Positions 1-64,000 are shown, counted from the first letter of the stretch. The stretch: 64,000 nt of DNA from Candidatus Woesearchaeota archaeon (GCA_964413095.1 CAYPRJ010000001.1:6975-70974); one strand, 5' to 3'. Program-made: numbers and translations. The notes: a model not told the origin generated them from the letters alone.

Positions 1-987
1 CCATGGACTTTACCCCTTTTTATTAAAAATAAAATGATTAATCCCTTGGCTGCAGGATTAATGAGTTTTTTAGTTGATGGTTCTAGAACACTTTTGGTTG
101 CAGGAACAAGAAGTTCTGGGAAAACTTCTTTGCTCGGAAGTTTAATGTTAGAGATAATCCCAAAATACAGAATTATTGTTGTTGAGGATTCTTTAGAGTT
201 GCCTGTTGAATCTCTTAAAGATCTTAATTATGATATTTTAAGAATGAAAGTTCGTTCTGCTTTACTTAAAACTACAACAGAGGTTTCTGCTGAAGATGGG
301 ATTAGGACTAGTTTAAGATTAGGAGATTCTTGTTTAATTGTAGGAGAGGTTAGAAGTGTTGAAGCCAAGGCTCTTTATGAGGCTATGAGGGTTGGAGCTT
401 TGGCAAATGTGGTAGCAGGAACAATTCATGGTGCTTCTCCTTATGGGGTTTTTGACAGAGTTGTAAATGATTTAGAAGTTCCAGCTACAAGTTTTAAAGC
501 AACAGATTTAATTGCTGTTTGCAATCCAGTGAAAACTCCTGATGGATTGCATTCTTACAGACGTGTCATGCAACTTTCTGAAATAAGAAAACATTGGAAA
601 GAAGATCCTATCAGTGAAAATGGATTTGTTGATTTGTTAAAATATAATGTTAAAAAAGATGAGCTTGAAGCTACTGATGATTTAATGAATGGAGATAGTG
701 AGATTATAAAAGATATTGCTTCTAATGTAAAAGGCTGGGCAGGAAACTGGGATGCTGTTTATGATAATATTTTGCTCAGAGCTAAAATAAAAAAAGAACT
801 TGTAGATATTGCAAAAAAAACTGGCAAAGAAAAAATTTTAGAAGCTAATTTTAATTTACTTTCAAATCATATGTTTCATAAAATTTCTGATAAAGTTAGG
901 GAAGAAGTTGGTCTGCCTTTAAGTGAGAGAGTTTTTCCTGAATGGCAAAAATGGTTGAATGAAGAAATTAAAAAAAGAAAATTTTGA
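1..987 (+). CDS. Type IV pilus/archaellum-type secretion ATPase (FlaI/TadA/GspE family), C-terminal part; gene begins upstream of window
   Basis: Frame 1 is open from nt 1. Walker A-like GTRSSGKTSLLGSLM, Asp box/Walker B IVGEVRSVEA and His box GTIHGASP match FlaI/VirB11-family ATPases. The M at nt 34 is internal, not the start. Confidence 0.75.
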   Translation, partial: PWTLPLFIKNKMINPLAAGLMSFLVDGSRTLLVAGTRSSGKTSLLGSLMLEIIPKYRIIVVEDSLELPVESLKDLNYDILRMKVRSALLKTTTEVSAEDGIRTSLRLGDSCLIVGEVRSVEAKALYEAMRVGALANVVAGTIHGASPYGVFDRVVNDLEVPATSFKATDLIAVCNPVKTPDGLHSYRRVMQLSEIRKHWKEDPISENGFVDLLKYNVKKDELEATDDLMNGDSEIIKDIASNVKGWAGNWDAVYDNILLRAKIKKELVDIAKKTGKEKILEANFNLLSNHMFHKISDKVREEVGLPLSERVFPEWQKWLNEEIKKRKF

Positions 988-1020
988 AAGTTTTATAAAT
1001 AATATTTTCTTAGTCTGTTT

Positions 1021-1533
1021 ATGGTTGCAAGAAAAGAAATTAAGAAAAGAGTTGAGGATTATGAACGCAGAGCCAGAGTTAATGAAGAAAGAGCTGTTTA
1101 TTTGGGAAAAGGTACTAGAGCTCCTCCTCAAGAAAAAATAGATGAATTAATTAAAAAATCAACTTCTTATAGATTAAAAGCAGGGAATTATTGGTATTCA
1201 CTGGGAAATTTTCCAAAAGCAGAAAAAAATTATAACATGGCTGATAAATATTTACAGATGTATAAAAAAGGAAGTAAGGAATTAAGAGAAAAAATAGAAG
1301 GGAAATTAAATTCAGTAAAAAAGAATAAAGGATTATTATCTAAAATTTTTGAAACTAAATTTGTTGCATTTTTATCAATGATAGTATTTGGAGTAGCATT
1401 GGTTTCTATTTCTCTTAAAATGACTGGATTTGCAATAGGCAATTCAGAAAATATTTCTGCTTTTGTTAGTGTGGGTTTTTTTGTTATTGGCTTAGTTCTT
1501 GCATTTATTTATCTTAAGCATAAGGAAAAATAA
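1021..1533 (+). CDS. hypothetical protein with C-terminal transmembrane anchor
   Basis: 170-aa ORF with a charged N-terminal half and two C-terminal hydrophobic helices. It lies between the ATPase and the platform gene. Confidence 0.3.
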   Translation: MVARKEIKKRVEDYERRARVNEERAVYLGKGTRAPPQEKIDELIKKSTSYRLKAGNYWYSLGNFPKAEKNYNMADKYLQMYKKGSKELREKIEGKLNSVKKNKGLLSKIFETKFVAFLSMIVFGVALVSISLKMTGFAIGNSENISAFVSVGFFVIGLVLAFIYLKHKEK

Positions 1534-1582
1534 TTTCAAAACATTTATTAATAAATTTTCTCTTATAAAATAGAGGTGAATA

Positions 1583-1885
1583 ATGGTTGAATGGCTAACT
1601 TATGGATTACAAGTTGAAATTGTTACAATTGGATTGCTGATTTATGGACTGGCTGTTTTTTTAAGAGCTGTAAAACGTATTGATCAAGAATATAGGTTTG
1701 CAATTTTTTTAGTTTTGCTTGCTTTAATAATGGAAGTTATTCAGGGAACTATGGGAAGAATTCTTTTAACAAGCAATATAGGTGTTGAAAGTCCCCTATG
1801 GTTAGTATCACCTTTTGTTGGGGTTGTTGGAGCATATTTTTTAGTTTTAGGAGCAAGAAAATTTCTTTCAGCAAGTGAGAAGTAA
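1583..1885 (+). CDS. small integral membrane protein
   Basis: 100 aa, three hydrophobic segments, inside the pilus locus. Confidence 0.3.
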   Translation: MVEWLTYGLQVEIVTIGLLIYGLAVFLRAVKRIDQEYRFAIFLVLLALIMEVIQGTMGRILLTSNIGVESPLWLVSPFVGVVGAYFLVLGARKFLSASEK

Positions 1886-1930
1886 GTTTAACAATATATT
1901 TATTAATTGGTTTTATTTTTTTAATAAGAG

Positions 1931-4114
1931 GTGAATATGGCAAAATCTCAGAAGAAGCCAAGTGTTGATGATATTCTTAGAAAGTATGGGGCGAAGATAG
2001 AAGGAAAAATTAAGACTTCTGGTGTAAATCGAAAAGTAAAAACAGATTATAGCAGAGAGTATGTTAAATTTAAAAGTGAGATGGCTCCTGAACTTTCAAA
2101 ATTTGAAAAATGGTGTCATAGTCTTGGAAATATTTTAAAATTAAAAATTTCAGAAAAAGACGAGAAAAAAATTAAAAGACAGATTGAAATTGCACATCTC
2201 GACATAGAGCCATGGCAGGCATTGACTTTAAGTGTTGTTGCTTTTGCAAGTGTTTTTATTTTTGGTTTGTTGGCGTCTGTATTAGTAGCTTTAATTAGAG
2301 GAGGTATTTCTGAATTTCCTTTTTTGTTTTTCTTTTTAATGATTATTGTTTCTTTTTTTTCATTTTATATTGTTAATGGAATTCCTGCAAGGCTTGCTAA
2401 CAAGTGGAGACTTAAAGCTTCTTCACAAATGGTGCCAGCAATTTTGTATATTGTTATTTATATGAGGCACACACCCAATCTTGAAAGAGCAATTTCTTTT
2501 GCTTCTGAGCATTTACAATACCCTCTTGCTTTAGATTTTAAAAGAGTTTTTTATGGTGTTTCTGTTGGAAAATTTTCTACAATTAAAGAAAGTTTAGACA
2601 ACTACTTAGAGACATGGAGAGATTATTCTATTGAATTTATTGAAAGTTTTCATTTGATAGAAAGCAGTTTGTTTGAGCCAAATGAAGAGAGGAGAATTGC
2701 TTCTCTTGAAAAAGCTTTACAGGTTGTACTTGACGGAGTTTATGGTAAGATGCTTAAATTTACCCACAAGGTAAGAAGCCCTTTGACTAATGTTTATATG
2801 CTCGGAGTTGTTTTGCCGACTCTTGGTTTAGCTTTGTTGCCATTGGCTTCTGCAATGCTTGGAGGTTTTTTAAAATGGCATCATGTTCTTATTTTGTTTA
2901 ATCTTATACTTCCTTTTTTGGTTTTTTATCTTACAGATAAAATTATGTTTTTGCGTCCTGGTGGCTATGGTGAAACAGACTTATTAGAAAGAAATCCTCT
3001 GTATTCCAAATATAAAGATAACAGCCATTACACAAAAGCTTTTTTGATTTGTCTTCCTTTTTTGCTTATAGGTTTGTTGCCTTTAATTTTTCAATACACC
3101 CCAATTCCAGAAATTCTTGGTTTGCAAAGTGATTATACTTTTTCTAATTTAGGGTTGGGTCTTTTAGGAGATGAATCTATTTTTGGGTTTATAGAAACTA
3201 CTGAAGGTTTTAAGGGACCTTTTGGTGTTGGAGCTTTAGTTTTTAGTATGTTTATTCCATTAGGAATAGCTTTATTTTTTTCAACAGCTTTTAAGTCTAA
3301 GACAAAAGAATTAATTGTAGAAAGGAAAAAAACAAAGCAATTAGAAAAAGAGTTTAATAATTCTCTTTTTCAGTTAGGAAATAGAATAGGTAATGGGACT
3401 CCTCCTGAACTTGCTTTTGGAAAAGTTGCAGAATCTTCTCGCGGTTTGATAACAGAGAATTTTTTTAACAGAGTAAATTATAATATAAGGCAAATGGGTA
3501 TGAGCGTTGAGAAAGCTATTTTTGATCCAAAAATTGGAGCTATGAGATACTATCCTTCTGCATTAATTCTTACAAGTATGAGAATTCTTATAGAATCAGC
3601 AAAAAAAGGTTTAAAGATTGCTGCTAGGAGTCTTATGAGCATTTCAGAGTATGTAAAAAATATACAAAAAATAACTAGCAGACTTAAAGATTTGCTTGCA
3701 GAAATAGTTTCTGATATGAAAAGTAATATGACTTTTTTAGCTCCTTTACTTTCTGGAGTTGTTGTTGGTTTATCTATTATGATTACTTCTATTTTAGGGA
3801 AATTAAATTTAGCAAGTCTATCAGAAACAGATGTTGGAATTGGAAACTTAGATACAATTTTAAATATTTTTAATTTAGGAAACATGATTCCTCCTTATTA
3901 TTTGCAAATAATAATTGGTGTTTATTTAATTGAAATAGTTTTTATTTTAACAAGAACACTTGTGGCAATTGATTCAGGAGAAGATAAATTAGAAAAAACA
4001 AATAAAATAGGAAAAAATCTTATGAAAGGAATTACTCTTTATTTTATTGTAGCTCTTTTAGCAACTTTAGCTTTGTTTGTTTTAAGTTCTGTGGTTCTTG
4101 GAAATTTAGTTTAA
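1931..4114 (+). CDS. FlaJ/TadC-like polytopic membrane platform protein of type IV pilus machinery
   Basis: 727 aa with many TM helices and large cytoplasmic loops, immediately downstream of the FlaI-like ATPase, which is the canonical gene order. This is a family-level call. Confidence 0.5.
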   Translation: MNMAKSQKKPSVDDILRKYGAKIEGKIKTSGVNRKVKTDYSREYVKFKSEMAPELSKFEKWCHSLGNILKLKISEKDEKKIKRQIEIAHLDIEPWQALTLSVVAFASVFIFGLLASVLVALIRGGISEFPFLFFFLMIIVSFFSFYIVNGIPARLANKWRLKASSQMVPAILYIVIYMRHTPNLERAISFASEHLQYPLALDFKRVFYGVSVGKFSTIKESLDNYLETWRDYSIEFIESFHLIESSLFEPNEERRIASLEKALQVVLDGVYGKMLKFTHKVRSPLTNVYMLGVVLPTLGLALLPLASAMLGGFLKWHHVLILFNLILPFLVFYLTDKIMFLRPGGYGETDLLERNPLYSKYKDNSHYTKAFLICLPFLLIGLLPLIFQYTPIPEILGLQSDYTFSNLGLGLLGDESIFGFIETTEGFKGPFGVGALVFSMFIPLGIALFFSTAFKSKTKELIVERKKTKQLEKEFNNSLFQLGNRIGNGTPPELAFGKVAESSRGLITENFFNRVNYNIRQMGMSVEKAIFDPKIGAMRYYPSALILTSMRILIESAKKGLKIAARSLMSISEYVKNIQKITSRLKDLLAEIVSDMKSNMTFLAPLLSGVVVGLSIMITSILGKLNLASLSETDVGIGNLDTILNIFNLGNMIPPYYLQIIIGVYLIEIVFILTRTLVAIDSGEDKLEKTNKIGKNLMKGITLYFIVALLATLALFVLSSVVLGNLV

Positions 4115-4168
4115 GTATATCTTTTTTTATAAGAAAATTTAAAAACCTGAATTTAATTTTGAAAAGTT

Positions 4169-5302
4169 ATGAAAGGATATGATAGAGAAGAACAATTAAG
4201 ACAACAAGCATCTTTTTATGGGTTTAGAAAAAACCAGGAAGAAAAAGAAAGTATAAAGAAGCTTGTTAGAAAGTTATCTTTTGCCGGAGGAATAATATTG
4301 TTTTCTATGGGAGCTTGGCAAGCATCTTCGTCTTTTGTTGAAGAATTTAAGGAAAAAGAAAAAGATATCGCTAGACTTCAAAAATCTTATGATAATAAGA
4401 TTGAAGAATTTAAAAATTTAGAAGACAAAAACAAAAACTTAGAAAAAATTATTGAAGAGATTTTACCAAAATTAGAAAACAGGATAGCTAGTATAGAAGA
4501 ATCAGATCCTGGAATTATGTGGGATGCTGAAAATCTTATTAATAAATTAAGAGGGGGATATAATCAAGAGATTGATTTAAGAGAGTTAGAATCTTTGGTG
4601 ACAATTATTCCCAATAATATTACCAGAGCACAGCATACTTTGCTTGAAAGAAAACATGGAATTAATCTTTACAAACCCACTGAATCTTTTATAAAAAATC
4701 ATTTAGCAAATAATGGACATACTTATGTTACAAGTGAGCAAGGACAGAGAACACATGTTAAATTTAATGTAAATGAGTTAGATATTAGAGATATAGGAGG
4801 TAATTGGTTTTATATTGATGGGGAGCTTGGTTCTTGGAAAAAGGAAACTGTCAAAGGAATGAATGCATTTGTAAGGGATATTTTTCATAATGCAATTGAT
4901 TTATTTAATTCTTATGATAAAAGTATTTTTGTGAGGCATGAAGGGGAGATTGTTCTTTTTGAAGATTTTCATTCTGATGGCATTGAAGACCCTTATAATG
5001 ATCCTCTTGGAAGAAGTTGTATTTATGGGTTTGAGGAAGAAGGAAAAAAATATAGAGTTCAACTTTCTCATTTGAATGATGAATTACCTATAAAATTTAA
5101 ACCAGGAGACAAAGTTTATCCAGGAGATATTTTGGGAATTATTGGGAAAACAGGATTTGCTACAGGCCCACACCTTGATGTTAGATATTTTAAAAAAGAA
5201 AATAATGGGTGGAAAGAACTGATTTTATATTCAAATCGCACTTTTAATCCAGGAGAAAATTTTCTTTATGTTGACTGGATAAATAAGGACTGGAGAGAAT
5301 AA
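4169..5302 (+). CDS. M23 (LytM/lysostaphin)-like metallopeptidase with N-terminal TM and coiled-coil
   Basis: C-terminal GDKVYPGDILGIIGKTGFATGPHLDVRYF resembles the M23 signature G.TG.STGPHLHFE. An upstream HNAID gives an HxxxD motif at about 90 aa spacing. The second His of HxH is replaced by Asp. Confidence 0.55.
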   Translation: MKGYDREEQLRQQASFYGFRKNQEEKESIKKLVRKLSFAGGIILFSMGAWQASSSFVEEFKEKEKDIARLQKSYDNKIEEFKNLEDKNKNLEKIIEEILPKLENRIASIEESDPGIMWDAENLINKLRGGYNQEIDLRELESLVTIIPNNITRAQHTLLERKHGINLYKPTESFIKNHLANNGHTYVTSEQGQRTHVKFNVNELDIRDIGGNWFYIDGELGSWKKETVKGMNAFVRDIFHNAIDLFNSYDKSIFVRHEGEIVLFEDFHSDGIEDPYNDPLGRSCIYGFEEEGKKYRVQLSHLNDELPIKFKPGDKVYPGDILGIIGKTGFATGPHLDVRYFKKENNGWKELILYSNRTFNPGENFLYVDWINKDWRE

Positions 5303-5503
5303 TATCGTCTGCTTTGTTGAAAAAGTTGTTATTTTTTTGACTTATTAAACATTTTTTGACTTATTAAACAGAAAATTAGCTTCTTTGTTCGCAGATTGAT
5401 AAATTATTATTTGTGAGATTTTATTATTAGTTATTAATCGTGAGCTGAAAGCAAAAGCAATATTTTTTAACCAGATTTTAATTATTAAACAGAGTTAATT
5501 TTA

Positions 5504-5524
5504 TCTAAACATTTATTAATATCT
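5504..5524 (+). promoter_or_regulatory. conserved 21-nt promoter motif tctaaacatttattaatatct (BRE/TATA-like) 16 nt upstream of a pilin operon ATG
   Basis: An identical 21-mer occurs at 9312-9332 with identical 16-nt spacing to the ATG at 9349. A variant aaacatttattaataaat is at 1539-1556. Confidence 0.6.
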
Positions 5525-5540
5525 TCTTCTCTTTTTATAT

Positions 5541-5699
5541 ATGAGAAAAATAAAAAAAGGTGTTGTTTCAGAATATCTTCCTTGGTTATTAATAGCAATT
5601 GCAGTTCTTGCTATAGTTATGATTACTCTTTTTTTGCTGAAAGATAGGGGATTTTCTTTGATTGATAAAATAAAAGATTTATTTACAGGGGGCATATAA
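5541..5699 (+). CDS. small pilin-like protein (class III signal peptide candidate)
   Basis: MRKIKKG|VVSEYLPWLLIAIAVLAIV: basic N-terminus, then Gly, then a hydrophobic helix. The stop overlaps the next start. Confidence 0.35.
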   Translation: MRKIKKGVVSEYLPWLLIAIAVLAIVMITLFLLKDRGFSLIDKIKDLFTGGI

Positions 5700-5866
5700 T
5701 GGCAAATTTAACAGTTCCTCAGTTAATTAAAATTATTATTGGAATTGCTGTAGTTGTTGTTGTAATTCTTGGTTTATTTTTATTTTTTAAAGAACAGGTA
5801 ATAGATTTTTTTAATAATTTTATAGGAGAAGAACCTCAAAAGTTTTTTCTTAGTTTTTTAAAATGA
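5699..5866 (+). CDS. small membrane protein
   Basis: 55 aa with one TM. Its ATG overlaps the preceding stop (ATAATGG) and its TGA overlaps the next ATG. Confidence 0.3.
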   Translation: MANLTVPQLIKIIIGIAVVVVVILGLFLFFKEQVIDFFNNFIGEEPQKFFLSFLK

Positions 5867-6378
5867 GAAATAAAAAAGGATTTTTATTAGGAGAAGAAAC
5901 CCTGAAAATAATTTTAGCTTTAGTTGCTATTGGTTTTTTAATTTATTTTTTAGTTTCTTTATATCTAGCAAACAGCAAAAGTAAAGATTTGGAACTTGCT
6001 GAAGCATCTTTAGAGCATTTAATTGAAGAAATAAATTCAAAAAATAGTGAAATTGAAATTTATAATCCTGAAGGTTGGTGGATAATTTCTTGGCCTTATG
6101 AAGGGATTATTCCTAATTCTTGTTCTAATGTTGGCTGGGAAAATTGTGTTTGTATTTATAGAGGGGAATCAGGTATAGGCAAGTTTTTTAAAAATTTAGG
6201 AAGCAGAATGGGTTTAAGCAAAGATGAAAAAGAAAGATTAGCAATTATTGTAGATGATGAGGAAAGAGCTCTTTGTCTAGAAAGTGATTTTTCTTTTGAA
6301 ACAAACCCAACAAAAATACAAAATCCTCCTTTAACATTAAACATAGAATATAATGAGGAAATAATAATAACAAGGTAA
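5863..6378 (+). CDS. pilin-like protein
   Basis: MRNKKGF|LLGEETLKIILALVAIGFLIYFLV class III signal-like N-terminus, 171 aa. Confidence 0.4.
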   Translation: MRNKKGFLLGEETLKIILALVAIGFLIYFLVSLYLANSKSKDLELAEASLEHLIEEINSKNSEIEIYNPEGWWIISWPYEGIIPNSCSNVGWENCVCIYRGESGIGKFFKNLGSRMGLSKDEKERLAIIVDDEERALCLESDFSFETNPTKIQNPPLTLNIEYNEEIIITR

Positions 6379-6379
6379 A

Positions 6380-6484
6380 ATGGATTTAGATGCATTAATA
6401 AAATATTTAATATGGATTGTTTTTTTTGGATTAGCTTTGGCTGGGATGTATTTTATGCTTAAAAGATTTGGAGTAGTAGGATGA
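6380..6484 (+). CDS. small membrane peptide
   Basis: 34 aa (MDLDALIKYLIWIVFFGLALAGMYF...). The stop overlaps the ATG of the next gene. Confidence 0.25.
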   Translation: MDLDALIKYLIWIVFFGLALAGMYFMLKRFGVVG

Positions 6485-7257
6485 AAGTTAATTCAGGTAA
6501 AAAAGGTGAAATTTCAACAAGATATTTAATTATGATAATAATTTTAATTGCAAGTTTTGCTATAATTTTGTTTTTTATTTTTAGATTGAATTTACAAGAA
6601 ACAGGTGATAAAGAAATTTGCCATAATTCTGTTGTTTTAAAATCAAAAGGAAAAGGACTTGTGGGAGATTTGGATTGCAAGACAAATTATGTTTGTATTT
6701 CTGGAGGAAAAGATTGTGAGGGAATAAATCCTACTACTACAATTAAGGTTGATCCTAAAAACAAAGAAGAAATTATGAAGGCAATAGCAGAAGAAATGGC
6801 AGATTGCTGGTGGATGTTTGGGGAAGGAGAATTGGATTATTTAGGTTTAGGAGAAGAAGGACTCTCAAAAACAACTTGCGCAATGTGTTCTATTATTAAG
6901 TTTGATGAAAAGATATTAAAAGAAGATTATAAAATAACTTATACAGAATTTTATGAATATCTTAATACAATTAAAAAAGATGAATCTCAGACTTATTTAA
7001 CTTATTTGTATGATGTTTATAATATTAAAGAACTTCAGGAAAACTTTTTCTTAGATAAGGATATTGAGAAAAATTTTATTTTAACAAAAGATAGATATGC
7101 AATTGTAACAGGAGTAAAAAAAGGAGCTACAATTAAGGTTTTTGGAAAAGATATTAATTTGCCTTGGTTTAAGAGAAATTTAATTCCTTCTTATTATATT
7201 AAATCTGAAAGTTTAAGTGAAGAGTTGGGTTGCGATGAGTATGTTACTAAGGCTTAG
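6481..7257 (+). CDS. pilin-like / Cys-containing secreted protein
   Basis: N-terminal KKGE then a hydrophobic helix. 258 aa with multiple Cys pairs in the mature part. Confidence 0.4.
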   Translation: MKVNSGKKGEISTRYLIMIIILIASFAIILFFIFRLNLQETGDKEICHNSVVLKSKGKGLVGDLDCKTNYVCISGGKDCEGINPTTTIKVDPKNKEEIMKAIAEEMADCWWMFGEGELDYLGLGEEGLSKTTCAMCSIIKFDEKILKEDYKITYTEFYEYLNTIKKDESQTYLTYLYDVYNIKELQENFFLDKDIEKNFILTKDRYAIVTGVKKGATIKVFGKDINLPWFKRNLIPSYYIKSESLSEELGCDEYVTKA

Positions 7258-9253
7258 AAAGATACTCTTTAGAACGTTTTGTTAAGTATAGTAGACCATG
7301 GTAAGTATCTATACCTTCTTCTTTAAAACTCTCAATGAATTTTTTATTTAAATTAGGTAACATAAAGATGAAATTTCTTCCCATTCTTTTTCCAAGTTCT
7401 GAAACTTTTCTTATAGCTTCTTCTTCTGGGATGTTTTTCTTTTCATAACTTTCAACTAATTCTTCAATTGGAGAAATGAAATTTCTTTTAATAAATCCAT
7501 TTAATTCTTCTTTACTCATATTATAAAGAGTCCTTTGAAATTTTGCTGCTTCTCTAAAATATTCTCCAGATTTAGAGATGGGTATATCTAAAATTTTGTA
7601 GGGATCTTCATCATATACTTCGTTGAGATAAAATTCTCCTCCTATTCTTTTTTGGTAATTTATTAAAGAATCAAGATAAGCTCTTTCAGTGTTTATATCC
7701 AGTTCTTCATCTAATATAAATATTGGAACAAAACCCTTTGATATAAAGGCCATACCTACATTTCCGTATCCAGGGAAACCGAATGTCTCTTCTTTACCCA
7801 CCTTATTTAGAAAGTCCCACGCATCTGTATTTTCCTTAAACTGCCAAATTTCTAGTTGTAGCATATTTGGATCAGATGCTTTTAAGGATTGAATGTTTTC
7901 TGTGTTATATAAAGCAGCTCCTAGACCTATAAGGTTTAGTTCATCCAATTCCCAATTTTCTTCTCTCATCTTAGCTATTTCTCTTTTATTAAGGATGTAA
8001 GGAAGTGTTCTTCCTTCAATATCTTGGATAAGTGAGATTCCTTCCAACTCCTCTCCTTGCAAGAAATAATCCTCTAATGTTTGAGGTCCTCTTTCGGCAA
8101 GTTCCTTTTCTTGTTGAAAAAGAATTTTTGAGAAATTAACTAGGTTTGCATAATAATCATCTAAATTTTTGCTGAAAACTTTAGAGTTCATTCCAAGATT
8201 TGCTTCTAATCCTCCCAGCATTTTCCAAGATGATTTTTCAGAATTTATTGCTAAAGAACCTTCTATTTCTGCACTTGGTCCAGCAATGCCGTAAACTAAG
8301 AAGTTTAGTCTTGGTTCAACATATGCATTTAAATTAGAAATCTTAGAAAGTTCAGGAGGAGAGAAATTAAAAGAGTTTGAAAAATCACTATCTTTATCCC
8401 ATTTTTTATCTTTATATGAAACTCCAGCACTTATAGAATTTTCTTCTGTTATAGAAGTTTCTATTGGAGAAATACTTCCCTCTAATCCAATATATAATTG
8501 TAATTCTGGTTTTATTATTATTGGCAGAGGAGTTCCTGGGATTACTCCTGCATTAAAAGGGGGGAAATTATATTGAGCGATTTTTATTTCTTTATTTATA
8601 TCTTCGAGGGATTCAGAAGAATTTATTTCTAATTCATATCCAATATCAGATTTATTTCTAAAAGATAATTCTTTTAAGGAGTTGTTTTGAATGTCACAAT
8701 TTATAAAAAATTTTGAATAAAAATTGAAATTTCCGTTTGCAGTTATTTGGTCTTCTGTAGTAGTTTTGTCTCCATCAGCATCATATAAAACAATTTCTTT
8801 GAAATCGTGATTTATATTAAGAGAACCTGCTTCATGGTGTTTTTTAAATGTTCCTTCTTTAGTTTTAAGAATATATTCTCCTGAAGGAGGGGATACTTCT
8901 AATTCAAAAGATGCATTTTTTACAGCCTCTTCTAAAGTGGCATCTTCTATTTGTATTGTCTTTTTATCTTCAGAAACATTATTTACTTTTTTTAAAAGTC
9001 CATAAGGGGTTGAATCGCTAATTCCTGTAGAGACTATATCTCCTGTAGAAAAAGAAACAGGTTCTGAGAAATCTATTCTGTTTTCTCCCACTGATGAAAT
9101 ATTTTTAATATCCTTTTCTGACAAAACAAGAGTATAAGGAGAAAGTTCATTTTTTGGTCCCAATAATGAAGAGATTTCTTTTTGACATCCTGCAAACAAA
9201 ACAGAAGCTCCTAGCAAAGCTCCAGCGATAATATTTCTAAGGTTTTTCTTCAT
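7247..9253 (-). CDS. secreted lipoprotein of unknown function (possible pilus-associated adhesin)
   Basis: N-terminus MKKNLRNIIAGALLGASVLFAGC has a lipobox Cys after a signal peptide. 668 aa, embedded among pilin genes. Confidence 0.5.
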   Translation of the reverse strand: MKKNLRNIIAGALLGASVLFAGCQKEISSLLGPKNELSPYTLVLSEKDIKNISSVGENRIDFSEPVSFSTGDIVSTGISDSTPYGLLKKVNNVSEDKKTIQIEDATLEEAVKNASFELEVSPPSGEYILKTKEGTFKKHHEAGSLNINHDFKEIVLYDADGDKTTTEDQITANGNFNFYSKFFINCDIQNNSLKELSFRNKSDIGYELEINSSESLEDINKEIKIAQYNFPPFNAGVIPGTPLPIIIKPELQLYIGLEGSISPIETSITEENSISAGVSYKDKKWDKDSDFSNSFNFSPPELSKISNLNAYVEPRLNFLVYGIAGPSAEIEGSLAINSEKSSWKMLGGLEANLGMNSKVFSKNLDDYYANLVNFSKILFQQEKELAERGPQTLEDYFLQGEELEGISLIQDIEGRTLPYILNKREIAKMREENWELDELNLIGLGAALYNTENIQSLKASDPNMLQLEIWQFKENTDAWDFLNKVGKEETFGFPGYGNVGMAFISKGFVPIFILDEELDINTERAYLDSLINYQKRIGGEFYLNEVYDEDPYKILDIPISKSGEYFREAAKFQRTLYNMSKEELNGFIKRNFISPIEELVESYEKKNIPEEEAIRKVSELGKRMGRNFIFMLPNLNKKFIESFKEEGIDTYHGLLYLTKRSKEYLSKP

Positions 9254-9311
9254 TCCACCATATACTATTTTTTATATTTAAATATTATTATAGTCCTTTT
9301 CATTGCTTTTT

Positions 9312-9332
9312 TCTAAACATTTATTAATATCT
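9312..9332 (+). promoter_or_regulatory. second copy of the 21-nt pilin promoter motif
   Basis: Exact match to 5504-5524. The ATG at 9349 is 16 nt downstream. Confidence 0.6.
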
Positions 9333-9348
9333 TTGTGTTTTTTAAAAT

Positions 9349-9747
9349 ATGAAGAATAAAAGAGGTGCAAATATTTTAACAGAGAACCTTATTTTTATTA
9401 TTTTGAATTTGGTTTTTATAAGTATTTTAATTATTTTTTTATTTTCTAAGACAGGAAGTGCTGCTGTTTTAGAGGAGAAATATGCTAAGCAAATAGCTTT
9501 GATAATTGATTCCGCAAAACCACAAATGACAATTAAACTTAATATGAAAGATGCTATTGATAAAGCAAAAAAAGAATGGGATGAATCAAAAATAGATGAA
9601 ATAGTGAAGATTAATGGCAATATTGTCTCAGTAAAACTTAGAGAGAAGGGAGGTTATAGTTATTCATTTTTTAATGATATAGAAGCTAATGTATATCTTG
9701 ATACTACAAATAATGAAGAATATATTATTACAGTAAATGAAAAATAA
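9349..9747 (+). CDS. pilin-like protein
   Basis: MKNKRGA|NILTENLIFIILNLVFISILIIFLF: KRG then a hydrophobic stretch typical of archaeal prepilins. 132 aa. Confidence 0.45.
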   Translation: MKNKRGANILTENLIFIILNLVFISILIIFLFSKTGSAAVLEEKYAKQIALIIDSAKPQMTIKLNMKDAIDKAKKEWDESKIDEIVKINGNIVSVKLREKGGYSYSFFNDIEANVYLDTTNNEEYIITVNEK

Positions 9748-10930
9748 AAAGCTAAGTTGGAAATTGAATAAAAAAGGGGACAAAATAATCTCTGTTTATT
9801 GGTTTGTAATTTTGTTTATTGTAGTTGCAGCTGTTGTTTATATGGCCTATCTTTTTTATGGAACTCCTTATGATGCAAGAGCTGTTGAAGCAAGAGTTTT
9901 AAAAAATAAAATTGCAGATTGTTTATCTGAAGGAGGATATTTAAAAGAAAAAGTTTTAACAGAAAATTTCAAGGATAATTTTTTAGAGAAATGCGATTTA
10001 AACTTAAATGTTGAGGATGCTTATGGTTGGGAAGATGACCAGTATTATATTAAGGTGAGTTTTTATGAATTTGATAATGATTTTTCAGGTAATTTAGGAA
10101 ATTTAATTGAAGAGATAGAAGTTGGAAATATTAATTTAGTTTCTTATGCCATTCAAGAGCAAAAAGAAAAAAGCAAAAAAGATGAGATGGATACAATTGT
10201 GATTCATTATACAGAAGGTTTTTCTGCCAGAGGAGCAATTGAAACAATAAAAGATAATAATTTAAGTGTGCATTATATGATTGATAGAGATGGAACAATT
10301 ATTTCAAAAGAAAATGCTGATAACTTTTTGGAAGGAGGAGAAAAAGCCTTTGTTGGAGAAGATGAGAGAGGAGCTCATGCTGGATGTTATGATATCAGGA
10401 AAGGAGAAGAAAGAAGAAAATGCACTGAAGAAGATTTTGAAAATTTAAATTCAATTAATAATAGTTGTGATTTATTTGATTTAAACGAGGAAGAAAAATG
10501 TTGTATTCCTAGTTTTAACACGCATTCTATTGGAATAGAGCTTGTAAATCTTGGTTCTAAGTGTAATGAAGAAACTGTTTTAACAGAAAATTATTGCGAG
10601 GATAATGAAGTAGAAATTTGTGGAAAAAAATGGGAGAATTTCACTGCAGAACAAATTAGTTCTTTAATGAATTTAGCTTCAGAAATTGCTTCAAGAAATA
10701 AGATTCCTATTGACAGGGAGCACATAATTGGACATGACGAGATTGCTTTTGGGTTTAAATCAGATCCTGGTCCTGCATTTCCCTGGAAAAGCTTTATAGA
10801 AAATTTGAAAATTAGAGAAACACTAACTCCTAATTTAGAAAGAAGTTTTTATGTTTTAGATAAAAATACTAATGAAAAATATGTAATTAAAATTTTGACA
10901 ATTGTAAGAAAAACAGAAAAAAATGCTTAA
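9737..10930 (+). CDS. N-acetylmuramoyl-L-alanine amidase (amidase_2 / AmpD-PGRP family) with N-terminal membrane anchor and Cys-rich insertion
   Basis: IVIHYTEG...SVHYMIDRDGTI, GAHAG, NTHSIGIELVN, and HIIGHDEIAFGFKSDPGPAFPW match the amidase_2 Zn-amidase blocks of T7 lysozyme and AmpD (GH..i..K.DPGP.F). Confidence 0.8.
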   Translation: MKNKKLSWKLNKKGDKIISVYWFVILFIVVAAVVYMAYLFYGTPYDARAVEARVLKNKIADCLSEGGYLKEKVLTENFKDNFLEKCDLNLNVEDAYGWEDDQYYIKVSFYEFDNDFSGNLGNLIEEIEVGNINLVSYAIQEQKEKSKKDEMDTIVIHYTEGFSARGAIETIKDNNLSVHYMIDRDGTIISKENADNFLEGGEKAFVGEDERGAHAGCYDIRKGEERRKCTEEDFENLNSINNSCDLFDLNEEEKCCIPSFNTHSIGIELVNLGSKCNEETVLTENYCEDNEVEICGKKWENFTAEQISSLMNLASEIASRNKIPIDREHIIGHDEIAFGFKSDPGPAFPWKSFIENLKIRETLTPNLERSFYVLDKNTNEKYVIKILTIVRKTEKNA

Positions 10931-11447
10931 TAAGATTTTAATAAGAAAAAAAGCTCAGATTGGGGAAACTATAACATGGGTAGTTGCAACTATCATTATA
11001 ATTGTTATTCTTGCATTTTCAATTTTTGTTACATCATCATTAACAAAAGGAAAAGGAATTTCAGGAGCAGGGAATGGTAAAGAAATTGGAGTGATTAATG
11101 AAAAAGATTTAATTGCTGCAAAATCTTTATCTAGCTATTTATTGACAAAAGATGCTTCTGGAGAAATTGTTTTTGAGCAGATAAAAACCGAAGGAAATTT
11201 AAATGATTTTAATGGAGAATTAGCTGAGGCAATTTTTGAGGGGCTTTATAGTAAAGATTACTCTCATGTTATTTGGTTTGGAGTGGTTAAAAATGTAGGA
11301 TTATTTAATAATGATTATTTTGGTAGTAGGGGAAAGACAGTACAGCGAAAAGGAGGAGATACAGTTCCTGGATATTATTCTTCTGTTGGTGAAAAATTAA
11401 TGTTAGATGAAAATAAATGGTTGGAATTAATCTTAATGGATGATTAA
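10923..11447 (+). CDS. pilin-like protein
   Basis: N-terminal basic stretch then TITWVVATIIIIVILAFSIFV helix. 174 aa. The start overlaps the upstream stop. Confidence 0.35.
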   Translation: MLNKILIRKKAQIGETITWVVATIIIIVILAFSIFVTSSLTKGKGISGAGNGKEIGVINEKDLIAAKSLSSYLLTKDASGEIVFEQIKTEGNLNDFNGELAEAIFEGLYSKDYSHVIWFGVVKNVGLFNNDYFGSRGKTVQRKGGDTVPGYYSSVGEKLMLDENKWLELILMDD

Positions 11448-11793
11448 AATGAGAAAAATCACAAAAAATAAGAAAGCAGATATTCCTGTGACAATTTTAG
11501 TAATTGGTATTGTTGCAGTTTGTGTTTTGGCGATTATAAGTTTTGTAATCTCTGGAAGTTCAAATCAAACAGGAGTCGAAGCTTTTGAAGAAATAGATTC
11601 TTATGTTGAAAAATTTTATTTTTATTTAAATGCTGGTTTTTCAGAAGAGGAAGCTTTGGAAAAAGTTTCTGCAGAAAAAATTTCTGGAAAGAATTTGGAA
11701 ATGAAAATTGAGGAAAATAATTTAATTATAAAAAAATATTATAAAGAAAGAGATGTTGTTTTGGATATTAAATATGCAAAGCCCTTGAAATAA
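11440..11793 (+). CDS. pilin-like protein
   Basis: N-terminal KNKKADIPVTILVIGIVAVCVLAIISFV. 117 aa. The start overlaps the upstream stop. Confidence 0.35.
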   Translation: MIKMRKITKNKKADIPVTILVIGIVAVCVLAIISFVISGSSNQTGVEAFEEIDSYVEKFYFYLNAGFSEEEALEKVSAEKISGKNLEMKIEENNLIIKKYYKERDVVLDIKYAKPLK

Positions 11794-11831
11794 TTGGAAA
11801 GTTTTATAAATAAAATATTCTTCAAATATTT

Positions 11832-12323
11832 ATGTTGAATAAAAGAGGTCAGGGTTTAAGCACTAATGCTATAATATTAATTATTTTGGGTGTTGTTGTT
11901 TTAGTTATTTTAATAATAGGATTTACTCTTGGATGGGGAACCTTGAAAGACAGAATAACTGGTGGAGGAAATAATGTTGATGATGTTGTTCAGGAATGTA
12001 GTTCAGCATGCGCTACTTTAAGCAGATATAGTTATTGTTCTGCAAAAAAGGAATTAAAAACAGAAGATGAAACATTAACTAATGTTACTTGTTATTATTT
12101 AGCTGAAAAGCAACCACAATATGGAATTGAAAAATGTTCTGCTTTGAGTTGTGATTATGTGTTTGTAGATGTAGATGTAAATGAAGGAGAGACAATTGAA
12201 GACAAGTGTAAAGATAATGAAGAAAATGCAATTCAGGCATTAAAAGGAGAGACAATTCAGGCCTTAATAGATAATGAATTAATTAGTCATGATTGTCCTG
12301 CACAATCTGAAACTGCTGAATAA
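11832..12323 (+). CDS. archaeal type IV pilin (class III signal peptide)
   Basis: MLNKRGQ|GLSTNAIILIILGVVVLVILIIGF has the canonical KRGQ prepilin-peptidase site. The mature part is Cys-rich. Confidence 0.55.
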   Translation: MLNKRGQGLSTNAIILIILGVVVLVILIIGFTLGWGTLKDRITGGGNNVDDVVQECSSACATLSRYSYCSAKKELKTEDETLTNVTCYYLAEKQPQYGIEKCSALSCDYVFVDVDVNEGETIEDKCKDNEENAIQALKGETIQALIDNELISHDCPAQSETAE

Positions 12324-12673
12324 ATTAATTTTCTAAAAATATTTAAAGTATTTTTTCTTATTTAAATTATGGATTATAATTCAGGAAGCGACAAGAGGAA
12401 AAAGAGAAAAGATAAGAAAAAAGATAAAAAGAAACACCCTTATAAAAAAGGTGGGAAGAGGAGAACGCAGAAGAAGTAATCTTGTTGAAAATATCTATTA
12501 TCTGCCATTCACTACTCTCCAACCTCCCAATTAGCTGCTCATTATTATTCCAGAAATTTGCTTATTAACTTTAATCAATCAATTTGCGAAGCAGCATTTT
12601 TTCAACTAAAGATTCTGATACACTAATAATTCTAAATACAAAATAATTTAAATAAACCACACATTTTTACTTA

Positions 12674-13522
12674 ATGGAAGAGGTGATTTTTTTAATAATT
12701 TTAGCATTAATCTGGATTATTTTTGCTGTTGTTCAGGATTTAAGAAATAGAGAAATTGCTAATTGGTTAAATTTTTCTTTAATAATTTTTGCCTTGGGGT
12801 TTAGGTTTTTTTATTCTCTGTTTTCTGAAACAGTGAGTTTTTCTTTTTTTTATCAAGGACTTTTAGGTCTGGGAATTTTTTTTGCATTAGGAAACTTGCT
12901 TTATTATAGTAGAATGTTTGCAGGAGGAGATGCAAAACTTATGATTTCTTTAGGGGCTGTGCTTCCTTTTTATAATGTTTTTTTTGACAATCTAAAAAAC
13001 TTTGTATTATTCTTTTTAATCTTTTTAGTTGTTGGTGCTTGTTATGGTTTTATTTCAAGTATTATTGTAACAGTAAAAAACTTTCAACCATTTAAAAAAG
13101 AATTTTCTTCACAAATAAAATCAAGAAAAAAAATATTATATGTTTTGATGGTTTTTGGTTTGGTATTAATGATTTTAGGATTTTTTGAAAATCTTTTTTT
13201 TCTTTTTGGTATTTTTTCTTTTATTTTCCCCTGGTTCTATATCTATGCAAAATCTGTTGATGAAGCATGTATGATTAAAAAAATCGAAGTGAAAAAATTA
13301 AGAGAAGGAGATTGGCTTTATAATAATGTAAAAATTGGGAAGAAGATAATTAAGGCAAAATGGGATGGTTTATCAAAAAAGGAAATCAAGGAGATAAGGA
13401 AGAAAAAGAAAAACGTGAAAATAAGAGAAGGAATTGCTTTTAGTCCTGTTTTTTTAATTAGTTTTATAATTTTGGCTTTATTTTATTTTTTGAAAATAGA
13501 TTTATGGAATTTTATAATTTAA
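12674..13522 (+). CDS. prepilin/preflagellin peptidase (A24 family, PibD/FlaK-like) with Lys-rich C-terminal extension
   Basis: Polytopic membrane protein with VQDLRNREIANW (first Asp motif) and FAGGDAKLMISLGAV (the GxGD-type second catalytic Asp motif of A24 peptidases). Confidence 0.65.
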   Translation: MEEVIFLIILALIWIIFAVVQDLRNREIANWLNFSLIIFALGFRFFYSLFSETVSFSFFYQGLLGLGIFFALGNLLYYSRMFAGGDAKLMISLGAVLPFYNVFFDNLKNFVLFFLIFLVVGACYGFISSIIVTVKNFQPFKKEFSSQIKSRKKILYVLMVFGLVLMILGFFENLFFLFGIFSFIFPWFYIYAKSVDEACMIKKIEVKKLREGDWLYNNVKIGKKIIKAKWDGLSKKEIKEIRKKKKNVKIREGIAFSPVFLISFIILALFYFLKIDLWNFII

Positions 13523-14140
13523 TTAAGGAATTCTCTTTGGCAACCAAATTTTTTCTTTTATTTTTTTAGTTTTAGGTTTTTTTGATTTGTTTTCTCTTTG
13601 TTTGTTTTTTTCTAAATCTTGCTGAAGTTGTTCAAGTTCTTCTGGTTTTGCTTGGTTTCTTTTTGATTCAGGAGTTTCATTGTTATAAATTGGAAGAATA
13701 TTTATTATTTCATGACCAAAAAGATTTGAGGAAAATGTTTTTACTTCTTTTGGTTTAAGTTTTGATTTTATTTTTTTTGTTATTTGTTCTTCTAAGGTTT
13801 TCATTTCTTTTGGTAATTTTTCTGGAGATGAAATATGCTCTTTTGGAACTATAAGTGTATGTCCTTTTGATATTGGATTTATTTCAAGAATTGCTATAGA
13901 CTTTTCATTTTCTTCTATTTTATAGGATTTTGTATCACCAAAAATTATCGAGCAAAAAATACACTGTTGCTGGTTTTGGTTTTTTATCAGGTTATTTTGT
14001 TCTAAGAATTGTTCAAGTTGCTCATTGTTCATTGAATTTACCTGATTTATTGCAGACTCTTTTTTATCTTCAGGAAAAGTAGATTTTATCTGTTGTATTA
14101 TTTCTTCTTTTATTTTAGAAGATTGTTCATCTGATAACAT
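13523..14140 (-). CDS. HIT-like (HINT-fold) protein with Q/N-rich N-terminal region
   Basis: CIFCSIIFGDTKSYKIEENEKSIAILEINPISKGHTLIVPKEH matches the HINT N-terminal block. The histidine triad is degenerate (FGHEIINILP). Confidence 0.5.
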   Translation of the reverse strand: MLSDEQSSKIKEEIIQQIKSTFPEDKKESAINQVNSMNNEQLEQFLEQNNLIKNQNQQQCIFCSIIFGDTKSYKIEENEKSIAILEINPISKGHTLIVPKEHISSPEKLPKEMKTLEEQITKKIKSKLKPKEVKTFSSNLFGHEIINILPIYNNETPESKRNQAKPEELEQLQQDLEKNKQRENKSKKPKTKKIKEKIWLPKRIP

Positions 14141-14170
14141 AGATTTATATTAAAATTATAATTAATAAAT

Positions 14171-14443
14171 TTATCCAAAAGCTCTTCTCATATCAACAAC
14201 TTCAATAGAATTAATATTTTTGATTTCTTTTAATTTTTCTTCAATTGGTTCTATAGGAGTTTCTTCATCAATATCAAAAGAAGTTATAACTGCTTTTAAT
14301 CCGAATGCTATTGGCTCTTCTTCAAATGAGGTTCTTTTTCCGTTGTTTTTTTCAATTATCTCTTTTGCAGATTTTTTAATATCTTCTAAATCCACTTCTG
14401 GAGAAGACGGCATAATTTTTATTTTAACTAATACTATTCCCAT
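14171..14443 (-). CDS. ef1b: translation elongation factor aEF-1 beta
   Basis: 90 aa. MGIVLVKIKIMPSSPEVDLEDIKK...EEEPIAFGLKAV...IEVVDMRRA matches archaeal EF-1beta. Confidence 0.8.
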   Translation of the reverse strand: MGIVLVKIKIMPSSPEVDLEDIKKSAKEIIEKNNGKRTSFEEEPIAFGLKAVITSFDIDEETPIEPIEEKLKEIKNINSIEVVDMRRAFG

Positions 14444-14488
14444 AATTTTAGTGTAATTTAATGTGTTTATAAGTTTTCTGATGTTTAT

Positions 14489-14652
14489 AGTATCTCTGAT
14501 ACTTATAAATGGTATTCTTATTTTTCAATAACTTGGCTCACTTCATTCGCTATTAATAAATATAATTAATGCTAAAACCAACGAGGATTGCAGTTATTTG
14601 TGGATTAATTTGAGCTGATAGGCGAACTATTTTTCATTCAAAAAAACTCATC
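14489..14652. repeat. ~165-bp element, copy A of an inverted repeat pair (partner at 60348-60510, about 95% identical)
   Basis: Direct comparison: the reverse complement of 60348-60510 aligns to 14489-14652 with about 5 mismatches or indels. Confidence 0.85.
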
Positions 14653-14707
14653 GGAGACTAGTTTAGTTTATAATAATACTTAAAAAGATTTAATCTTTTT
14701 TTATTAG

Positions 14708-15655
14708 ATGGCTGATGGAAATTATGAGAGAATTTTGAATAGAATTTCTAAGTCTTCAGGATTAGATAAGGAAGAAGTAGAGAGAAGAGTTGAAGCTAAA
14801 AGAGCAAAACTTTCTGGTCTTATTAGCCACGAAGGAGCTGCGCAGATTATTGCTGCTGAGCTGGGAGTTAATTTTGATAATGAAAGATTGAAGATTAATG
14901 AATTATTACCTGGGATGAAAAAAGTCAATGTTGTTGGAAAAGTTATTAATTTATTTCCTGTAAGAACTTTTGTTAGAAATGGTAAGGAAGGAAAAGTAGC
15001 AAATCTTATTATTGCTGATGAAACTTCAAATATGAAACTTGTTTTATGGGATGTTAATCATATTGAGTTGATTGAAAAAGGAAAAATTGACAAAGGAAGT
15101 GTGATTGAAGCTATTAATGGGGGTGTTAGAGATAATGAAATACATCTGGGTAGTTTTTCTGAATTGAAATTAAGTGATAAGAATTTAGAAGATAAAGATA
15201 TTAAAAAAGAAAAAGTTTACAAAGAAAGAAAAATATTTGATTTCAAAATTTCAAGCAATATCAAAGCAAGAGCTTTTATTGTTCAGGTCTTTGAGCCTAG
15301 ATTTTTTACTGTTTGTCCTGAATGCAAAAGAAAGGTTGTATCAGAAGGAGAAAACTTTGTTTGTTCTGAGCATGGGAAAGTTACTGGAGAAAAAAGAGCA
15401 GTTATGAATGTTATTCTTGATGATGGCAGTGAAACAATTCGTTCAGTTATTTTTCATGATAAATTAAAAGATTTAGGAATTACAGATTTAGAAAATCAAG
15501 AGACATTATCAAAACAAAAACAAGAACTTTTAGGCAAAGAAATGTTTTTTTTCGGAGCTGTTAGGAACAATAATTATTTTAATAATTTGGAATTTATAAT
15601 AGACAAAGCAGAGGAAGTAAATCTTGACGAATTGTTGCAAGAGCTAGAGGGTTAA
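14708..15655 (+). CDS. rpa: replication protein A (RPA/SSB) with OB fold and C-terminal zinc ribbon
   Basis: The N-terminus LISHEGAAQIIAAELGV is typical of archaeal RPA. OB-fold region, and CPECKRKV...CSEHGKV is a Zn ribbon. Confidence 0.6.
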   Translation: MADGNYERILNRISKSSGLDKEEVERRVEAKRAKLSGLISHEGAAQIIAAELGVNFDNERLKINELLPGMKKVNVVGKVINLFPVRTFVRNGKEGKVANLIIADETSNMKLVLWDVNHIELIEKGKIDKGSVIEAINGGVRDNEIHLGSFSELKLSDKNLEDKDIKKEKVYKERKIFDFKISSNIKARAFIVQVFEPRFFTVCPECKRKVVSEGENFVCSEHGKVTGEKRAVMNVILDDGSETIRSVIFHDKLKDLGITDLENQETLSKQKQELLGKEMFFFGAVRNNNYFNNLEFIIDKAEEVNLDELLQELEG

Positions 15656-16105
15656 ATGTTAATAAGAACACATTTGGTTATAACTCTTTTTTTTGTTATT
15701 CTTTTTTTATCTAAAGTAGAGAGCAAATTATCTTTTGTTTTAATTGCAGTTATTGCGACAATTATTCCAGACATTGATTCTCCTTTTTCTAAAATAGGAA
15801 AAAGAAAAACTTTGAAAGTTTTGCAGTTTTTTACTAAACATCGTGGAATGATTCATAGTTTTACTTTTCTTTTTTTAATTGTTCTTTTTTTTGCTTTGTT
15901 TTTTCCAGTGATTGCATTGCCTTTTTTCTTAGGATATAGTTTGCATTTAATTGCAGATAGTTTTACAATTAAAGGAATAAAGCCTTTTTATCCTTTGAAA
16001 AGAAGGATTTTTGGAAAAATTAGAACAGGAGGTAGAGTAGAGACAATTATTTTTGTCATTTTTTTGATTGCTGATTTAGTTTTGATTCTTTTAAGGTTTT
16101 TCTAA
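15656..16105 (+). CDS. membrane-bound metal-dependent hydrolase-like protein (DUF457/YdjM-like)
   Basis: IPDIDSP...HRGMIHS motifs in a 4-TM protein. Confidence 0.4.
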   Translation: MLIRTHLVITLFFVILFLSKVESKLSFVLIAVIATIIPDIDSPFSKIGKRKTLKVLQFFTKHRGMIHSFTFLFLIVLFFALFFPVIALPFFLGYSLHLIADSFTIKGIKPFYPLKRRIFGKIRTGGRVETIIFVIFLIADLVLILLRFF

Positions 16106-16158
16106 CATATCTAAAACATCCAAATAATCTTTATAAATAAGAGAAATTTTAATTATTT

Positions 16159-19100
16159 ATGGCTACTAAAAAAGATGTTGAAGAAATTAAGAATGCTGTT
16201 TCTGGAGAGGAGAAGGAGGAAAAAGAGCCTCAGCTTACAGATTTGCCGGGAATTGGTCCTGCAGTAGCAACAAAGCTTGAATCTGCAGGAATATATGATT
16301 TAATGTCTTTAGCTGTTATGGGTCCTGCTGAGTTAGGGAATATTGCTGGTGTTAGTGCTGGTGTTGCAAGAAAAGCTATTCAAGCAGCGCGTAGTATGTT
16401 GAAACTAGGTTTTACAGATGGCTTTGAATATGCACAGAGAAGAGCTAATGTTAATTATATTACTACTGGAAGTAAAAATATTGATAATCTTCTTGGGGGA
16501 AAAGGTGTAGAAAGCAGAGCAGTTACAGAAGCATTTGGAGCTTATGGTTCTGGAAAGTGTGTAAGTAAAGACACTGCGGTTAGTTATTTTAATGATACAA
16601 GGATGCATGTTGAGCAGATACAGGAAACTTACAATAAATACAACAAAAATAATGAGTTTAAGTTTGAGGAAGGATTTGCTGTCCCTGTTTCAAGCGTAAA
16701 GGTTCTTGCTTGGAATAAGGGAAAATTAAAAGTTGCAAGAGCTTCACATTTATATAAGGAAAAAGTAAAGCAGTTATTCTTAGTAAAAACAAAAAGAGGC
16801 AGGGTTTTAAAAGTTACAGGAAAACACAGGATTTTAAGTTTTGATAATGGGGTTAAATGGAAAAAAACATCGGATTTAAAAAAAGGAGACTTAATTGCTT
16901 CTCCAAGAAAATTAGATTTGGTTACAGAAAATATTTATGATGAAGATGATGCTTATTTTTTGGGGTTGTTTGTAGCAGAAGGAACTTCAAATCCTTTTTC
17001 AATTTCAACTGGCTCTGAAAAAATAAAGAATTGGGTTTGCAATTACATAAAAAATAAATTTAGATATGTTCCTCTGGTGAGATATAATCAAAGAGGTGAA
17101 AAACCAGTTTATACAATTTTATCAAAAAATAAAACCCGCGGAATAATGGCTGGACTTGATAAATGCAACTCCTCTAATAAGTTTATTCCTGAAGCTATTT
17201 TTCTTTCAGATGAAAATGTTGTTTCTTCATTTTTAGGAGGATATCTTGATGGAGATGGAGAGGTTTCTAAAACAGATGTCTCTGCGACTACAAAAAGCTC
17301 TAAACTGGCTACACAATTAAGTTATTTGTTTTTAAGATTGGGAATTAGCGTAAGTATTAAAGAAAGAAAAAATGAAAAATATGGAAACTATAAGGTAGTT
17401 AGGGTAAGTGGTGAAGATAGAAAAAGGCTAAAAAATGTTTCTTTTAAGATAAAAAGATTTTCTCCTGATATAAGAAATAGTGCTTATGGCTATCCTCGAA
17501 AAATAATTTCTTTTCTTCACCAACTTTATAAAGAGTGTCTTGGAGGTAATAGGGGAAGATTAAGAAAAGAAGTAGGCAAAAGAAGTTTGGACAGAACTGT
17601 TTATTCTAATTTAATAAACCAATATCAGGGAAAGGTGGTAAATACAAAAACATTTAGAAGAATAGAAGATGTTTTTGAAAAACAGAAAGACAGATTTGTT
17701 CATATTTTAAAGAAACTCGAAGATGAAGAATTTAGCCAGGAAATTTTAAATGAAATCTATCCTAGTTTGCCTTTTGCTTTTAGTTCATTGGCAGAAGATA
17801 TGGGCCTGAAGAAAAAAAGCATAAGAAATTATTATCATAGAAATATTCCTAATTCAAAAAAAGAGATTTTAAAGAATCTTATTTTTAATGAATTAAAAAC
17901 CAGGGTTGATATGATTTACCTGGCTTTGGAAATTATTTCAGAAATAAAGATGTTTAATTGGGATGTTGTGGAGAGTGTTGAAGTTATTGATTATGATGAT
18001 TATGTTTATGACTTTGTTGTTCCAGAGGGGCATTCTTTTATTGGGGGCAATCTTCCTACAATGATGCATAATACTCAGCTTGGTTTAACTCTTGCTGTTA
18101 ATGTTCAATTGCCTGTTGAAAAAGGTGGTGCAAATGGAAAGTGTGTTTTTATTGATACAGAAGGAACTTTCAGACCAGCGCGTATAAAACAAATTGCTGA
18201 AATTTTAGGAGCCAATCAAGAAAAAGTTTTGAAAAATATTTTAGTTGCAAGAGCTTTTAATTCAGATCATCAAATTTTGCTTTTAGAAAAAATCTCTGAA
18301 ATGGTTAAACAAGGAGAACCAATTAAATTATTAATTGTTGATTCTTTAACTGCACATTTTAGAGCAGAGTTTTCAGGAAGAGGACAATTAGCAGACAGGC
18401 AGCAAAAATTGAATAAATATCTTCATAATTTAATGAGGCTTGCTGAACAGCACAATCTTGCAGTTTATGTTACAAATCAAGTAATGGCAAATCCTGCGCA
18501 GATGTTTGGAGATCCTACAACTGCAATTGGGGGGAATATTGTGGGACACGCTTGTTTAACAGGAGATAGTTTAATTCAATTAGCTGATGGAAGTATAAGG
18601 GAAATTAAAAATATTAGTAAGAATAATGTTATTTCTGGAAATTTAAATAAATTAAGCTTTGAACAAGCAGGCTCTGAAAAAACTTTTATCAATCCAGACA
18701 TCAAAAAAATTTACAATATTAAAACAACAAATCAAATAAAGTGTTCTCCTCTCCATAGATTTTTTTCAATAGAAAATTTTTCTATTATTGAAAAAGAAGC
18801 CAAAGATTTGAGAGAGGGGGATTTTATTGCTCATGCAGGAAGAATTGAGATAGGGGGAGAAGAGCAGGAGTTGCCGACTCTAAATTTAAGAAGAATTGGA
18901 AAAATATCTAAAGATGAGGGAAAATTAATTTCAGAGGAGCTTGGAAAAGGAAATATTTCAAGAAATGAAATATGCAAGAAAGTGGGGATAACTTCAAGGC
19001 AGTTTAGAAGGGTTTTAAATCAGTCATATCCTACAAATATTAAAGTTTTTGATGCTTTAAAAAAGCATTTTGCAAATAATCTTCAGTTACAGGTTGTTCC

Positions 19101-20166
19101 TTTTTATACTTATAAACATCAGAATATTATGATTCCTGAAACTTTAAATCCTCGGTTAGCACAAATTTGTGGCTATTTTATTGGTGATGGAAATTTTGAG
19201 GCAAGAGGTTTAAGATTTAGAGATGAAAGGGAGGGGGTTTTACAATTTTACAATAAACTCTTTTCAGAAACATTTAGGATTCAGGGAAAGATTTCTAAAA
19301 TGAAAAATAAAAATTGTTTTACTTTAAATATTAATTCAAAAGAAATTGCTGATTTTTTTAGACTTATTCTTCCGGATATTTTTGATTATGTTGCTAAATC
19401 CAAGAAAGATGTGGTAGCAGGTTTTATCAAGGGCTTTATTGATGCAGAAGGGCATGTCAATAAAAAAAGACCAAAAATAACAATTGCTCAAAAAGAAAAA
19501 CTAATTTTAAGATATTTGCAATTATTTTTGCTGAGATTTGGAATCAGAAGTTTTTTGAGATTTGATGGTGGTAAGAAAAAAATTTCAAATCTTTCAATAA
19601 GAGATCGGAGCGTTAAGGATTATTTGCAGATTGGTTTTAGTGCTGAAAGTAAACAGAAGCAATTATTAAAATGGATAAAGCATGTTAATAAGACATATCA
19701 AAAAGAAATGATGCCTATTCAAAGAAACGAGATTTTAGAACTTCTTAAAAGTGTTGGGTTAAAACCCTCTTTAATCATTAAGTCTAGACCCTCTTCTTAT
19801 AAATGGATAAATGGGGAGGAGTTAAAAAAAGCACATAATGCTCTCATGAATAGTAGAGTAAATGATAGACAAATAAAACAGAAAATTGAATTTATATTTA
19901 AACTATTAAATTCAGATATAAGATTTGAAAAAATTAGAAAGATATCAGTTTCTGAAAATAAAGGAAAAGAATTATTTTATGATTTTTCTGTTCCTAAAAA
20001 GGAGAATTATATGGCTAATGGTTTTATTGTTCATAACTCCACATACAGAATGTATTTAAGAAGAGGAAAAAAAGATTCACGAGTTGCAAAGTTAATTGAC
20101 TCTCCGAATTTGCCAGATAATGAAACAGTTTTTTATCTTACAGAGTCTGGTGTTAGAGATGAATAA
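16159..20166 (+). CDS. radA: DNA repair and recombination protein RadA containing two inteins
   Basis: The N-terminal HhH domain, Walker A GAYGSGK|..|TQLGLTLAV, Walker B LLIVDSL and C-terminal GGNIVGHA|..|STYRMYLRRGKK...LIDSPNLPD are contiguous RadA sequence once two intein blocks are removed. Confidence 0.9.
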   Translation: MATKKDVEEIKNAVSGEEKEEKEPQLTDLPGIGPAVATKLESAGIYDLMSLAVMGPAELGNIAGVSAGVARKAIQAARSMLKLGFTDGFEYAQRRANVNYITTGSKNIDNLLGGKGVESRAVTEAFGAYGSGKCVSKDTAVSYFNDTRMHVEQIQETYNKYNKNNEFKFEEGFAVPVSSVKVLAWNKGKLKVARASHLYKEKVKQLFLVKTKRGRVLKVTGKHRILSFDNGVKWKKTSDLKKGDLIASPRKLDLVTENIYDEDDAYFLGLFVAEGTSNPFSISTGSEKIKNWVCNYIKNKFRYVPLVRYNQRGEKPVYTILSKNKTRGIMAGLDKCNSSNKFIPEAIFLSDENVVSSFLGGYLDGDGEVSKTDVSATTKSSKLATQLSYLFLRLGISVSIKERKNEKYGNYKVVRVSGEDRKRLKNVSFKIKRFSPDIRNSAYGYPRKIISFLHQLYKECLGGNRGRLRKEVGKRSLDRTVYSNLINQYQGKVVNTKTFRRIEDVFEKQKDRFVHILKKLEDEEFSQEILNEIYPSLPFAFSSLAEDMGLKKKSIRNYYHRNIPNSKKEILKNLIFNELKTRVDMIYLALEIISEIKMFNWDVVESVEVIDYDDYVYDFVVPEGHSFIGGNLPTMMHNTQLGLTLAVNVQLPVEKGGANGKCVFIDTEGTFRPARIKQIAEILGANQEKVLKNILVARAFNSDHQILLLEKISEMVKQGEPIKLLIVDSLTAHFRAEFSGRGQLADRQQKLNKYLHNLMRLAEQHNLAVYVTNQVMANPAQMFGDPTTAIGGNIVGHACLTGDSLIQLADGSIREIKNISKNNVISGNLNKLSFEQAGSEKTFINPDIKKIYNIKTTNQIKCSPLHRFFSIENFSIIEKEAKDLREGDFIAHAGRIEIGGEEQELPTLNLRRIGKISKDEGKLISEELGKGNISRNEICKKVGITSRQFRRVLNQSYPTNIKVFDALKKHFANNLQLQVVPFYTYKHQNIMIPETLNPRLAQICGYFIGDGNFEARGLRFRDEREGVLQFYNKLFSETFRIQGKISKMKNKNCFTLNINSKEIADFFRLILPDIFDYVAKSKKDVVAGFIKGFIDAEGHVNKKRPKITIAQKEKLILRYLQLFLLRFGIRSFLRFDGGKKKISNLSIRDRSVKDYLQIGFSAESKQKQLLKWIKHVNKTYQKEMMPIQRNEILELLKSVGLKPSLIIKSRPSSYKWINGEELKKAHNALMNSRVNDRQIKQKIEFIFKLLNSDIRFEKIRKISVSENKGKELFYDFSVPKKENYMANGFIVHNSTYRMYLRRGKKDSRVAKLIDSPNLPDNETVFYLTESGVRDE
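16558..18072 (+). mobile_element. RadA intein 1 (505 aa) inserted in the P-loop, with LAGLIDADG homing endonuclease domain
   Basis: Starts with Cys right after GSGK, ends ...MMHN before TQL. LAGLIDADG blocks are LGLFVAEGTS and LGGYLDGDGEV. Confidence 0.85.
18553..20037 (+). mobile_element. RadA intein 2 (495 aa) with LAGLIDADG domain
   Basis: Starts CLTGDSLIQLADG, ends GFIVHN|S. LAGLIDADG blocks are ICGYFIGDGNFE and VAGFIKGFIDAEGHV. Confidence 0.85.
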
Positions 20167-20499
20167 TTAGTAAGTTTTTAATTAATTAAACTGGTGAGAA
20201 ATGTTATTAATAAATTTATCTTGTGTAAGTATCTAATAGGATAGTAGAATAATTAAATCTGCCATAAATCAATAATGCAGTTATTGTAAGAGGATAACCT
20301 AATGAGATTAATGTTGGTAAAATTATAAGATCTTTTATTATACCCTCTATAACTAATTTTTTATCTTTTTCATCAGGCCTGTTTTTTATCAGTGTTCCCC
20401 GCGAGGAATCAAACCCGAGTTTGCCGATCACAAGGGTATATTTTTTATTCGTTAAACTAAGGGATTTGCAATTTTTTTTGAGTTTTTGAAACGTAAAAA

Positions 20500-20958
20500 C
20501 TATTCAACTAATTCTTGTTTGTTAAACCAAAGTGTGATTTCTCTTTCTGCACTCTCGACGCTGTTAGAAGCATGAATTACTGTTTCATGGCAATTTGTTA
20601 TGCTGTGAATTCTTCCGTATTTTCCTCTAAGGGAATTTGGAGTTGCTTTGTCAGGATTTGTTTCTCCAACAAGGTTTCTTATTTTTTGAATTGCGTTTTC
20701 TCCTTTATATATAATTGCAATGACATTTTCATTTCCATGTAATTCTCCTGTAATGTGTTTTATTAATTCTTCAAAAAAAGGCTTGTTTTTGTGTTCACTG
20801 TAATGTTGTTCTGCAAGTTCTTTTTGAACATTCACAAGTTTTAAGCCAATCATTTTTAATCCAAGATTATCAATATCATAAATAATATTTCCTGCAAGTT
20901 TTTTTGCCATGGCATCTGGCTTTATTAGGACGAGAGTTCTTTCTTTATTCTTTTCCAT
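20500..20958 (-). CDS. ndk: nucleoside diphosphate kinase
   Basis: ERTLVLIKPDA...NVIHASNSVESAEREI are canonical NDK motifs. 152 aa. Confidence 0.9.
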   Translation of the reverse strand: MEKNKERTLVLIKPDAMAKKLAGNIIYDIDNLGLKMIGLKLVNVQKELAEQHYSEHKNKPFFEELIKHITGELHGNENVIAIIYKGENAIQKIRNLVGETNPDKATPNSLRGKYGRIHSITNCHETVIHASNSVESAEREITLWFNKQELVE

Positions 20959-21057
20959 TGGATTATTTTAGAAAATTAATTTATAAATTTTTGTAATTAA
21001 AAAAAAACATTTATAAAGGATAGTTTTTTATATTAACTATAATTTAATATTAAAGAG

Positions 21058-22335
21058 GTGGAGATGGAGCAAAAAAAATATTCAAAAGAGCTTTTGATAG
21101 GGATTTTTATTTTTGGAATAGCATTAACAATTTTTTTAGGAAGTTTTGTAGTTGCAGATTTTTATAATAAAGTAACAACCACTTATGTTCAAAATGGAAC
21201 TAACATAACAGTTCTTGTTTTTAATATTTCTAACACAACTGCAGCAAATGGAACAGAAAGTCCAACTTTGTTACATAATATAACAATAAATAATACTGGA
21301 ACTAGTGCAGTGGGAAATAATATAACAAGGGTTACTATCACAAATGGTACTTGGATATTTTCTAATGCCTCGCTTAATGGAATTCCATATATTATAGCTA
21401 TAGATAAGAATATAACACATGAGATGAATTTAACAATAAATTTCACAATAAATTCAAGTATGCAAACAGATGGAGCAACAATCCAGGCAAATATTACAGC
21501 TTTGGAAAATAGCTCAGGAGCTCTTAATTATACTGCATTACCTTTCAATTCTTCTACAACCACAATTGATGGAGCAGGACCAACAGTTAGCGCATCGTGT
21601 AATGATGTGAATAAAGGAGATGCATTAGATTGTTCATGTTCAGCAAGTGATAATGTTGGAGGAGTTAATTCAACCTCAACTAAAACTGATTCAGATTCAG
21701 GAACAGGAACACAGGAGCATACTACATCTCTTGGGTTTACATTCACGTGTAAAGCGACAGATTGGTTTGGAAGAACAAATAGTACTACTGCAAAATATAT
21801 TGTAAGTGAAACCTCATCTAATAGAGATAGAGGAACAAGCGGAACTACGGGAACAACATGGTCAACCCACGCAATAACTCAAGAGCAATTTCAAAACGGA
21901 TATACTAGCCAAATTCAAGTAAACAAGAGAATAAGAGTCCAAGTTGAAGGAGAAGATCATCATGTTGGAGTTAAGGAGGTAAGTAGCGAGACAGTAAAAT
22001 TAGAAATTTCTTCTGAGCTTCAAGAAGCAAATCTTGCAATAGGAGATTCAAGAAGATTTGATGTTACAGGAGATGGTTATTATGATATTCTTGTGACATT
22101 AAATGATATTGTTGATGGCAAAGCAGATTTGACAATTAAGTCAATACACGAGGAAATAACAGAAGAAACAGAACAAGAGGAAGCTGAAAAAGAAACTACT
22201 TCTACAGGCGAAGGTGAAGAAGAGCCTATAAGTGAAGAAGAAGATTTAACTTGGTTGTGGATTGTTATTGGTGTAGTTGTTTTAGCTGCTGTAATTGGTG
22301 GTGGAGTTGCGGCTAAAAAAAGAAAGAGACAATAA
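21058..22335 (+). CDS. surface (S-layer-like) glycoprotein candidate with N-terminal signal/TM, dense N-glycosylation sequons and C-terminal TM anchor
   Basis: More than 25 N-x-S/T sequons in the first 200 aa. C-terminal hydrophobic helix followed by KKRKRQ. Confidence 0.45.
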   Translation: MEMEQKKYSKELLIGIFIFGIALTIFLGSFVVADFYNKVTTTYVQNGTNITVLVFNISNTTAANGTESPTLLHNITINNTGTSAVGNNITRVTITNGTWIFSNASLNGIPYIIAIDKNITHEMNLTINFTINSSMQTDGATIQANITALENSSGALNYTALPFNSSTTTIDGAGPTVSASCNDVNKGDALDCSCSASDNVGGVNSTSTKTDSDSGTGTQEHTTSLGFTFTCKATDWFGRTNSTTAKYIVSETSSNRDRGTSGTTGTTWSTHAITQEQFQNGYTSQIQVNKRIRVQVEGEDHHVGVKEVSSETVKLEISSELQEANLAIGDSRRFDVTGDGYYDILVTLNDIVDGKADLTIKSIHEEITEETEQEEAEKETTSTGEGEEEPISEEEDLTWLWIVIGVVVLAAVIGGGVAAKKRKRQ

Positions 22336-22366
22336 TCTTTTTATTTATGTTTATTTTTCTTTTTAG

Positions 22367-24700
22367 ATGGATAATTTAACAAATAAAGATGTAATCTTTT
22401 CTGACTTTCATATACATTCACGATTTTCTAGAGCTTGTAGCAAAAATATTACTTTTGAGAATTTAACTAAGTGGGCGAAAATTAAAGGGCTTAACTTATT
22501 AGGTACTGGAGATTTTACTCATCCAATTTGGTTTAAAGAGATTAAGGATAAATTAATTGATAATGGAAATGGTTTTTACCTTGATTCTGCAACAGGTTTT
22601 CCGTTTATTATTACAGGAGAAATTTCTTTGATGTATTCTCAAGGAGGAAAAGGAAGAAGAGTTCATCTTGTATTGCTTGTTCCTTCAATTGAAATTGCTG
22701 AGAAGATAAATTCTTATTTTGATAAAAGAGGAAGAAGAGATTATGATGGCAGGCCTATTTTTAAAATTTCATGTGAAGATTTTGTTAAAGATATGATGGC
22801 TATCTCTGAAAGCATTGAAATAATCCCTGCTCACATTTGGACTCCCTGGTTTGGTATTTTCGGAAGCCAAACAGGATTTGATAGTTTAAAAGAAGCTTTT
22901 GGAGAACAAGTTGAAAATATTCATGCAATTGAAACCGGGATCTCATGTTATGATTCTAAAACAGAGATTTTAACAGAGAAAGGTTGGAAATTTTTTAAAG
23001 ATGTAAATAAATCTGATAATATTTGTACACTTGATCCAGAAAATTATAATATTGAATTTCAAAAGCCTCTTAATATTTTTAAAAGAAAATATAAAGGTAA
23101 AATGTATAAATTAGAAACTAAGAGAGTAAATCTTTTAGTTACCCCTAATCATAAGCTGTTTTATAGCCACTGTGATTTTAGAAAGAAACCAAATTTTTCT
23201 CTGAAAAAGGCAGAGTTATTATTCAATAAATCAAAAAGGTTTAAGAAGGATGGGAACTGGAGAGGGAAAAATCAAAAATATTTTGTTTTACCAAAAGTGA
23301 GAATTAAGCATGGAAGCAAATATTACTCAGGTGAGAGAAACAAAGAGATTAAGAAATTTCCAATTAAAGAGTGGTTGAGATTTTTTGGTTTTTGGATTGC
23401 CGAAGGATGTACACATCAGGGAAAGAATGGAGATTATGGGGTTTATATTTTTAATGATAAAAAAGATGTTCTTTTGGAAATGAAAAAGATTTTAGAGGGT
23501 TTTGGATACAGACCTTATCTTGATAAAAATATTCTTAGAGTAAGAGATTTTCAATTATTTAAATATCTAGATCAGTTTGGAAAATCTGGAGATAAATATA
23601 TCCCTTTAGAGATTAAATCTCTTTCTAAGGAATTGCTTCAACTTTTTTTTGATTATTATATTAAGGGAGATGGCCATAGATATGGAAGAAATAACAAAGG
23701 TCTTTCTGCAACAACTATCTCTAAAAAATTAAGAGATGATTTACAAGAAGTAGCTTTAAAATTAGGAATGTCTGCATATTATAAATTACATAATAAAAAA
23801 GGAACATCCATAAACTCTCTTCCAGTAGCAAAATCAAAAGGTTATAAACAATCTAAAGATTCTTGGAATGTTTATTTTATTAAAGAAAATCTTCATACAG
23901 TTATTCCCTCTACTATTAAAAAATGGAATTATAAAGAGAAATGGATTCAGTATAATGATTATGTTTATTGTGTTCAAGTTCCAAATCATGTGATTTATAT
24001 TAGAAGAAACGGCATTCCTGTTTGGTGTGGTAATTCAGACCCTGAAATGAATTGGAAAATTAAAGAGCTGACAGAGAATAATATTTCAATTGTTAGTTTT
24101 TCAGATGCTCACTCTCACTGGCCATTTAGATTAGGAAGAGAAACAACTATTTTCAAAAAAACAAATTCATATAAAGAAATTATAAGACAAATTAGAGAAA
24201 ATGATTTTATTGGAACAATTGAAACAGAGCCTGCCTATGGAAAATACCATTGGGATGGACACAGAAATTGTAATTTTTCTTGTTCTCCGAATGAAGCAAA
24301 AGAGCTTAATTATATTTGCCCTATTTGTGGAAATCCTTTGACAAGAGGAGTAGAAAACAGAGTTGAATTCTTAGCAGGAAATCCAGAGAATTTTAAACCA
24401 AAAAGTGCAAAATTTTTTTACAAACTTCTTCCTTTACATGAGCTAATTGTTTTAGTTTATGGAGGAAGTTTACAAAGCAAAAAAAACTGGGAAATTTATG
24501 ATTCTTTGATAAAAGAATTTGGAAATGAGTTCAATGTTTTGCTGAATGTTTCTAAAGAAAAATTATTAAGAATTAATTTAAATGATAAATTAGTTGAGAT
24601 GATTTTGAAAAACAGAGAGGGTAAGATTAAAGTCAAGCCAGGTTATGATGGTGTTTATGGAGAGGCATTGTTAGAAGAGAAACAATCAAAATTATTTTAA
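22367..24700 (+). CDS. endonuclease Q (EndoQ, PHP-fold) containing one intein
   Basis: The N-terminus DFHIHSRFSRACSKNITFENLTKWAKIKGLNLLGTGDFTHP matches the EndoQ PHP domain. C-terminal Zn finger CPICGNP. Intein blocks in between. Confidence 0.6.
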   Translation: MDNLTNKDVIFSDFHIHSRFSRACSKNITFENLTKWAKIKGLNLLGTGDFTHPIWFKEIKDKLIDNGNGFYLDSATGFPFIITGEISLMYSQGGKGRRVHLVLLVPSIEIAEKINSYFDKRGRRDYDGRPIFKISCEDFVKDMMAISESIEIIPAHIWTPWFGIFGSQTGFDSLKEAFGEQVENIHAIETGISCYDSKTEILTEKGWKFFKDVNKSDNICTLDPENYNIEFQKPLNIFKRKYKGKMYKLETKRVNLLVTPNHKLFYSHCDFRKKPNFSLKKAELLFNKSKRFKKDGNWRGKNQKYFVLPKVRIKHGSKYYSGERNKEIKKFPIKEWLRFFGFWIAEGCTHQGKNGDYGVYIFNDKKDVLLEMKKILEGFGYRPYLDKNILRVRDFQLFKYLDQFGKSGDKYIPLEIKSLSKELLQLFFDYYIKGDGHRYGRNNKGLSATTISKKLRDDLQEVALKLGMSAYYKLHNKKGTSINSLPVAKSKGYKQSKDSWNVYFIKENLHTVIPSTIKKWNYKEKWIQYNDYVYCVQVPNHVIYIRRNGIPVWCGNSDPEMNWKIKELTENNISIVSFSDAHSHWPFRLGRETTIFKKTNSYKEIIRQIRENDFIGTIETEPAYGKYHWDGHRNCNFSCSPNEAKELNYICPICGNPLTRGVENRVEFLAGNPENFKPKSAKFFYKLLPLHELIVLVYGGSLQSKKNWEIYDSLIKEFGNEFNVLLNVSKEKLLRINLNDKLVEMILKNREGKIKVKPGYDGVYGEALLEEKQSKLF
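22946..24034 (+). mobile_element. EndoQ intein (~363 aa) with LAGLIDADG domain; C-terminal boundary uncertain by 3 residues
   Basis: Starts CYDSKTEILTEKGWKF (block A), LAGLIDADG block FFGFWIAEGC, block F/G YVYCVQVPNHVIYIRRNGIPVWCGN|S. The terminal motif is atypical, GN rather than HN. Confidence 0.6.
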
Positions 24701-25123
24701 GTTGAGAATGTATTCTTTAAGTTTTGGATGGAATGAAGTTGTAAAATAATTTTCAAGTTCTTCTGGGTTGACCCATTTAAGTTCTTCAAAATCTTCACCT
24801 ACTTTTTCCTCTCCTTTAATTATCTCACATAAAAAATAAATCGCTAATAAATCTCTTTTTTCTGGATAGGTTTTTGCAAATATTACACCAAGACTTTCTG
24901 CATCATAACCAGTTTCTTGTTTTACTTCTCTTTTAATTGATTCTTCTAATTCTTCTCCATGTTCTGGGCGGCCTCCAGGAAATGCCCACGTTAAATTTTC
25001 TATTTCTTCATCTTTTTTTCTTTTTCCAATAAGTATTTTTTTTGTTTCAGGATCAAAAATTATTCCAAGCACAATTGGAAAATATGCTTTTTCTAATGTC
25101 TTTTGATTTTCTTCTTCCATCAT
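24692..25123 (-). CDS. NUDIX hydrolase
   Basis: The Nudix box GGRPEHGEELEESIKREVKQETGY is present. Confidence 0.8.
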   Translation of the reverse strand: MMEEENQKTLEKAYFPIVLGIIFDPETKKILIGKRKKDEEIENLTWAFPGGRPEHGEELEESIKREVKQETGYDAESLGVIFAKTYPEKRDLLAIYFLCEIIKGEEKVGEDFEELKWVNPEELENYFTTSFHPKLKEYILNLK

Positions 25124-25180
25124 GTTCTTAGTTTCAAAAATGTCTATTTAAACCTTTTGTCCTACTTTTTTATAGTAAAT

Positions 25181-25897
25181 TTATTTTTCTTTTACATTCA
25201 GTGAAAGCCCTTTTTGTTTAGATGCTTTTTCAATTTTTGAGGTAGTTTCTTTGATTTTTTTATCTGCGTCTTTAGGGTTGTCTGATTCTGCTTTTATAGA
25301 GTATTTTCCTGCAGAAATATATTTTATTTCAACATCCTTTATGCTTCCTAAAATATTTTTTATTAATTCTAATCCATTTGGTTTTGTGGATGTTAAATAG
25401 ATTTCTCTTTTTATAGAAATTTTTTTTGGTTTTTGTGTTTTTAAAATGTCTAAAACTTTTTTTGCGTCTTCTTTATTGATTAATTTTTCTAATATTTTTG
25501 GATTCTCCTTAACTTCTTCAAAAAAATCAAAGATTTCTTTTTCCTTTTCTATTTTTTTTATTGTTTCTTCTACTTCTTTTCCTAACACACTTTTTAATAT
25601 ACTTATGTAACTTTTTTCTTTTTTCTCTCTTTCTAATGCTTCTTTTTTTTCTTTTTGAGTTACTCTTCGTAAGGATAATTCTATATTTCCCCTGGGAGAA
25701 ATTCTTAAAACTTTGCAGACTATTCTTTTTTTTGGAACAACATAACTTCTTAGATTACGAATTCTTCCTGGAGCTATTTCATTTATCACAATACTTCCTT
25801 CAAGTTCTTTTCCTGCTAAATGCACTTTTACAAAAACCATAGTTCCAACTATTTTTTCAACAGTGCATATAACTATGTCTCCAGATTCTATTTCCAT
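25181..25897 (-). CDS. eif2a: translation initiation factor aIF-2 alpha subunit
   Basis: The N-terminal S1 domain has the eIF2alpha pattern (GDIVICTV...RISPRGNIELSLRRV) and the C-terminal domain has ISAGKYSIKAE (compare YLGAPRYRI). Confidence 0.6.
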   Translation of the reverse strand: MEIESGDIVICTVEKIVGTMVFVKVHLAGKELEGSIVINEIAPGRIRNLRSYVVPKKRIVCKVLRISPRGNIELSLRRVTQKEKKEALEREKKEKSYISILKSVLGKEVEETIKKIEKEKEIFDFFEEVKENPKILEKLINKEDAKKVLDILKTQKPKKISIKREIYLTSTKPNGLELIKNILGSIKDVEIKYISAGKYSIKAESDNPKDADKKIKETTSKIEKASKQKGLSLNVKEK

Positions 25898-25962
25898 AAT
25901 TTATGAAGAAAAATCGCAGTTTTAAAGGTTATGATATTTTTTTCTGGATAAAACTTGCATAA

Positions 25963-27303
25963 TTAAACTTTTACAAGTTCAATTTCTAAATTCTTTTTTA
26001 AGGTTTTTATAAATTCATCTTCTTTTTCTTTGTGAATCATGCATCCTGCAGCATTTTTGTGACCTCCAACTTCTCCTCCAATTTTCTTTACAATACTATT
26101 TAAGATTTCTCTTATGTTTCTTTCATCTTCTCCTACTTTTCTTGCTGAAACTTTTATTTTATCTTCATAATATGCCATGGTTGTTATAATTGTTCCTTCT
26201 GTGTATATTGAAGAATTTGAGAGAATACTTGCTATTGTTCCTATTATTGTGTCTTTTATGTTGTCTTTTGCATTTATTATAATAAATCTATCTCCTGTTA
26301 TTTTCTCTGTTTCTGAGACAAATTTTAATGCAGATATTATTAATTGTTTGTATTTTACATGAATATGCTCTGCTTCTTTTTTTGCTTTTGAAATTTCCAT
26401 GCAGAACTGGAGTGCTAAATCACTTCTTCCTAGTTTTGAACAAGCATTTATTATTGCGCTAAGTTCTCTTGCATCTTCTAATTTATTGAAGATTTTTATT
26501 AAAAAAATATCTCCTATTATTGAATTGTTTTTTGCTTTTGGATTTCTTAGCATTATTGCAGTTACTAATTTTGACATGTCCTCTTTATTGAGTTCTATTA
26601 AACTTTTGCATTTTCCATTAGAACTACTTCCGTTCAGTCCAGCTTCTCTTAGTAGTTCAGTTACTCCTTCTGCATTTCCTGTAACTCCGGGGATATAGGG
26701 TGCAGAGCAATATTCTAAAACTCTGTTCAAAGGTCTGGTTGAAGGATAGATAAGAAGCCCTCTTTTTCTTTGTAAATCTCCGTCATTTAAAATTTCATTA
26801 TTTAATTTTTCAATATTTTTTTCTAAAGAATCCCCTATCATTCCTAAAACTGCAAGTTTGGCAAATTTTCTGTTTTCTTGATTTATCTCTTTACAGAATA
26901 AATAGGTTAATCCAGAACTGCTTATTTTTTCTTTTCCATTAATCATAGGATTTACCATTCTTACATTTTTTGGTATTTCTCTGATTACTTCATGGTGGTC
27001 TATTATAAAAACATTCTCTAAATTTGTCTTTTCAATTTCATCTAAGCTTCCTGATGCTAAATCTAAAAAGAGAGTTAGTTTATCTTTAGAAAGATTTTCA
27101 ATAAAGTTTCCTTCAATTCTTTTGACAATTTTTAAAGAGAATGGTTTATCTAATTTCTTTAATGTTTGAATCATGATGGCAGCAGAAGTAATTCCATCTG
27201 TATCAAAATGACTTATTATTTGAATCTCTTTATTCTTTGATTTTTCTAAAAATTCTTTTGTTATATTCTTGATTCTAAATTCTAAATTTTCCTCTTTTTC
27301 CAT
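25963..27303 (-). CDS. DHH-family phosphoesterase, archaeal RecJ/GAN (Cdc45-like) homolog
   Basis: DHH motif SHFDTDGITSAAI near the N-terminus and DHHA1 motif GGGHKNAAG near the C-terminus. Confidence 0.65.
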   Translation of the reverse strand: MEKEENLEFRIKNITKEFLEKSKNKEIQIISHFDTDGITSAAIMIQTLKKLDKPFSLKIVKRIEGNFIENLSKDKLTLFLDLASGSLDEIEKTNLENVFIIDHHEVIREIPKNVRMVNPMINGKEKISSSGLTYLFCKEINQENRKFAKLAVLGMIGDSLEKNIEKLNNEILNDGDLQRKRGLLIYPSTRPLNRVLEYCSAPYIPGVTGNAEGVTELLREAGLNGSSSNGKCKSLIELNKEDMSKLVTAIMLRNPKAKNNSIIGDIFLIKIFNKLEDARELSAIINACSKLGRSDLALQFCMEISKAKKEAEHIHVKYKQLIISALKFVSETEKITGDRFIIINAKDNIKDTIIGTIASILSNSSIYTEGTIITTMAYYEDKIKVSARKVGEDERNIREILNSIVKKIGGEVGGHKNAAGCMIHKEKEDEFIKTLKKNLEIELVKV

Positions 27304-27319
27304 TTTTAAAAGAAATTAA

Positions 27320-27661
27320 TTATTTTTTAAAATATTTTTTGAGTCTTCTTAGTTTTGCAAAAATTCTGTCTTTTTCTCTTATAGATCTTTTATCTTGTTT
27401 GTTGCTTTTACAATGTTCTTGAATTTTTTCTAATTTGTTTTCAAGATTTTTTATATCTGGATTAACATAATTTCCTTTTTCTTTTAAAATTCTTAATATT
27501 TTTTTATTATATTCTTTTATATGTATCCCTTCTTTTTTTAATGTTTCTCCGATTTTTTCAGCTGTCAATCCTTTATTAGCTAATTCAACTATTTTTTTCT
27601 CTAGTTCTTTTTCTGTTGGTTTTTGTTTTTTTACTTTTTTTGTTGTTTTTTTCTGAACCAT
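27320..27661 (-). CDS. rps15: 30S ribosomal protein uS15 (S15P/S13e)
   Basis: LANKGLTAEKIGETLKKEGIH and the C-terminal KLRRLKKYF match archaeal S15. Confidence 0.75.
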   Translation of the reverse strand: MVQKKTTKKVKKQKPTEKELEKKIVELANKGLTAEKIGETLKKEGIHIKEYNKKILRILKEKGNYVNPDIKNLENKLEKIQEHCKSNKQDKRSIREKDRIFAKLRRLKKYFKK

Positions 27662-27745
27662 CTTTTAGAAAAATATTGTGGGCTTTTAAATTTTGCTATG
27701 TTTGATTAGTGAAAGATATTTAAATTATAATAGTTTTTCTTAGTT

Positions 27746-28537
27746 ATGGGGAAAAGCATAGGTATTATAAGTCTTAAAGGGGGTGTTGGAAAGACATCTA
27801 TTGTTGCTGGATTAGGCGCTTCTATTGCAAATTTTGATAAAAAAGTTTTGTTGGTTGATGGAAATCTTTCTGCTCCTAATTTGGGTTTTCATCTTAATGT
27901 TATAAATCCTAAGATTAGTTTACACCATGTTTTAACAAGAAAAGTTAATCCAAGTGATGCAATTTGTTCATTAAGAAATTTTGATATAATACCTGCTTCT
28001 GTTTTTGATAGTTCGAGAGTTAATAATTTTGCTTTGAAAAATAGAATTAAATTTCTTAAAAATAAATATGATGTTATTTTATTTGATTCTTCTCCTGCCC
28101 TGAATGAAGAAACTCTTGCAGTTATGCTTGCTTCTGATTCTTTGTTTGTTGTAACAACTCCAGATTATCCTTCTTTGAGTACTACAATAAAAGCAATTAA
28201 AGAAGCTAAGCAAAGAGGAACTTCAATACATGGTTTAATTTTAAATAAAGTTAATAATAAAAATTTTGATATTTCTCTTAATGAAATTGAAAAGATTGCA
28301 GAAGTTCCTGTTCTTGCAGTTTTGCCTTATGATATTAATTGTCTTAAAGCTCTGTCTGAATTGGTTCCTTTTGCAGATTATAAACCTAATTCAGAGGGGA
28401 GTAGAGAACTTAGAAAACTGGCAGCTGCTTTAATAGGAGAAAAAGGTAAAGAAAAGGGTTTTAAGAGAATTTTTAGATTTATTCCAAAAAAGCAGGACAT
28501 TAACAGAGAAGTTTTTTATGAGAGTTTTTTTAGTTAG
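27746..28537 (+). CDS. MinD/ParA-family P-loop ATPase
   Basis: Deviant Walker A ISLKGGVGKTS. 263 aa. Confidence 0.8.
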   Translation: MGKSIGIISLKGGVGKTSIVAGLGASIANFDKKVLLVDGNLSAPNLGFHLNVINPKISLHHVLTRKVNPSDAICSLRNFDIIPASVFDSSRVNNFALKNRIKFLKNKYDVILFDSSPALNEETLAVMLASDSLFVVTTPDYPSLSTTIKAIKEAKQRGTSIHGLILNKVNNKNFDISLNEIEKIAEVPVLAVLPYDINCLKALSELVPFADYKPNSEGSRELRKLAAALIGEKGKEKGFKRIFRFIPKKQDINREVFYESFFS

Positions 28538-28784
28538 CTTCAAATTTATCTAATATATTTTCATTATATTTCTTGATGAACTTTCCTGCTTCATCCATCT
28601 CTTCTATTGTTGATGCTATATGCATATTAGCTCTTTCTTCAAGTTTTGCTCTTATTCTAACTGGTGTTTTATCTAATTGTTTATGAAACCAGATTTTATT
28701 GATATTATTATTGCCTTGGACATATATATAATTCCCCTTTATTCTCTTGACTAAGAAATATTCCCAGGCCATATCTGTGAGCAA
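28530..28784 (-). CDS. hypothetical protein
   Basis: 84-aa ORF with no recognised motif. Confidence 0.25.
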   Translation of the reverse strand: MLTDMAWEYFLVKRIKGNYIYVQGNNNINKIWFHKQLDKTPVRIRAKLEERANMHIASTIEEMDEAGKFIKKYNENILDKFEAN

Positions 28785-28813
28785 TAATAAATATATTTAA
28801 TAATTTCTGTCTT

Positions 28814-29074
28814 TTGTTATATATTCCAAAAACTTATAAATTAAAAAATCAGAACTCCTATCAATTTTGTTTTACTAATTATAATAAACATTTACTTAGA
28901 GGTGTTAGAAATTCTCTATTGAGTATTGGTATTAATTGTTCAAAAATTAGTAGTAGGGATATTTATATTACTAAAAAATCTGAATTAAGAAAGTTTTTAA
29001 AACTAATAGGGTTCAATAATGATAGGCATCTTAAAAAAATTAAGATGTGGAAACTTGATAGCCCCATAGTCTAG
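28814..29074 (+). pseudogene. truncated paralog (C-terminal half only) of the LAGLIDADG protein at 40711-41334, abutting a tRNA
   Basis: LLRGVRNSLLSIGINCSKISS aligns to LIKGVSKLCDELNLNCSKIKI of the 207-aa LAGLIDADG protein. No LAGLIDADG motif is retained. The stop lies inside the 5' end of the downstream tRNA. Confidence 0.45.
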
Positions 29075-29202
29075 CGGTCAAATTCTTTTGTGCTGTAAAA
29101 AGTACATAGAAGACTATAGATACAGCCCTTTGGACAGGAGATTTAATAACTAAGTCAAATGATGGAAAGGCTGTGACCTCGGTTCGAATCCGAGTGGGGC
29201 TA
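29060..29202 (+). tRNA. tRNA-Gln(TTG) candidate with two introns (D-loop ~36 nt, anticodon loop ~34 nt)
   Basis: Acceptor AGCCCCA/TGGGGCT, T-arm CTCGG-TTCGAAT-CCGAG, anticodon stem CAGCC/GGCTG with loop CTTTGG..A. Folded by hand, so the anticodon is tentative. Confidence 0.5.
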
Positions 29203-29285
29203 TTTATTTTTTTAATGAGGATAATATTTTCTTATAAATATCAAGATATATAATATTCTTATGGTGCTCTTACTAAACTGATTTT

Positions 29286-29645
29286 TTGTTTGGAAAAATA
29301 TTTATACTACTGTTCTTGATTAAGATTATGAAACCAGCGCAGTTAACTTCTGAAGAAGAATGTTTAGTTAATTGTGAAAAGGAAAAAATTTTATTAGAAA
29401 TTATTAAAGGTATGGATTTAAAAGAAATGAAATCTTTTGATTGTTATCAGCCCCGTGATTTAAAGCATTATAATTCTTTGGAGAAATATTGGTGTGATAC
29501 AGAAAGACATCTTATAAGAGATAAATTGCATAAAGAGCCTAATGATTTGGAGTTAATAGAAGATGCTAAGGTTAATCATAACTTTGAAAGATTTAGAGTT
29601 TGGTATGTTTTGAATTTTCCAGAAAAAGTAAAGAGAAAAGATTAA
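29286..29645 (+). CDS. hypothetical protein (likely starts at internal MKPAQL, nt ~29328)
   Basis: ORF only. The Cys pattern CLVNCEKE...CYQP...WCD is unassigned. Confidence 0.3.
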   Translation: MFGKIFILLFLIKIMKPAQLTSEEECLVNCEKEKILLEIIKGMDLKEMKSFDCYQPRDLKHYNSLEKYWCDTERHLIRDKLHKEPNDLELIEDAKVNHNFERFRVWYVLNFPEKVKRKD

Positions 29646-30376
29646 TGTTTATATCTTCCTCTTTTTTCTACTTTGTTTAATTGATTTAATGTTTTTTTAG
29701 CATCTTTTGATTTTTTATAACCTTTAAGGAATTGTTCATAGAGTGTTTTCCAATTTTTGAAGTGTTTTGATTCAAGTGCTTGACGCAATAAATGGATATC
29801 AACTGCTTTGTCCTCATATTTCCTACTTATAAAACCTAAGCCAAAGTCTATGAAGAAGATTATAGGTTCGCTTCGCTCACTTATTGATTTAGATTTTGTT
29901 AAAGTTTTAGTTTGTTGAGAGTTTTTGTTATTAGCATCTAAATTATCAATCTGCGAGAGTGAGCGAGCAGGAGTCTCAAATGCCGATGGCACGAAAATCA
30001 TATTGCTTGTGGTTAAATCTCCATGAATTATATTTTCATCATGAAGTTTTGCTACTTGATTTCCTATTTGTTCGCAAATTTGTTTTTGTTTTGTTAAAGA
30101 AAAATCATCTAGATGTTCAGAAAGTTTTTTGCCGTCGATAAAAAGCATTTTTATAATTGTCTTATCTTTTGATTCTTGAGGAGTTGGTGAATTTATTATT
30201 TTGCCTGCTTTTGTTAAAAGTTTTTTTTCTGCTTTTGTTCTTCGTTTTCTGATTGTTTCATCAAGTTCTTTTAATCTATAAGATTTTGGAATTCTGTCTT
30301 TGATAATGATATTATTCTTTTTATCTAAAATGATTTTTGCTTCAGCTCCTTGTTGTATTAAGGTTTTTTGTGTCAT
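29642..30376 (-). CDS. bud32: KEOPS complex Bud32-type atypical protein kinase with low-complexity insertion
   Basis: IIHGDLTTSNMI catalytic loop, FIDFGLGF and AVDIHLL match the Bud32/RIO-type kinase. Confidence 0.7.
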   Translation of the reverse strand: MTQKTLIQQGAEAKIILDKKNNIIIKDRIPKSYRLKELDETIRKRRTKAEKKLLTKAGKIINSPTPQESKDKTIIKMLFIDGKKLSEHLDDFSLTKQKQICEQIGNQVAKLHDENIIHGDLTTSNMIFVPSAFETPARSLSQIDNLDANNKNSQQTKTLTKSKSISERSEPIIFFIDFGLGFISRKYEDKAVDIHLLRQALESKHFKNWKTLYEQFLKGYKKSKDAKKTLNQLNKVEKRGRYKH

Positions 30377-30851
30377 GATTATTTTGCAAGATTTTATTTA
30401 TTATATTCGTTGTTGAATATCCTTTTTCAATTGGAAAAGTTATAAATTTCCCGTTCCATAATTTTAATAATTCTTTTTCCTGACTTATTCTTTTCTTTAT
30501 AAAAGTTCCTCCTTTTACATGTATGTCTGGTTTTATTCTTTTTAATATTTCTAAGGGAGTTTCTTGTTCAAAGATTATTATATAATCTATGTATTGAATT
30601 CCTGAGAGTATTATTGCCCTATCTTTTTGATTGAGTATTGGTCTCCCCTCCCCTTTGTTTTTCTTTATTGAGGAATCTGAATTTAATAGAACAATTAATA
30701 TATCTCCTCTTTTCTTTGCTTTTTCAAAAATTCTAATATGTGCAGGATGAATTATATCAAAAGAACCATTTGTGGTTACAATTTTTTTATTTTGCTCTCT
30801 TATTTTCTCTATAATAGGTAATGCTTCTTTTAATGTTTTTAATTTCTTCAT
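30342..30851 (-). CDS. D-glycero-beta-D-manno-heptose 1-phosphate adenylyltransferase (RfaE/HldE domain II, cytidylyltransferase fold)
   Basis: TNGSFDIIHPAHIRIFEKAKKRGD is the GxFDxxHxGH nucleotidyltransferase motif. 169 aa, adjacent to the kinase domain gene. Confidence 0.6.
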   Translation of the reverse strand: MKKLKTLKEALPIIEKIREQNKKIVTTNGSFDIIHPAHIRIFEKAKKRGDILIVLLNSDSSIKKNKGEGRPILNQKDRAIILSGIQYIDYIIIFEQETPLEILKRIKPDIHVKGGTFIKKRISQEKELLKLWNGKFITFPIEKGYSTTNIINKILQNNHDTKNLNTTRS

Positions 30852-30907
30852 TTTATTTATTTAAAATTCAAATTTTTGATTTATATAGCACCAAAGAATA
30901 GTATAAA

Positions 30908-31870
30908 TTATTTTTGGTTATAAATAGAAGATTGAAGTTCTTTAAGAGTTACTTTTGCAGTTCCTGGTTTGGCTATAACTATCCCTGCTGCGTAATTTGC
31001 AATTTCTGCTGATTGATTTAAGTTAGCACTTGAAGCTAAAGATAGAGCAATTGCCGAAATGACTGTATCACCTGCTCCAGTAATATCAAAAATTTTTTTT
31101 GCCTTTGTAGGTATGTCATGAACCCCCTTATTAAAAATACTCATTCCCTCTTTTCCACGAGTAATAATTATATTTGTGTTTAAATCCTCTGTTAATTTTT
31201 TTCCTGCATAATGAATATCTTTTAGTGAGTTATAATCTAAATTTTGAGAAATCATTTGTATAGATTCTTCTTTATTTGGGGTAATTAGGTAAATATCTTT
31301 ATAGCTATTCATATTTTTGGGTTTTGGGTCTGCAATTATTCTTTTTCCTGTAGCACGTAAGTAATTTATTAAAGACGAATTTACTACCCCTTTTGCATAA
31401 TCTGAAATAACTATTAGATCTGAATTTTTTATCATCTCATAATGTTCTTTTAAATTTATTTTTTTAGGAGCTATTTCTTCATCATCTATTCTTGTAATTT
31501 GTTGGCCATTGGATATTATTCTTGTTTTTTGTGTTGTTTTTTTATTATAAAAGGGGATAAAATGAATATTTTCTTTTTTAATTATCTCTTTGAATTTTTC
31601 TCCTGCAAAATTTTTTCCAATACTTCCAAAAAGAGTCACTTTTCCTTCAAGAGAAGAAATATTTGCTGCAACATTTGCAGCTCCCCCTAAAGTATAAATT
31701 TCATTTTCTAATTTTACAACTGGGACTGGTGCTTCTGGACTAATTCTCACAGAATTTCCGTAGATAAAATGGTCAAGAATTAGATCTCCAATAACAATAA
31801 TTTTTTTATCTTTGAAATTTTTTGTTATCTCTAATAAATTTTTTTTGCAAGAAGAATTAAAAAATTTCAT
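30908..31870 (-). CDS. PfkB-family sugar kinase, RfaE/HldE domain I-like (heptose 7-phosphate kinase)
   Basis: The GGAANVAANI and DITGAGDTVISAIALSLA motifs of the ribokinase/HldE kinase family. Confidence 0.6.
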   Translation of the reverse strand: MKFFNSSCKKNLLEITKNFKDKKIIVIGDLILDHFIYGNSVRISPEAPVPVVKLENEIYTLGGAANVAANISSLEGKVTLFGSIGKNFAGEKFKEIIKKENIHFIPFYNKKTTQKTRIISNGQQITRIDDEEIAPKKINLKEHYEMIKNSDLIVISDYAKGVVNSSLINYLRATGKRIIADPKPKNMNSYKDIYLITPNKEESIQMISQNLDYNSLKDIHYAGKKLTEDLNTNIIITRGKEGMSIFNKGVHDIPTKAKKIFDITGAGDTVISAIALSLASSANLNQSAEIANYAAGIVIAKPGTAKVTLKELQSSIYNQK

Positions 31871-31882
31871 TTTGAAATTTCT

Positions 31883-34800
31883 TTATAGCCGAAATTTCCC
31901 TCCTTTCATAAACTTCTTAGCCATTTTCATAAGTTGCTTTTGTGACATGGCTTTTTCTGGGTTCATACCAGACATGCCTTCTTTAATCATTTCATTAAGC
32001 ATTTTGTATTGTTTTAATAAAGAACGAACATCACTTCCATGAACTCCTGCTCCTTTTGCTATTCTGGCAATGCGGGAAGTTTCTTTTTCCAAGAGCTCTG
32101 GATTTTCTTTTTCTTCTGGTGTCATTGATTTAACTATATGCTCCCATTTTGAAATTTTAGCTTCTTGATTTTCTAAGAGATTTTCAGGAACCTTTTTTTC
32201 TATGTTCGCAAAACCAGGAACCATGTTTTTTATTTTATCTAAACCTCCCATAGAGCCCATTGATTTAACTTGTTCTATAACATCTTCAATAGAAAGTTTT
32301 CCTTCCTGAAGCCGCTTTTGCATAGCTTCTTGTTTTTTTCCTCCTGTTGCTGATTTTATTTTTTCAATCAAGGACTGCAAATCACCCATACCAAGAAGTC
32401 TTGAGAGAAAATTTTCTGGATTAAATTCTTCTATGTCATTTGCTTTTTCTCCTGTTCCTATAAAATAAACAGGAGCCTTCACTTCATTACAAGCTGTTAA
32501 AGCTCCTCCTGCCTTGGCAGTTGAGTCCATTCTCGTTATTATAACTCCAGAGATATTTACTGCTTCTTTAAATTGAGAAGCTTGTTGGTGTGCTGCCTGC
32601 CCAATATCTGCAGGCATAACTAGGATGTTTTCAGTTGGTTTTATTGTTTTTTCTAGTTGTTTTATCTCTTTAATTAGCTCTTTGTCTAAAGTGTGTCTAC
32701 CTGCTGTATCAATAAGAATTAAATCATAATCTTTCAGTTCTCTTTCAAACTTTTTCCAGATTTTTATTGGATTTTTTTCTTTGGCATCTATGAAGCAATT
32801 TAAATTATATTTTTCTGCAAGTTGTTTTAATTGTTCTGGAGCTGCTGGTCTATGTGTGTCCAATCCTACAAGAGCAACTTTGTGCCCTCTTTTAGCGTAA
32901 TAATTTCCAATTTTTGCAATTGTTGTTGTATTGTGCACAACTATTCCATCAGCCAAAAAACTGTGATTATCTTCCACTGTTAAATCATAAACAAATTTTT
33001 CATCATTTTTAATATGATTAATCTCTTTTACTGGAGTCCAACAAATATTAGAAGATGAAAGAAGTTCAAAAGATTTTAACAGAGGCTCTAATTTACTTTT
33101 ATGTATAATTTGTAAATATTGCATTCCTCTTTCAGTTAGAGAATTTTTAATTCCTTTTTCTACAAATCCTTCTTGTTTCAAATGTTTTAAAATACCATTA
33201 ACTGCCCTATATGAATATTTATTTGATATGGATATATTATTTGAGATATCATTTAAGATACCCAAAAAAACTCCTTCTTTTTTCATTCTGTAATATAATA
33301 GGAGTTTTTTCAATTGTTCTTTTGAGATCAATCCTTTTTTTTCATATATTCCATAGCTATAAACCGCATTTTCTTGTATTTCTCCTATTGAGAAACCAAG
33401 AGCAAACCTTAATGCTTTTAATGAATTTCCTAAAGGAATCATGTCTTGATTCCCTGCTCCTTGTATCTTTCCAATCTGATTATACTTTTCTGTTATTTTT
33501 TGTTTGTAATTTATCAAATATCCTATTTTTTCAGAATAAATCTCAGCATATTTTCCTTTAATATATAATGTCCAATAAGAAATATTATTAATAATCTTTT
33601 TAGATATAGATGATAATATTCCAAGTCTTCTAAGGAGTAAGGACATTTGTTGTAGATTTATGTAGCTTTCTGATGATACTTCTATATACCTCTTATTTTT
33701 GCTTGGTGAAGAATCACAATCAAAATAAGCTTTTATGAATGACCTAATTACTTCATTATTTGAAAGCATTATCTGCTTTGGGATTTCAAGATTTCTTCCT
33801 TTCTTTCCTACGTTAAATCCAAATTTCTGTAATATTTTAACTAAAGTAACTGAATTTAATCTAATGTAGTAAAGATTTTTACTTCTCTTATCTTTTGTTA
33901 AAGTAGGAGTTAAATTAAAAATAATTTTGGATAGCTCAATAATTCTATTTATTATTTCAATATCCTCGTTTGATATATGTATACTTCTTTCGCTAATATA
34001 ACCATCACCTATGACATATCCTATAAATTCTGACAATTCTTGAGTTAGATGAAGGGGAAAAGATATTATTTTACTACTCTTTACATGTTTTAATCTTAAG
34101 AAATTATATTTTTCTTTTTCTATAAATTCTATTGGTATTCTTCCTTTGTTAATAATTGAGGTAAGGTAACTATAATTTTTTTTATATTTTAAATTACTGT
34201 ATCCCTCCTTTATTGAATTGTATTTTTTTAAGATATTTTGTTTAGCTTCTTTGGGGGTTAAATAAGCTTCTAAATTGAGATTTTTTATATAATCGAATAA
34301 ATTTATTGTTTTCCCTTCTATTTCTATTTTATTGGGAATAGATATGAAATCCTCTTTTGTTAACTCATCAGCCCTTATTTGAGTGATTTGTCCATTTTTT
34401 AGGACAAAAAAGGGATGCTCTGGTGTTACTTTAATTGAAGAGTCATTTCCATTACCAATTTTGACTTCAATCAATTCATCTTTTTTTAATTTCCATAAAT
34501 AAGTCGCTTTTTTATTCTCAATTTTTAAAGTTTTAGGATTAAATGATGGGATCTGTAATCTTTTATCTTGTATGTTGATTATTTTTCCATCCTCTATATT
34601 TTCTTCTAAATCTTTATATCTTTCATATAATTTTTTTGCTTTGATTATCTCTCCATTTCCCAGCTGGATTTTACTTTCTGAATGAACACATTTTCCTGCT
34701 CCATATAAACCAAGGAGTATAATTCTGTTTTGTTCTTTGCTTTGTAAAGCTAATTGTTTATGCTCTCCAAGAATTTCAACTAACTCATCATGTAATAGTT

Positions 34801-35023
34801 TTATTATATGTTCTTTTTTGTCTATTTCTTTTATTTTTTCATCTAATGCAGTTTTTTTTATTTTATCACTTAAATCCTTAACTAAAGACACATTTACATC
34901 TGCTTCAATCATAGCTCTTTGCAAATCTCTGACAACAGAATCAACAAGATTTTTATCTAAGAATATAGCATTAGCTATTTTGTTTGTTGCTTTTCTTAAC
35001 ACTTCTCCTAATTTTTCTAGCAT
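31883..35023 (-). CDS. srp54: signal recognition particle protein SRP54 containing one intein
   Basis: N domain, G domain with GLYGAGK|..|TTTIAKIG, DTAGRH, and an M domain with a Met-rich C-terminus. 1046 aa because of the intein. Confidence 0.9.
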   Translation of the reverse strand: MLEKLGEVLRKATNKIANAIFLDKNLVDSVVRDLQRAMIEADVNVSLVKDLSDKIKKTALDEKIKEIDKKEHIIKLLHDELVEILGEHKQLALQSKEQNRIILLGLYGAGKCVHSESKIQLGNGEIIKAKKLYERYKDLEENIEDGKIINIQDKRLQIPSFNPKTLKIENKKATYLWKLKKDELIEVKIGNGNDSSIKVTPEHPFFVLKNGQITQIRADELTKEDFISIPNKIEIEGKTINLFDYIKNLNLEAYLTPKEAKQNILKKYNSIKEGYSNLKYKKNYSYLTSIINKGRIPIEFIEKEKYNFLRLKHVKSSKIISFPLHLTQELSEFIGYVIGDGYISERSIHISNEDIEIINRIIELSKIIFNLTPTLTKDKRSKNLYYIRLNSVTLVKILQKFGFNVGKKGRNLEIPKQIMLSNNEVIRSFIKAYFDCDSSPSKNKRYIEVSSESYINLQQMSLLLRRLGILSSISKKIINNISYWTLYIKGKYAEIYSEKIGYLINYKQKITEKYNQIGKIQGAGNQDMIPLGNSLKALRFALGFSIGEIQENAVYSYGIYEKKGLISKEQLKKLLLYYRMKKEGVFLGILNDISNNISISNKYSYRAVNGILKHLKQEGFVEKGIKNSLTERGMQYLQIIHKSKLEPLLKSFELLSSSNICWTPVKEINHIKNDEKFVYDLTVEDNHSFLADGIVVHNTTTIAKIGNYYAKRGHKVALVGLDTHRPAAPEQLKQLAEKYNLNCFIDAKEKNPIKIWKKFERELKDYDLILIDTAGRHTLDKELIKEIKQLEKTIKPTENILVMPADIGQAAHQQASQFKEAVNISGVIITRMDSTAKAGGALTACNEVKAPVYFIGTGEKANDIEEFNPENFLSRLLGMGDLQSLIEKIKSATGGKKQEAMQKRLQEGKLSIEDVIEQVKSMGSMGGLDKIKNMVPGFANIEKKVPENLLENQEAKISKWEHIVKSMTPEEKENPELLEKETSRIARIAKGAGVHGSDVRSLLKQYKMLNEMIKEGMSGMNPEKAMSQKQLMKMAKKFMKGGKFRL
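32930..34690 (-). mobile_element. SRP54 intein (587 aa) in the P-loop, with LAGLIDADG domain
   Basis: Begins CVHSESKIQLGNGE after GAGK and ends DGIVVHN|TTT. LAGLIDADG blocks are FIGYVIGDGYIS and the surrounding DOD blocks. Confidence 0.85.
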
Positions 35024-35176
35024 TTTATATTAAATCCTATGAGACGGTAACTTTAAAATTTATTGCTTCTTTAGATTATTATGGAAAGAGATGAAAAATG
35101 TCATTGTGGAGCTAAGGCAACTTGTCCTAATGTTTGGGCTAGACCTATTAACCTAATAGAACTAGTTCATAGAGAA

Positions 35177-35392
35177 TTAATAAAGTTGTGGTTTTGAATT
35201 ATACTGGTTTTTTAAGTTCTTCATGTAAATTGAGGGAATCTTAAGAATTGTTACAATCTCATCAGTTTCCAGATTTTTCCTTTCATAATAAGAGGAGTGC
35301 TTTTTTTGTTGTTGAATCTGCTTTTCTATTTCTTTTATTTCCAGTCCTGTTTGTCTTCCTGCTTGAAATAGGGTTTTTATCAGATTTGTCAT
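35177..35392 (-). CDS. hypothetical small protein
   Basis: 71-aa ORF. Its upstream region contains a duplicated ftsY 3' end. Confidence 0.2.
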   Translation of the reverse strand: MTNLIKTLFQAGRQTGLEIKEIEKQIQQQKKHSSYYERKNLETDEIVTILKIPSIYMKNLKNQYNSKPQLY

Positions 35393-35443
35393 TTTTTAAT
35401 TATAATCCAAGTCTCTTAATAAATTTTTCCTTGTCAAATAAAA

Positions 35444-35575
35444 GAAACCAGCGGGTTTCTTTTTAACTTCCTCTAAATACTGAACGGCGACTCAGGAATT
35501 AAAATTCCTGGAACTTCAACTTTCACAAGATTGAAGTTTTTTAATTTCCTCCAATGAAATCGCAATGACTGCAGA
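35444..35575. repeat. repeated intergenic element, copy 1 (partner 42036-42120), possible small ncRNA
   Basis: Shared blocks aacttcctc.aa..actgaacggc and aatttcctccaatgaa.tcgcaatga. Begins with hairpin gaaaccagcgggtttc. Copy 1 carries an extra ~50-nt insertion with two hairpins. Confidence 0.6.
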
Positions 35576-35584
35576 AAAATTCAT

Positions 35585-36685
35585 TTATAATCCAAGTCTC
35601 TTAACAAATTTCTTTTTATCAAAAGGTTCAATTTTGTCATAAGCCTGTCCTGTGCCGAGGTAGAGAATTGGTTTTTTTGTTATATAGCCAACACTTAATG
35701 CAGTTCCGCCTTTTTCGTCTATGTCTGCTTTTGTTAAAACTATTCCATCTATTCCTATTGCCCAGTCAAAACTTTTTGCTTGTTCAATTGCATCGTTTCC
35801 TGTAATGCTTTCTCCTACAAAAATTTTCAAATCTGGTTTTGCAACTTTTGATATTTTTTCAATTTCTTTAATTAAATTTTTTGCAGTATGCATTCTTCCA
35901 GCAGTGTCTATTAACACACAATCAATGAAATTCTTTTTTGCATATTTTATTGCATCAAAAGCAACTGAAGCAGGATCACTTCCATATTCATTTGCTATTA
36001 CTTTTGTTCCTGTTTTTTCTCCATGCTCTTTTATTTGTTCTATAGAAGCAGCTCTGAATGTATCTGAAGCAGCAATCACACAAGAAACATCTTTCCCTTT
36101 TAACTGCTCTGCAACTTTTGCAATTGTTGTTGTTTTTCCTGAACCATTAATGCCACAAAATAAAATAACATAAGGCTCTTTACTTTGGTCAGAAAGTTTC
36201 TCTTTAATTTTTTCAGATAAATCAAAAGGCTCTATGAGAATTTCATTAATTATTTCTTTAAATGCATCTTTGATTTCTTCTTCTACTTCTTTTTTTAAAA
36301 GTTCTTTTCCAACAATTTTTTCTTTGAGTTGTTTGATAATTTTTTTAGAAACATCTAAAGCAACATTATTTTCTAAAAGGAGCATTTCAAGTTCTTCAGC
36401 ATAAATATTGAATTTTTCTTCAGAAATTTTAATTTTTGAAACTCTTGAAGTTATTTTTTTGAAAAAACCTTTTTCTCCAGGTTTTGGCTCCTCTTTTTCA
36501 ATTTCACTTTCTATTTCTGAAATTTTTTCTAAGTCAGGTTCATATTTATGTCCAGCAACATCGTACTTTTTTGGTATTTCTATTTCTTTCTCAGTTTTTT
36601 CTTTGTTTTTTTTAGAAACTTTTTTTGTCCAGTTTTGTATTTTCTCTTTTAATTTTCCAAACATATTTTTATGAATGTACTGCAA
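35585..36685 (-). CDS. ftsY: signal recognition particle receptor FtsY
   Basis: ILFCGINGSGKTTTIAKVA, DTAGR and the C-terminal G domain. 366 aa. Confidence 0.9.
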   Translation of the reverse strand: MQYIHKNMFGKLKEKIQNWTKKVSKKNKEKTEKEIEIPKKYDVAGHKYEPDLEKISEIESEIEKEEPKPGEKGFFKKITSRVSKIKISEEKFNIYAEELEMLLLENNVALDVSKKIIKQLKEKIVGKELLKKEVEEEIKDAFKEIINEILIEPFDLSEKIKEKLSDQSKEPYVILFCGINGSGKTTTIAKVAEQLKGKDVSCVIAASDTFRAASIEQIKEHGEKTGTKVIANEYGSDPASVAFDAIKYAKKNFIDCVLIDTAGRMHTAKNLIKEIEKISKVAKPDLKIFVGESITGNDAIEQAKSFDWAIGIDGIVLTKADIDEKGGTALSVGYITKKPILYLGTGQAYDKIEPFDKKKFVKRLGL

Positions 36686-36701
36686 TTTATAATGCTTTTT
36701 A

Positions 36702-37979
36702 TTGAGTATAAATTTTTATAAACAAGTGTTTCTCTATTATAATATGAAAGGAATATTAGTTATAATTGATGGGATGGGTGATTTGCCGCATAAGCTTTTG
36801 GAAGGCAAAACTCCTTTAGAAGCTGCAAATACTCCAAATCTTGATTTTTTTGCTACAAGAGGAGAGCTTGGTTTTTTATATCCTGTTAAACCAGGGTTTA
36901 TTCCAGAATCTGATGAAGCAATTGTTTCTATTTTTGGAAATGATTTGATTTCTAGTACAAGAGGGCAGTTAGAAGCAATTGGAGCAGGAATAAAAATGAC
37001 TCGTGGAGATTTAGCTTTAAGAGTTAATTTTGCAACAACTAATGAAGAAGGAGAAATTATTGATAGAAGAGCAGGAAGAACACTTACAAATTCTGAAGCA
37101 GAAAAACTTGCTAAATCAATTAATAAAATAAAAATGCCTGTTGATTTTGTTTTTAAAGCAACTATTCAACATAGAGGGGCACTTGTTTTTCGTGGTGGTT
37201 TTTCAGATAATATTTTACCAAATGATATGACTTATATTCAAGGAAAATCAAGCAGTATTTCTAGAATTAAAAACTGCAAGCCAACTGATGATGATGAAAA
37301 TTCTCAGTATACTGCAAATGTTGTTAATGAATTTTTAGACAAGGTTTATGAAGTTCTTAATAAACATCCAGTAAATGAGGAAAGAAGGAAAAAAGGTTTG
37401 TTGCCTGCTAATTATCTGCTTGTTAGAGGAGCAGGAATTGAATATCCTAAATTAAAAAAATACAAAAAATGGATATCTTTAAGTTATATGCCTCTTGAGA
37501 TAGGATTTTCAGAAGCTAGTGGCATGGATGTAATGAGTTTCAAATATCCTGCTTTAAAAAAATTAGATGCTTATGAAAATCTTTGGGAAGGTTTGAAAAA
37601 AGCATGTAAATTCTGTGCTAAGGAAATAAAGAAAAATCACAAGAAATTTGATTATGCTTATATTCACTTAAAAGAAACTGATTTGCCTGGGCACGATAAC
37701 AAGCCAATTGAAAAAAAAGAAATGATTGAATATATTGATAAAAATTTCTTTAGTTTTTTGAGAAAATTTACTCCTTCAAAAGATATTAAAATTGCTGTAA
37801 CAGCAGACCATTCAACTCCTTGCAAACTTAAAGATCATTCAGCAGACCCGGTTCCTGTTTTATTGTATAATAATTCTCTGCCAAAAGAAAAACACTTTTG
37901 TGAAAAAGAAGCAAGAAAAGGAACTTTAGGTAGAATTGTGGGAAAAGAGTTTTTAGAAAGGATAAGATTTGATAAATAG
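36702..37979 (+). CDS. apgM: 2,3-bisphosphoglycerate-independent phosphoglycerate mutase, archaeal type
   Basis: ILVIIDGMGD...TPNLD and the overall apgM pattern. The likely true start is MKGIL at ~36744. Confidence 0.8.
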   Translation: MSINFYKQVFLYYNMKGILVIIDGMGDLPHKLLEGKTPLEAANTPNLDFFATRGELGFLYPVKPGFIPESDEAIVSIFGNDLISSTRGQLEAIGAGIKMTRGDLALRVNFATTNEEGEIIDRRAGRTLTNSEAEKLAKSINKIKMPVDFVFKATIQHRGALVFRGGFSDNILPNDMTYIQGKSSSISRIKNCKPTDDDENSQYTANVVNEFLDKVYEVLNKHPVNEERRKKGLLPANYLLVRGAGIEYPKLKKYKKWISLSYMPLEIGFSEASGMDVMSFKYPALKKLDAYENLWEGLKKACKFCAKEIKKNHKKFDYAYIHLKETDLPGHDNKPIEKKEMIEYIDKNFFSFLRKFTPSKDIKIAVTADHSTPCKLKDHSADPVPVLLYNNSLPKEKHFCEKEARKGTLGRIVGKEFLERIRFDK

Positions 37980-38036
37980 TTTATTCTAATTATTAAATAT
38001 AGCAATAATTAAAAATCTTGAAGAACTTTTTGAAAT

Positions 38037-38591
38037 ATGATAACATATAATGATATTTATGAGGCTTCCAGAAAGGAAAGATATTCTGAACAGTTGCAAA
38101 AATTGCCTAAGAATTTTATTTCAGATGTTGCAGAATATTTGAGAGATAAAAAGAGTATTTCATCCAAAGAGGAAGGAATTTTTTCTGATGTTGTTACAAA
38201 AACAAAAAAACAACTTGAAAATGCAAGGACTTTATTTAAGGAATTGGTTTTGAGGAGGAGAAAAAAGATTTTAAATTTAGTTTTGATTGCAGGAGAGACA
38301 GGAATTTCAAGACAGGATTTTGAAAATATGATTGATTTTGAGAAACGATTTTTTGAAGAACTTATGAAATGTGTTGAGAATTTTGATAAAGAACTTGATT
38401 ATGCTTTGAATGGAGAAAATGAAGAAAAACAAAAAAATACTCTTGTTATTTTCAAAGAGAATGTTGAAGAATTTGTTGGTATGAATGGGGAGAAAATGGG
38501 GCCTTTTGAAAAAGGACAGATAGCTAATCTTCCTTATGATATTGCTAGTATTCTTATAGAAGACAAGAAAGCTGAAAAAACAGAAGAATAA
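38037..38591 (+). CDS. GINS complex subunit (Gins51/Gins15-like) candidate
   Basis: The N-terminal L..LPKNFISDVAEYL pattern resembles the archaeal Gins51 A domain. 184 aa. Weak. Confidence 0.35.
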   Translation: MITYNDIYEASRKERYSEQLQKLPKNFISDVAEYLRDKKSISSKEEGIFSDVVTKTKKQLENARTLFKELVLRRRKKILNLVLIAGETGISRQDFENMIDFEKRFFEELMKCVENFDKELDYALNGENEEKQKNTLVIFKENVEEFVGMNGEKMGPFEKGQIANLPYDIASILIEDKKAEKTEE

Positions 38592-38703
38592 TTATGAATT
38601 CTTATTCAAAGCAAAAAATTTAAAAAGTATTATGAATATATATTCATAATAGGAATCTTAGGTTCCTGAAAAATTAAAATAAGCTTTATGGCTAGGAGAA
38701 AAA

Positions 38704-38988
38704 ATGCCAAGAGGAGATAAAACAGGACCATTAGGAGAAGGACCAATGACAGGAAGAAGAATGGGTTTATGTGCAGGATTTAATGCTCCAGGTTTTATGA
38801 ATTCAGGATCTGGCAGAGGTCTTGGATTTAGAAGAGGATTTGGCAGAGGATTCAGAAGAGTTTTTATACCTTTTGCACAACCACAAGTAATAACAGAGAA
38901 AGAAGAAAAACAAATGCTTGAAGAAAATTTAAAGTCTTTGAAGCAAGAAATGGAAGAAATACAAAAAAGACTAAAAGAGCTTAAATAA
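38704..38988 (+). CDS. DUF5320-like protein (MPRGD...GPMTGR Gly/Arg-rich N-terminus, coiled-coil C-terminus)
   Basis: MPRGDKTGPLGEGPMTGRRMGLCAGF resembles the DUF5320 N-terminal signature. Confidence 0.4.
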   Translation: MPRGDKTGPLGEGPMTGRRMGLCAGFNAPGFMNSGSGRGLGFRRGFGRGFRRVFIPFAQPQVITEKEEKQMLEENLKSLKQEMEEIQKRLKELK

Positions 38989-39035
38989 GTTTTTTAACTT
39001 CTTTTTCTTTTTTAAGCATAAAATAAAAAATAAAA

Positions 39036-39527
39036 ATGCCAAGACCTATTAGAGCCAGAAGAATTTATTTTGATCCTGAAATAACTTATTTTAAACCTGC
39101 AGGAATTATGTTGAGAGATTTAGAAGAAGTTGTTCTAACAAAAGAAGAATTAGAAGCTATACGATGGATTGATCTTGAAGAAGTTGGACAGGAAAAAGCA
39201 GCTAAAAAAATGAAAGTAAGTCAGCCAACTTTGTCTAGGATTTTGATTTCAGCAAGAAAAAAAATAGCTAAAGCATTAATTAAAGGTTATGCTATAAGAA
39301 TAAAAGGAGGTGATTTTAAGATGGCAATTCCAAGAGGTTTAGGACGTGGAATGAGAAATAGAGTTCCTGTTGGAGGAGGCAGAGGCAGAATGGGTGGTCC
39401 AAAAGCTGCTGGTCCAGGAGGAAATTGTGTCTGTCCAAAATGCGATTATAAAGAACCGCAAGTAAGAGGACAACCCTGCATGAACAAAAAATGTCCTAAA
39501 TGTGGAACAAAAATGAGAAGAGAATAA
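39036..39527 (+). CDS. DUF134/UPF0251-family putative DNA-binding protein with C-terminal Gly/Arg-rich segment and zinc ribbon
   Basis: MPRPIRARRIYFDPEITYFKPAG...L..EE.EAIRWIDLEEVGQEKAAKKMKVSQPTLSRIL (sigma-70 region 4-like HTH), then CPKCD...CPKCG. Confidence 0.55.
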   Translation: MPRPIRARRIYFDPEITYFKPAGIMLRDLEEVVLTKEELEAIRWIDLEEVGQEKAAKKMKVSQPTLSRILISARKKIAKALIKGYAIRIKGGDFKMAIPRGLGRGMRNRVPVGGGRGRMGGPKAAGPGGNCVCPKCDYKEPQVRGQPCMNKKCPKCGTKMRRE

Positions 39528-39528
39528 G

Positions 39529-39948
39529 ATGAATGAAAGTTCAAAACAAGCTGTAATAAAATCAGTTAGAGCTTTAGGAAAGATGTTACCTTTAATTTTT
39601 GGAACAATCTTACTTGTAAGTTTAATTTCTGTTTTGATTCCAAAAACTTTTTATACAAAAATTTTTACAGAGTCTTTTCTTGATCCTTTGTTAGGAAGTT
39701 TAATTGGTAGTATTTCTACTGGTACACCAGTAGTTAGTTATATTATCGGGGGAGAACTTTTGAAACAAGGTGTTGGTTTTTTAGCTGTTACAGCATTTTT
39801 AGTTGCATGGATTACTGTAGGAATGGTCCAGCTTCCTGCAGAAATAGTAATTTTGGGAAAAAAGTTTGCTTTAATTAGAAATTTTAGTGCGTTTCTCTTA
39901 GCTATAATAGTTGCTCTAATTACAATTTTCTTTTTTAATTTAATATGA
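39529..39948 (+). CDS. membrane protein (putative permease subunit)
   Basis: 139 aa, 4 TM helices. The stop overlaps the next ORF. Confidence 0.3.
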   Translation: MNESSKQAVIKSVRALGKMLPLIFGTILLVSLISVLIPKTFYTKIFTESFLDPLLGSLIGSISTGTPVVSYIIGGELLKQGVGFLAVTAFLVAWITVGMVQLPAEIVILGKKFALIRNFSAFLLAIIVALITIFFFNLI

Positions 39949-40445
39949 AAATAAAAAAAATTTCAGGAAAATGGTATTTTTTAATAGCTGTAGCTGCTGT
40001 CTATGTTTTTCTATTATTTTTTAAAACAGAATTATTTATTTCTACTTCAAATTTTTTTCTTGATATTTTGAAAAAGATTATTCCTATTTTTCTTATTGTT
40101 TTTATTTTAATGTCTTTGTCAAATTATTTTTTTACTCCAAAGTTTGTTTCAAAACATCTTAAAAGCAAGGGAATCAAAAAATGGTTTTTTGTTATTATCG
40201 GAGGAGTTTTGTCAACAGGAGCAGTTTATATGTGGTATCCTCTGCTAGCTGATTTAAAATCAAAAGGTTTGTCTTATGGTTTAATTGCTTGTTTTCTTTA
40301 TAATAGAGGGATTAAAATTCCATTAATTCCTTTAATGGTTTATTATTTCTCTTTAAAATATGTTATTATTTTGAGCCTTGTTATGATAGCTGTCTCTGTT
40401 ATTCAGGGAGTAATTATAAACAGAATTATGGAAGTTAGAAAATGA
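39945..40445 (+). CDS. membrane protein (putative permease subunit)
   Basis: 166 aa, about 5 TM helices. Confidence 0.3.
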   Translation: MKIKKISGKWYFLIAVAAVYVFLLFFKTELFISTSNFFLDILKKIIPIFLIVFILMSLSNYFFTPKFVSKHLKSKGIKKWFFVIIGGVLSTGAVYMWYPLLADLKSKGLSYGLIACFLYNRGIKIPLIPLMVYYFSLKYVIILSLVMIAVSVIQGVIINRIMEVRK

Positions 40446-40584
40446 ATTGTATCTAAGTAAGTTTGTTAATTCTTTATTTTGTTTTTTTATGAATGGAAGG
40501 AAGATTATAAGCATTATTTTTTTATGTTAATTGGAATTTGATTAACTTTAGCTTATTAATACAATGCTATCTGTGATAGTATGA

Positions 40585-40720
40585 AGCCTGTGGAGGGATT
40601 CTAACCCCCGGCCTACTGCTGGCTTTCTGAACATGTAGTTGGCTCAGATACAAGGCAGTTGAGCATATCTTAACCTTTTAGAGTCACAGATATTCCGCTC
40701 TAACACTGAGCTACACAGGC
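40585..40720 (-). tRNA. tRNA-Thr(TGT) with two introns (~36 nt after the D-arm, ~28 nt at 37/38)
   Basis: Reverse complement: acceptor GCCTGTG/CACAGGC, D-arm GCTC..GAGC, anticodon stem ACTGC/GCAGT with loop CTTGTA|intron|A, T-arm GGGGG-TTAGAAT-CCCTC. Confidence 0.6.
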
Positions 40721-41334
40721 TTAATATTAGACAGAGTTATATTCTTTAAAAAGTTTTGTCCCTTCAATCTTAATGGAAGTTTATTATCAAATCTTATATA
40801 ATAAAAAGGAATTTTATTTGTATAATTTATTTTTATTTTGGAACAATTTAGATTAAGTTCGTCGCATAATTTACTTACCCCTTTTATTAAATTAAATCTT
40901 TTCTGTTTAAGCTGAATTCTTTTATTATACACAGAACCATCTGTATCAACTAATCCTGCTAGATAATTTAGTGCACAAGTTTTATTTGTTTTAACTATCT
41001 TTGGGATTTTCCCAAATTTCTTCTTTCCAATTTCACTTTCTAATTTTACAAAATAAAAAAATAACCCTGCGTTTTCTATCTTTAAATAATATGAATTTTG
41101 TTTTCTATTATCTTTGTTAATCTTTCCATTAACTGAAAAAAGTTTGTTTAACACGTTTCTAATGTAATCAATATAGATTTCACTCCCTGAATAAACTCTG
41201 AGAAGATAATGATAACCTCCTTTTTTTCTTTTCGTTATACTTAAAGAACCATCACCTTCTATAACTCCTAAAAGATATGCAATATCTTTATTTATTGTGG
41301 GTATGTTTATTTCACTCCTTCTTGTTTTTATCAT
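40711..41334 (-). CDS. free-standing LAGLIDADG homing endonuclease-like protein
   Basis: Two LAGLIDADG motifs, YLLGVIEGDGSL and YLAGLVDTDGSV. 207 aa. The stop codon lies inside the 5' acceptor stem of tRNA-Thr. Confidence 0.8.
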   Translation of the reverse strand: MIKTRRSEINIPTINKDIAYLLGVIEGDGSLSITKRKKGGYHYLLRVYSGSEIYIDYIRNVLNKLFSVNGKINKDNRKQNSYYLKIENAGLFFYFVKLESEIGKKKFGKIPKIVKTNKTCALNYLAGLVDTDGSVYNKRIQLKQKRFNLIKGVSKLCDELNLNCSKIKINYTNKIPFYYIRFDNKLPLRLKGQNFLKNITLSNIKPV

Positions 41335-41474
41335 ATCTCTTTCTACTTTGTGATATATTCCTTTATTGGATAATTCTTTATTCCTTTATTGGATAATTCT
41401 TTAGATATCTTTTTAATCATCTTTTAGAGCGTCTGAACTGCACTTAATAAGAAAGATTTAGTTTAAAAGATTTC

Positions 41475-42023
41475 TTATTGTTTAGATGAATTTTCTTCCT
41501 CAACTTCTAAAACTCTTATATCGCAGAAACTTAATGGATAAATTTTTTTGAGTTCTGAGCTTAATTGTTTTTGCAGTCTGTTTTTTAATATTTCTTCAAA
41601 AAGTTGTTCAGGTGTTTTGTCTTTTGTATATTCTATTAAGAATTTTTTTGCTCTTTCTCTTAAAGTTTTTCTAATAACTCTGGAAACTTTTCTTCTTGTG
41701 ACTAAAAAAGGTTTTATTCTTATTTGCGCGTTTTTGCAGTTTGTTAAGAGAGAATCTTCAACCTGATTAGTTCCTTTTCTTACAACTCTTTTTAAAAAAT
41801 AAGGCATTATTTTTATTTTCTGCGGAATTGAACTAATTTCTTCTCCTTCTGTTTTTACTTTAAATTGTATGATTGCCCCTTTTCCTCTTAAAATTCGTGT
41901 TAAATCAAATCTTATTATTCTGTTGTTTAATTCTTTTGGTTCATATGCTAAAAGTTGTGTTTGATTTTCTATTAAGGGAATTTTAACTTCAAAGAATTTT
42001 TTTCTGCGTTTTGCTCTTGCCAT
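41475..42023 (-). CDS. rps3ae: 30S ribosomal protein eS1 (S3Ae)
   Basis: MARAKRRKKFFEVKIP...KKIYPL...IRVLEVEE is the S3Ae pattern. Confidence 0.8.
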   Translation of the reverse strand: MARAKRRKKFFEVKIPLIENQTQLLAYEPKELNNRIIRFDLTRILRGKGAIIQFKVKTEGEEISSIPQKIKIMPYFLKRVVRKGTNQVEDSLLTNCKNAQIRIKPFLVTRRKVSRVIRKTLRERAKKFLIEYTKDKTPEQLFEEILKNRLQKQLSSELKKIYPLSFCDIRVLEVEEENSSKQ

Positions 42024-42035
42024 TTAAAAAAAACC

Positions 42036-42120
42036 CGCTGGTTTCTTCTGAACTTCCTCGAAGCACTGAACGGCAATTTCTAATTTCCTCCAATGAAGTC
42101 GCAATGAAATTTTTGTACCA
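42036..42120. repeat. repeated intergenic element, copy 2 (partner 35444-35575)
   Basis: See copy 1. On the minus strand it ends in hairpin aaaccagcggguuu plus a T-run, which is terminator-like. Confidence 0.6.
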
Positions 42121-42142
42121 GTTTTGTTTAATTGTTTGAACA

Positions 42143-42457
42143 TCATTCTTGAATTAATTTATTTGTTCTTTTATTTTTTGTTGAAGAACGATATTTTGAT
42201 TTTTTACATTCTTGGCATGTATACATAATATTTGGTTTTTTTGTTGTTTTAGTTTTTCTTTTAAATTTACTTACTGCTGGCTTAGACCATCTTCCAAGAT
42301 TACCTATTCCTCTTGCTCTTCCTCTCAGAGCAGCTCTTTGTTTAGAACCTCTTTTAAGTGAACCTCTTTTTGCTCCAGTTGATACTAATTTAATTTTTTG
42401 TTCTGTTTTTTTCTTACAATGTGGGCAATATCTTTTTGTTGTTTTAGGAATTTTCAT
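42143..42457 (-). CDS. rpl44e: 50S ribosomal protein eL42 (L44e)
   Basis: MKIPKTTKRYCPHCKKKTEQ...GIGN.GRWSK...YTCQECKK is the L44e zinc-ribbon pattern. Confidence 0.65.
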   Translation of the reverse strand: MKIPKTTKRYCPHCKKKTEQKIKLVSTGAKRGSLKRGSKQRAALRGRARGIGNLGRWSKPAVSKFKRKTKTTKKPNIMYTCQECKKSKYRSSTKNKRTNKLIQE

Positions 42458-42610
42458 TTATTTTTTCTCCAAATTCCTGAAACTTAAAAAATTCTTTGAA
42501 ATTTTTTTCAGTCGTAGGAATTTTCATGTTGAGAGAAGAAAAATTTAATTTATAAGGCTTTCCCACCCACTCCACCCATGAAAAAGGAATAATTAGAATT
42601 AAAAATAAAA

Positions 42611-42719
42611 TGGTCCTGCGCGGAATTGAACCGCGGTTTTATCCATTTTGTGAACAGCTTACAGATTTAAGTGAACTGAACTCGTCAAGGACATGTCTTA
42701 GCCACTGGACTACAGGACC
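42611..42719 (-). tRNA. tRNA-Val(GAC) with ~37-nt anticodon-loop intron
   Basis: Reverse complement: acceptor GGTCCTG/CAGGACC, D-arm GTC-AGTGGCTAA-GAC, anticodon stem TGTCC/GGATA with loop TTGACG, T-arm CGCGG-TTCAATT-CCGCG. Confidence 0.6.
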
Positions 42720-42770
42720 CCTTAGTATTATGTTAGAAATATTTAAATAGTTTATTTTTATGTTATTGTT

Positions 42771-42965
42771 ATGAAGAGGATATTTAAAATAATAATTTTT
42801 TTAGTGTATTTGGTTTTTGGAATTTATTTTATAAACTCTTTTTTGAATTTTTTTGAAATTTCAGAATTCTTTGCTAATTTTAGTAAATGGATAAATTTAA
42901 TTGGTGGTATTTTGATTCTTATTGGAGGAATTAATTATTTAAGAGCTGGAAGAGAGCGCTATTAA
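42771..42965 (+). CDS. small membrane protein
   Basis: 64 aa, two hydrophobic helices. Confidence 0.2.
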   Translation: MKRIFKIIIFLVYLVFGIYFINSFLNFFEISEFFANFSKWINLIGGILILIGGINYLRAGRERY

Positions 42966-43123
42966 TTTTTTAAAAATTTTTTCTATTTCTAATTTAATTT
43001 TAATTGCTGGTTTTTTAGGTATTAAAAAAATTATTCTTAATTACTAAGTAAGTTAGTAATTAAGTTATTAAGAAACATTTAAATAAGGAAAATTATTGTA
43101 AATAATAAGAAAAGAAGTTACAA

Positions 43124-43255
43124 ATGAAAAAATATCTGCTTTTAATTGAAGATGAGAAACTTTGGAACAAATTTAAGAATTCTATTAATAAAGATATCAA
43201 TACAGAGATAATTAATTTAATAAAGAAAAAACTCAATATAGAGGTAAAAAAATGA
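43124..43255 (+). CDS. ribbon-helix-helix (CopG-like) small regulator candidate
   Basis: MKKYLLLIEDEKLWNKFKNSINKDINTEIINLIKKKL has a beta-strand then two helices as in RHH proteins. The stop overlaps the ATG of the downstream gene. Confidence 0.4.
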   Translation: MKKYLLLIEDEKLWNKFKNSINKDINTEIINLIKKKLNIEVKK

Positions 43256-45069
43256 GAAATAAAGGACAGGTGACAATTTTTATAATAATTGCAATAATAA
43301 TAGTTAGTGCTGTGATTGGTTTTTTTGTTTTAAGAGATACAATTAGTTTTAAAATGATTCCAAGTAGTGTAGAGCCAGTTTATACTACTTTTCAATCTTG
43401 TTTAGAAGAAGAAGTTTTGATAGGTGTTAATGTTTTGGAAAGTCAAGGAGGTTATATAGAACTTCCTGGATTTAAAGCAGGTTCATATTACTCTCCTTTT
43501 TCTTCTCAGCTTAATTTTCTGGGAAATGAAATTCCCTATTGGTATTACTTATCTGCAAGCAACCTTGAAAAAGAACAAGTTCCTTCAAAAAAAGATATGG
43601 GGGAGCAACTTGAAAAATTTGTTGAAGAAAACATAAGAGAATGCGTATTTGATGAATATTATGAGCAGGGTTTTGAAATTGATATGGGAGAACCAGAAGC
43701 TCAAATTGTGATTTTAGATAAAAAAATAAACTTAAATTTAGATATGGATTTGAGTATTAGTAATGAAAAAGATAAAGTATTAGTTGAGAACCATGATATT
43801 TCTGTTGATTCAAATCTAGGAAATCTGTATGATTCTGCAAAAGAAATTTATGAAGAAGAGCAAGAGAATTTATTTTTAGAAAATTATGCTGTGGATAATT
43901 TAAGATTGTATGCTCCTGTTGATGGAACTGAGTTAAGCTGTTCTCCTGAAATTTGGAATGCAGATAATGTCTTTTCTGATTTGCAAGAAGCAATTGAGTT
44001 TAATACTTTGTCTTTGAAAACACAGGGAAATGAAAACGATTATTTTGTTATTGATACTTCTGTTGATAATACTAGATTTATTAATTCAAAAAATTGGCCA
44101 AGTTATTTTGAAGTTGTTCCTTCTGATGGAAATATGTTAATTGCAGAGCCAATAGGCAATCAAGAAGGACTAGGAATTTTAGGATTTTGTTATGTTCCTT
44201 ATCATTTTGTTTATGATTTAAAATATCCTGTTTTAGTTCAGGTTTATGAAGGAGAAGAAATTTTTCAGTTTCCTTTAGTAGTTTCTATAGAAAAAAATAA
44301 GCCAAGAAAACCATTGAATGCAAGTGCTGGGAATGTCAAGGAATCTGAAGTTTGCAAATATCAAACTACTCCTGTGGAAATTAGAACTTATGACAGAAAC
44401 TTAAATTCTATTGAATCAAAAATAACTTATGAATGTCTTGGTGAAACTTGTTATATTGGAGAAACTTCTTCTGGTGTTTTAGAGAATAATTTTCCTCAAT
44501 GTGTTAATGGTTATATAGTTGTAAAATCAAACGGTTTTAAAGAAACTAAGCATCTTTATTCAACAACTCAGTCAGGAAGTGTAGATATCATATTAGATAA
44601 ATTATATGAAATGGAACTTGAATTGAGTTTAGATGGAGCAAGTTATAATGGTGAAGCAATGGTTACTTTTATTTCTGGAGATGATTCAAAAACAATTATT
44701 TATCCAGAGCAGAATTCAATTGAACTAAGCGAGGGACAGTATGAAATACAAGTTTATATTTATGAAGAATCTTCTTTGAATCTGGAGTCAACTACTTCAG
44801 AACAGTGTGTTGATGTTTCTTCTGGTTTAGGCGGAGTTTTTGGAATAACAGAGGAGAAATGTTTTGAGATGGAAATTCCTTCGCAAATTGTTTCAAGTGC
44901 TTTATCAGGAGGAGGCAAAGAGAATTATTATATTCTAGAAAATGAATTAATAGACTCTAATATTATTAAGATAAACGCAGAAAGTTTACCAAAGCCAAAA
45001 ACAATTGAACAATTGCAAGATAATTATTTATTATTTGAAAATAAAGAGTTGGGAATTGTATTTAGATGA
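43252..45069 (+). CDS. large secreted pilin-like/adhesin protein with class III signal peptide
   Basis: MRNKG|QVTIFIIIAIIIVSAVIGFFVL is a KGQ prepilin-type N-terminus. 605 aa, Cys pairs. Confidence 0.45.
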   Translation: MRNKGQVTIFIIIAIIIVSAVIGFFVLRDTISFKMIPSSVEPVYTTFQSCLEEEVLIGVNVLESQGGYIELPGFKAGSYYSPFSSQLNFLGNEIPYWYYLSASNLEKEQVPSKKDMGEQLEKFVEENIRECVFDEYYEQGFEIDMGEPEAQIVILDKKINLNLDMDLSISNEKDKVLVENHDISVDSNLGNLYDSAKEIYEEEQENLFLENYAVDNLRLYAPVDGTELSCSPEIWNADNVFSDLQEAIEFNTLSLKTQGNENDYFVIDTSVDNTRFINSKNWPSYFEVVPSDGNMLIAEPIGNQEGLGILGFCYVPYHFVYDLKYPVLVQVYEGEEIFQFPLVVSIEKNKPRKPLNASAGNVKESEVCKYQTTPVEIRTYDRNLNSIESKITYECLGETCYIGETSSGVLENNFPQCVNGYIVVKSNGFKETKHLYSTTQSGSVDIILDKLYEMELELSLDGASYNGEAMVTFISGDDSKTIIYPEQNSIELSEGQYEIQVYIYEESSLNLESTTSEQCVDVSSGLGGVFGITEEKCFEMEIPSQIVSSALSGGGKENYYILENELIDSNIIKINAESLPKPKTIEQLQDNYLLFENKELGIVFR

Positions 45070-45362
45070 AAAAAAGAGTAGAAAAAAAACTTTTGAATTT
45101 ATTAAAAATAGCCAGCTTGATATTAGGAGTTATAGCAATTGTGCTTTTAATTATTGCTATTATTAAAAATGTTATATAAAAATGAGATAGTTGACAATAG
45201 AATGGATAATAAATGTAGTGAATTTTCTAATTTATATTTTAATATTTGTCAGAGCCATAGCAGCAGGATATTTCAATACTTTCGATTTGTTTGCTACATT
45301 AATCGGAGTTTTAGCAGGAGTAATGTTTTTGACATTCAAAATACTAAGGAGCAAAGAACAAA

Positions 45363-48300
45363 ATGAATAAGCAAAAAGCAAATAAAATTGAAAGATTTTT
45401 TTTAGCAGGAATTTTGTTAGTTGTTTTAATCTCTTTTGTTTCAGCGTCGTATTCTTTGTCAAATTTTGGTATTGGTGATTCTGATAAATCTTTAAGTTTT
45501 GATGATAAAAGTTGTGAAGCTGGACAGGATTTTCTAATAAAAATTTCTTCTTTTGGATGTACACCAAGTGTTGTTAGAAGTGATTTGCTTGAAGAACAAA
45601 ACGTTCCTGTTTTTTGTCAGCTTTCAGCCACAAAATTAAATCCTTTGATTGATGTTGAAGCTATTGAAAGTATTTCATTTAAAGGAGATTATCCAGATGC
45701 AGTTTCTGGTATTGGTTTTTATCCTGCAAAATCTGCTTTAAGTGCTAAACAAGATATTAATTATCCTGTTTTGAATAATATTGGTTATGTTACTATAGTC
45801 TTGAAAGAGCAAGCCAATGAATCTTCAATGCCAGATGTTGTCAAAGGAAATTTAACTGCTAATATAAAATATGATATAAAAAATGCTTTTGGTGTTGGAA
45901 AAGCTAATTTTTATCTTCCGAGTTTAACAGATGAAGAATGGGAAGAAAGATATTTTCAATATGGTTTTTGGGAGAAAAAAGGATATTTAAGAGCAGAAAA
46001 TATTGAATCAAACAGTGCAACAATTTCTGTTTATAATAAAAATTTGCAAAAAACATCTAGTGTTAATTTAGAAAAAGGAAAAACTTCTAAAGAAATTTAT
46101 ATTCCAGGTTTTGATTATTGTCAGGGAAGTTTACAGTTGAGGTTAGATAGTGTAGAAGCTGCAGATACAAGAGCAAGATTAAGAGTAAATGAAGATATTG
46201 TTGAAGTTGCAAGAAGAGAGAAGTTTTTAGATAATAAATGTACTGTTATTGGTTTAGAAAGAGATGGTTTAGTTCAAAATGTAGAAATTAGATGTGATGA
46301 AGATGAAGGAAGGAAAACCATTACACTAAGAATTGAGCCAAAAATTAAAATTAGTATTGATGGAGAAGAAAGAGAAGTAGGAGTTGGAGATTATTTATAT
46401 GAAGATGAGGAAAAAAATGAATTTGTGTATTTAGGGCATATAGGAGCAAAAAAAGACAGCACCAACATAGAAGATATTTATTTATTTGTTGTTAGATTAC
46501 CTGAGTTTGAAAAAAAATTAAGCCAAGATAAAATTTCTTCTATTGGAAATTTTGTTGATAAACTTGAGTATAAAGATTTAACTGGAAATGTAGTGACAGA
46601 TGTGCTGTTAAATTCTTTGAGATTATTTGGAGCAGGAAGTGAAGCATTATTTAGGCGTATTGTTGAAGGACAAGCTTATAGAATTGTTTCTTATCCTGAA
46701 ATAGAAGAGGTTTTTGGGCAAGAAATTCAAATAATTGATTTTGTTGATGTTCAAGATAAAGAACTTAATGGAGCAGAAGAATATTATCAAAATGCTATAG
46801 GTGATTATAAAAATATAGTTGAGAATTTTGCTGGAGAAAAATATCCAGAAAATAGCAGAGTTAACTTAGGAGAAGAAGCTTTATATCAGCAGATAATTCT
46901 TGCAAGAGATTTAGGACAAGGAAAAACTATGGTTGATTTATGCGAGAACTTTAAAGAAAAATATCCTGATTCTGATATAGACCTTAGTGATTGTGATGAT
47001 AGTTACAAACTTTCTAATTCAGAGATTTCAACAGATTATGTTAAAATTAATGGAAAAACTGAGAAAATTTCTTTTGATGGAATTTATGAACCAGGATTTT
47101 ATGATTATGGAGCAGAAGTTTTAGTTGAGGGGCCTAATGGTGAAAGGTCATTATTGTATCTTTCAAAGGATCAAACTATTAATTTGGATGATTTTAGAGA
47201 TGAAGAAAATCTAAATGAATTTATTCAACTAGTTTCTCTTGATGATGATTCTGCTAGATTAAAGATAAATCTTGCTGAAACTGGTTTGAAAAAATTGATT
47301 TCTTCAGATAATAAAAATCTGAAAAAAGATATTTCTGAAAGTTTTGGAAGTGATTATATTTTTACATTAAAAGATATACATCTTGAAAAATCAGCAAAAG
47401 TTTCTGTGATTCCTAATATTAATAATGTTGGAACAGAGGCGAATTTTAGTTTTCAAATTGGAATAGAAAAAAGATGGAATTTAACTTTAGCTCCTGATAC
47501 AATTGAAAAAAGGATTGATGCTTTGAATGGAACAATTGGCAAATTGCAGAATATTTCTGATACTCTTGGAGACGTAATTAAAGTTGGAAAAACTGCATGT
47601 CTTGGTACAGGAGCTGTTTTAACTATTAAAAATTTCTTAGCTAATCTTGAGGGAACAGGAATTGCAAGGCAAAAAGTTATGAGAGGAGAAAATGGTTGGT
47701 ATGAGAAATGCACTGATTTAGTTGAAAAAGGAGAATATGTTTCTTTAGAACAATGTTTTCTTGAAAACTCTGATAAGATTGATAAAGATGTTGAAGAGGT
47801 AACTGAAATAATAAATAAACAAGATAAAGAAATAAAAAAAATTCAAGAGCAGTTCACCGAGAGTAAATTTTTATCTGAAAAAGTTGTTGATACAGATAAA
47901 TTTATGGAAGAATTCACTGAAAAAGTTCAAGAAGAGATTTCTGTTTTAGGAAATAGTTTTGAAGATCCAAGAGGTAAGGGAGAGAGTATTAATATTGAAG
48001 AAATGAGAAAAACTCTTTCTTATGAAGGATGGAAACAAGGTTATTATAGTACAGAGAAACTTAAAGAAATAGAACTTGCTTTAATGGTTTTGGAATCTGG
48101 TGCTGATGAAGATTTGAAAAATATTTATAGGGAGAGACTTTATTCTGACCTTTCAGAAGTGCAAGCGAACTCAGAAAGTTTTGCAGAAATTTCAAATTTA
48201 GCAAATGACTTGAATGTTCAATCAAGCCAGATTTCATTTTTAGAAGTTGGAGAAAGAGTTAAGGAAATTACTTATGGTGGTTTAACAAATAAAGATACAG

Positions 48301-51300
48301 AAATACAAGAAATTGATGAGAATGTTCCTGTTTCTGTTTTGCAAACTTCTAGGGGAGATAAGCTTATACTTATTTTAGATGATTCTTCAGGAACAGAGAT
48401 TTTACCTATTAAAAGAGATGAAGATGACTCTTTAGTTGTTTATGGTGTGAATGGCAATAGGCTCTCTTCAGAAGAGCTTTCTGGAAGTTTAGTTAAAGAA
48501 TTAGATCAGATTTATTTTAAGAAATATGATAAATCTTCTTATGAGAATTCTTATAAAAACGCAGAATTGAAATATTATGAAACAGAGCCGTACAAAGGTT
48601 TTCCTGCTATTGTGCCTTTTGATTTAGGTAATGGTTGGTATGCAGCAACAAAACAAACAATTTCAACTGGAGCAAGTATTGCAAGTTATGATAAATCTGG
48701 GCAAGTTAATAGTTTTTATTTGTGCAATGTTGGAAAAAATGGAATACAGGAATTTTACTCTTCAGCAGGAGATGATAATTGCAGAGGATTTAATTTAGGA
48801 ACAGGGCAAGCTTATGACCAGTTTGCTGGTTTAAAAGAGAAAGAAACAAAAGATTTAGTGGAGTGTGCAGTTGATGCTATTGAACAAGCTTCTGATGCAT
48901 ATGAATCAGAGGTTAGTAGAGTTAGAATAAGAACTAGTTGTGGAGGAACAGTAACTTTAAAGGTTGGTGAGCCAGCAGCAGATATTCCTGATATTCAGTG
49001 CCAGGATTTTATGTCTCCAAAGGATTGTAATTTGCTTTTTAATGTTTGTGATCCTTTTATTTGCCCTTCAAGTAGGTGTGATTTTGGAGGAGCCTACCCT
49101 GTAAAAGATGTTGTTCAATCAGGAATAATTGGAAGTTTAATTCTTTGTCTTCCAAATGCCCAAGAAGGAATTGCTGTCCCAGTTTGTATAACTGGAATAA
49201 AAGCAGGAACTGATGGCTGGCTTTCTGTTATGGAATCTTATAGAGATTGTTTGCAAGAAAGTTTAGAGACAGGAAAAAATATGGGAATATGTGATGAAAT
49301 GCATAGTGTTTATTTATGTGAGTTTTTCTGGAAGCAAGCACTTCCTTTAGCTGATTTAGCAGTACCAAAAGTATTGGAGGCTTTTTCAGGACAAGGTACT
49401 CAAGGTGGAGGAGAATATCTTTCTGTTCAAAATGCTTGGGAAAATGCAGAAAATTCTTTAGATTATTTTACTCAGTCTTATGCAACTGAATCTTATAAAG
49501 CATTTCAGGCAAGATCTACAGGAGAAGCAGGAACTTTAGTTTGCAAAACATTTGCTTCAGCAGCATATGCTGATACAGGAAGTTTATTTGATGCAATGAC
49601 TGAAGCAGAATCACCAGCACAGTATCATGGGAACTTTGAAGAGATTACTTTTAGCACTGTAACTTCACCTCCAACTTCTCATTATAAGGTGTTTTATCAT
49701 ATTTATGCAGGAGAAAATTCTGGAGCTTATTATAAAGTTTATTTGAAAGGAAGTTCTGAAAGCTTTTATCAGGATGCTTCAAGAACCAGACAAGTAGCTT
49801 CAGGATATGTGGCTGCAGGAGATTATGCTTCTGAGACAGAAGATTTTACTGCTCCTTCTGGCTATACTCAGATGTGTATAAATGTTAATGGAGAAGAAGA
49901 GTGCGGTTTCAAAGAAGTTTCAACTTCTTTTGCTGCTGATTATATTACAGATAGTTATGCGAAAGAGCAGATTGAAAAATCAGATATTACTACAGAGGAG
50001 GAATGTGTTTCAGGAACTGTCAGTGTTTATAGTTTGCTTGATTTGAATCTTCAAAGTTCTGTTGAGGAATTAATTGACCCTGCTATTTATGAAAAAGGAA
50101 TAACAAGAGTTTGTGCTACAGACAATCCTGGAAAAGGAACTGATCCTTATTCAGGAACTGAAGATTCAAGGTGGGTTGAAGTTGGTTATTGTGATTCAGA
50201 GAATATGAAATGCTGGCTTGATACTAAAAGCATTAAAGATGCAATAGAACTTGAAGGTGTAGAAGAAGAAGCATTAGATACAGTTACAAAAAGTTATATG
50301 GATATTTTGAGAGAAGAAGGAGATTATCTTTCTGAAAAGGAGTTTGAAAAGAAACTTGAAGAAATTGAGGAAGAAGAAAATTCAGAAGAAAAAATTAAGT
50401 TAGTTGAAGAAATTCTTGACAGAGTTTTCCTTAATAATAAAAGAGCTTACTTGTTATTGTTAAGAGGAAATGCTTATGGAGATTTGGCTTTAAATGCATT
50501 TAGAGGAGTAATATCTAAAGTAACTGGAGGAGAAGCTGGTGGAAGTGCTGGTGTTGGAGATGAGACTGGTGCTGAGACAGGTGTTGAAGGAGATATGTCA
50601 GATATAGAGAAAACTTATGAAATAGATAGAATTGGTTTTAAAATAGATGATAAAGAAGCTGAGTTTAAAGAAGATGTTAAAAAGCAAGCAGATGAAGATG
50701 TTGAGCTTGTTGTAGAATATGAGTATAATTGTGAATATGCAGAGTATCAAGTTTTTTCTCCTCAAGGTTTCTTTAAGGGTTTAGTTAGTGGTTTTGATTG
50801 GAATAAGCAAGTTTCTGGAAGAATTGATAAAGAAAGAGTGGACTTGCTTTTGAATAAACTTGATGAAGAGACTTATTATGTTAATGGTTATTGTTTTGAT
50901 GAAAAAGGGAATTCAAAGAAAACTAAATCTAATAATTTAATTGTAGCAGAAGTTTCTGGAGAAGAAATTATTGAAACTCCTTCTTTGTTTGATAGGTATG
51001 AAAAAATTGTGGATGAAAATGATGAGAATTTGTTTGATAAATATGCTGAAGAGAATTTGCCAGAAGGATGGAATCCTAATAAATTTAAAGCTTTACTTGT
51101 TGCTATTGCTATAAGACAGAGTAATCTTGGTTATCCTGAAGGAATTTATGATCCAAGATGGATTATGGAATATGGCTGGGAAGTAAGAGAAGACAAATTA
51201 CAAAGAATAGAAAAGTATGTTTGCCAAGAAGGAACTGATGTTAATGGATTATCTTCTGAAGAAGTTTTAAAGTGTGCAGAAGCACAAATTAAAGATGCTT

Positions 51301-51533
51301 CTAAAACTTTGAAGTTTGCTTTGGATAAGAGTGTGAATAAAGAAAGTGATTACTCAAAATGTGATAAAACAATTTATAGGTTAAGAAGTGATTCTTTGAT
51401 AAAATGTGTTTTAAGTGTTTATATGACTGGAGAGAATTCTAAGATTATTGGAGAGAGTGAAGGAGAAAAATATGCTAAAGAAGTAATGGAAATAATGAAA
51501 GAGTGGGAAGATTATTTTTCTAAGAATTCTTAA
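45363..51533 (+). CDS. giant secreted surface protein (2056 aa) with Cys-rich central module
   Basis: N-terminal signal peptide FFLAGILLVVLISFVSASYS, a 6.2-kb uninterrupted ORF, a central dense Cys cluster (CQDFMSPKDCNLLFNVCDPFICPSSRCDF...), and an acidic linker EEEENSEEKIK. Confidence 0.6.
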   Translation: MNKQKANKIERFFLAGILLVVLISFVSASYSLSNFGIGDSDKSLSFDDKSCEAGQDFLIKISSFGCTPSVVRSDLLEEQNVPVFCQLSATKLNPLIDVEAIESISFKGDYPDAVSGIGFYPAKSALSAKQDINYPVLNNIGYVTIVLKEQANESSMPDVVKGNLTANIKYDIKNAFGVGKANFYLPSLTDEEWEERYFQYGFWEKKGYLRAENIESNSATISVYNKNLQKTSSVNLEKGKTSKEIYIPGFDYCQGSLQLRLDSVEAADTRARLRVNEDIVEVARREKFLDNKCTVIGLERDGLVQNVEIRCDEDEGRKTITLRIEPKIKISIDGEEREVGVGDYLYEDEEKNEFVYLGHIGAKKDSTNIEDIYLFVVRLPEFEKKLSQDKISSIGNFVDKLEYKDLTGNVVTDVLLNSLRLFGAGSEALFRRIVEGQAYRIVSYPEIEEVFGQEIQIIDFVDVQDKELNGAEEYYQNAIGDYKNIVENFAGEKYPENSRVNLGEEALYQQIILARDLGQGKTMVDLCENFKEKYPDSDIDLSDCDDSYKLSNSEISTDYVKINGKTEKISFDGIYEPGFYDYGAEVLVEGPNGERSLLYLSKDQTINLDDFRDEENLNEFIQLVSLDDDSARLKINLAETGLKKLISSDNKNLKKDISESFGSDYIFTLKDIHLEKSAKVSVIPNINNVGTEANFSFQIGIEKRWNLTLAPDTIEKRIDALNGTIGKLQNISDTLGDVIKVGKTACLGTGAVLTIKNFLANLEGTGIARQKVMRGENGWYEKCTDLVEKGEYVSLEQCFLENSDKIDKDVEEVTEIINKQDKEIKKIQEQFTESKFLSEKVVDTDKFMEEFTEKVQEEISVLGNSFEDPRGKGESINIEEMRKTLSYEGWKQGYYSTEKLKEIELALMVLESGADEDLKNIYRERLYSDLSEVQANSESFAEISNLANDLNVQSSQISFLEVGERVKEITYGGLTNKDTEIQEIDENVPVSVLQTSRGDKLILILDDSSGTEILPIKRDEDDSLVVYGVNGNRLSSEELSGSLVKELDQIYFKKYDKSSYENSYKNAELKYYETEPYKGFPAIVPFDLGNGWYAATKQTISTGASIASYDKSGQVNSFYLCNVGKNGIQEFYSSAGDDNCRGFNLGTGQAYDQFAGLKEKETKDLVECAVDAIEQASDAYESEVSRVRIRTSCGGTVTLKVGEPAADIPDIQCQDFMSPKDCNLLFNVCDPFICPSSRCDFGGAYPVKDVVQSGIIGSLILCLPNAQEGIAVPVCITGIKAGTDGWLSVMESYRDCLQESLETGKNMGICDEMHSVYLCEFFWKQALPLADLAVPKVLEAFSGQGTQGGGEYLSVQNAWENAENSLDYFTQSYATESYKAFQARSTGEAGTLVCKTFASAAYADTGSLFDAMTEAESPAQYHGNFEEITFSTVTSPPTSHYKVFYHIYAGENSGAYYKVYLKGSSESFYQDASRTRQVASGYVAAGDYASETEDFTAPSGYTQMCINVNGEEECGFKEVSTSFAADYITDSYAKEQIEKSDITTEEECVSGTVSVYSLLDLNLQSSVEELIDPAIYEKGITRVCATDNPGKGTDPYSGTEDSRWVEVGYCDSENMKCWLDTKSIKDAIELEGVEEEALDTVTKSYMDILREEGDYLSEKEFEKKLEEIEEEENSEEKIKLVEEILDRVFLNNKRAYLLLLRGNAYGDLALNAFRGVISKVTGGEAGGSAGVGDETGAETGVEGDMSDIEKTYEIDRIGFKIDDKEAEFKEDVKKQADEDVELVVEYEYNCEYAEYQVFSPQGFFKGLVSGFDWNKQVSGRIDKERVDLLLNKLDEETYYVNGYCFDEKGNSKKTKSNNLIVAEVSGEEIIETPSLFDRYEKIVDENDENLFDKYAEENLPEGWNPNKFKALLVAIAIRQSNLGYPEGIYDPRWIMEYGWEVREDKLQRIEKYVCQEGTDVNGLSSEEVLKCAEAQIKDASKTLKFALDKSVNKESDYSKCDKTIYRLRSDSLIKCVLSVYMTGENSKIIGESEGEKYAKEVMEIMKEWEDYFSKNS

Positions 51534-51720
51534 TAGTTAAATTACGCGGGAGAAAGGATTCGAATGAAAACTTCTGACTCTGAAATCACACTTCCAGCAA
51601 CCTGAATCCTATTTATGCGGGAGAAAGGATTCAAATTCAAAACCTCGCGGTTTTGTATCCAGATGCAACTTCCTCTTTTTGCCTTTGAAGGAAGTTATCA
51701 TATAGTTCGAATCCTATTTA

Positions 51721-51858
51721 TGCGGGAGAAAGGATTCGAACCTTCGCAGGCACTAAGCCAACAGGTTTCTTCGAGTTAGTTTGCGTTATTTGTGAGACAT
51801 AATCTCTCGCAATCTTCTCGCCTAAGCCTGTCCCGTTTGACCACTCCGGCACTCCCGC
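51721..51858 (-). tRNA. tRNA-Leu(TAG), class II with long variable arm, 54-nt intron at 37/38
   Basis: Reverse complement: acceptor GCGGGAG/CTCCCGC, anticodon stem ACAGG/CCTGT with loop CTTAGG|intron|A, variable arm TGGCTTAGTGCCTGC, T-arm GAAGG-TTCGAAT-CCTTT. Confidence 0.7.
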
Positions 51859-52012
51859 ATTCAAGAGGAGTGGGAAAACTCGTTTGACCCGAAAGTTCTC
51901 GTGAACTTCCTGTAGCCCTTAATTTGAGCGAGGGCTTGAGTTCTCCGGCACTCCCGCATAGAATTAAAGAGAATTTTGAATATAAAAAGCTTTTTAGAAT
52001 TAATGGTTGAGA

Positions 52013-53011
52013 TTATTTCTTTTTTAAATCAGCTTCTTTTTGTTTTATTTTTTCTTCAAGTTTTAATTTTTCTATGAGTTCTTTATAACGATTTCTTATT
52101 GTAACTTCTGTTATGCCTGCAATATCTGCAACTTCTCTTTGTGTTTTTTTCTCGTCGTTCATTAAAGCTGCCACATATAAAGCTGCTGCAGCAATTCCTG
52201 CTGGTCCACGTCCTGAAGTTAATTCAACTTTTTCTGCTTGTTTTAAAATTTTTAATGCGTCGTTTTGTGTTTTTGGAGAGAGTTTTAATATTGAGGAAAA
52301 TCTGGAAATATAATCTTTTGGAGAACTTTGTTTTACTTTTATTCCTAACTTTCTAATTATGAATCTGTAAGTTCTTCCTATTTCTTTCCTCTCAACATCT
52401 GAAGCAGTTGCCATCTCGTCTAATGTTCGTGGGATGTTGTAACTTCTGCAAGCAGCATATAAACAAGCTGCAATTACTGATTCCATGCTTCTCCCTCTTA
52501 CTAAACCTCTTTGTAAAACATAATTGTAAATTCTCGCAGCTTCATCTCTTACTACATTTGGCAAATTTAAATAAGAAGCAATAACTCTAAGTTCTGCCAT
52601 TGCTAATCTTAAATTTCTTTCAATAGAAGTTGAAACTCTTTCTTGCCATTTTTTTAGCCGTAAAAATTTCCGAGTTTGTCCTGGTTCTAGTTTGTAGATG
52701 TCTGAAATTTCTCCAACATTTGTTGTTAGACCTTTGTCAAATTTTTGCATACTTATTGGAGCTCCACCACGACCTTTTTTTTCATCTTTGTCAAAACTTC
52801 CAGATAAATCTATTCCTGTATCTGTCATTTTTTCTTCTATGACAAGACCACAATCATTACAAATAATTTCTCCTAAATGAGGATCATAAGTAATATTTAC
52901 ACTTCCACATTCAGGACATTTTTTTATAGAGGTCATTTGAGTTGTTTTTAGCCATTTTAAGACTAAAGAAATTTTGTTACTTAGAGGTTGGTAAAAAGGT
53001 TTATAAACCAA
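52013..53011 (-). CDS. tfb: transcription initiation factor TFB (TFIIB homolog)
   Basis: N-terminal Zn ribbon CPECGS...CNDCG, the B-linker and two cyclin repeats. 332 aa. Confidence 0.9.
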   Translation of the reverse strand: MVYKPFYQPLSNKISLVLKWLKTTQMTSIKKCPECGSVNITYDPHLGEIICNDCGLVIEEKMTDTGIDLSGSFDKDEKKGRGGAPISMQKFDKGLTTNVGEISDIYKLEPGQTRKFLRLKKWQERVSTSIERNLRLAMAELRVIASYLNLPNVVRDEAARIYNYVLQRGLVRGRSMESVIAACLYAACRSYNIPRTLDEMATASDVERKEIGRTYRFIIRKLGIKVKQSSPKDYISRFSSILKLSPKTQNDALKILKQAEKVELTSGRGPAGIAAAALYVAALMNDEKKTQREVADIAGITEVTIRNRYKELIEKLKLEEKIKQKEADLKKK

Positions 53012-53145
53012 CTTTGTACAGCGTTTATAAACTTTTCGTCATTTATAAAGCTTTCGGTTCTGTTTTTTGTGTGATGTCTTAAAATAAGTTTACAAATATT
53101 AAATCCCTAAGAATATTTATAAAAAAGAATTTCTTAAAAGATAAT

Positions 53146-53535
53146 ATGAAAAGGTGGATAATTTATGGATTGATTTTTCTAATATTTCCCTTGTTAGTGG
53201 TTCTCGCAAGTTTGTTAGAAATCAATGTTTTTAGAAACATATTTAACATTCCAGCATTATTTCTAGGGATGTTTCTTCTTGGAGCACTTATAGGAGAATT
53301 TACTGATAGAATTAATGCCATGACTACAAAAAGGAACAAGAAAAGAACATATGTGCTGCTTGGATGTTTATGGGGGCTAACATTTTTTGTGTTAACATTC
53401 ACTTTTTTCTACAGGGCAATCTATTTAACTGGATTAAATGAAGATTTAATTTCTATATTTAGTCTGGGATTGATGGTCGTTCTTACTCTAATTGGAGCAT
53501 ATATAGGATATATATTCTGGAAGAGAAGCAAATAG
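53146..53535 (+). CDS. membrane protein, unknown function
   Basis: 129 aa, 4 TM helices. Confidence 0.3.
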   Translation: MKRWIIYGLIFLIFPLLVVLASLLEINVFRNIFNIPALFLGMFLLGALIGEFTDRINAMTTKRNKKRTYVLLGCLWGLTFFVLTFTFFYRAIYLTGLNEDLISIFSLGLMVVLTLIGAYIGYIFWKRSK

Positions 53536-53600
53536 TATTTAAGGTATTCTTAGACGTTTCTTCAATATAATTAATTTTGTAAGAACAGTTTGGTTTTTGG

Positions 53601-53972
53601 TTAGGCTTTTTCTGATTCGATCAAAATTCCGTTAACAACACTTTCCTGGCTTGGACGGTTTGTTATTTTTACTTTTCCAAGTTCTGTATCTACAATTGTT
53701 CCCTTTGTCAAGATATTTTGCCTTGCAAGAAATCTGTTTGAAGGAGTTTCAAGAACTTTTTTAATTTCAACTTTTTTTGATTTATTATCTTTTAGAACAT
53801 TTACAAATTTTCCTTGAAGCAAAAATGTCTTTTCTTTTCTTCCTCTGACTTTTCTTTTTCTTCTTTTTTCTTCTCCTAATTTTACAATTTTTTTCTGTCC
53901 TGATTTTTCAAATAATTTTCTTTTTGTAGTTTTCTTATATTTTCCACCAGTAATTTTTCTTCCTTTTTTCAT
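53601..53972 (-). CDS. rps8e: 30S ribosomal protein eS8 (S8e)
   Basis: GRKITGGKYKK...TKGTIVDTELGKVKITNRPSQESVVNGILIE matches S8e. Confidence 0.8.
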   Translation of the reverse strand: MKKGRKITGGKYKKTTKRKLFEKSGQKKIVKLGEEKRRKRKVRGRKEKTFLLQGKFVNVLKDNKSKKVEIKKVLETPSNRFLARQNILTKGTIVDTELGKVKITNRPSQESVVNGILIESEKA

Positions 53973-54299
53973 GTTAAAGAAGAATAAAATTGATTTAAAT
54001 ATCTTTTTATTGTAATAATTTATATAAATATAAATTCTATGAAAATTTATGAGATATATAACAGTAAATTATAATCTAGCAAACAATCTTAATCTTAGAT
54101 ATGATACTTTGGAAAAAGTTATTGATGGATATGACTTATTGGTTGTAGCATCTGGCAATATTTCAATAGAAAAGTCTATTAATTTTTCCTTTCAAAGAAA
54201 ACCTTGATTTGGAACTGTTAAAAGCAGAATTATTTTCAATTCAAATAATCTAGTTTTTGTTAACGAAATATTTATAAATAAATTAAACACAGATTAATT

Positions 54300-54548
54300 A
54301 TGAATGGAATAGAAAGACCTTTAGATTTGTTGAATAATTCAAAAGGCAAAGAAGTTTTGGTGCACCTGAAAGGAGACAGGCAATTTGTGGGAACTTTGTT
54401 AGCATTTGATATTCATCTTAATCTCGTCTTGGATAACATAAAAGAAATCCAAAACAGCGAGATAAAAAGAAATTTTGGAATAACTTTTTTAAGAGGAGAT
54501 ACAATAATTTTTATTTCACCTGCTTCTACTGCTATGAAGAAAGAATAG
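54300..54548 (+). CDS. Sm-like archaeal protein (SmAP/LSm)
   Basis: Sm1/Sm2 motifs: VLVHLKGDRQFVGTLLAFDIHLNLVL...RGDTIIFI. Confidence 0.8.
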   Translation: MNGIERPLDLLNNSKGKEVLVHLKGDRQFVGTLLAFDIHLNLVLDNIKEIQNSEIKRNFGITFLRGDTIIFISPASTAMKKE

Positions 54549-54585
54549 TCATAACAAATAAAAACTCTTTTTTCTTTATTGATTT

Positions 54586-55488
54586 ATGTCAGAGAAAATA
54601 AAAATTGTTTTTTTAGGAACTTCTGATGCTGTTCCAACACCCTCTAGAAATCATACTGCTATTTTGTTGAGCTATAAAGGAGAAAATATTTTAATAGATT
54701 GTGGAGAAGGAACGCAGAGGCAATTTCGCAAAGCAAAAATAAACCAGTGTAAGCTAACAAAAATTTTAGTTACTCATTGGCATGCTGATCATATTTTAGG
54801 AATACCTGGCTTGTTGCAAACATTAGCTCTAAATGAATATAATAAGCCACTTGAAATTTATGGACCAAAAGGAACTAAAAAATTTATGAAAAAAATTTTA
54901 GAGACTTTTGTTTTCAGAGGAAAACATCCTTTAAAGATAAAAGAGGTTAAAGGGAAATTTCTTGAAACAAAAGATTTTTTTCTTGGAGCAAAATCTATGA
55001 CTCATGGAACTCCTTGTAATGGTTATACTTTTGCTAAAAAAGGTGAAATAAAAATTGATAAAAAAAAATTAGAGAAAACAAATATAGCTTTTGGAAAATG
55101 GCTTCAAAAATTAAAACAAGGAAAAGATATTGTTTACAAAGGGAAAAAATATAAAGCAGAAGATTTGACATTTAAAGAAGAAGACAAAAAGATTTCTTTT
55201 ATTCTCGATACTTCAATGAACAAAAAAATTGTTTCTTTTGTAAAAAATTCTGATTTGCTTATTTGTGAATCAAGTTTTGGAGAAAATCTTAAAGAAAAAG
55301 CTAAAGAATACAAGCATTTAACTGCAAGTCAAGCAGCTCAAATTGCAAAAAAAGCTAATGTGAAAAAACTTGTTTTAACACATTTAGGACAAAGATATGA
55401 AAAAAATAAAAAAGATATTTTGAAAGAAGCAAAAAAAGTTTTCAAGAATGTTTGTATAGCAGAAGACTTTGATAAGCTTGAAATTTAG
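54586..55488 (+). CDS. rnz: ribonuclease Z (tRNA 3' endonuclease), metallo-beta-lactamase fold
   Basis: FLGTSDAVPT...ILIDCGEGTQRQ...ILVTHWHADHILGIPGLL. Confidence 0.8.
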   Translation: MSEKIKIVFLGTSDAVPTPSRNHTAILLSYKGENILIDCGEGTQRQFRKAKINQCKLTKILVTHWHADHILGIPGLLQTLALNEYNKPLEIYGPKGTKKFMKKILETFVFRGKHPLKIKEVKGKFLETKDFFLGAKSMTHGTPCNGYTFAKKGEIKIDKKKLEKTNIAFGKWLQKLKQGKDIVYKGKKYKAEDLTFKEEDKKISFILDTSMNKKIVSFVKNSDLLICESSFGENLKEKAKEYKHLTASQAAQIAKKANVKKLVLTHLGQRYEKNKKDILKEAKKVFKNVCIAEDFDKLEI

Positions 55489-55504
55489 AAAAGATTAAAA
55501 AGAT

Positions 55505-55738
55505 TTGATTCTTATTTTTAGAATGAGCATGCTTGGAGATTATATGTGTCCTTTTATTGATGGATGTGAACCTTGTATTTCAAAAAATGATTGTCCTTCT
55601 GATCCTGAAAATTGTTCATACTACCAAATGATGATTTTTAAAGCTAAACACGAGATGAGAGATATGTCTAACAAAGAATTAACTGATTACTTTGATACAA
55701 AGGATTTAGCTTTAGAAACATGGGATTTTGGTGATTAA
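55505..55738 (+). CDS. hypothetical small Cys-containing protein
   Basis: 77-aa ORF (CPFIDGCEPCISKNDCPSDPENC). Confidence 0.2.
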   Translation: MILIFRMSMLGDYMCPFIDGCEPCISKNDCPSDPENCSYYQMMIFKAKHEMRDMSNKELTDYFDTKDLALETWDFGD

Positions 55739-55913
55739 TTTTTTGAATTGGTTAATAGAAAGATTTTAAATATTCTATTTTTCTTTGATTAATAGTGAGC
55801 CCCTGTAGCTCACGTAAGAAACCAAGGTTCCTTGACGTTCAACCTCCTTTGTGGCACTGTTGGGTGATTTCAAGTTGCCTTCGGTGAAATCGCGGACGCT
55901 ACAGGAGACAAGC

Positions 55914-56037
55914 CCCTGTAGCTCAGCCTGGATAGAGCGACTGCCTTCTATGCTATTGGCAGTGTCGTACATTGTTGCGATTATTTGTCTTCAGCGGATA
56001 GCAGTAGGCCGCAGGTTCGAATCCTGTCGGGGGCATT
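55914..56037 (+). tRNA. tRNA-Arg(TCT) with 49-nt intron at 37/38
   Basis: Acceptor GCCCCTG/CGGGGGC, D-arm GCTC-AGCCTGGATA-GAGC, anticodon stem ACTGC/GCAGT with loop CTTCTA|intron|A, T-arm GCAGG-TTCGAAT-CCTGT. Confidence 0.65.
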
Positions 56038-56128
56038 TAGGATTCGATAAATTAGTTTAAACGCATTCAAATAGGAAGGTTAAGCGAAGGAAACTTCGTG
56101 TCCTCGCTTCGAATCCTGTCAGGGGCAT

Positions 56129-56986
56129 TTGAAAAAAATGAAAAGCAAAAAAGAGGTGGAATTAAAATTTCCCTTAAGTAAAAAAGAAAAATATGTAGCA
56201 ATGCTTGCTCCTAGTTTTGTTGTTGATTTCTCTTATCCTAAAATAATTCATCAACTTAGGGAATTAGGTTTTGATAAAATTGTTGAATTGACTTTTGGAG
56301 CAAAAATGATTAATAGAGATTATCATAAAAAATTGAAAAAATCTAAAGAATTAGTTATTGCAAGTGTTTGTCCTGGTGTTGTTGAAACAATAAAAAATAA
56401 ATTTCCAAGGTATAAAAAAAATCTTATTAAAGTTGACAGTCCCATGATTGCTACAGCAAAGATTTGTAAAAAAATTTATCCAAATTATAAGATAGTCTTT
56501 ATTTCTCCTTGTGATTATAAAAAAACAGAAGCACAGAAAACAAATTATATTGATTATGTTGTTGACTATGGAAGATTGAAAAAATTACTCAAAAAAATTA
56601 AGATTAAAAAGAAGGGAAAAATTTTGTTTGATAAATTTTATAATGATTACACTAAAATTTATCCTGTTGCAGGAGGGCTCTCAAAAACAGCGAATCTTAA
56701 AGGATCTTTAAAAGAAAATGAGGTTATGATTATTGATGGAATTAATGATGTTATTAAATTTCTTAAAAAACCAAAAAAAGGAATAAGGTTTCTTGATGCT
56801 ACTTTTTGCAAGGGAAGTTGTGTTGGAGGTCCTTGTATAAATTCTAAATTACCTATTAAATTGAGAAAAAAGAAGATTTTGAATTATTTAAAAAAAGCAA
56901 AACAAGAGGATATTCCTGATACTAGAAAAGGAATTATTAAGAGAGCTAAAGGAATTTCTTTTTCTTCTAATTTCCCAAGCAAATAA
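56129..56986 (+). CDS. minimal [FeFe]-hydrogenase H-cluster domain-like protein (HydA/Narf-like, 285 aa)
   Basis: LAPSFVV..LRELGFDKIVELTFGAKM, L1-like IASVCPGVV (TSCCP with the first Cys replaced by Val), L2 ISPCDYKKTEAQ (MPCxxKxxE) and L3 FCKGSCVGGP (CxxGCxxGG). Confidence 0.6.
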   Translation: MKKMKSKKEVELKFPLSKKEKYVAMLAPSFVVDFSYPKIIHQLRELGFDKIVELTFGAKMINRDYHKKLKKSKELVIASVCPGVVETIKNKFPRYKKNLIKVDSPMIATAKICKKIYPNYKIVFISPCDYKKTEAQKTNYIDYVVDYGRLKKLLKKIKIKKKGKILFDKFYNDYTKIYPVAGGLSKTANLKGSLKENEVMIIDGINDVIKFLKKPKKGIRFLDATFCKGSCVGGPCINSKLPIKLRKKKILNYLKKAKQEDIPDTRKGIIKRAKGISFSSNFPSK

Positions 56987-57017
56987 TTTAAATAAGGTTT
57001 TCTTTTATTTTGAATAT

Positions 57018-57090
57018 GCGGAGGTGGCACAGTGGCTACTGCATCTGGTTGCAGCCCAGATTTTCGTGGGTTCGAATCCCACCCTCCGCT
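57018..57090 (+). tRNA. tRNA-Cys(GCA), intronless
   Basis: Acceptor GCGGAGG/CCTCCGC, anticodon arm TCTGG-TTGCAGC-CCAGA, T-arm GTGGG-TTCGAAT-CCCAC. 73 nt. Confidence 0.85.
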
Positions 57091-57260
57091 TAAACAATCT
57101 AAGGATTGTTTAATGGACGTGACTCTTCGAGTCCTAACTCGGTCATTGAAAAGTCGTTATTGATAAATTAAATTTGTCGCTTTCCAATAACCTCGCCCTC
57201 CGCTTATCTGTTACGTATAGGTATAGTGGACATTTAAAAAATAAAAATCAGGATTGTAAA

Positions 57261-57674
57261 ATGAAAACCCATACAAAATATTTGAAAATACATACTAAAG
57301 AAAGAATAGAATTTGTTAATATAACTTCTAAAATTGAAGAAGCTGTTAGAGAATCAGGAATTAAAGAAGGAATTGTTTTGGTAAATCCAATGCACATAAC
57401 AGCCTCGGTTTTTATTAATGATAATGAATCTGGTTTGTTAAATGACTTTAAAGAATGGCTGGAAAAACTCGCTCCAAAAGACTTTCAGTATAAGCACCAT
57501 CAAACAGGAGAAGATAATGCTTACGCACATTTGTGGAGAACAATCATGGGCCGAGAAACTACAATTGCAATCAGCGACGGGGAACTTGACTTTGGTCCTT
57601 GGGAAACTATTTTTTACGGAGAATTTGACGGACAAAGAGAGAAGAGAATTTTGATTAAGGTTTTGGGTGAATAG
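57261..57674 (+). CDS. YjbQ/UPF0047-family protein
   Basis: [14 protein letters not shown]...[34 protein letters not shown] matches the UPF0047 signature. The ORF-table start at 57174 runs over the tRNA trailer, so the true start is probably the M at 57261. Confidence 0.6.
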
Positions 57675-57716
57675 TAACTACATAAAATATTTAAATAAGA
57701 AAATGTAGTTATTAAT

Positions 57717-59390
57717 ATGGCATTCATTGTTAAGCAGAAAATTCATGGAAAAGATTATTATTATCTTAGGAAAAGTTTTAGAAAAGGAGATAAAGTTATA
57801 AGCAAACACATCGCATATCTTGGCAAGACTAAAAAAGAAGCTGAGAAAAAAGCTAAAAAGATTTTGAAAAAAATGGAAGGAAAAAATATAGAGAATAAAG
57901 AAAAAAATAGAATAGAAATCAAAAAAATTTCTATTGATGACATGGCGAAGTTTTGCAAAAGAAAAGGTTTTGTTTATCCTTCTGCTGAAATTTACGGAGG
58001 TTTTTCTGGTTTCTGGGATTTTGGGCATCTTGGAACTGAATTAAAAAATAATATTAAAAAAGAATGGTGGGATTTTTTTGTAAGGCAAAGAGAAGACATT
58101 GTTGGAATTGATGGAGCTGTTATTACAAATCCTAAAGTTTGGGAAGCGTCAGGACATGTTAAAAATTTTATAGATGTTTCTGTTGTTTGTAAAAAATGTG
58201 GAAATAAAACAAAAATTGATAAGTTTGAAATAGGAAAAGTTAAATGTGAAAAGTGCGGTGGAGATTTTGAAGTTAAAGAAGAATTTAATCCAATGTTTAC
58301 AACACGGGTAGGACCAACAAAAGAAAATTCTATAACCTCTTATTTAAGACCAGAGACAGCACAATTAATTTTTACTAATTTTAAGTTTGTTCAAGAAAAT
58401 GCAAGAATGAAATTACCTTTTGGAATTGCTCAGATTGGAAAAGCTTTTAGGAATGAAATAGCTCCAAGAGATTTTTTATTTAGAACAAGAGAATTTGAAC
58501 AAATGGAGATAGAATATTTTATTGAACCAGGAAGTAAATGTCCTTATAAATTAAGCACTGAAAATAAAAAAATTTTAGTTTATTCAGATAAAATGCAGGA
58601 GAAAGGCGAAGAGCCGATAAGAATGAGTTTTAAAGAAGCTTATGAGAAAAAAATAATAAAAACTGATTGGCACGCTTATTGGCTTGAACAAAATTTTCTT
58701 TGGTTTATTAATCTTGGAGCAAATCCTGAAAAGTTTAGAATAAGGCAGCATATTTCAGAAGAAAAATCACACTATGCTTTGGATACTTGGGATTTGGAAT
58801 ATAATTTTCCTTTTGGTTGGAAAGAATTACAAGGAATGGCTAATAGAACTGATTTTGATTTAAGGCAACATCAAAAAAATTCAGGAGTTAAATTAGAAGT
58901 TACTAATGATAAAGGAGAAAAATTTTTACCTCATGTAGTTTGTGAACCAAGTCAAGGAATTGAAAGAGCAATGTTAGTTTTTTTATTTGATTCTTATTTT
59001 TACGACGAGAAAAGAGATAATATCATTTTAAGATTAAATCCAAAACTTTCTCCAATTAAAGTTGCAGTTTTTCCTATAGTTAAAAGAAAAGACATGGAAA
59101 AAATTGCTACAGAAATTTATAATGATTTAAAAAAAGAATTTAATGTTCTTTATGATAAAAGTGGAAGTATAGGTAGAAGATATTCTAGACAAGATGAAAT
59201 AGGAACACCTTTTTGTGTAACTGTCGACGAGGATTCTTTAAAAAATAAAAACGTTACAATTCGTGAAAGAGATACTGGAGAGCAAGTTAAAGTTAAAATA
59301 AAAAATTTAAAGAATGTTTTATCTAAATCAGTTAAAGATGAATCAATTTTAACTTTAGGAAAAAAAATTAATACAAGGAAACAAAATTAA
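57717..59390 (+). CDS. glyS: glycyl-tRNA synthetase (archaeal/eukaryotic type) with ~70-aa N-terminal extension
   Basis: Class II motifs (FRNEIAPRDFLFRTREFEQME, the Zn-ribbon insertion CKKCGN..CEKCGG and the C-terminal anticodon-binding domain). Confidence 0.85.
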   Translation: MAFIVKQKIHGKDYYYLRKSFRKGDKVISKHIAYLGKTKKEAEKKAKKILKKMEGKNIENKEKNRIEIKKISIDDMAKFCKRKGFVYPSAEIYGGFSGFWDFGHLGTELKNNIKKEWWDFFVRQREDIVGIDGAVITNPKVWEASGHVKNFIDVSVVCKKCGNKTKIDKFEIGKVKCEKCGGDFEVKEEFNPMFTTRVGPTKENSITSYLRPETAQLIFTNFKFVQENARMKLPFGIAQIGKAFRNEIAPRDFLFRTREFEQMEIEYFIEPGSKCPYKLSTENKKILVYSDKMQEKGEEPIRMSFKEAYEKKIIKTDWHAYWLEQNFLWFINLGANPEKFRIRQHISEEKSHYALDTWDLEYNFPFGWKELQGMANRTDFDLRQHQKNSGVKLEVTNDKGEKFLPHVVCEPSQGIERAMLVFLFDSYFYDEKRDNIILRLNPKLSPIKVAVFPIVKRKDMEKIATEIYNDLKKEFNVLYDKSGSIGRRYSRQDEIGTPFCVTVDEDSLKNKNVTIRERDTGEQVKVKIKNLKNVLSKSVKDESILTLGKKINTRKQN

Positions 59391-59500
59391 TGAAGTAATT
59401 TGTCGACGGAAAATTGTTTTGAAAATTTTTTGAGATTTTTTTTACAAAAACTTTATAAATAAATGATTCTTAATATAATTAATTAAAAGAGGGGTGAAAA

Positions 59501-59698
59501 ATGGCAAAAGCTAAAACACCAAAGCAGATTGCAGTGAAGATAAAATCTCTTAAGAAACAAGTAACAAAACTTGAACAACAAAAGAAGAAAGCAGCTGCTG
59601 CTAAGAAGAAGACTTCTAAGAAAAAGTCAACCAAGAAGAAATCAACTAAGAAGAAGTCTACAAAAAAGAAGTCTGCTAAGAAGAAAAAAAGAAGATAA
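59501..59698 (+). CDS. small lysine-rich basic protein with tandem (KKKSTK) repeats
   Basis: 65 aa. TSKKKSTKKKSTKKKSTKKKSAKKKKRR is encoded by 15-nt tandem repeats, behind an N-terminal coiled-coil. Confidence 0.4.
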   Translation: MAKAKTPKQIAVKIKSLKKQVTKLEQQKKKAAAAKKKTSKKKSTKKKSTKKKSTKKKSAKKKKRR

Positions 59699-59736
59699 GA
59701 ACAATCTTTTAATTATATTTTTTATTTAATCTATTT

Positions 59737-60114
59737 TTAATTATATTTTTTATTTATGAGAGTATGAATTCCTATTGCAGAAAATATTCCTAATGAATCA
59801 ATAAATATGTCAGTTATACTTGCATCTCTTAAAGGGACAAACATTTGGTGAAATTCATCGAATATTGCATGTATTATGGAAATTGTTAATACTAGAATAA
59901 TTGTTTTTAGAGTAATATCTTTTTTACCTTTTATTAAGATAAATAAGAAGAAAGTAAATAGAAAAAAAGCAGTTAAATGATATGTCCTTGGGATCCAGGG
60001 GTTTCCCCCTATTCCAGTTGAAGATGCTCCAGTAATACTTGAAAAAAGGAATATTTCCAGTGTAATGAGGACTGTTATTATTAATGCAAATAATCTATTT
60101 TTGAAAAGTTCCAT
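59737..60114 (-). CDS. VanZ-like membrane protein
   Basis: 125 aa, 4 TM helices. The family call is weak. Confidence 0.3.
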   Translation of the reverse strand: MELFKNRLFALIITVLITLEIFLFSSITGASSTGIGGNPWIPRTYHLTAFFLFTFFLFILIKGKKDITLKTIILVLTISIIHAIFDEFHQMFVPLRDASITDIFIDSLGIFSAIGIHTLINKKYN

Positions 60115-60153
60115 TTTTGGAGATTGGTTTTTTTGTTTAAAAGAATTACTATG

Positions 60154-60225
60154 ATGTCTCTGGAGGGAGTTTAACCCTCGACTTCTGCCTCATGAGAGCA
60201 GCGCTCTGACGCTGAGCTACAGAGA
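60154..60225 (-). tRNA. tRNA-Met(CAT) (elongator or Ile2-type), intronless
   Basis: Reverse complement: acceptor GTCTCTG/CAGAGAC, D-arm GCTC-AGCGTCA-GAGC, anticodon arm CTGCT-CTCATGA-GGCAG, T-arm GAGGG-TTAAACT-CCCTC. Confidence 0.8.
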
Positions 60226-60347
60226 CAAGATTACTAGAGAAAATTGATTTAAAAGTTTTAGTATTAAAGGCTTTGATAAAACATAAGAATTTCTTAACTT
60301 CCTGCTCATTACTCGCAGGTTTTTTTAGATTTAATAGAACTATCTCA

Positions 60348-60510
60348 GATGAGTTTTTTTGAATGAAAAATAGTTCGCCTATCAGCTCAAATTAATCACA
60401 AATAACTGCAATCCTCGTTGGTTTTAGCATTAATTATATTATCAATAGCGAATGAAGTGAGCCAAATTATTGAAAAATACGAATACCATTTATAAGTATC
60501 AGAGATACTC
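60348..60510. repeat. ~165-bp element, copy B (inverted relative to 14489-14652)
   Basis: See copy A. It lies immediately 5' of tRNA-Met on the minus strand. Confidence 0.85.
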
Positions 60511-61177
60511 ATAGAAGACGAAATTTTAATGAATAAACTAAATAGATTTTAGATTTAATTTTAATAAAGATAGTTAAAAATTTTACATTCTTTAGATTTA
60601 ATAAAGAAACGACTATGTTCAATTTACAATTTAATCTACAACACAATTTTAATTTATAACACAAAAAGAAGTGATAAAAATAAAAAAATAAACAGGAATT
60701 CACCAAAGCTGTATTAAAGAAAAAAGGGAAAAATAAAGAGGATTATTGAAAAAATTATTTTCTATATTTTTTCTTTGTATTCTCTTTCATCCTGTTGCTC
60801 TGCTTGTATCTTGTATGTTGCTTCTTGAGAAGGTTGATTTGATTCTATTATAAGGCAGCCTTCAGGATTTTCAGCCCATATGGCTCTTTTTTCCCACATT
60901 AGTTTCTCTTCTATTGTTCTTAGATTTTCTTCATTACTCATTCTTACCTCCGATATTTAATTTTGCTCTGTAAACCAGGACCAGATTCAAAGTATATAAT
61001 AAATTTATAAGAATCAAAAGCCCAGTAAAATTAATACAGAGCTTTAATCACAGATATACTTTTTGTTTTATTCTTAAAGTACAGCTGTGAATTATTCATT
61101 CTTTTTTTAATATTATAAAGTTTATATATTTTTCCGTAAAAAATAAAAAAAGAAGAAATAGTAATAATTAATTTTAA

Positions 61178-61504
61178 CTAACTATTGTTTTTAACTAAAG
61201 TTATCTCAATTGTAGATACACTAACTTTTTTTCCTTCTTTGTTTTCAAATTCTTCACTGCCTGTTTTTATTTCCTTTATTTCAACTTCTTGGTCTTTTAG
61301 AAATCTCTTTTTGACAACTTCTGCAATGTCAACAGCTCTGCTTATGAATTTTCCTCTTGCTTTTACAATCACTTCGTTTTTTCCCTTGGTTGTGAACTGC
61401 ATAACAACACTTGTCACATAATTCATAAAAGGTTTAGTTCCAACATAAACAACATTTTCATCTTCGGCAGATTTGTTGGGTTTGTTTTCAAGTTCTTCAG
61501 TCAT
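61178..61504 (-). CDS. albA: DNA/RNA-binding protein Alba
   Basis: [21 protein letters not shown]...[24 protein letters not shown]...STIEITL. Confidence 0.85.
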
Positions 61505-61532
61505 TTTTGTTACCTTAGTTTATTTAGTTTAA

Positions 61533-61712
61533 TTAATGTTTTTGTTTTTTTAATTTTGTTATTAATCCTGCTATTTGATTTCTTATTTTTTTGCTAGGTG
61601 CTGTATTTTTAAGAATTTTTTTGTTTTCTTCAAAATTGTTAGTGAAAGGTATATCTTTTTCTAAGAGAGTTTTTGCAGCTTTTTTTATTGATTTTGATTT
61701 TATTTTACCCAT
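61533..61712 (-). CDS. rps17e: 30S ribosomal protein eS17 (S17e)
   Basis: Translates to MGKIKSKSIKKAAKTLLEKDIPFTNNFEENKKILKNTAPSKKIRNQIAGLITKLKKQKH. This 59-aa protein is below the ORF-table cutoff. Confidence 0.7.
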   Translation of the reverse strand: MGKIKSKSIKKAAKTLLEKDIPFTNNFEENKKILKNTAPSKKIRNQIAGLITKLKKQKH

Positions 61713-61753
61713 GTTAATTTGTTCTATTTCAAGTTTTTAAAGTTTATTGAAAT

Positions 61754-62620
61754 TTATTCTTCATTTATTTTTTCTATCTGGTCAAGTTTTTCTATTGCGT
61801 CAATTAATTTCCTTGTTTTTTTCAATGGCTCTCCCATACTTAGAATTTTATAATCCAGGTTACTTTCTAATGCCTTTTTATATGCTTTTACAATATCTTC
61901 TTCATCGATTCTTTTTTTATTGTAAGCCACCAGCAATAAATCCTTTCCAGAATCTTTTATTTTCATTATTAATTCATTTTTGTTAAAAGATTCAATGTCT
62001 AAAATTTCAGTTGACTTTGATATTAAAAATTCTTTTACTTTATTGAAAAATTTTTGATTTTTCTTTGAGCTTTGTTTTTTCTTTTTAGATTTTTTATTTG
62101 TTGTTTTCTTCTTTTTTGGTTCTTTGTCAAAAATCTCTAATTCTTTTTCTTTTTTAACCTGAGGTTCTGATTTGGGTTGTTCAGATTTTTCTTCTTTTGG
62201 GATTTCTTCTTTGGCTGTGAAATATCTCCAGAAAATTTCATCTGAATTTGGTTTTTTGAAAGGTATTGCAAAATCCTGGATATTTCTAAGAGCTACTCTT
62301 ATTGCAGGAACTTGTTCTCTGTCTGATAAAATTTTTTTCTCTTTTAGAATTTGGAATGCATCTTTTTCTCTACTCTTTAAATATTGTGAAAAATTTTCTA
62401 ATTTTGGCTCTTGTCCTGGAAGAAAATATATCGGAGAACTGCCGACTTTCATATTACTTATTTTTATCTTTTTTTCTGATAATAGTTCTGATAAAAAAGC
62501 AGAAGTGAAGAGTATACTTTGTTCTATTTCTCTTGCTATTCTTGCAGGAAGGCTTGGCCCTTTTGCCTTAAGAACAGATATTATTTTCTCTTTTAATGGT
62601 GTTGTATCTTGTGTTGGCAT
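61754..62620 (-). CDS. hypothetical protein with N-terminal winged-helix-like domain and Lys-rich linker
   Basis: ORF only, with no confident family assignment. Confidence 0.3.
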   Translation of the reverse strand: MPTQDTTPLKEKIISVLKAKGPSLPARIAREIEQSILFTSAFLSELLSEKKIKISNMKVGSSPIYFLPGQEPKLENFSQYLKSREKDAFQILKEKKILSDREQVPAIRVALRNIQDFAIPFKKPNSDEIFWRYFTAKEEIPKEEKSEQPKSEPQVKKEKELEIFDKEPKKKKTTNKKSKKKKQSSKKNQKFFNKVKEFLISKSTEILDIESFNKNELIMKIKDSGKDLLLVAYNKKRIDEEDIVKAYKKALESNLDYKILSMGEPLKKTRKLIDAIEKLDQIEKINEE

Positions 62621-62654
62621 AATTGAATTAAATGTAATAGAATTATAAAGTTTA

Positions 62655-63173
62655 TTATGGCCTTATCCATCCCACTTCATAATATGTGACATCTCCTTCT
62701 TCATCAACAATTGCTAGAAGTAAGTTCTTTTTTGTAGAGTGTGCTATTCTTGTTTTTGCTGAAAATTCGTGCCAGGTTAATTTTCCAGATTCATGGTCTG
62801 TGAATACAAGCCATTTTGCATGTTTTTTTCCTGGGCGTGCTCCTTTTTCATAAACTCTAAATTCTGCACCAAATTTCAATGCTGTTTTTACTATATAACC
62901 TCTTTCTCTTAAATCTTTAAACACAGGATATTTTATTTGAATTTTCTTATCTATTCTTCTTAACTTTGATATTAGGTCCTTTTTTGAAATTTTTTTGGTT
63001 TTTGAAAATGCTTCTGCTTTTCCTTTTTCAACTAAGAATAAAACTTCTGATGGGGAGTATTGGATTTTTTCTCCTACAGGCTCACCAAAACAACTTTTTT
63101 TATATAGAGAAAATGCTTCTGCATCATTGCTTGAGATTATTTCTCCTATGATATATATTTTAATTTTTTCCAT
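62655..63173 (-). CDS. endA: tRNA-splicing endonuclease EndA
   Basis: The catalytic C-terminal domain ALKFGAEFRVYEKG...HAKWLVF with the conserved Tyr, His and Lys. 172 aa. Confidence 0.8.
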   Translation of the reverse strand: MEKIKIYIIGEIISSNDAEAFSLYKKSCFGEPVGEKIQYSPSEVLFLVEKGKAEAFSKTKKISKKDLISKLRRIDKKIQIKYPVFKDLRERGYIVKTALKFGAEFRVYEKGARPGKKHAKWLVFTDHESGKLTWHEFSAKTRIAHSTKKNLLLAIVDEEGDVTYYEVGWIRP

Positions 63174-63385
63174 CGTATCTCCTATGTTCGACGAGGTAAT
63201 TTTCGCTTTGCGAAAATAAGACGAACTTTCTTGAATAAATTCAATTATTAATTAAAGAAAATGATAATATTTAAAAATATGGTTTTTTTTATTGAACTTA
63301 TGAAGCTGATACAATTAGTTTTAGTTCTTGTACTTGTGTTAGTGGTGGCTCTTTTATAGAGTCATTAATTAAATTTTTTTATAAA

Positions 63386-63625
63386 ATGGCTCTTGAATTT
63401 ATTTCATCTGAGGGGATTTTTAACGGAAAGAGAATTTCTATACCTGAAGGAGCAAATTGTTATAGGATTAAATCTGAAAAAATTAAATTTTTCAGAAAAG
63501 ATTTAGAAGGAATTGAGAGAGTTAAATTTATTCCAAAAAATCCAAAGCCAAGAAAAATGAGTTTTGAAGGAGTAGAAAAAAATGCACATAATATTGAGTA
63601 CGGAGAACCTGTTTTTTATGAATGA
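63386..63625 (+). CDS. hypothetical protein
   Basis: 79-aa ORF. Confidence 0.25.
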   Translation: MALEFISSEGIFNGKRISIPEGANCYRIKSEKIKFFRKDLEGIERVKFIPKNPKPRKMSFEGVEKNAHNIEYGEPVFYE

Positions 63626-63658
63626 AAATATTTTAAACTACAAAATTAATATAATAAT

Positions 63659-64000
63659 ATGAAAACAAGTTTTAAAACAATAGAAAAAAGGTGGCAGACT
63701 GAGTGGGAAAAGAAAAGAATTTTTGAAATATCTCGAAAGTCAAGCACAAAAAAAGAAAAATATTATATTTTAGAAATGTTTCCTTATCCTTCTGGTTCTG
63801 GATTGCATATGGGACATGCTCTTAATTTCACAATAGGAGATATTTTTGCTAGATACAAAAGAATGAAAGGATTTAATGTTTTACATCCTATGGGTTATGA
63901 TGCTCTTGGTTTGCCAGCAGAAAATGCTGCTATAAAAGTAGGAGAACATCCAAAGAATTATACTAAGAAATCTATAAGGTATTTTACTAAGCAGATGAAA
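63659..64000 (+). CDS. leuS: leucyl-tRNA synthetase, N-terminal part (continues past window end)
   Basis: [54 protein letters not shown] has the class I HIGH region typical of LeuRS. The frame is open to nt 64000. Confidence 0.8.

Follow-up and report, generated by a model that had tools for sequence, protein, structure and literature searches.

The question raised by this locus is whether an H-cluster domain of 285 residues, standing alone and with an altered L1 motif, belongs to a very small [FeFe] hydrogenase of the kind known from DPANN archaea, as an earlier note on this DNA had suggested, or to a Narf/Nar1-like protein, a sensor or an unusual catalytic variant, which the same note had entertained. 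The stretch analysed (the window) comprises 64,000 nucleotides and is archaeal, as its genes for TFB, ribosomal protein S8e, an Sm-like protein, RadA, eIF2alpha and RIO kinase and its GC content of ~29% indicate. The neighbours of the gene, here called hydA, encode TFB, S8e, the Sm-like protein, RNase Z, a UPF0047 protein and glycyl-tRNA synthetase, and RadA with two inteins, eIF2alpha, RIO kinase and FtsY are encoded elsewhere in the window; close homologs of the window protein carry the labels Pacearchaeota, Woesearchaeota or Nanoarchaeota.

The open reading frame 56129..56986 (plus strand) encodes 285 aa when read from TTG, and its translation contains, in order, every H-cluster peptide block quoted in the earlier note. 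The true start is most likely the ATG at 56138, yielding 282 aa, rather than TTG 56129, since this TTG directly adjoins a 23-nt repeat resembling a tRNA 3' end, since an identical database protein (P0001) has 282 aa and since the N-termini of relatives line up with M4 of the window protein in a full-length alignment of 29 relatives. Residue numbers are counted from TTG 56129 throughout, and the features of the gene are collected in Table 1.

Table 1. Features of the hydA-like gene and its product, with window coordinates and CpI equivalents (CpI numbering of the LAPSFVV block from the phmmer alignment and known motifs)
Feature	Residues	Position	Strand	Basis or remarks
hydA-like CDS, probable ultraminimal (group E) [FeFe] hydrogenase, most likely start		56138..56986	+	ORF, PF02906, P0001, 29-relative alignment
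LAPSFVV block	26-32	56204..56224	+	A27-P28-S29 = CpI A230-P231-S232, [2Fe] pocket lining
L1-like IASVCPGVV	77-85	56357..56383	+	V80 at 56366-56368, C81 at 56369-56371
S104-P105-M106 = CpI S323-P324-Q325, proximal CN- contact region	104-106	56438..56446	+	alignment
L2 motif VFISPCDYKKTEAQ	123-136	56495..56536	+	S126/M353, C128/C355, K131/K358, E134/E361
FDKFYNDYTKIYPVAGGLSKT, most conserved family-specific block	167-187	56627..56689	+	nearly all residues invariant
L3 motif LDATFCKGSCVGGP	222-235	56792..56833	+	T225/M497, C227/C499, C231/C503 (CpI alignment domain 3)

A Pfam search, suggested earlier as a check, matched the protein to PF02906 (Fe_hyd_lg_C) from end to end (profile positions 2-245 of 245) with an E-value of 2.6e-38 and 132.5 bits, the cut-off for this model being 22.1 bits. 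PF02906 is the sole Pfam domain, in agreement with the description of the protein as a stand-alone H-domain lacking accessory ferredoxin domains; of the six cysteines in total the first is C81, the N-terminus has none, and neither a ferredoxin motif nor a second cluster motif was found in the protein. CpI (6gly/6gm4) and TmHydA were matched by phmmer against PDB sequences, and in the alignment to CpI all four ligands of the [4Fe-4S]H cluster are kept (C81=C300, C128=C355, C227=C499, C231=C503), as are the pocket residues K131 (K358), E134 (E361) and S104-P105 (S323-P324).

The same alignment places V80 opposite the relay cysteine C299, which bears out the claim that in L1 the relay cysteine has become valine and the ligating cysteine has been retained. 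The remainder of the group A proton pathway is replaced as well, with Y65 for E279, I100 for S319, K68 for E282 and S72 for R286, both active-site methionines are exchanged (S126 for M353, T225 for M497), and the TSCCP motif of group A is absent. Among 201 close relatives, C81, C128, C227, C231, K131, E134, P28, S104 and P105 are invariant and S29 is kept in 198, while position 80 holds Val in 156, Pro in 18, Ala in 15, Thr in 12 and Cys in none. In 31 distant short relatives the ligand cysteines are kept in 30-31, C128, K131 and E134 being invariant there too. The altered L1 is therefore real, although, judged by these alignments, the loss of the relay cysteine is a trait of the whole clade and not the mark of a special variant or a peculiarity of the window gene. 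C113 was considered as a substitute relay cysteine and rejected: it is invariant in close relatives but V/I/L/C in distant short ones, aligns to CpI S332 and probably occupies a buried helix position with no relay function.

An AlphaFold2 model calculated from 30 family sequences (pLDDT 78, pTM 0.80) was compared with the PDB using Foldseek, and the top matches were all [FeFe] hydrogenases (E ~1e-12 to 1e-13, TMq 0.65-0.70), including the HydA H-domains of HydABC and CpI. Residues 167-187 form the least confident part of the model (pLDDT 50-57); they lie outside every CpI alignment made, and from motif order we take their GGL to be, probably, the TGGV segment that lines the H-cluster in CpI.

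The NCBIfam model for group A (TIGR02512) gave the window protein 47.9 bits against a cut-off of 405.95, and the best NCBIfam match, the group B model TIGR04105, gave 135.7 bits against a cut-off of 450 and covered only model positions 218-459, which correspond to the H-domain, leaving the N-terminal ferredoxin-like part unmatched. The N-terminal 2x[4Fe-4S] region and the C-terminal FeS (PF04060), PAS or output domain of groups C and D are absent. With 282-285 aa and one Pfam domain, the size and architecture are those of group E, the [FeFe] hydrogenases described by Greening et al. from Iainarchaeota, Micrarchaeota and Nanoarchaeota as H-domain-only proteins whose length averages 286 aa (Greening et al., 2024, Cell 187:3357, PMC11216029).

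According to the text of that paper, the enzyme of the Iainarchaeote 'Ca. Forterrea multitransposorum' (Fm) binds one [4Fe-4S] cluster, assembles the H-cluster with [2Fe]adt as followed by FTIR and evolves H2; it works in both directions, with H+ reduction favoured, and among characterised homologs the group C protein TmHydS is closest to it, at 28% identity (Greening et al., 2024). The text also gives CABMGN01 sp902385635 as a Nanoarchaeota example of group E, with one [FeFe] hydrogenase per such genome (Greening et al., 2024). A scan of GTDB species genomes recovered contig CABMGN010000008.1 (L060), whose protein of 288 aa shows 56% identity to that of the window (317 bits), has an L1 reading SSVCPG and is encoded in the same S8e-Sm-RNaseZ-HydA-GlyRS neighbourhood. 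As the CABMGN01 genome has, by that account, a single [FeFe] hydrogenase, this gene is the published one, and the window gene is its ortholog; group E membership was assessed through this genome accession and the NJ tree described below, without the paper's own sequence set. The suggestion of a very small DPANN hydrogenase thus agrees with the Pfam match, the CpI alignment, the fold, the identity and synteny with CABMGN01 and the position within the clade.

The Fm enzyme itself is probably represented by P0285, a protein of 286 aa (~33 kDa) that is 45% identical to the window protein, has CGNCP as its L1 and is encoded on an 839-kb contig of 24.4% GC recurring in many samples. The window protein shares with group E (Fm, CABMGN01) the H-domain-only build of ~286 aa, the single [4Fe-4S] cluster with a [2Fe] site (predicted here), non-canonical proton-transfer residues, a DPANN host, the lack of HydEFG nearby and the adjacency to 2-oxoacid:ferredoxin oxidoreductase (OFOR) genes in relatives. 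Nothing categorical sets it apart: the relay position holds Val here and Asn in the probable Fm protein, and the window copy has tRNA genes on either side and a housekeeping neighbourhood in place of OFOR genes. The context of P0285 in the probable 'Ca. Forterrea' genome (L081/L082 6974-12383), where a Tyw1-like radical-SAM gene precedes it in the same orientation and a NifU-SufD-SufB-SufC Fe-S assembly cluster is convergent with it, is unlike both neighbourhood types of the Pacearchaeal loci.

A search of 5.8 billion proteins returned 1092 matches, the best 120 of which are 261-314 aa long, contain no Pfam domain besides PF02906 and share 65-73% identity with the window protein; few among these 120 are named, and those that are bear the label Pacearchaeota. 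Relatives are encoded in at least 192 GTDB species genomes. Exhaustive searching of 50%-identity representatives added ~30 short clusters (256-316 aa, 33-58% identity), and beyond these lie proteins of 550-880 aa whose H-domain starts near residue 65 and which combine Fer4, the H-domain, PF04060 FeS and PAS, sigma-54-activator or His-kinase domains, an architecture seen in the putative sensory groups C and D. The nearest of these multi-domain relatives are 33-38% identical to the window protein, and nearly all long relatives lack a cysteine at the relay position, CCP occurring in 2 of ~20 listed. In an NJ tree that was computed from 242 columns and is rough and without support values, the short proteins form one clade, apart from the PAS/sigma54/His-kinase-fused and group-B-like proteins, and the window protein falls within its Pacearchaeal subclade.

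Two types of neighbourhood were found among 80 related loci. The first, TFB-S8e-Sm-RNaseZ-HydA-(GlyRS), occurs in 30, the window and CABMGN01 included. In the second, found in 36, hydA lies near oorA-oorB, the genes for the alpha and beta subunits of a two-subunit OFOR, usually downstream of them on the same strand and often with an AMP-forming acetyl-CoA synthetase gene upstream. Among the 30 loci of this second type with a measurable gap, 11 have an overlap of 4-19 nt between the stop of oorB and the start of hydA, and a further three have a gap of 9-44 nt. Both neighbourhood types are mixed in the NJ tree, and a common function of the two sets of hydA genes is likely for this reason. The operon linkage to OFOR, as read from gene order, supports a fermentative, H2-evolving role; the text of Greening et al. 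likewise describes OFOR genes as frequently adjacent to group E genes and proposes for group E that reductant from 2-oxoacid oxidation is disposed of by proton reduction (Greening et al., 2024).

None of the genes for OFOR, acetyl-CoA synthetase or ferredoxin was found in the 64-kb window itself. Nor did the window yield candidates for HydE, HydF or HydG, as the earlier note had stated: no ORF of at least 300 aa has a radical-SAM or HydF-like domain, the CxxxCxxC motif is absent from window ORFs of at least 250 aa and the ferredoxin motif is absent from the real ORFs. Nine radical-SAM ORFs located close to hydA in related loci (1.18 Mb in total) were considered as hidden maturases, and none is HydE or HydG, the NCBIfam assignments being MoaA-like, SPASM, B12-rSAM and AmmeMemoRadiSam. 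No small ferredoxin gene was found near hydA in most related loci. According to the text of Greening et al., only 5 archaeal genomes out of the 130 that encode hydrogenases possess a complete HydEFG set, an alternative maturation route is proposed, and other organisms without HydEFG have been reported to make active enzyme (Greening et al., 2024).

On the grounds of the domain, its cluster ligands and pocket residues, the fold, the orthology to a published gene and the operon linkage to OFOR in relatives, we consider it probable, with good confidence, that the product of the gene is a monomeric group E [FeFe] hydrogenase, built of the H-domain only, from a DPANN archaeon of the Pacearchaeota/Nanoarchaeota type, and that it works in the direction of H2 evolution. 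In such an enzyme C81, C128, C227 and C231 would hold the [4Fe-4S] part of the H-cluster, with C231 bridging to the diiron subsite, and the latter would sit in a pocket formed with the kept CN-/CO-contacting residues A27-P28-S29, S104-P105, K131 and E134. Because accessory clusters (F-clusters) are lacking, and by analogy with algal HydA1, the exposed [4Fe-4S]H cluster would take up electrons directly from a soluble low-potential donor; this donor, which we infer along with the proton path and the in-vivo maturation in the source organism, would most likely be reduced ferredoxin or the two-subunit OFOR itself. Protons would be reduced to H2 and fermentative reductant thereby disposed of. The canonical group A route for these protons is impossible with V80, Y65, I100, K68 and S72 in place of C299, E279, S319, E282 and R286, and a different path would have to serve, for which the invariant Y65/N62/H66 or the near-invariant FDKFYNDYTKIYP..GGLSKT block (FYNDYTK...GGLSK, residues 167-187) are candidates.

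HydA1 of Chlamydomonas reinhardtii (group A, M1), at ~457 aa formerly the smallest characterised [FeFe] hydrogenase, is similar in having the H-domain only and no F-clusters, which obliges ferredoxin to dock at the H-cluster domain itself. However, HydA1 keeps TSCCP and the full proton pathway, whereas the window protein is ~170 aa shorter, has condensed loops and matches HydA1 only marginally in phmmer (E ~0.2). In TamHydS (group D) the relay site is occupied by Ala and a different glutamate relay is thought to be used, and exchange of the cysteine for Ala in group A enzymes lowers H2 turnover (PMC11803613).

Several points weigh against the group E reading. The window contains no gene for HydEFG, ferredoxin or OFOR, the gene stands in a housekeeping (type 1) context and not in an OFOR operon, none of the nine radical-SAM ORFs of the related loci is HydE or HydG, the relay cysteine, whose exchange for Ala lowers turnover in group A, is absent together with the whole canonical proton pathway, and the model is of low confidence in residues 167-187, where conservation is highest. 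In addition, the paper's text describes activity for Fm only, the Nanoarchaeota enzyme 'Na' having been expressed and found poorly soluble, and documents none for the Val-type Pacearchaeal subclade (Greening et al., 2024).

The lack of HydEFG within reach and the aprotic Val, Pro, Ala or Thr at the relay site leave room, in our estimate, for an unlikely reading in which the Pacearchaeal group E proteins either rely on an undiscovered HydEFG-independent maturation or are no hydrogenases in vivo and act, with their [4Fe-4S] cluster, as an electron-accepting subunit for the translationally coupled two-subunit OFOR; if this were true, the short homologs on CPR/Patescibacteria-like contigs would represent a shared DPANN/CPR minimal redox module. 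We rate as distinctly unlikely a [4Fe-4S]-only redox protein, a ferredoxin surrogate or OFOR acceptor that would carry no diiron subsite in vivo, its genome on this view lacking HydEFG. The absence of maturases from the window and from beside hydA in the 80 related loci would suit such a protein, as would the rarity of full HydEFG sets in archaeal genomes, the translational coupling of hydA to oorB, the lack of a small ferredoxin gene near hydA in most loci and the relay position devoid of a protic residue. However, the equivalents of K358, P231/S232 and S323/P324, whose contacts in group A enzymes are confined to the diiron subsite, are invariant in ~230 sequences spanning 33-100% identity, and this strict conservation of the diiron pocket is hard to square with a plain [4Fe-4S] carrier. 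Moreover, as described in the text of Greening et al., Fm accepts [2Fe]adt and turns over, and active enzyme has been reported from organisms that lack HydEFG (Greening et al., 2024).

An H2 sensor or regulator like the group C/D 'HydS' proteins, the sensory role raised in the earlier note, appears very improbable. Among multi-domain proteins, those of groups C/D (TmHydS, TamHydS) do come closest in H-domain sequence, the nearest multi-domain relatives of the window protein being Fer4, H-domain and FeS fusions with PAS, sigma-54 or His-kinase domains, and nearly all long relatives likewise have no cysteine at the C299 position. In TamHydS, moreover, the relay cysteine is replaced by Ala and M353 is Ser (S191) as in the window protein, M497 is non-Met in TamHydS and TmHydS alike, and the canonical proton pathway is missing (PMC11803613). 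Yet the window protein has neither the N-terminal 2x[4Fe-4S] and C-terminal FeS/PAS or other output and signalling domains of these proteins nor an adjacent regulator, the short proteins form a clade of their own, their genes stand in operons with catabolic OFOR/ACS genes in 36 of the 80 loci, and Fm is biased to H+ reduction, unlike TmHydS, in the account of Greening et al. (2024).

Nar1/NARF proteins (CIAO3) belong to the same PF02906 fold family, are larger partners in the eukaryotic CIA pathway defined by an extra N-terminal Cys-rich [4Fe-4S] domain, and in eukaryotic Narf the first L1 cysteine is missing as it is here. An Fe-S cluster assembly or transfer factor of this type without H2 chemistry, to which the convergent NifU-SufD-SufB-SufC genes beside P0285 in the probable Forterrea locus might also point, is nevertheless barely credible, since the window protein has no N-terminal Cys-rich domain, only six cysteines and no second cluster motif, the host is archaeal, SUF genes are associated with hydA in none of the 80 Pacearchaeal loci and, by the text of Greening et al., one family member, Fm, is a demonstrated hydrogenase (Greening et al., 2024).

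As a group E hydrogenase, the window gene is an ortholog of an enzyme class that was already published and partly characterised in 2024, and the finding lacks novelty. No H2 catalysts smaller than the group E enzymes are known, and the group is of interest for biotechnology and for reductant disposal in genome-reduced DPANN archaea. The window adds one ortholog and confirms that the loss of the relay cysteine is clade-wide, raising no question beyond those of the 2024 work; the family could be used to address how the H-cluster matures without HydEFG and which residues deliver protons.

Short homologs were also encountered on contigs of clearly bacterial character. Two H-domain-only proteins of ~287-290 aa, P0305 (L083 8001-8873) and P0385 (L084 8001-8864), share 42-44% identity with the window protein; both are encoded on long contigs of this kind and fall within the short-protein clade of the NJ tree. 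One such contig, of 376 kb, is labelled 'Candidatus Dojkabacteria' and has MurG, ClpB and MiaA as neighbours, and the other, of 472 kb, encodes a Mur ligase, OFOR alpha/beta and an ADP-forming acetyl-CoA synthetase; further short homologs are labelled Parcubacteria or Patescibacteria. The ultraminimal type may be common to DPANN archaea and CPR bacteria, and CPR/Patescibacteria are not mentioned in the main text of the 2024 paper (Greening et al., 2024). Some records with close homologs (L057, L018 and L062, 56-66% identity) are labelled 'Candidatus Paceibacterota bacterium', 'bacterium' and 'Fusobacteriaceae bacterium'; the Paceibacterota record has the OFOR-ACS neighbourhood of the archaeal loci, and these records are probably mislabelled or mis-binned Pacearchaeota contigs.

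Several minor features of the window were also recorded. Between RNase Z and hydA, a Cys-rich 77-aa ORF (55505-55738) contains CPFIDGCEPCISKNDCPSDPENC; it was considered as a redox partner and rejected, having no Pfam match and no homolog in the 80 related loci, and it may encode a small metal-binding protein specific to this lineage, or else be spurious. A tRNA gene with a 51-nt anticodon-loop intron (55912..56035) was found by Rfam and missed by ARAGORN. Its first 15 nt (AGCCCCTGTAGCTCA) are repeated 113 nt upstream and its last 23 nt (TTCGAATCCTGTC[G/A]GGGGCATTT) 92 nt downstream, where the copy extends precisely to the hydA TTG (window 55798-56130); these partial copies could be scars of integration or recombination, or could derive from another tRNA gene that is split or degenerate. 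Of the window's six tRNA genes, four (40585-40720, 42611-42719, 51721-51858 and 55912-56035) have long introns, as judged from their span of 109-138 nt and their detection by the covariance model only, and the only intron-free ones are tRNA-Cys (57018..57090), immediately downstream of hydA, and tRNA-Met (60153..60227). The RadA/Rad51 gene (16159-20166, 1335 aa) has two inteins with LAGLIDADG homing-endonuclease domains, and an ORF at 22367-24700 (777 aa) has intein-splicing and LAGLIDADG domains with no host-protein domain recognised. Several other very large ORFs, as are typical of DPANN surface or unknown proteins, lie at 1931-4114 (727 aa), 7247-9253 (668 aa) and 43252-45069 (605 aa), these three without a Pfam domain, and at 31883-35023 (1046 aa) and 45363-51533 (2056 aa).
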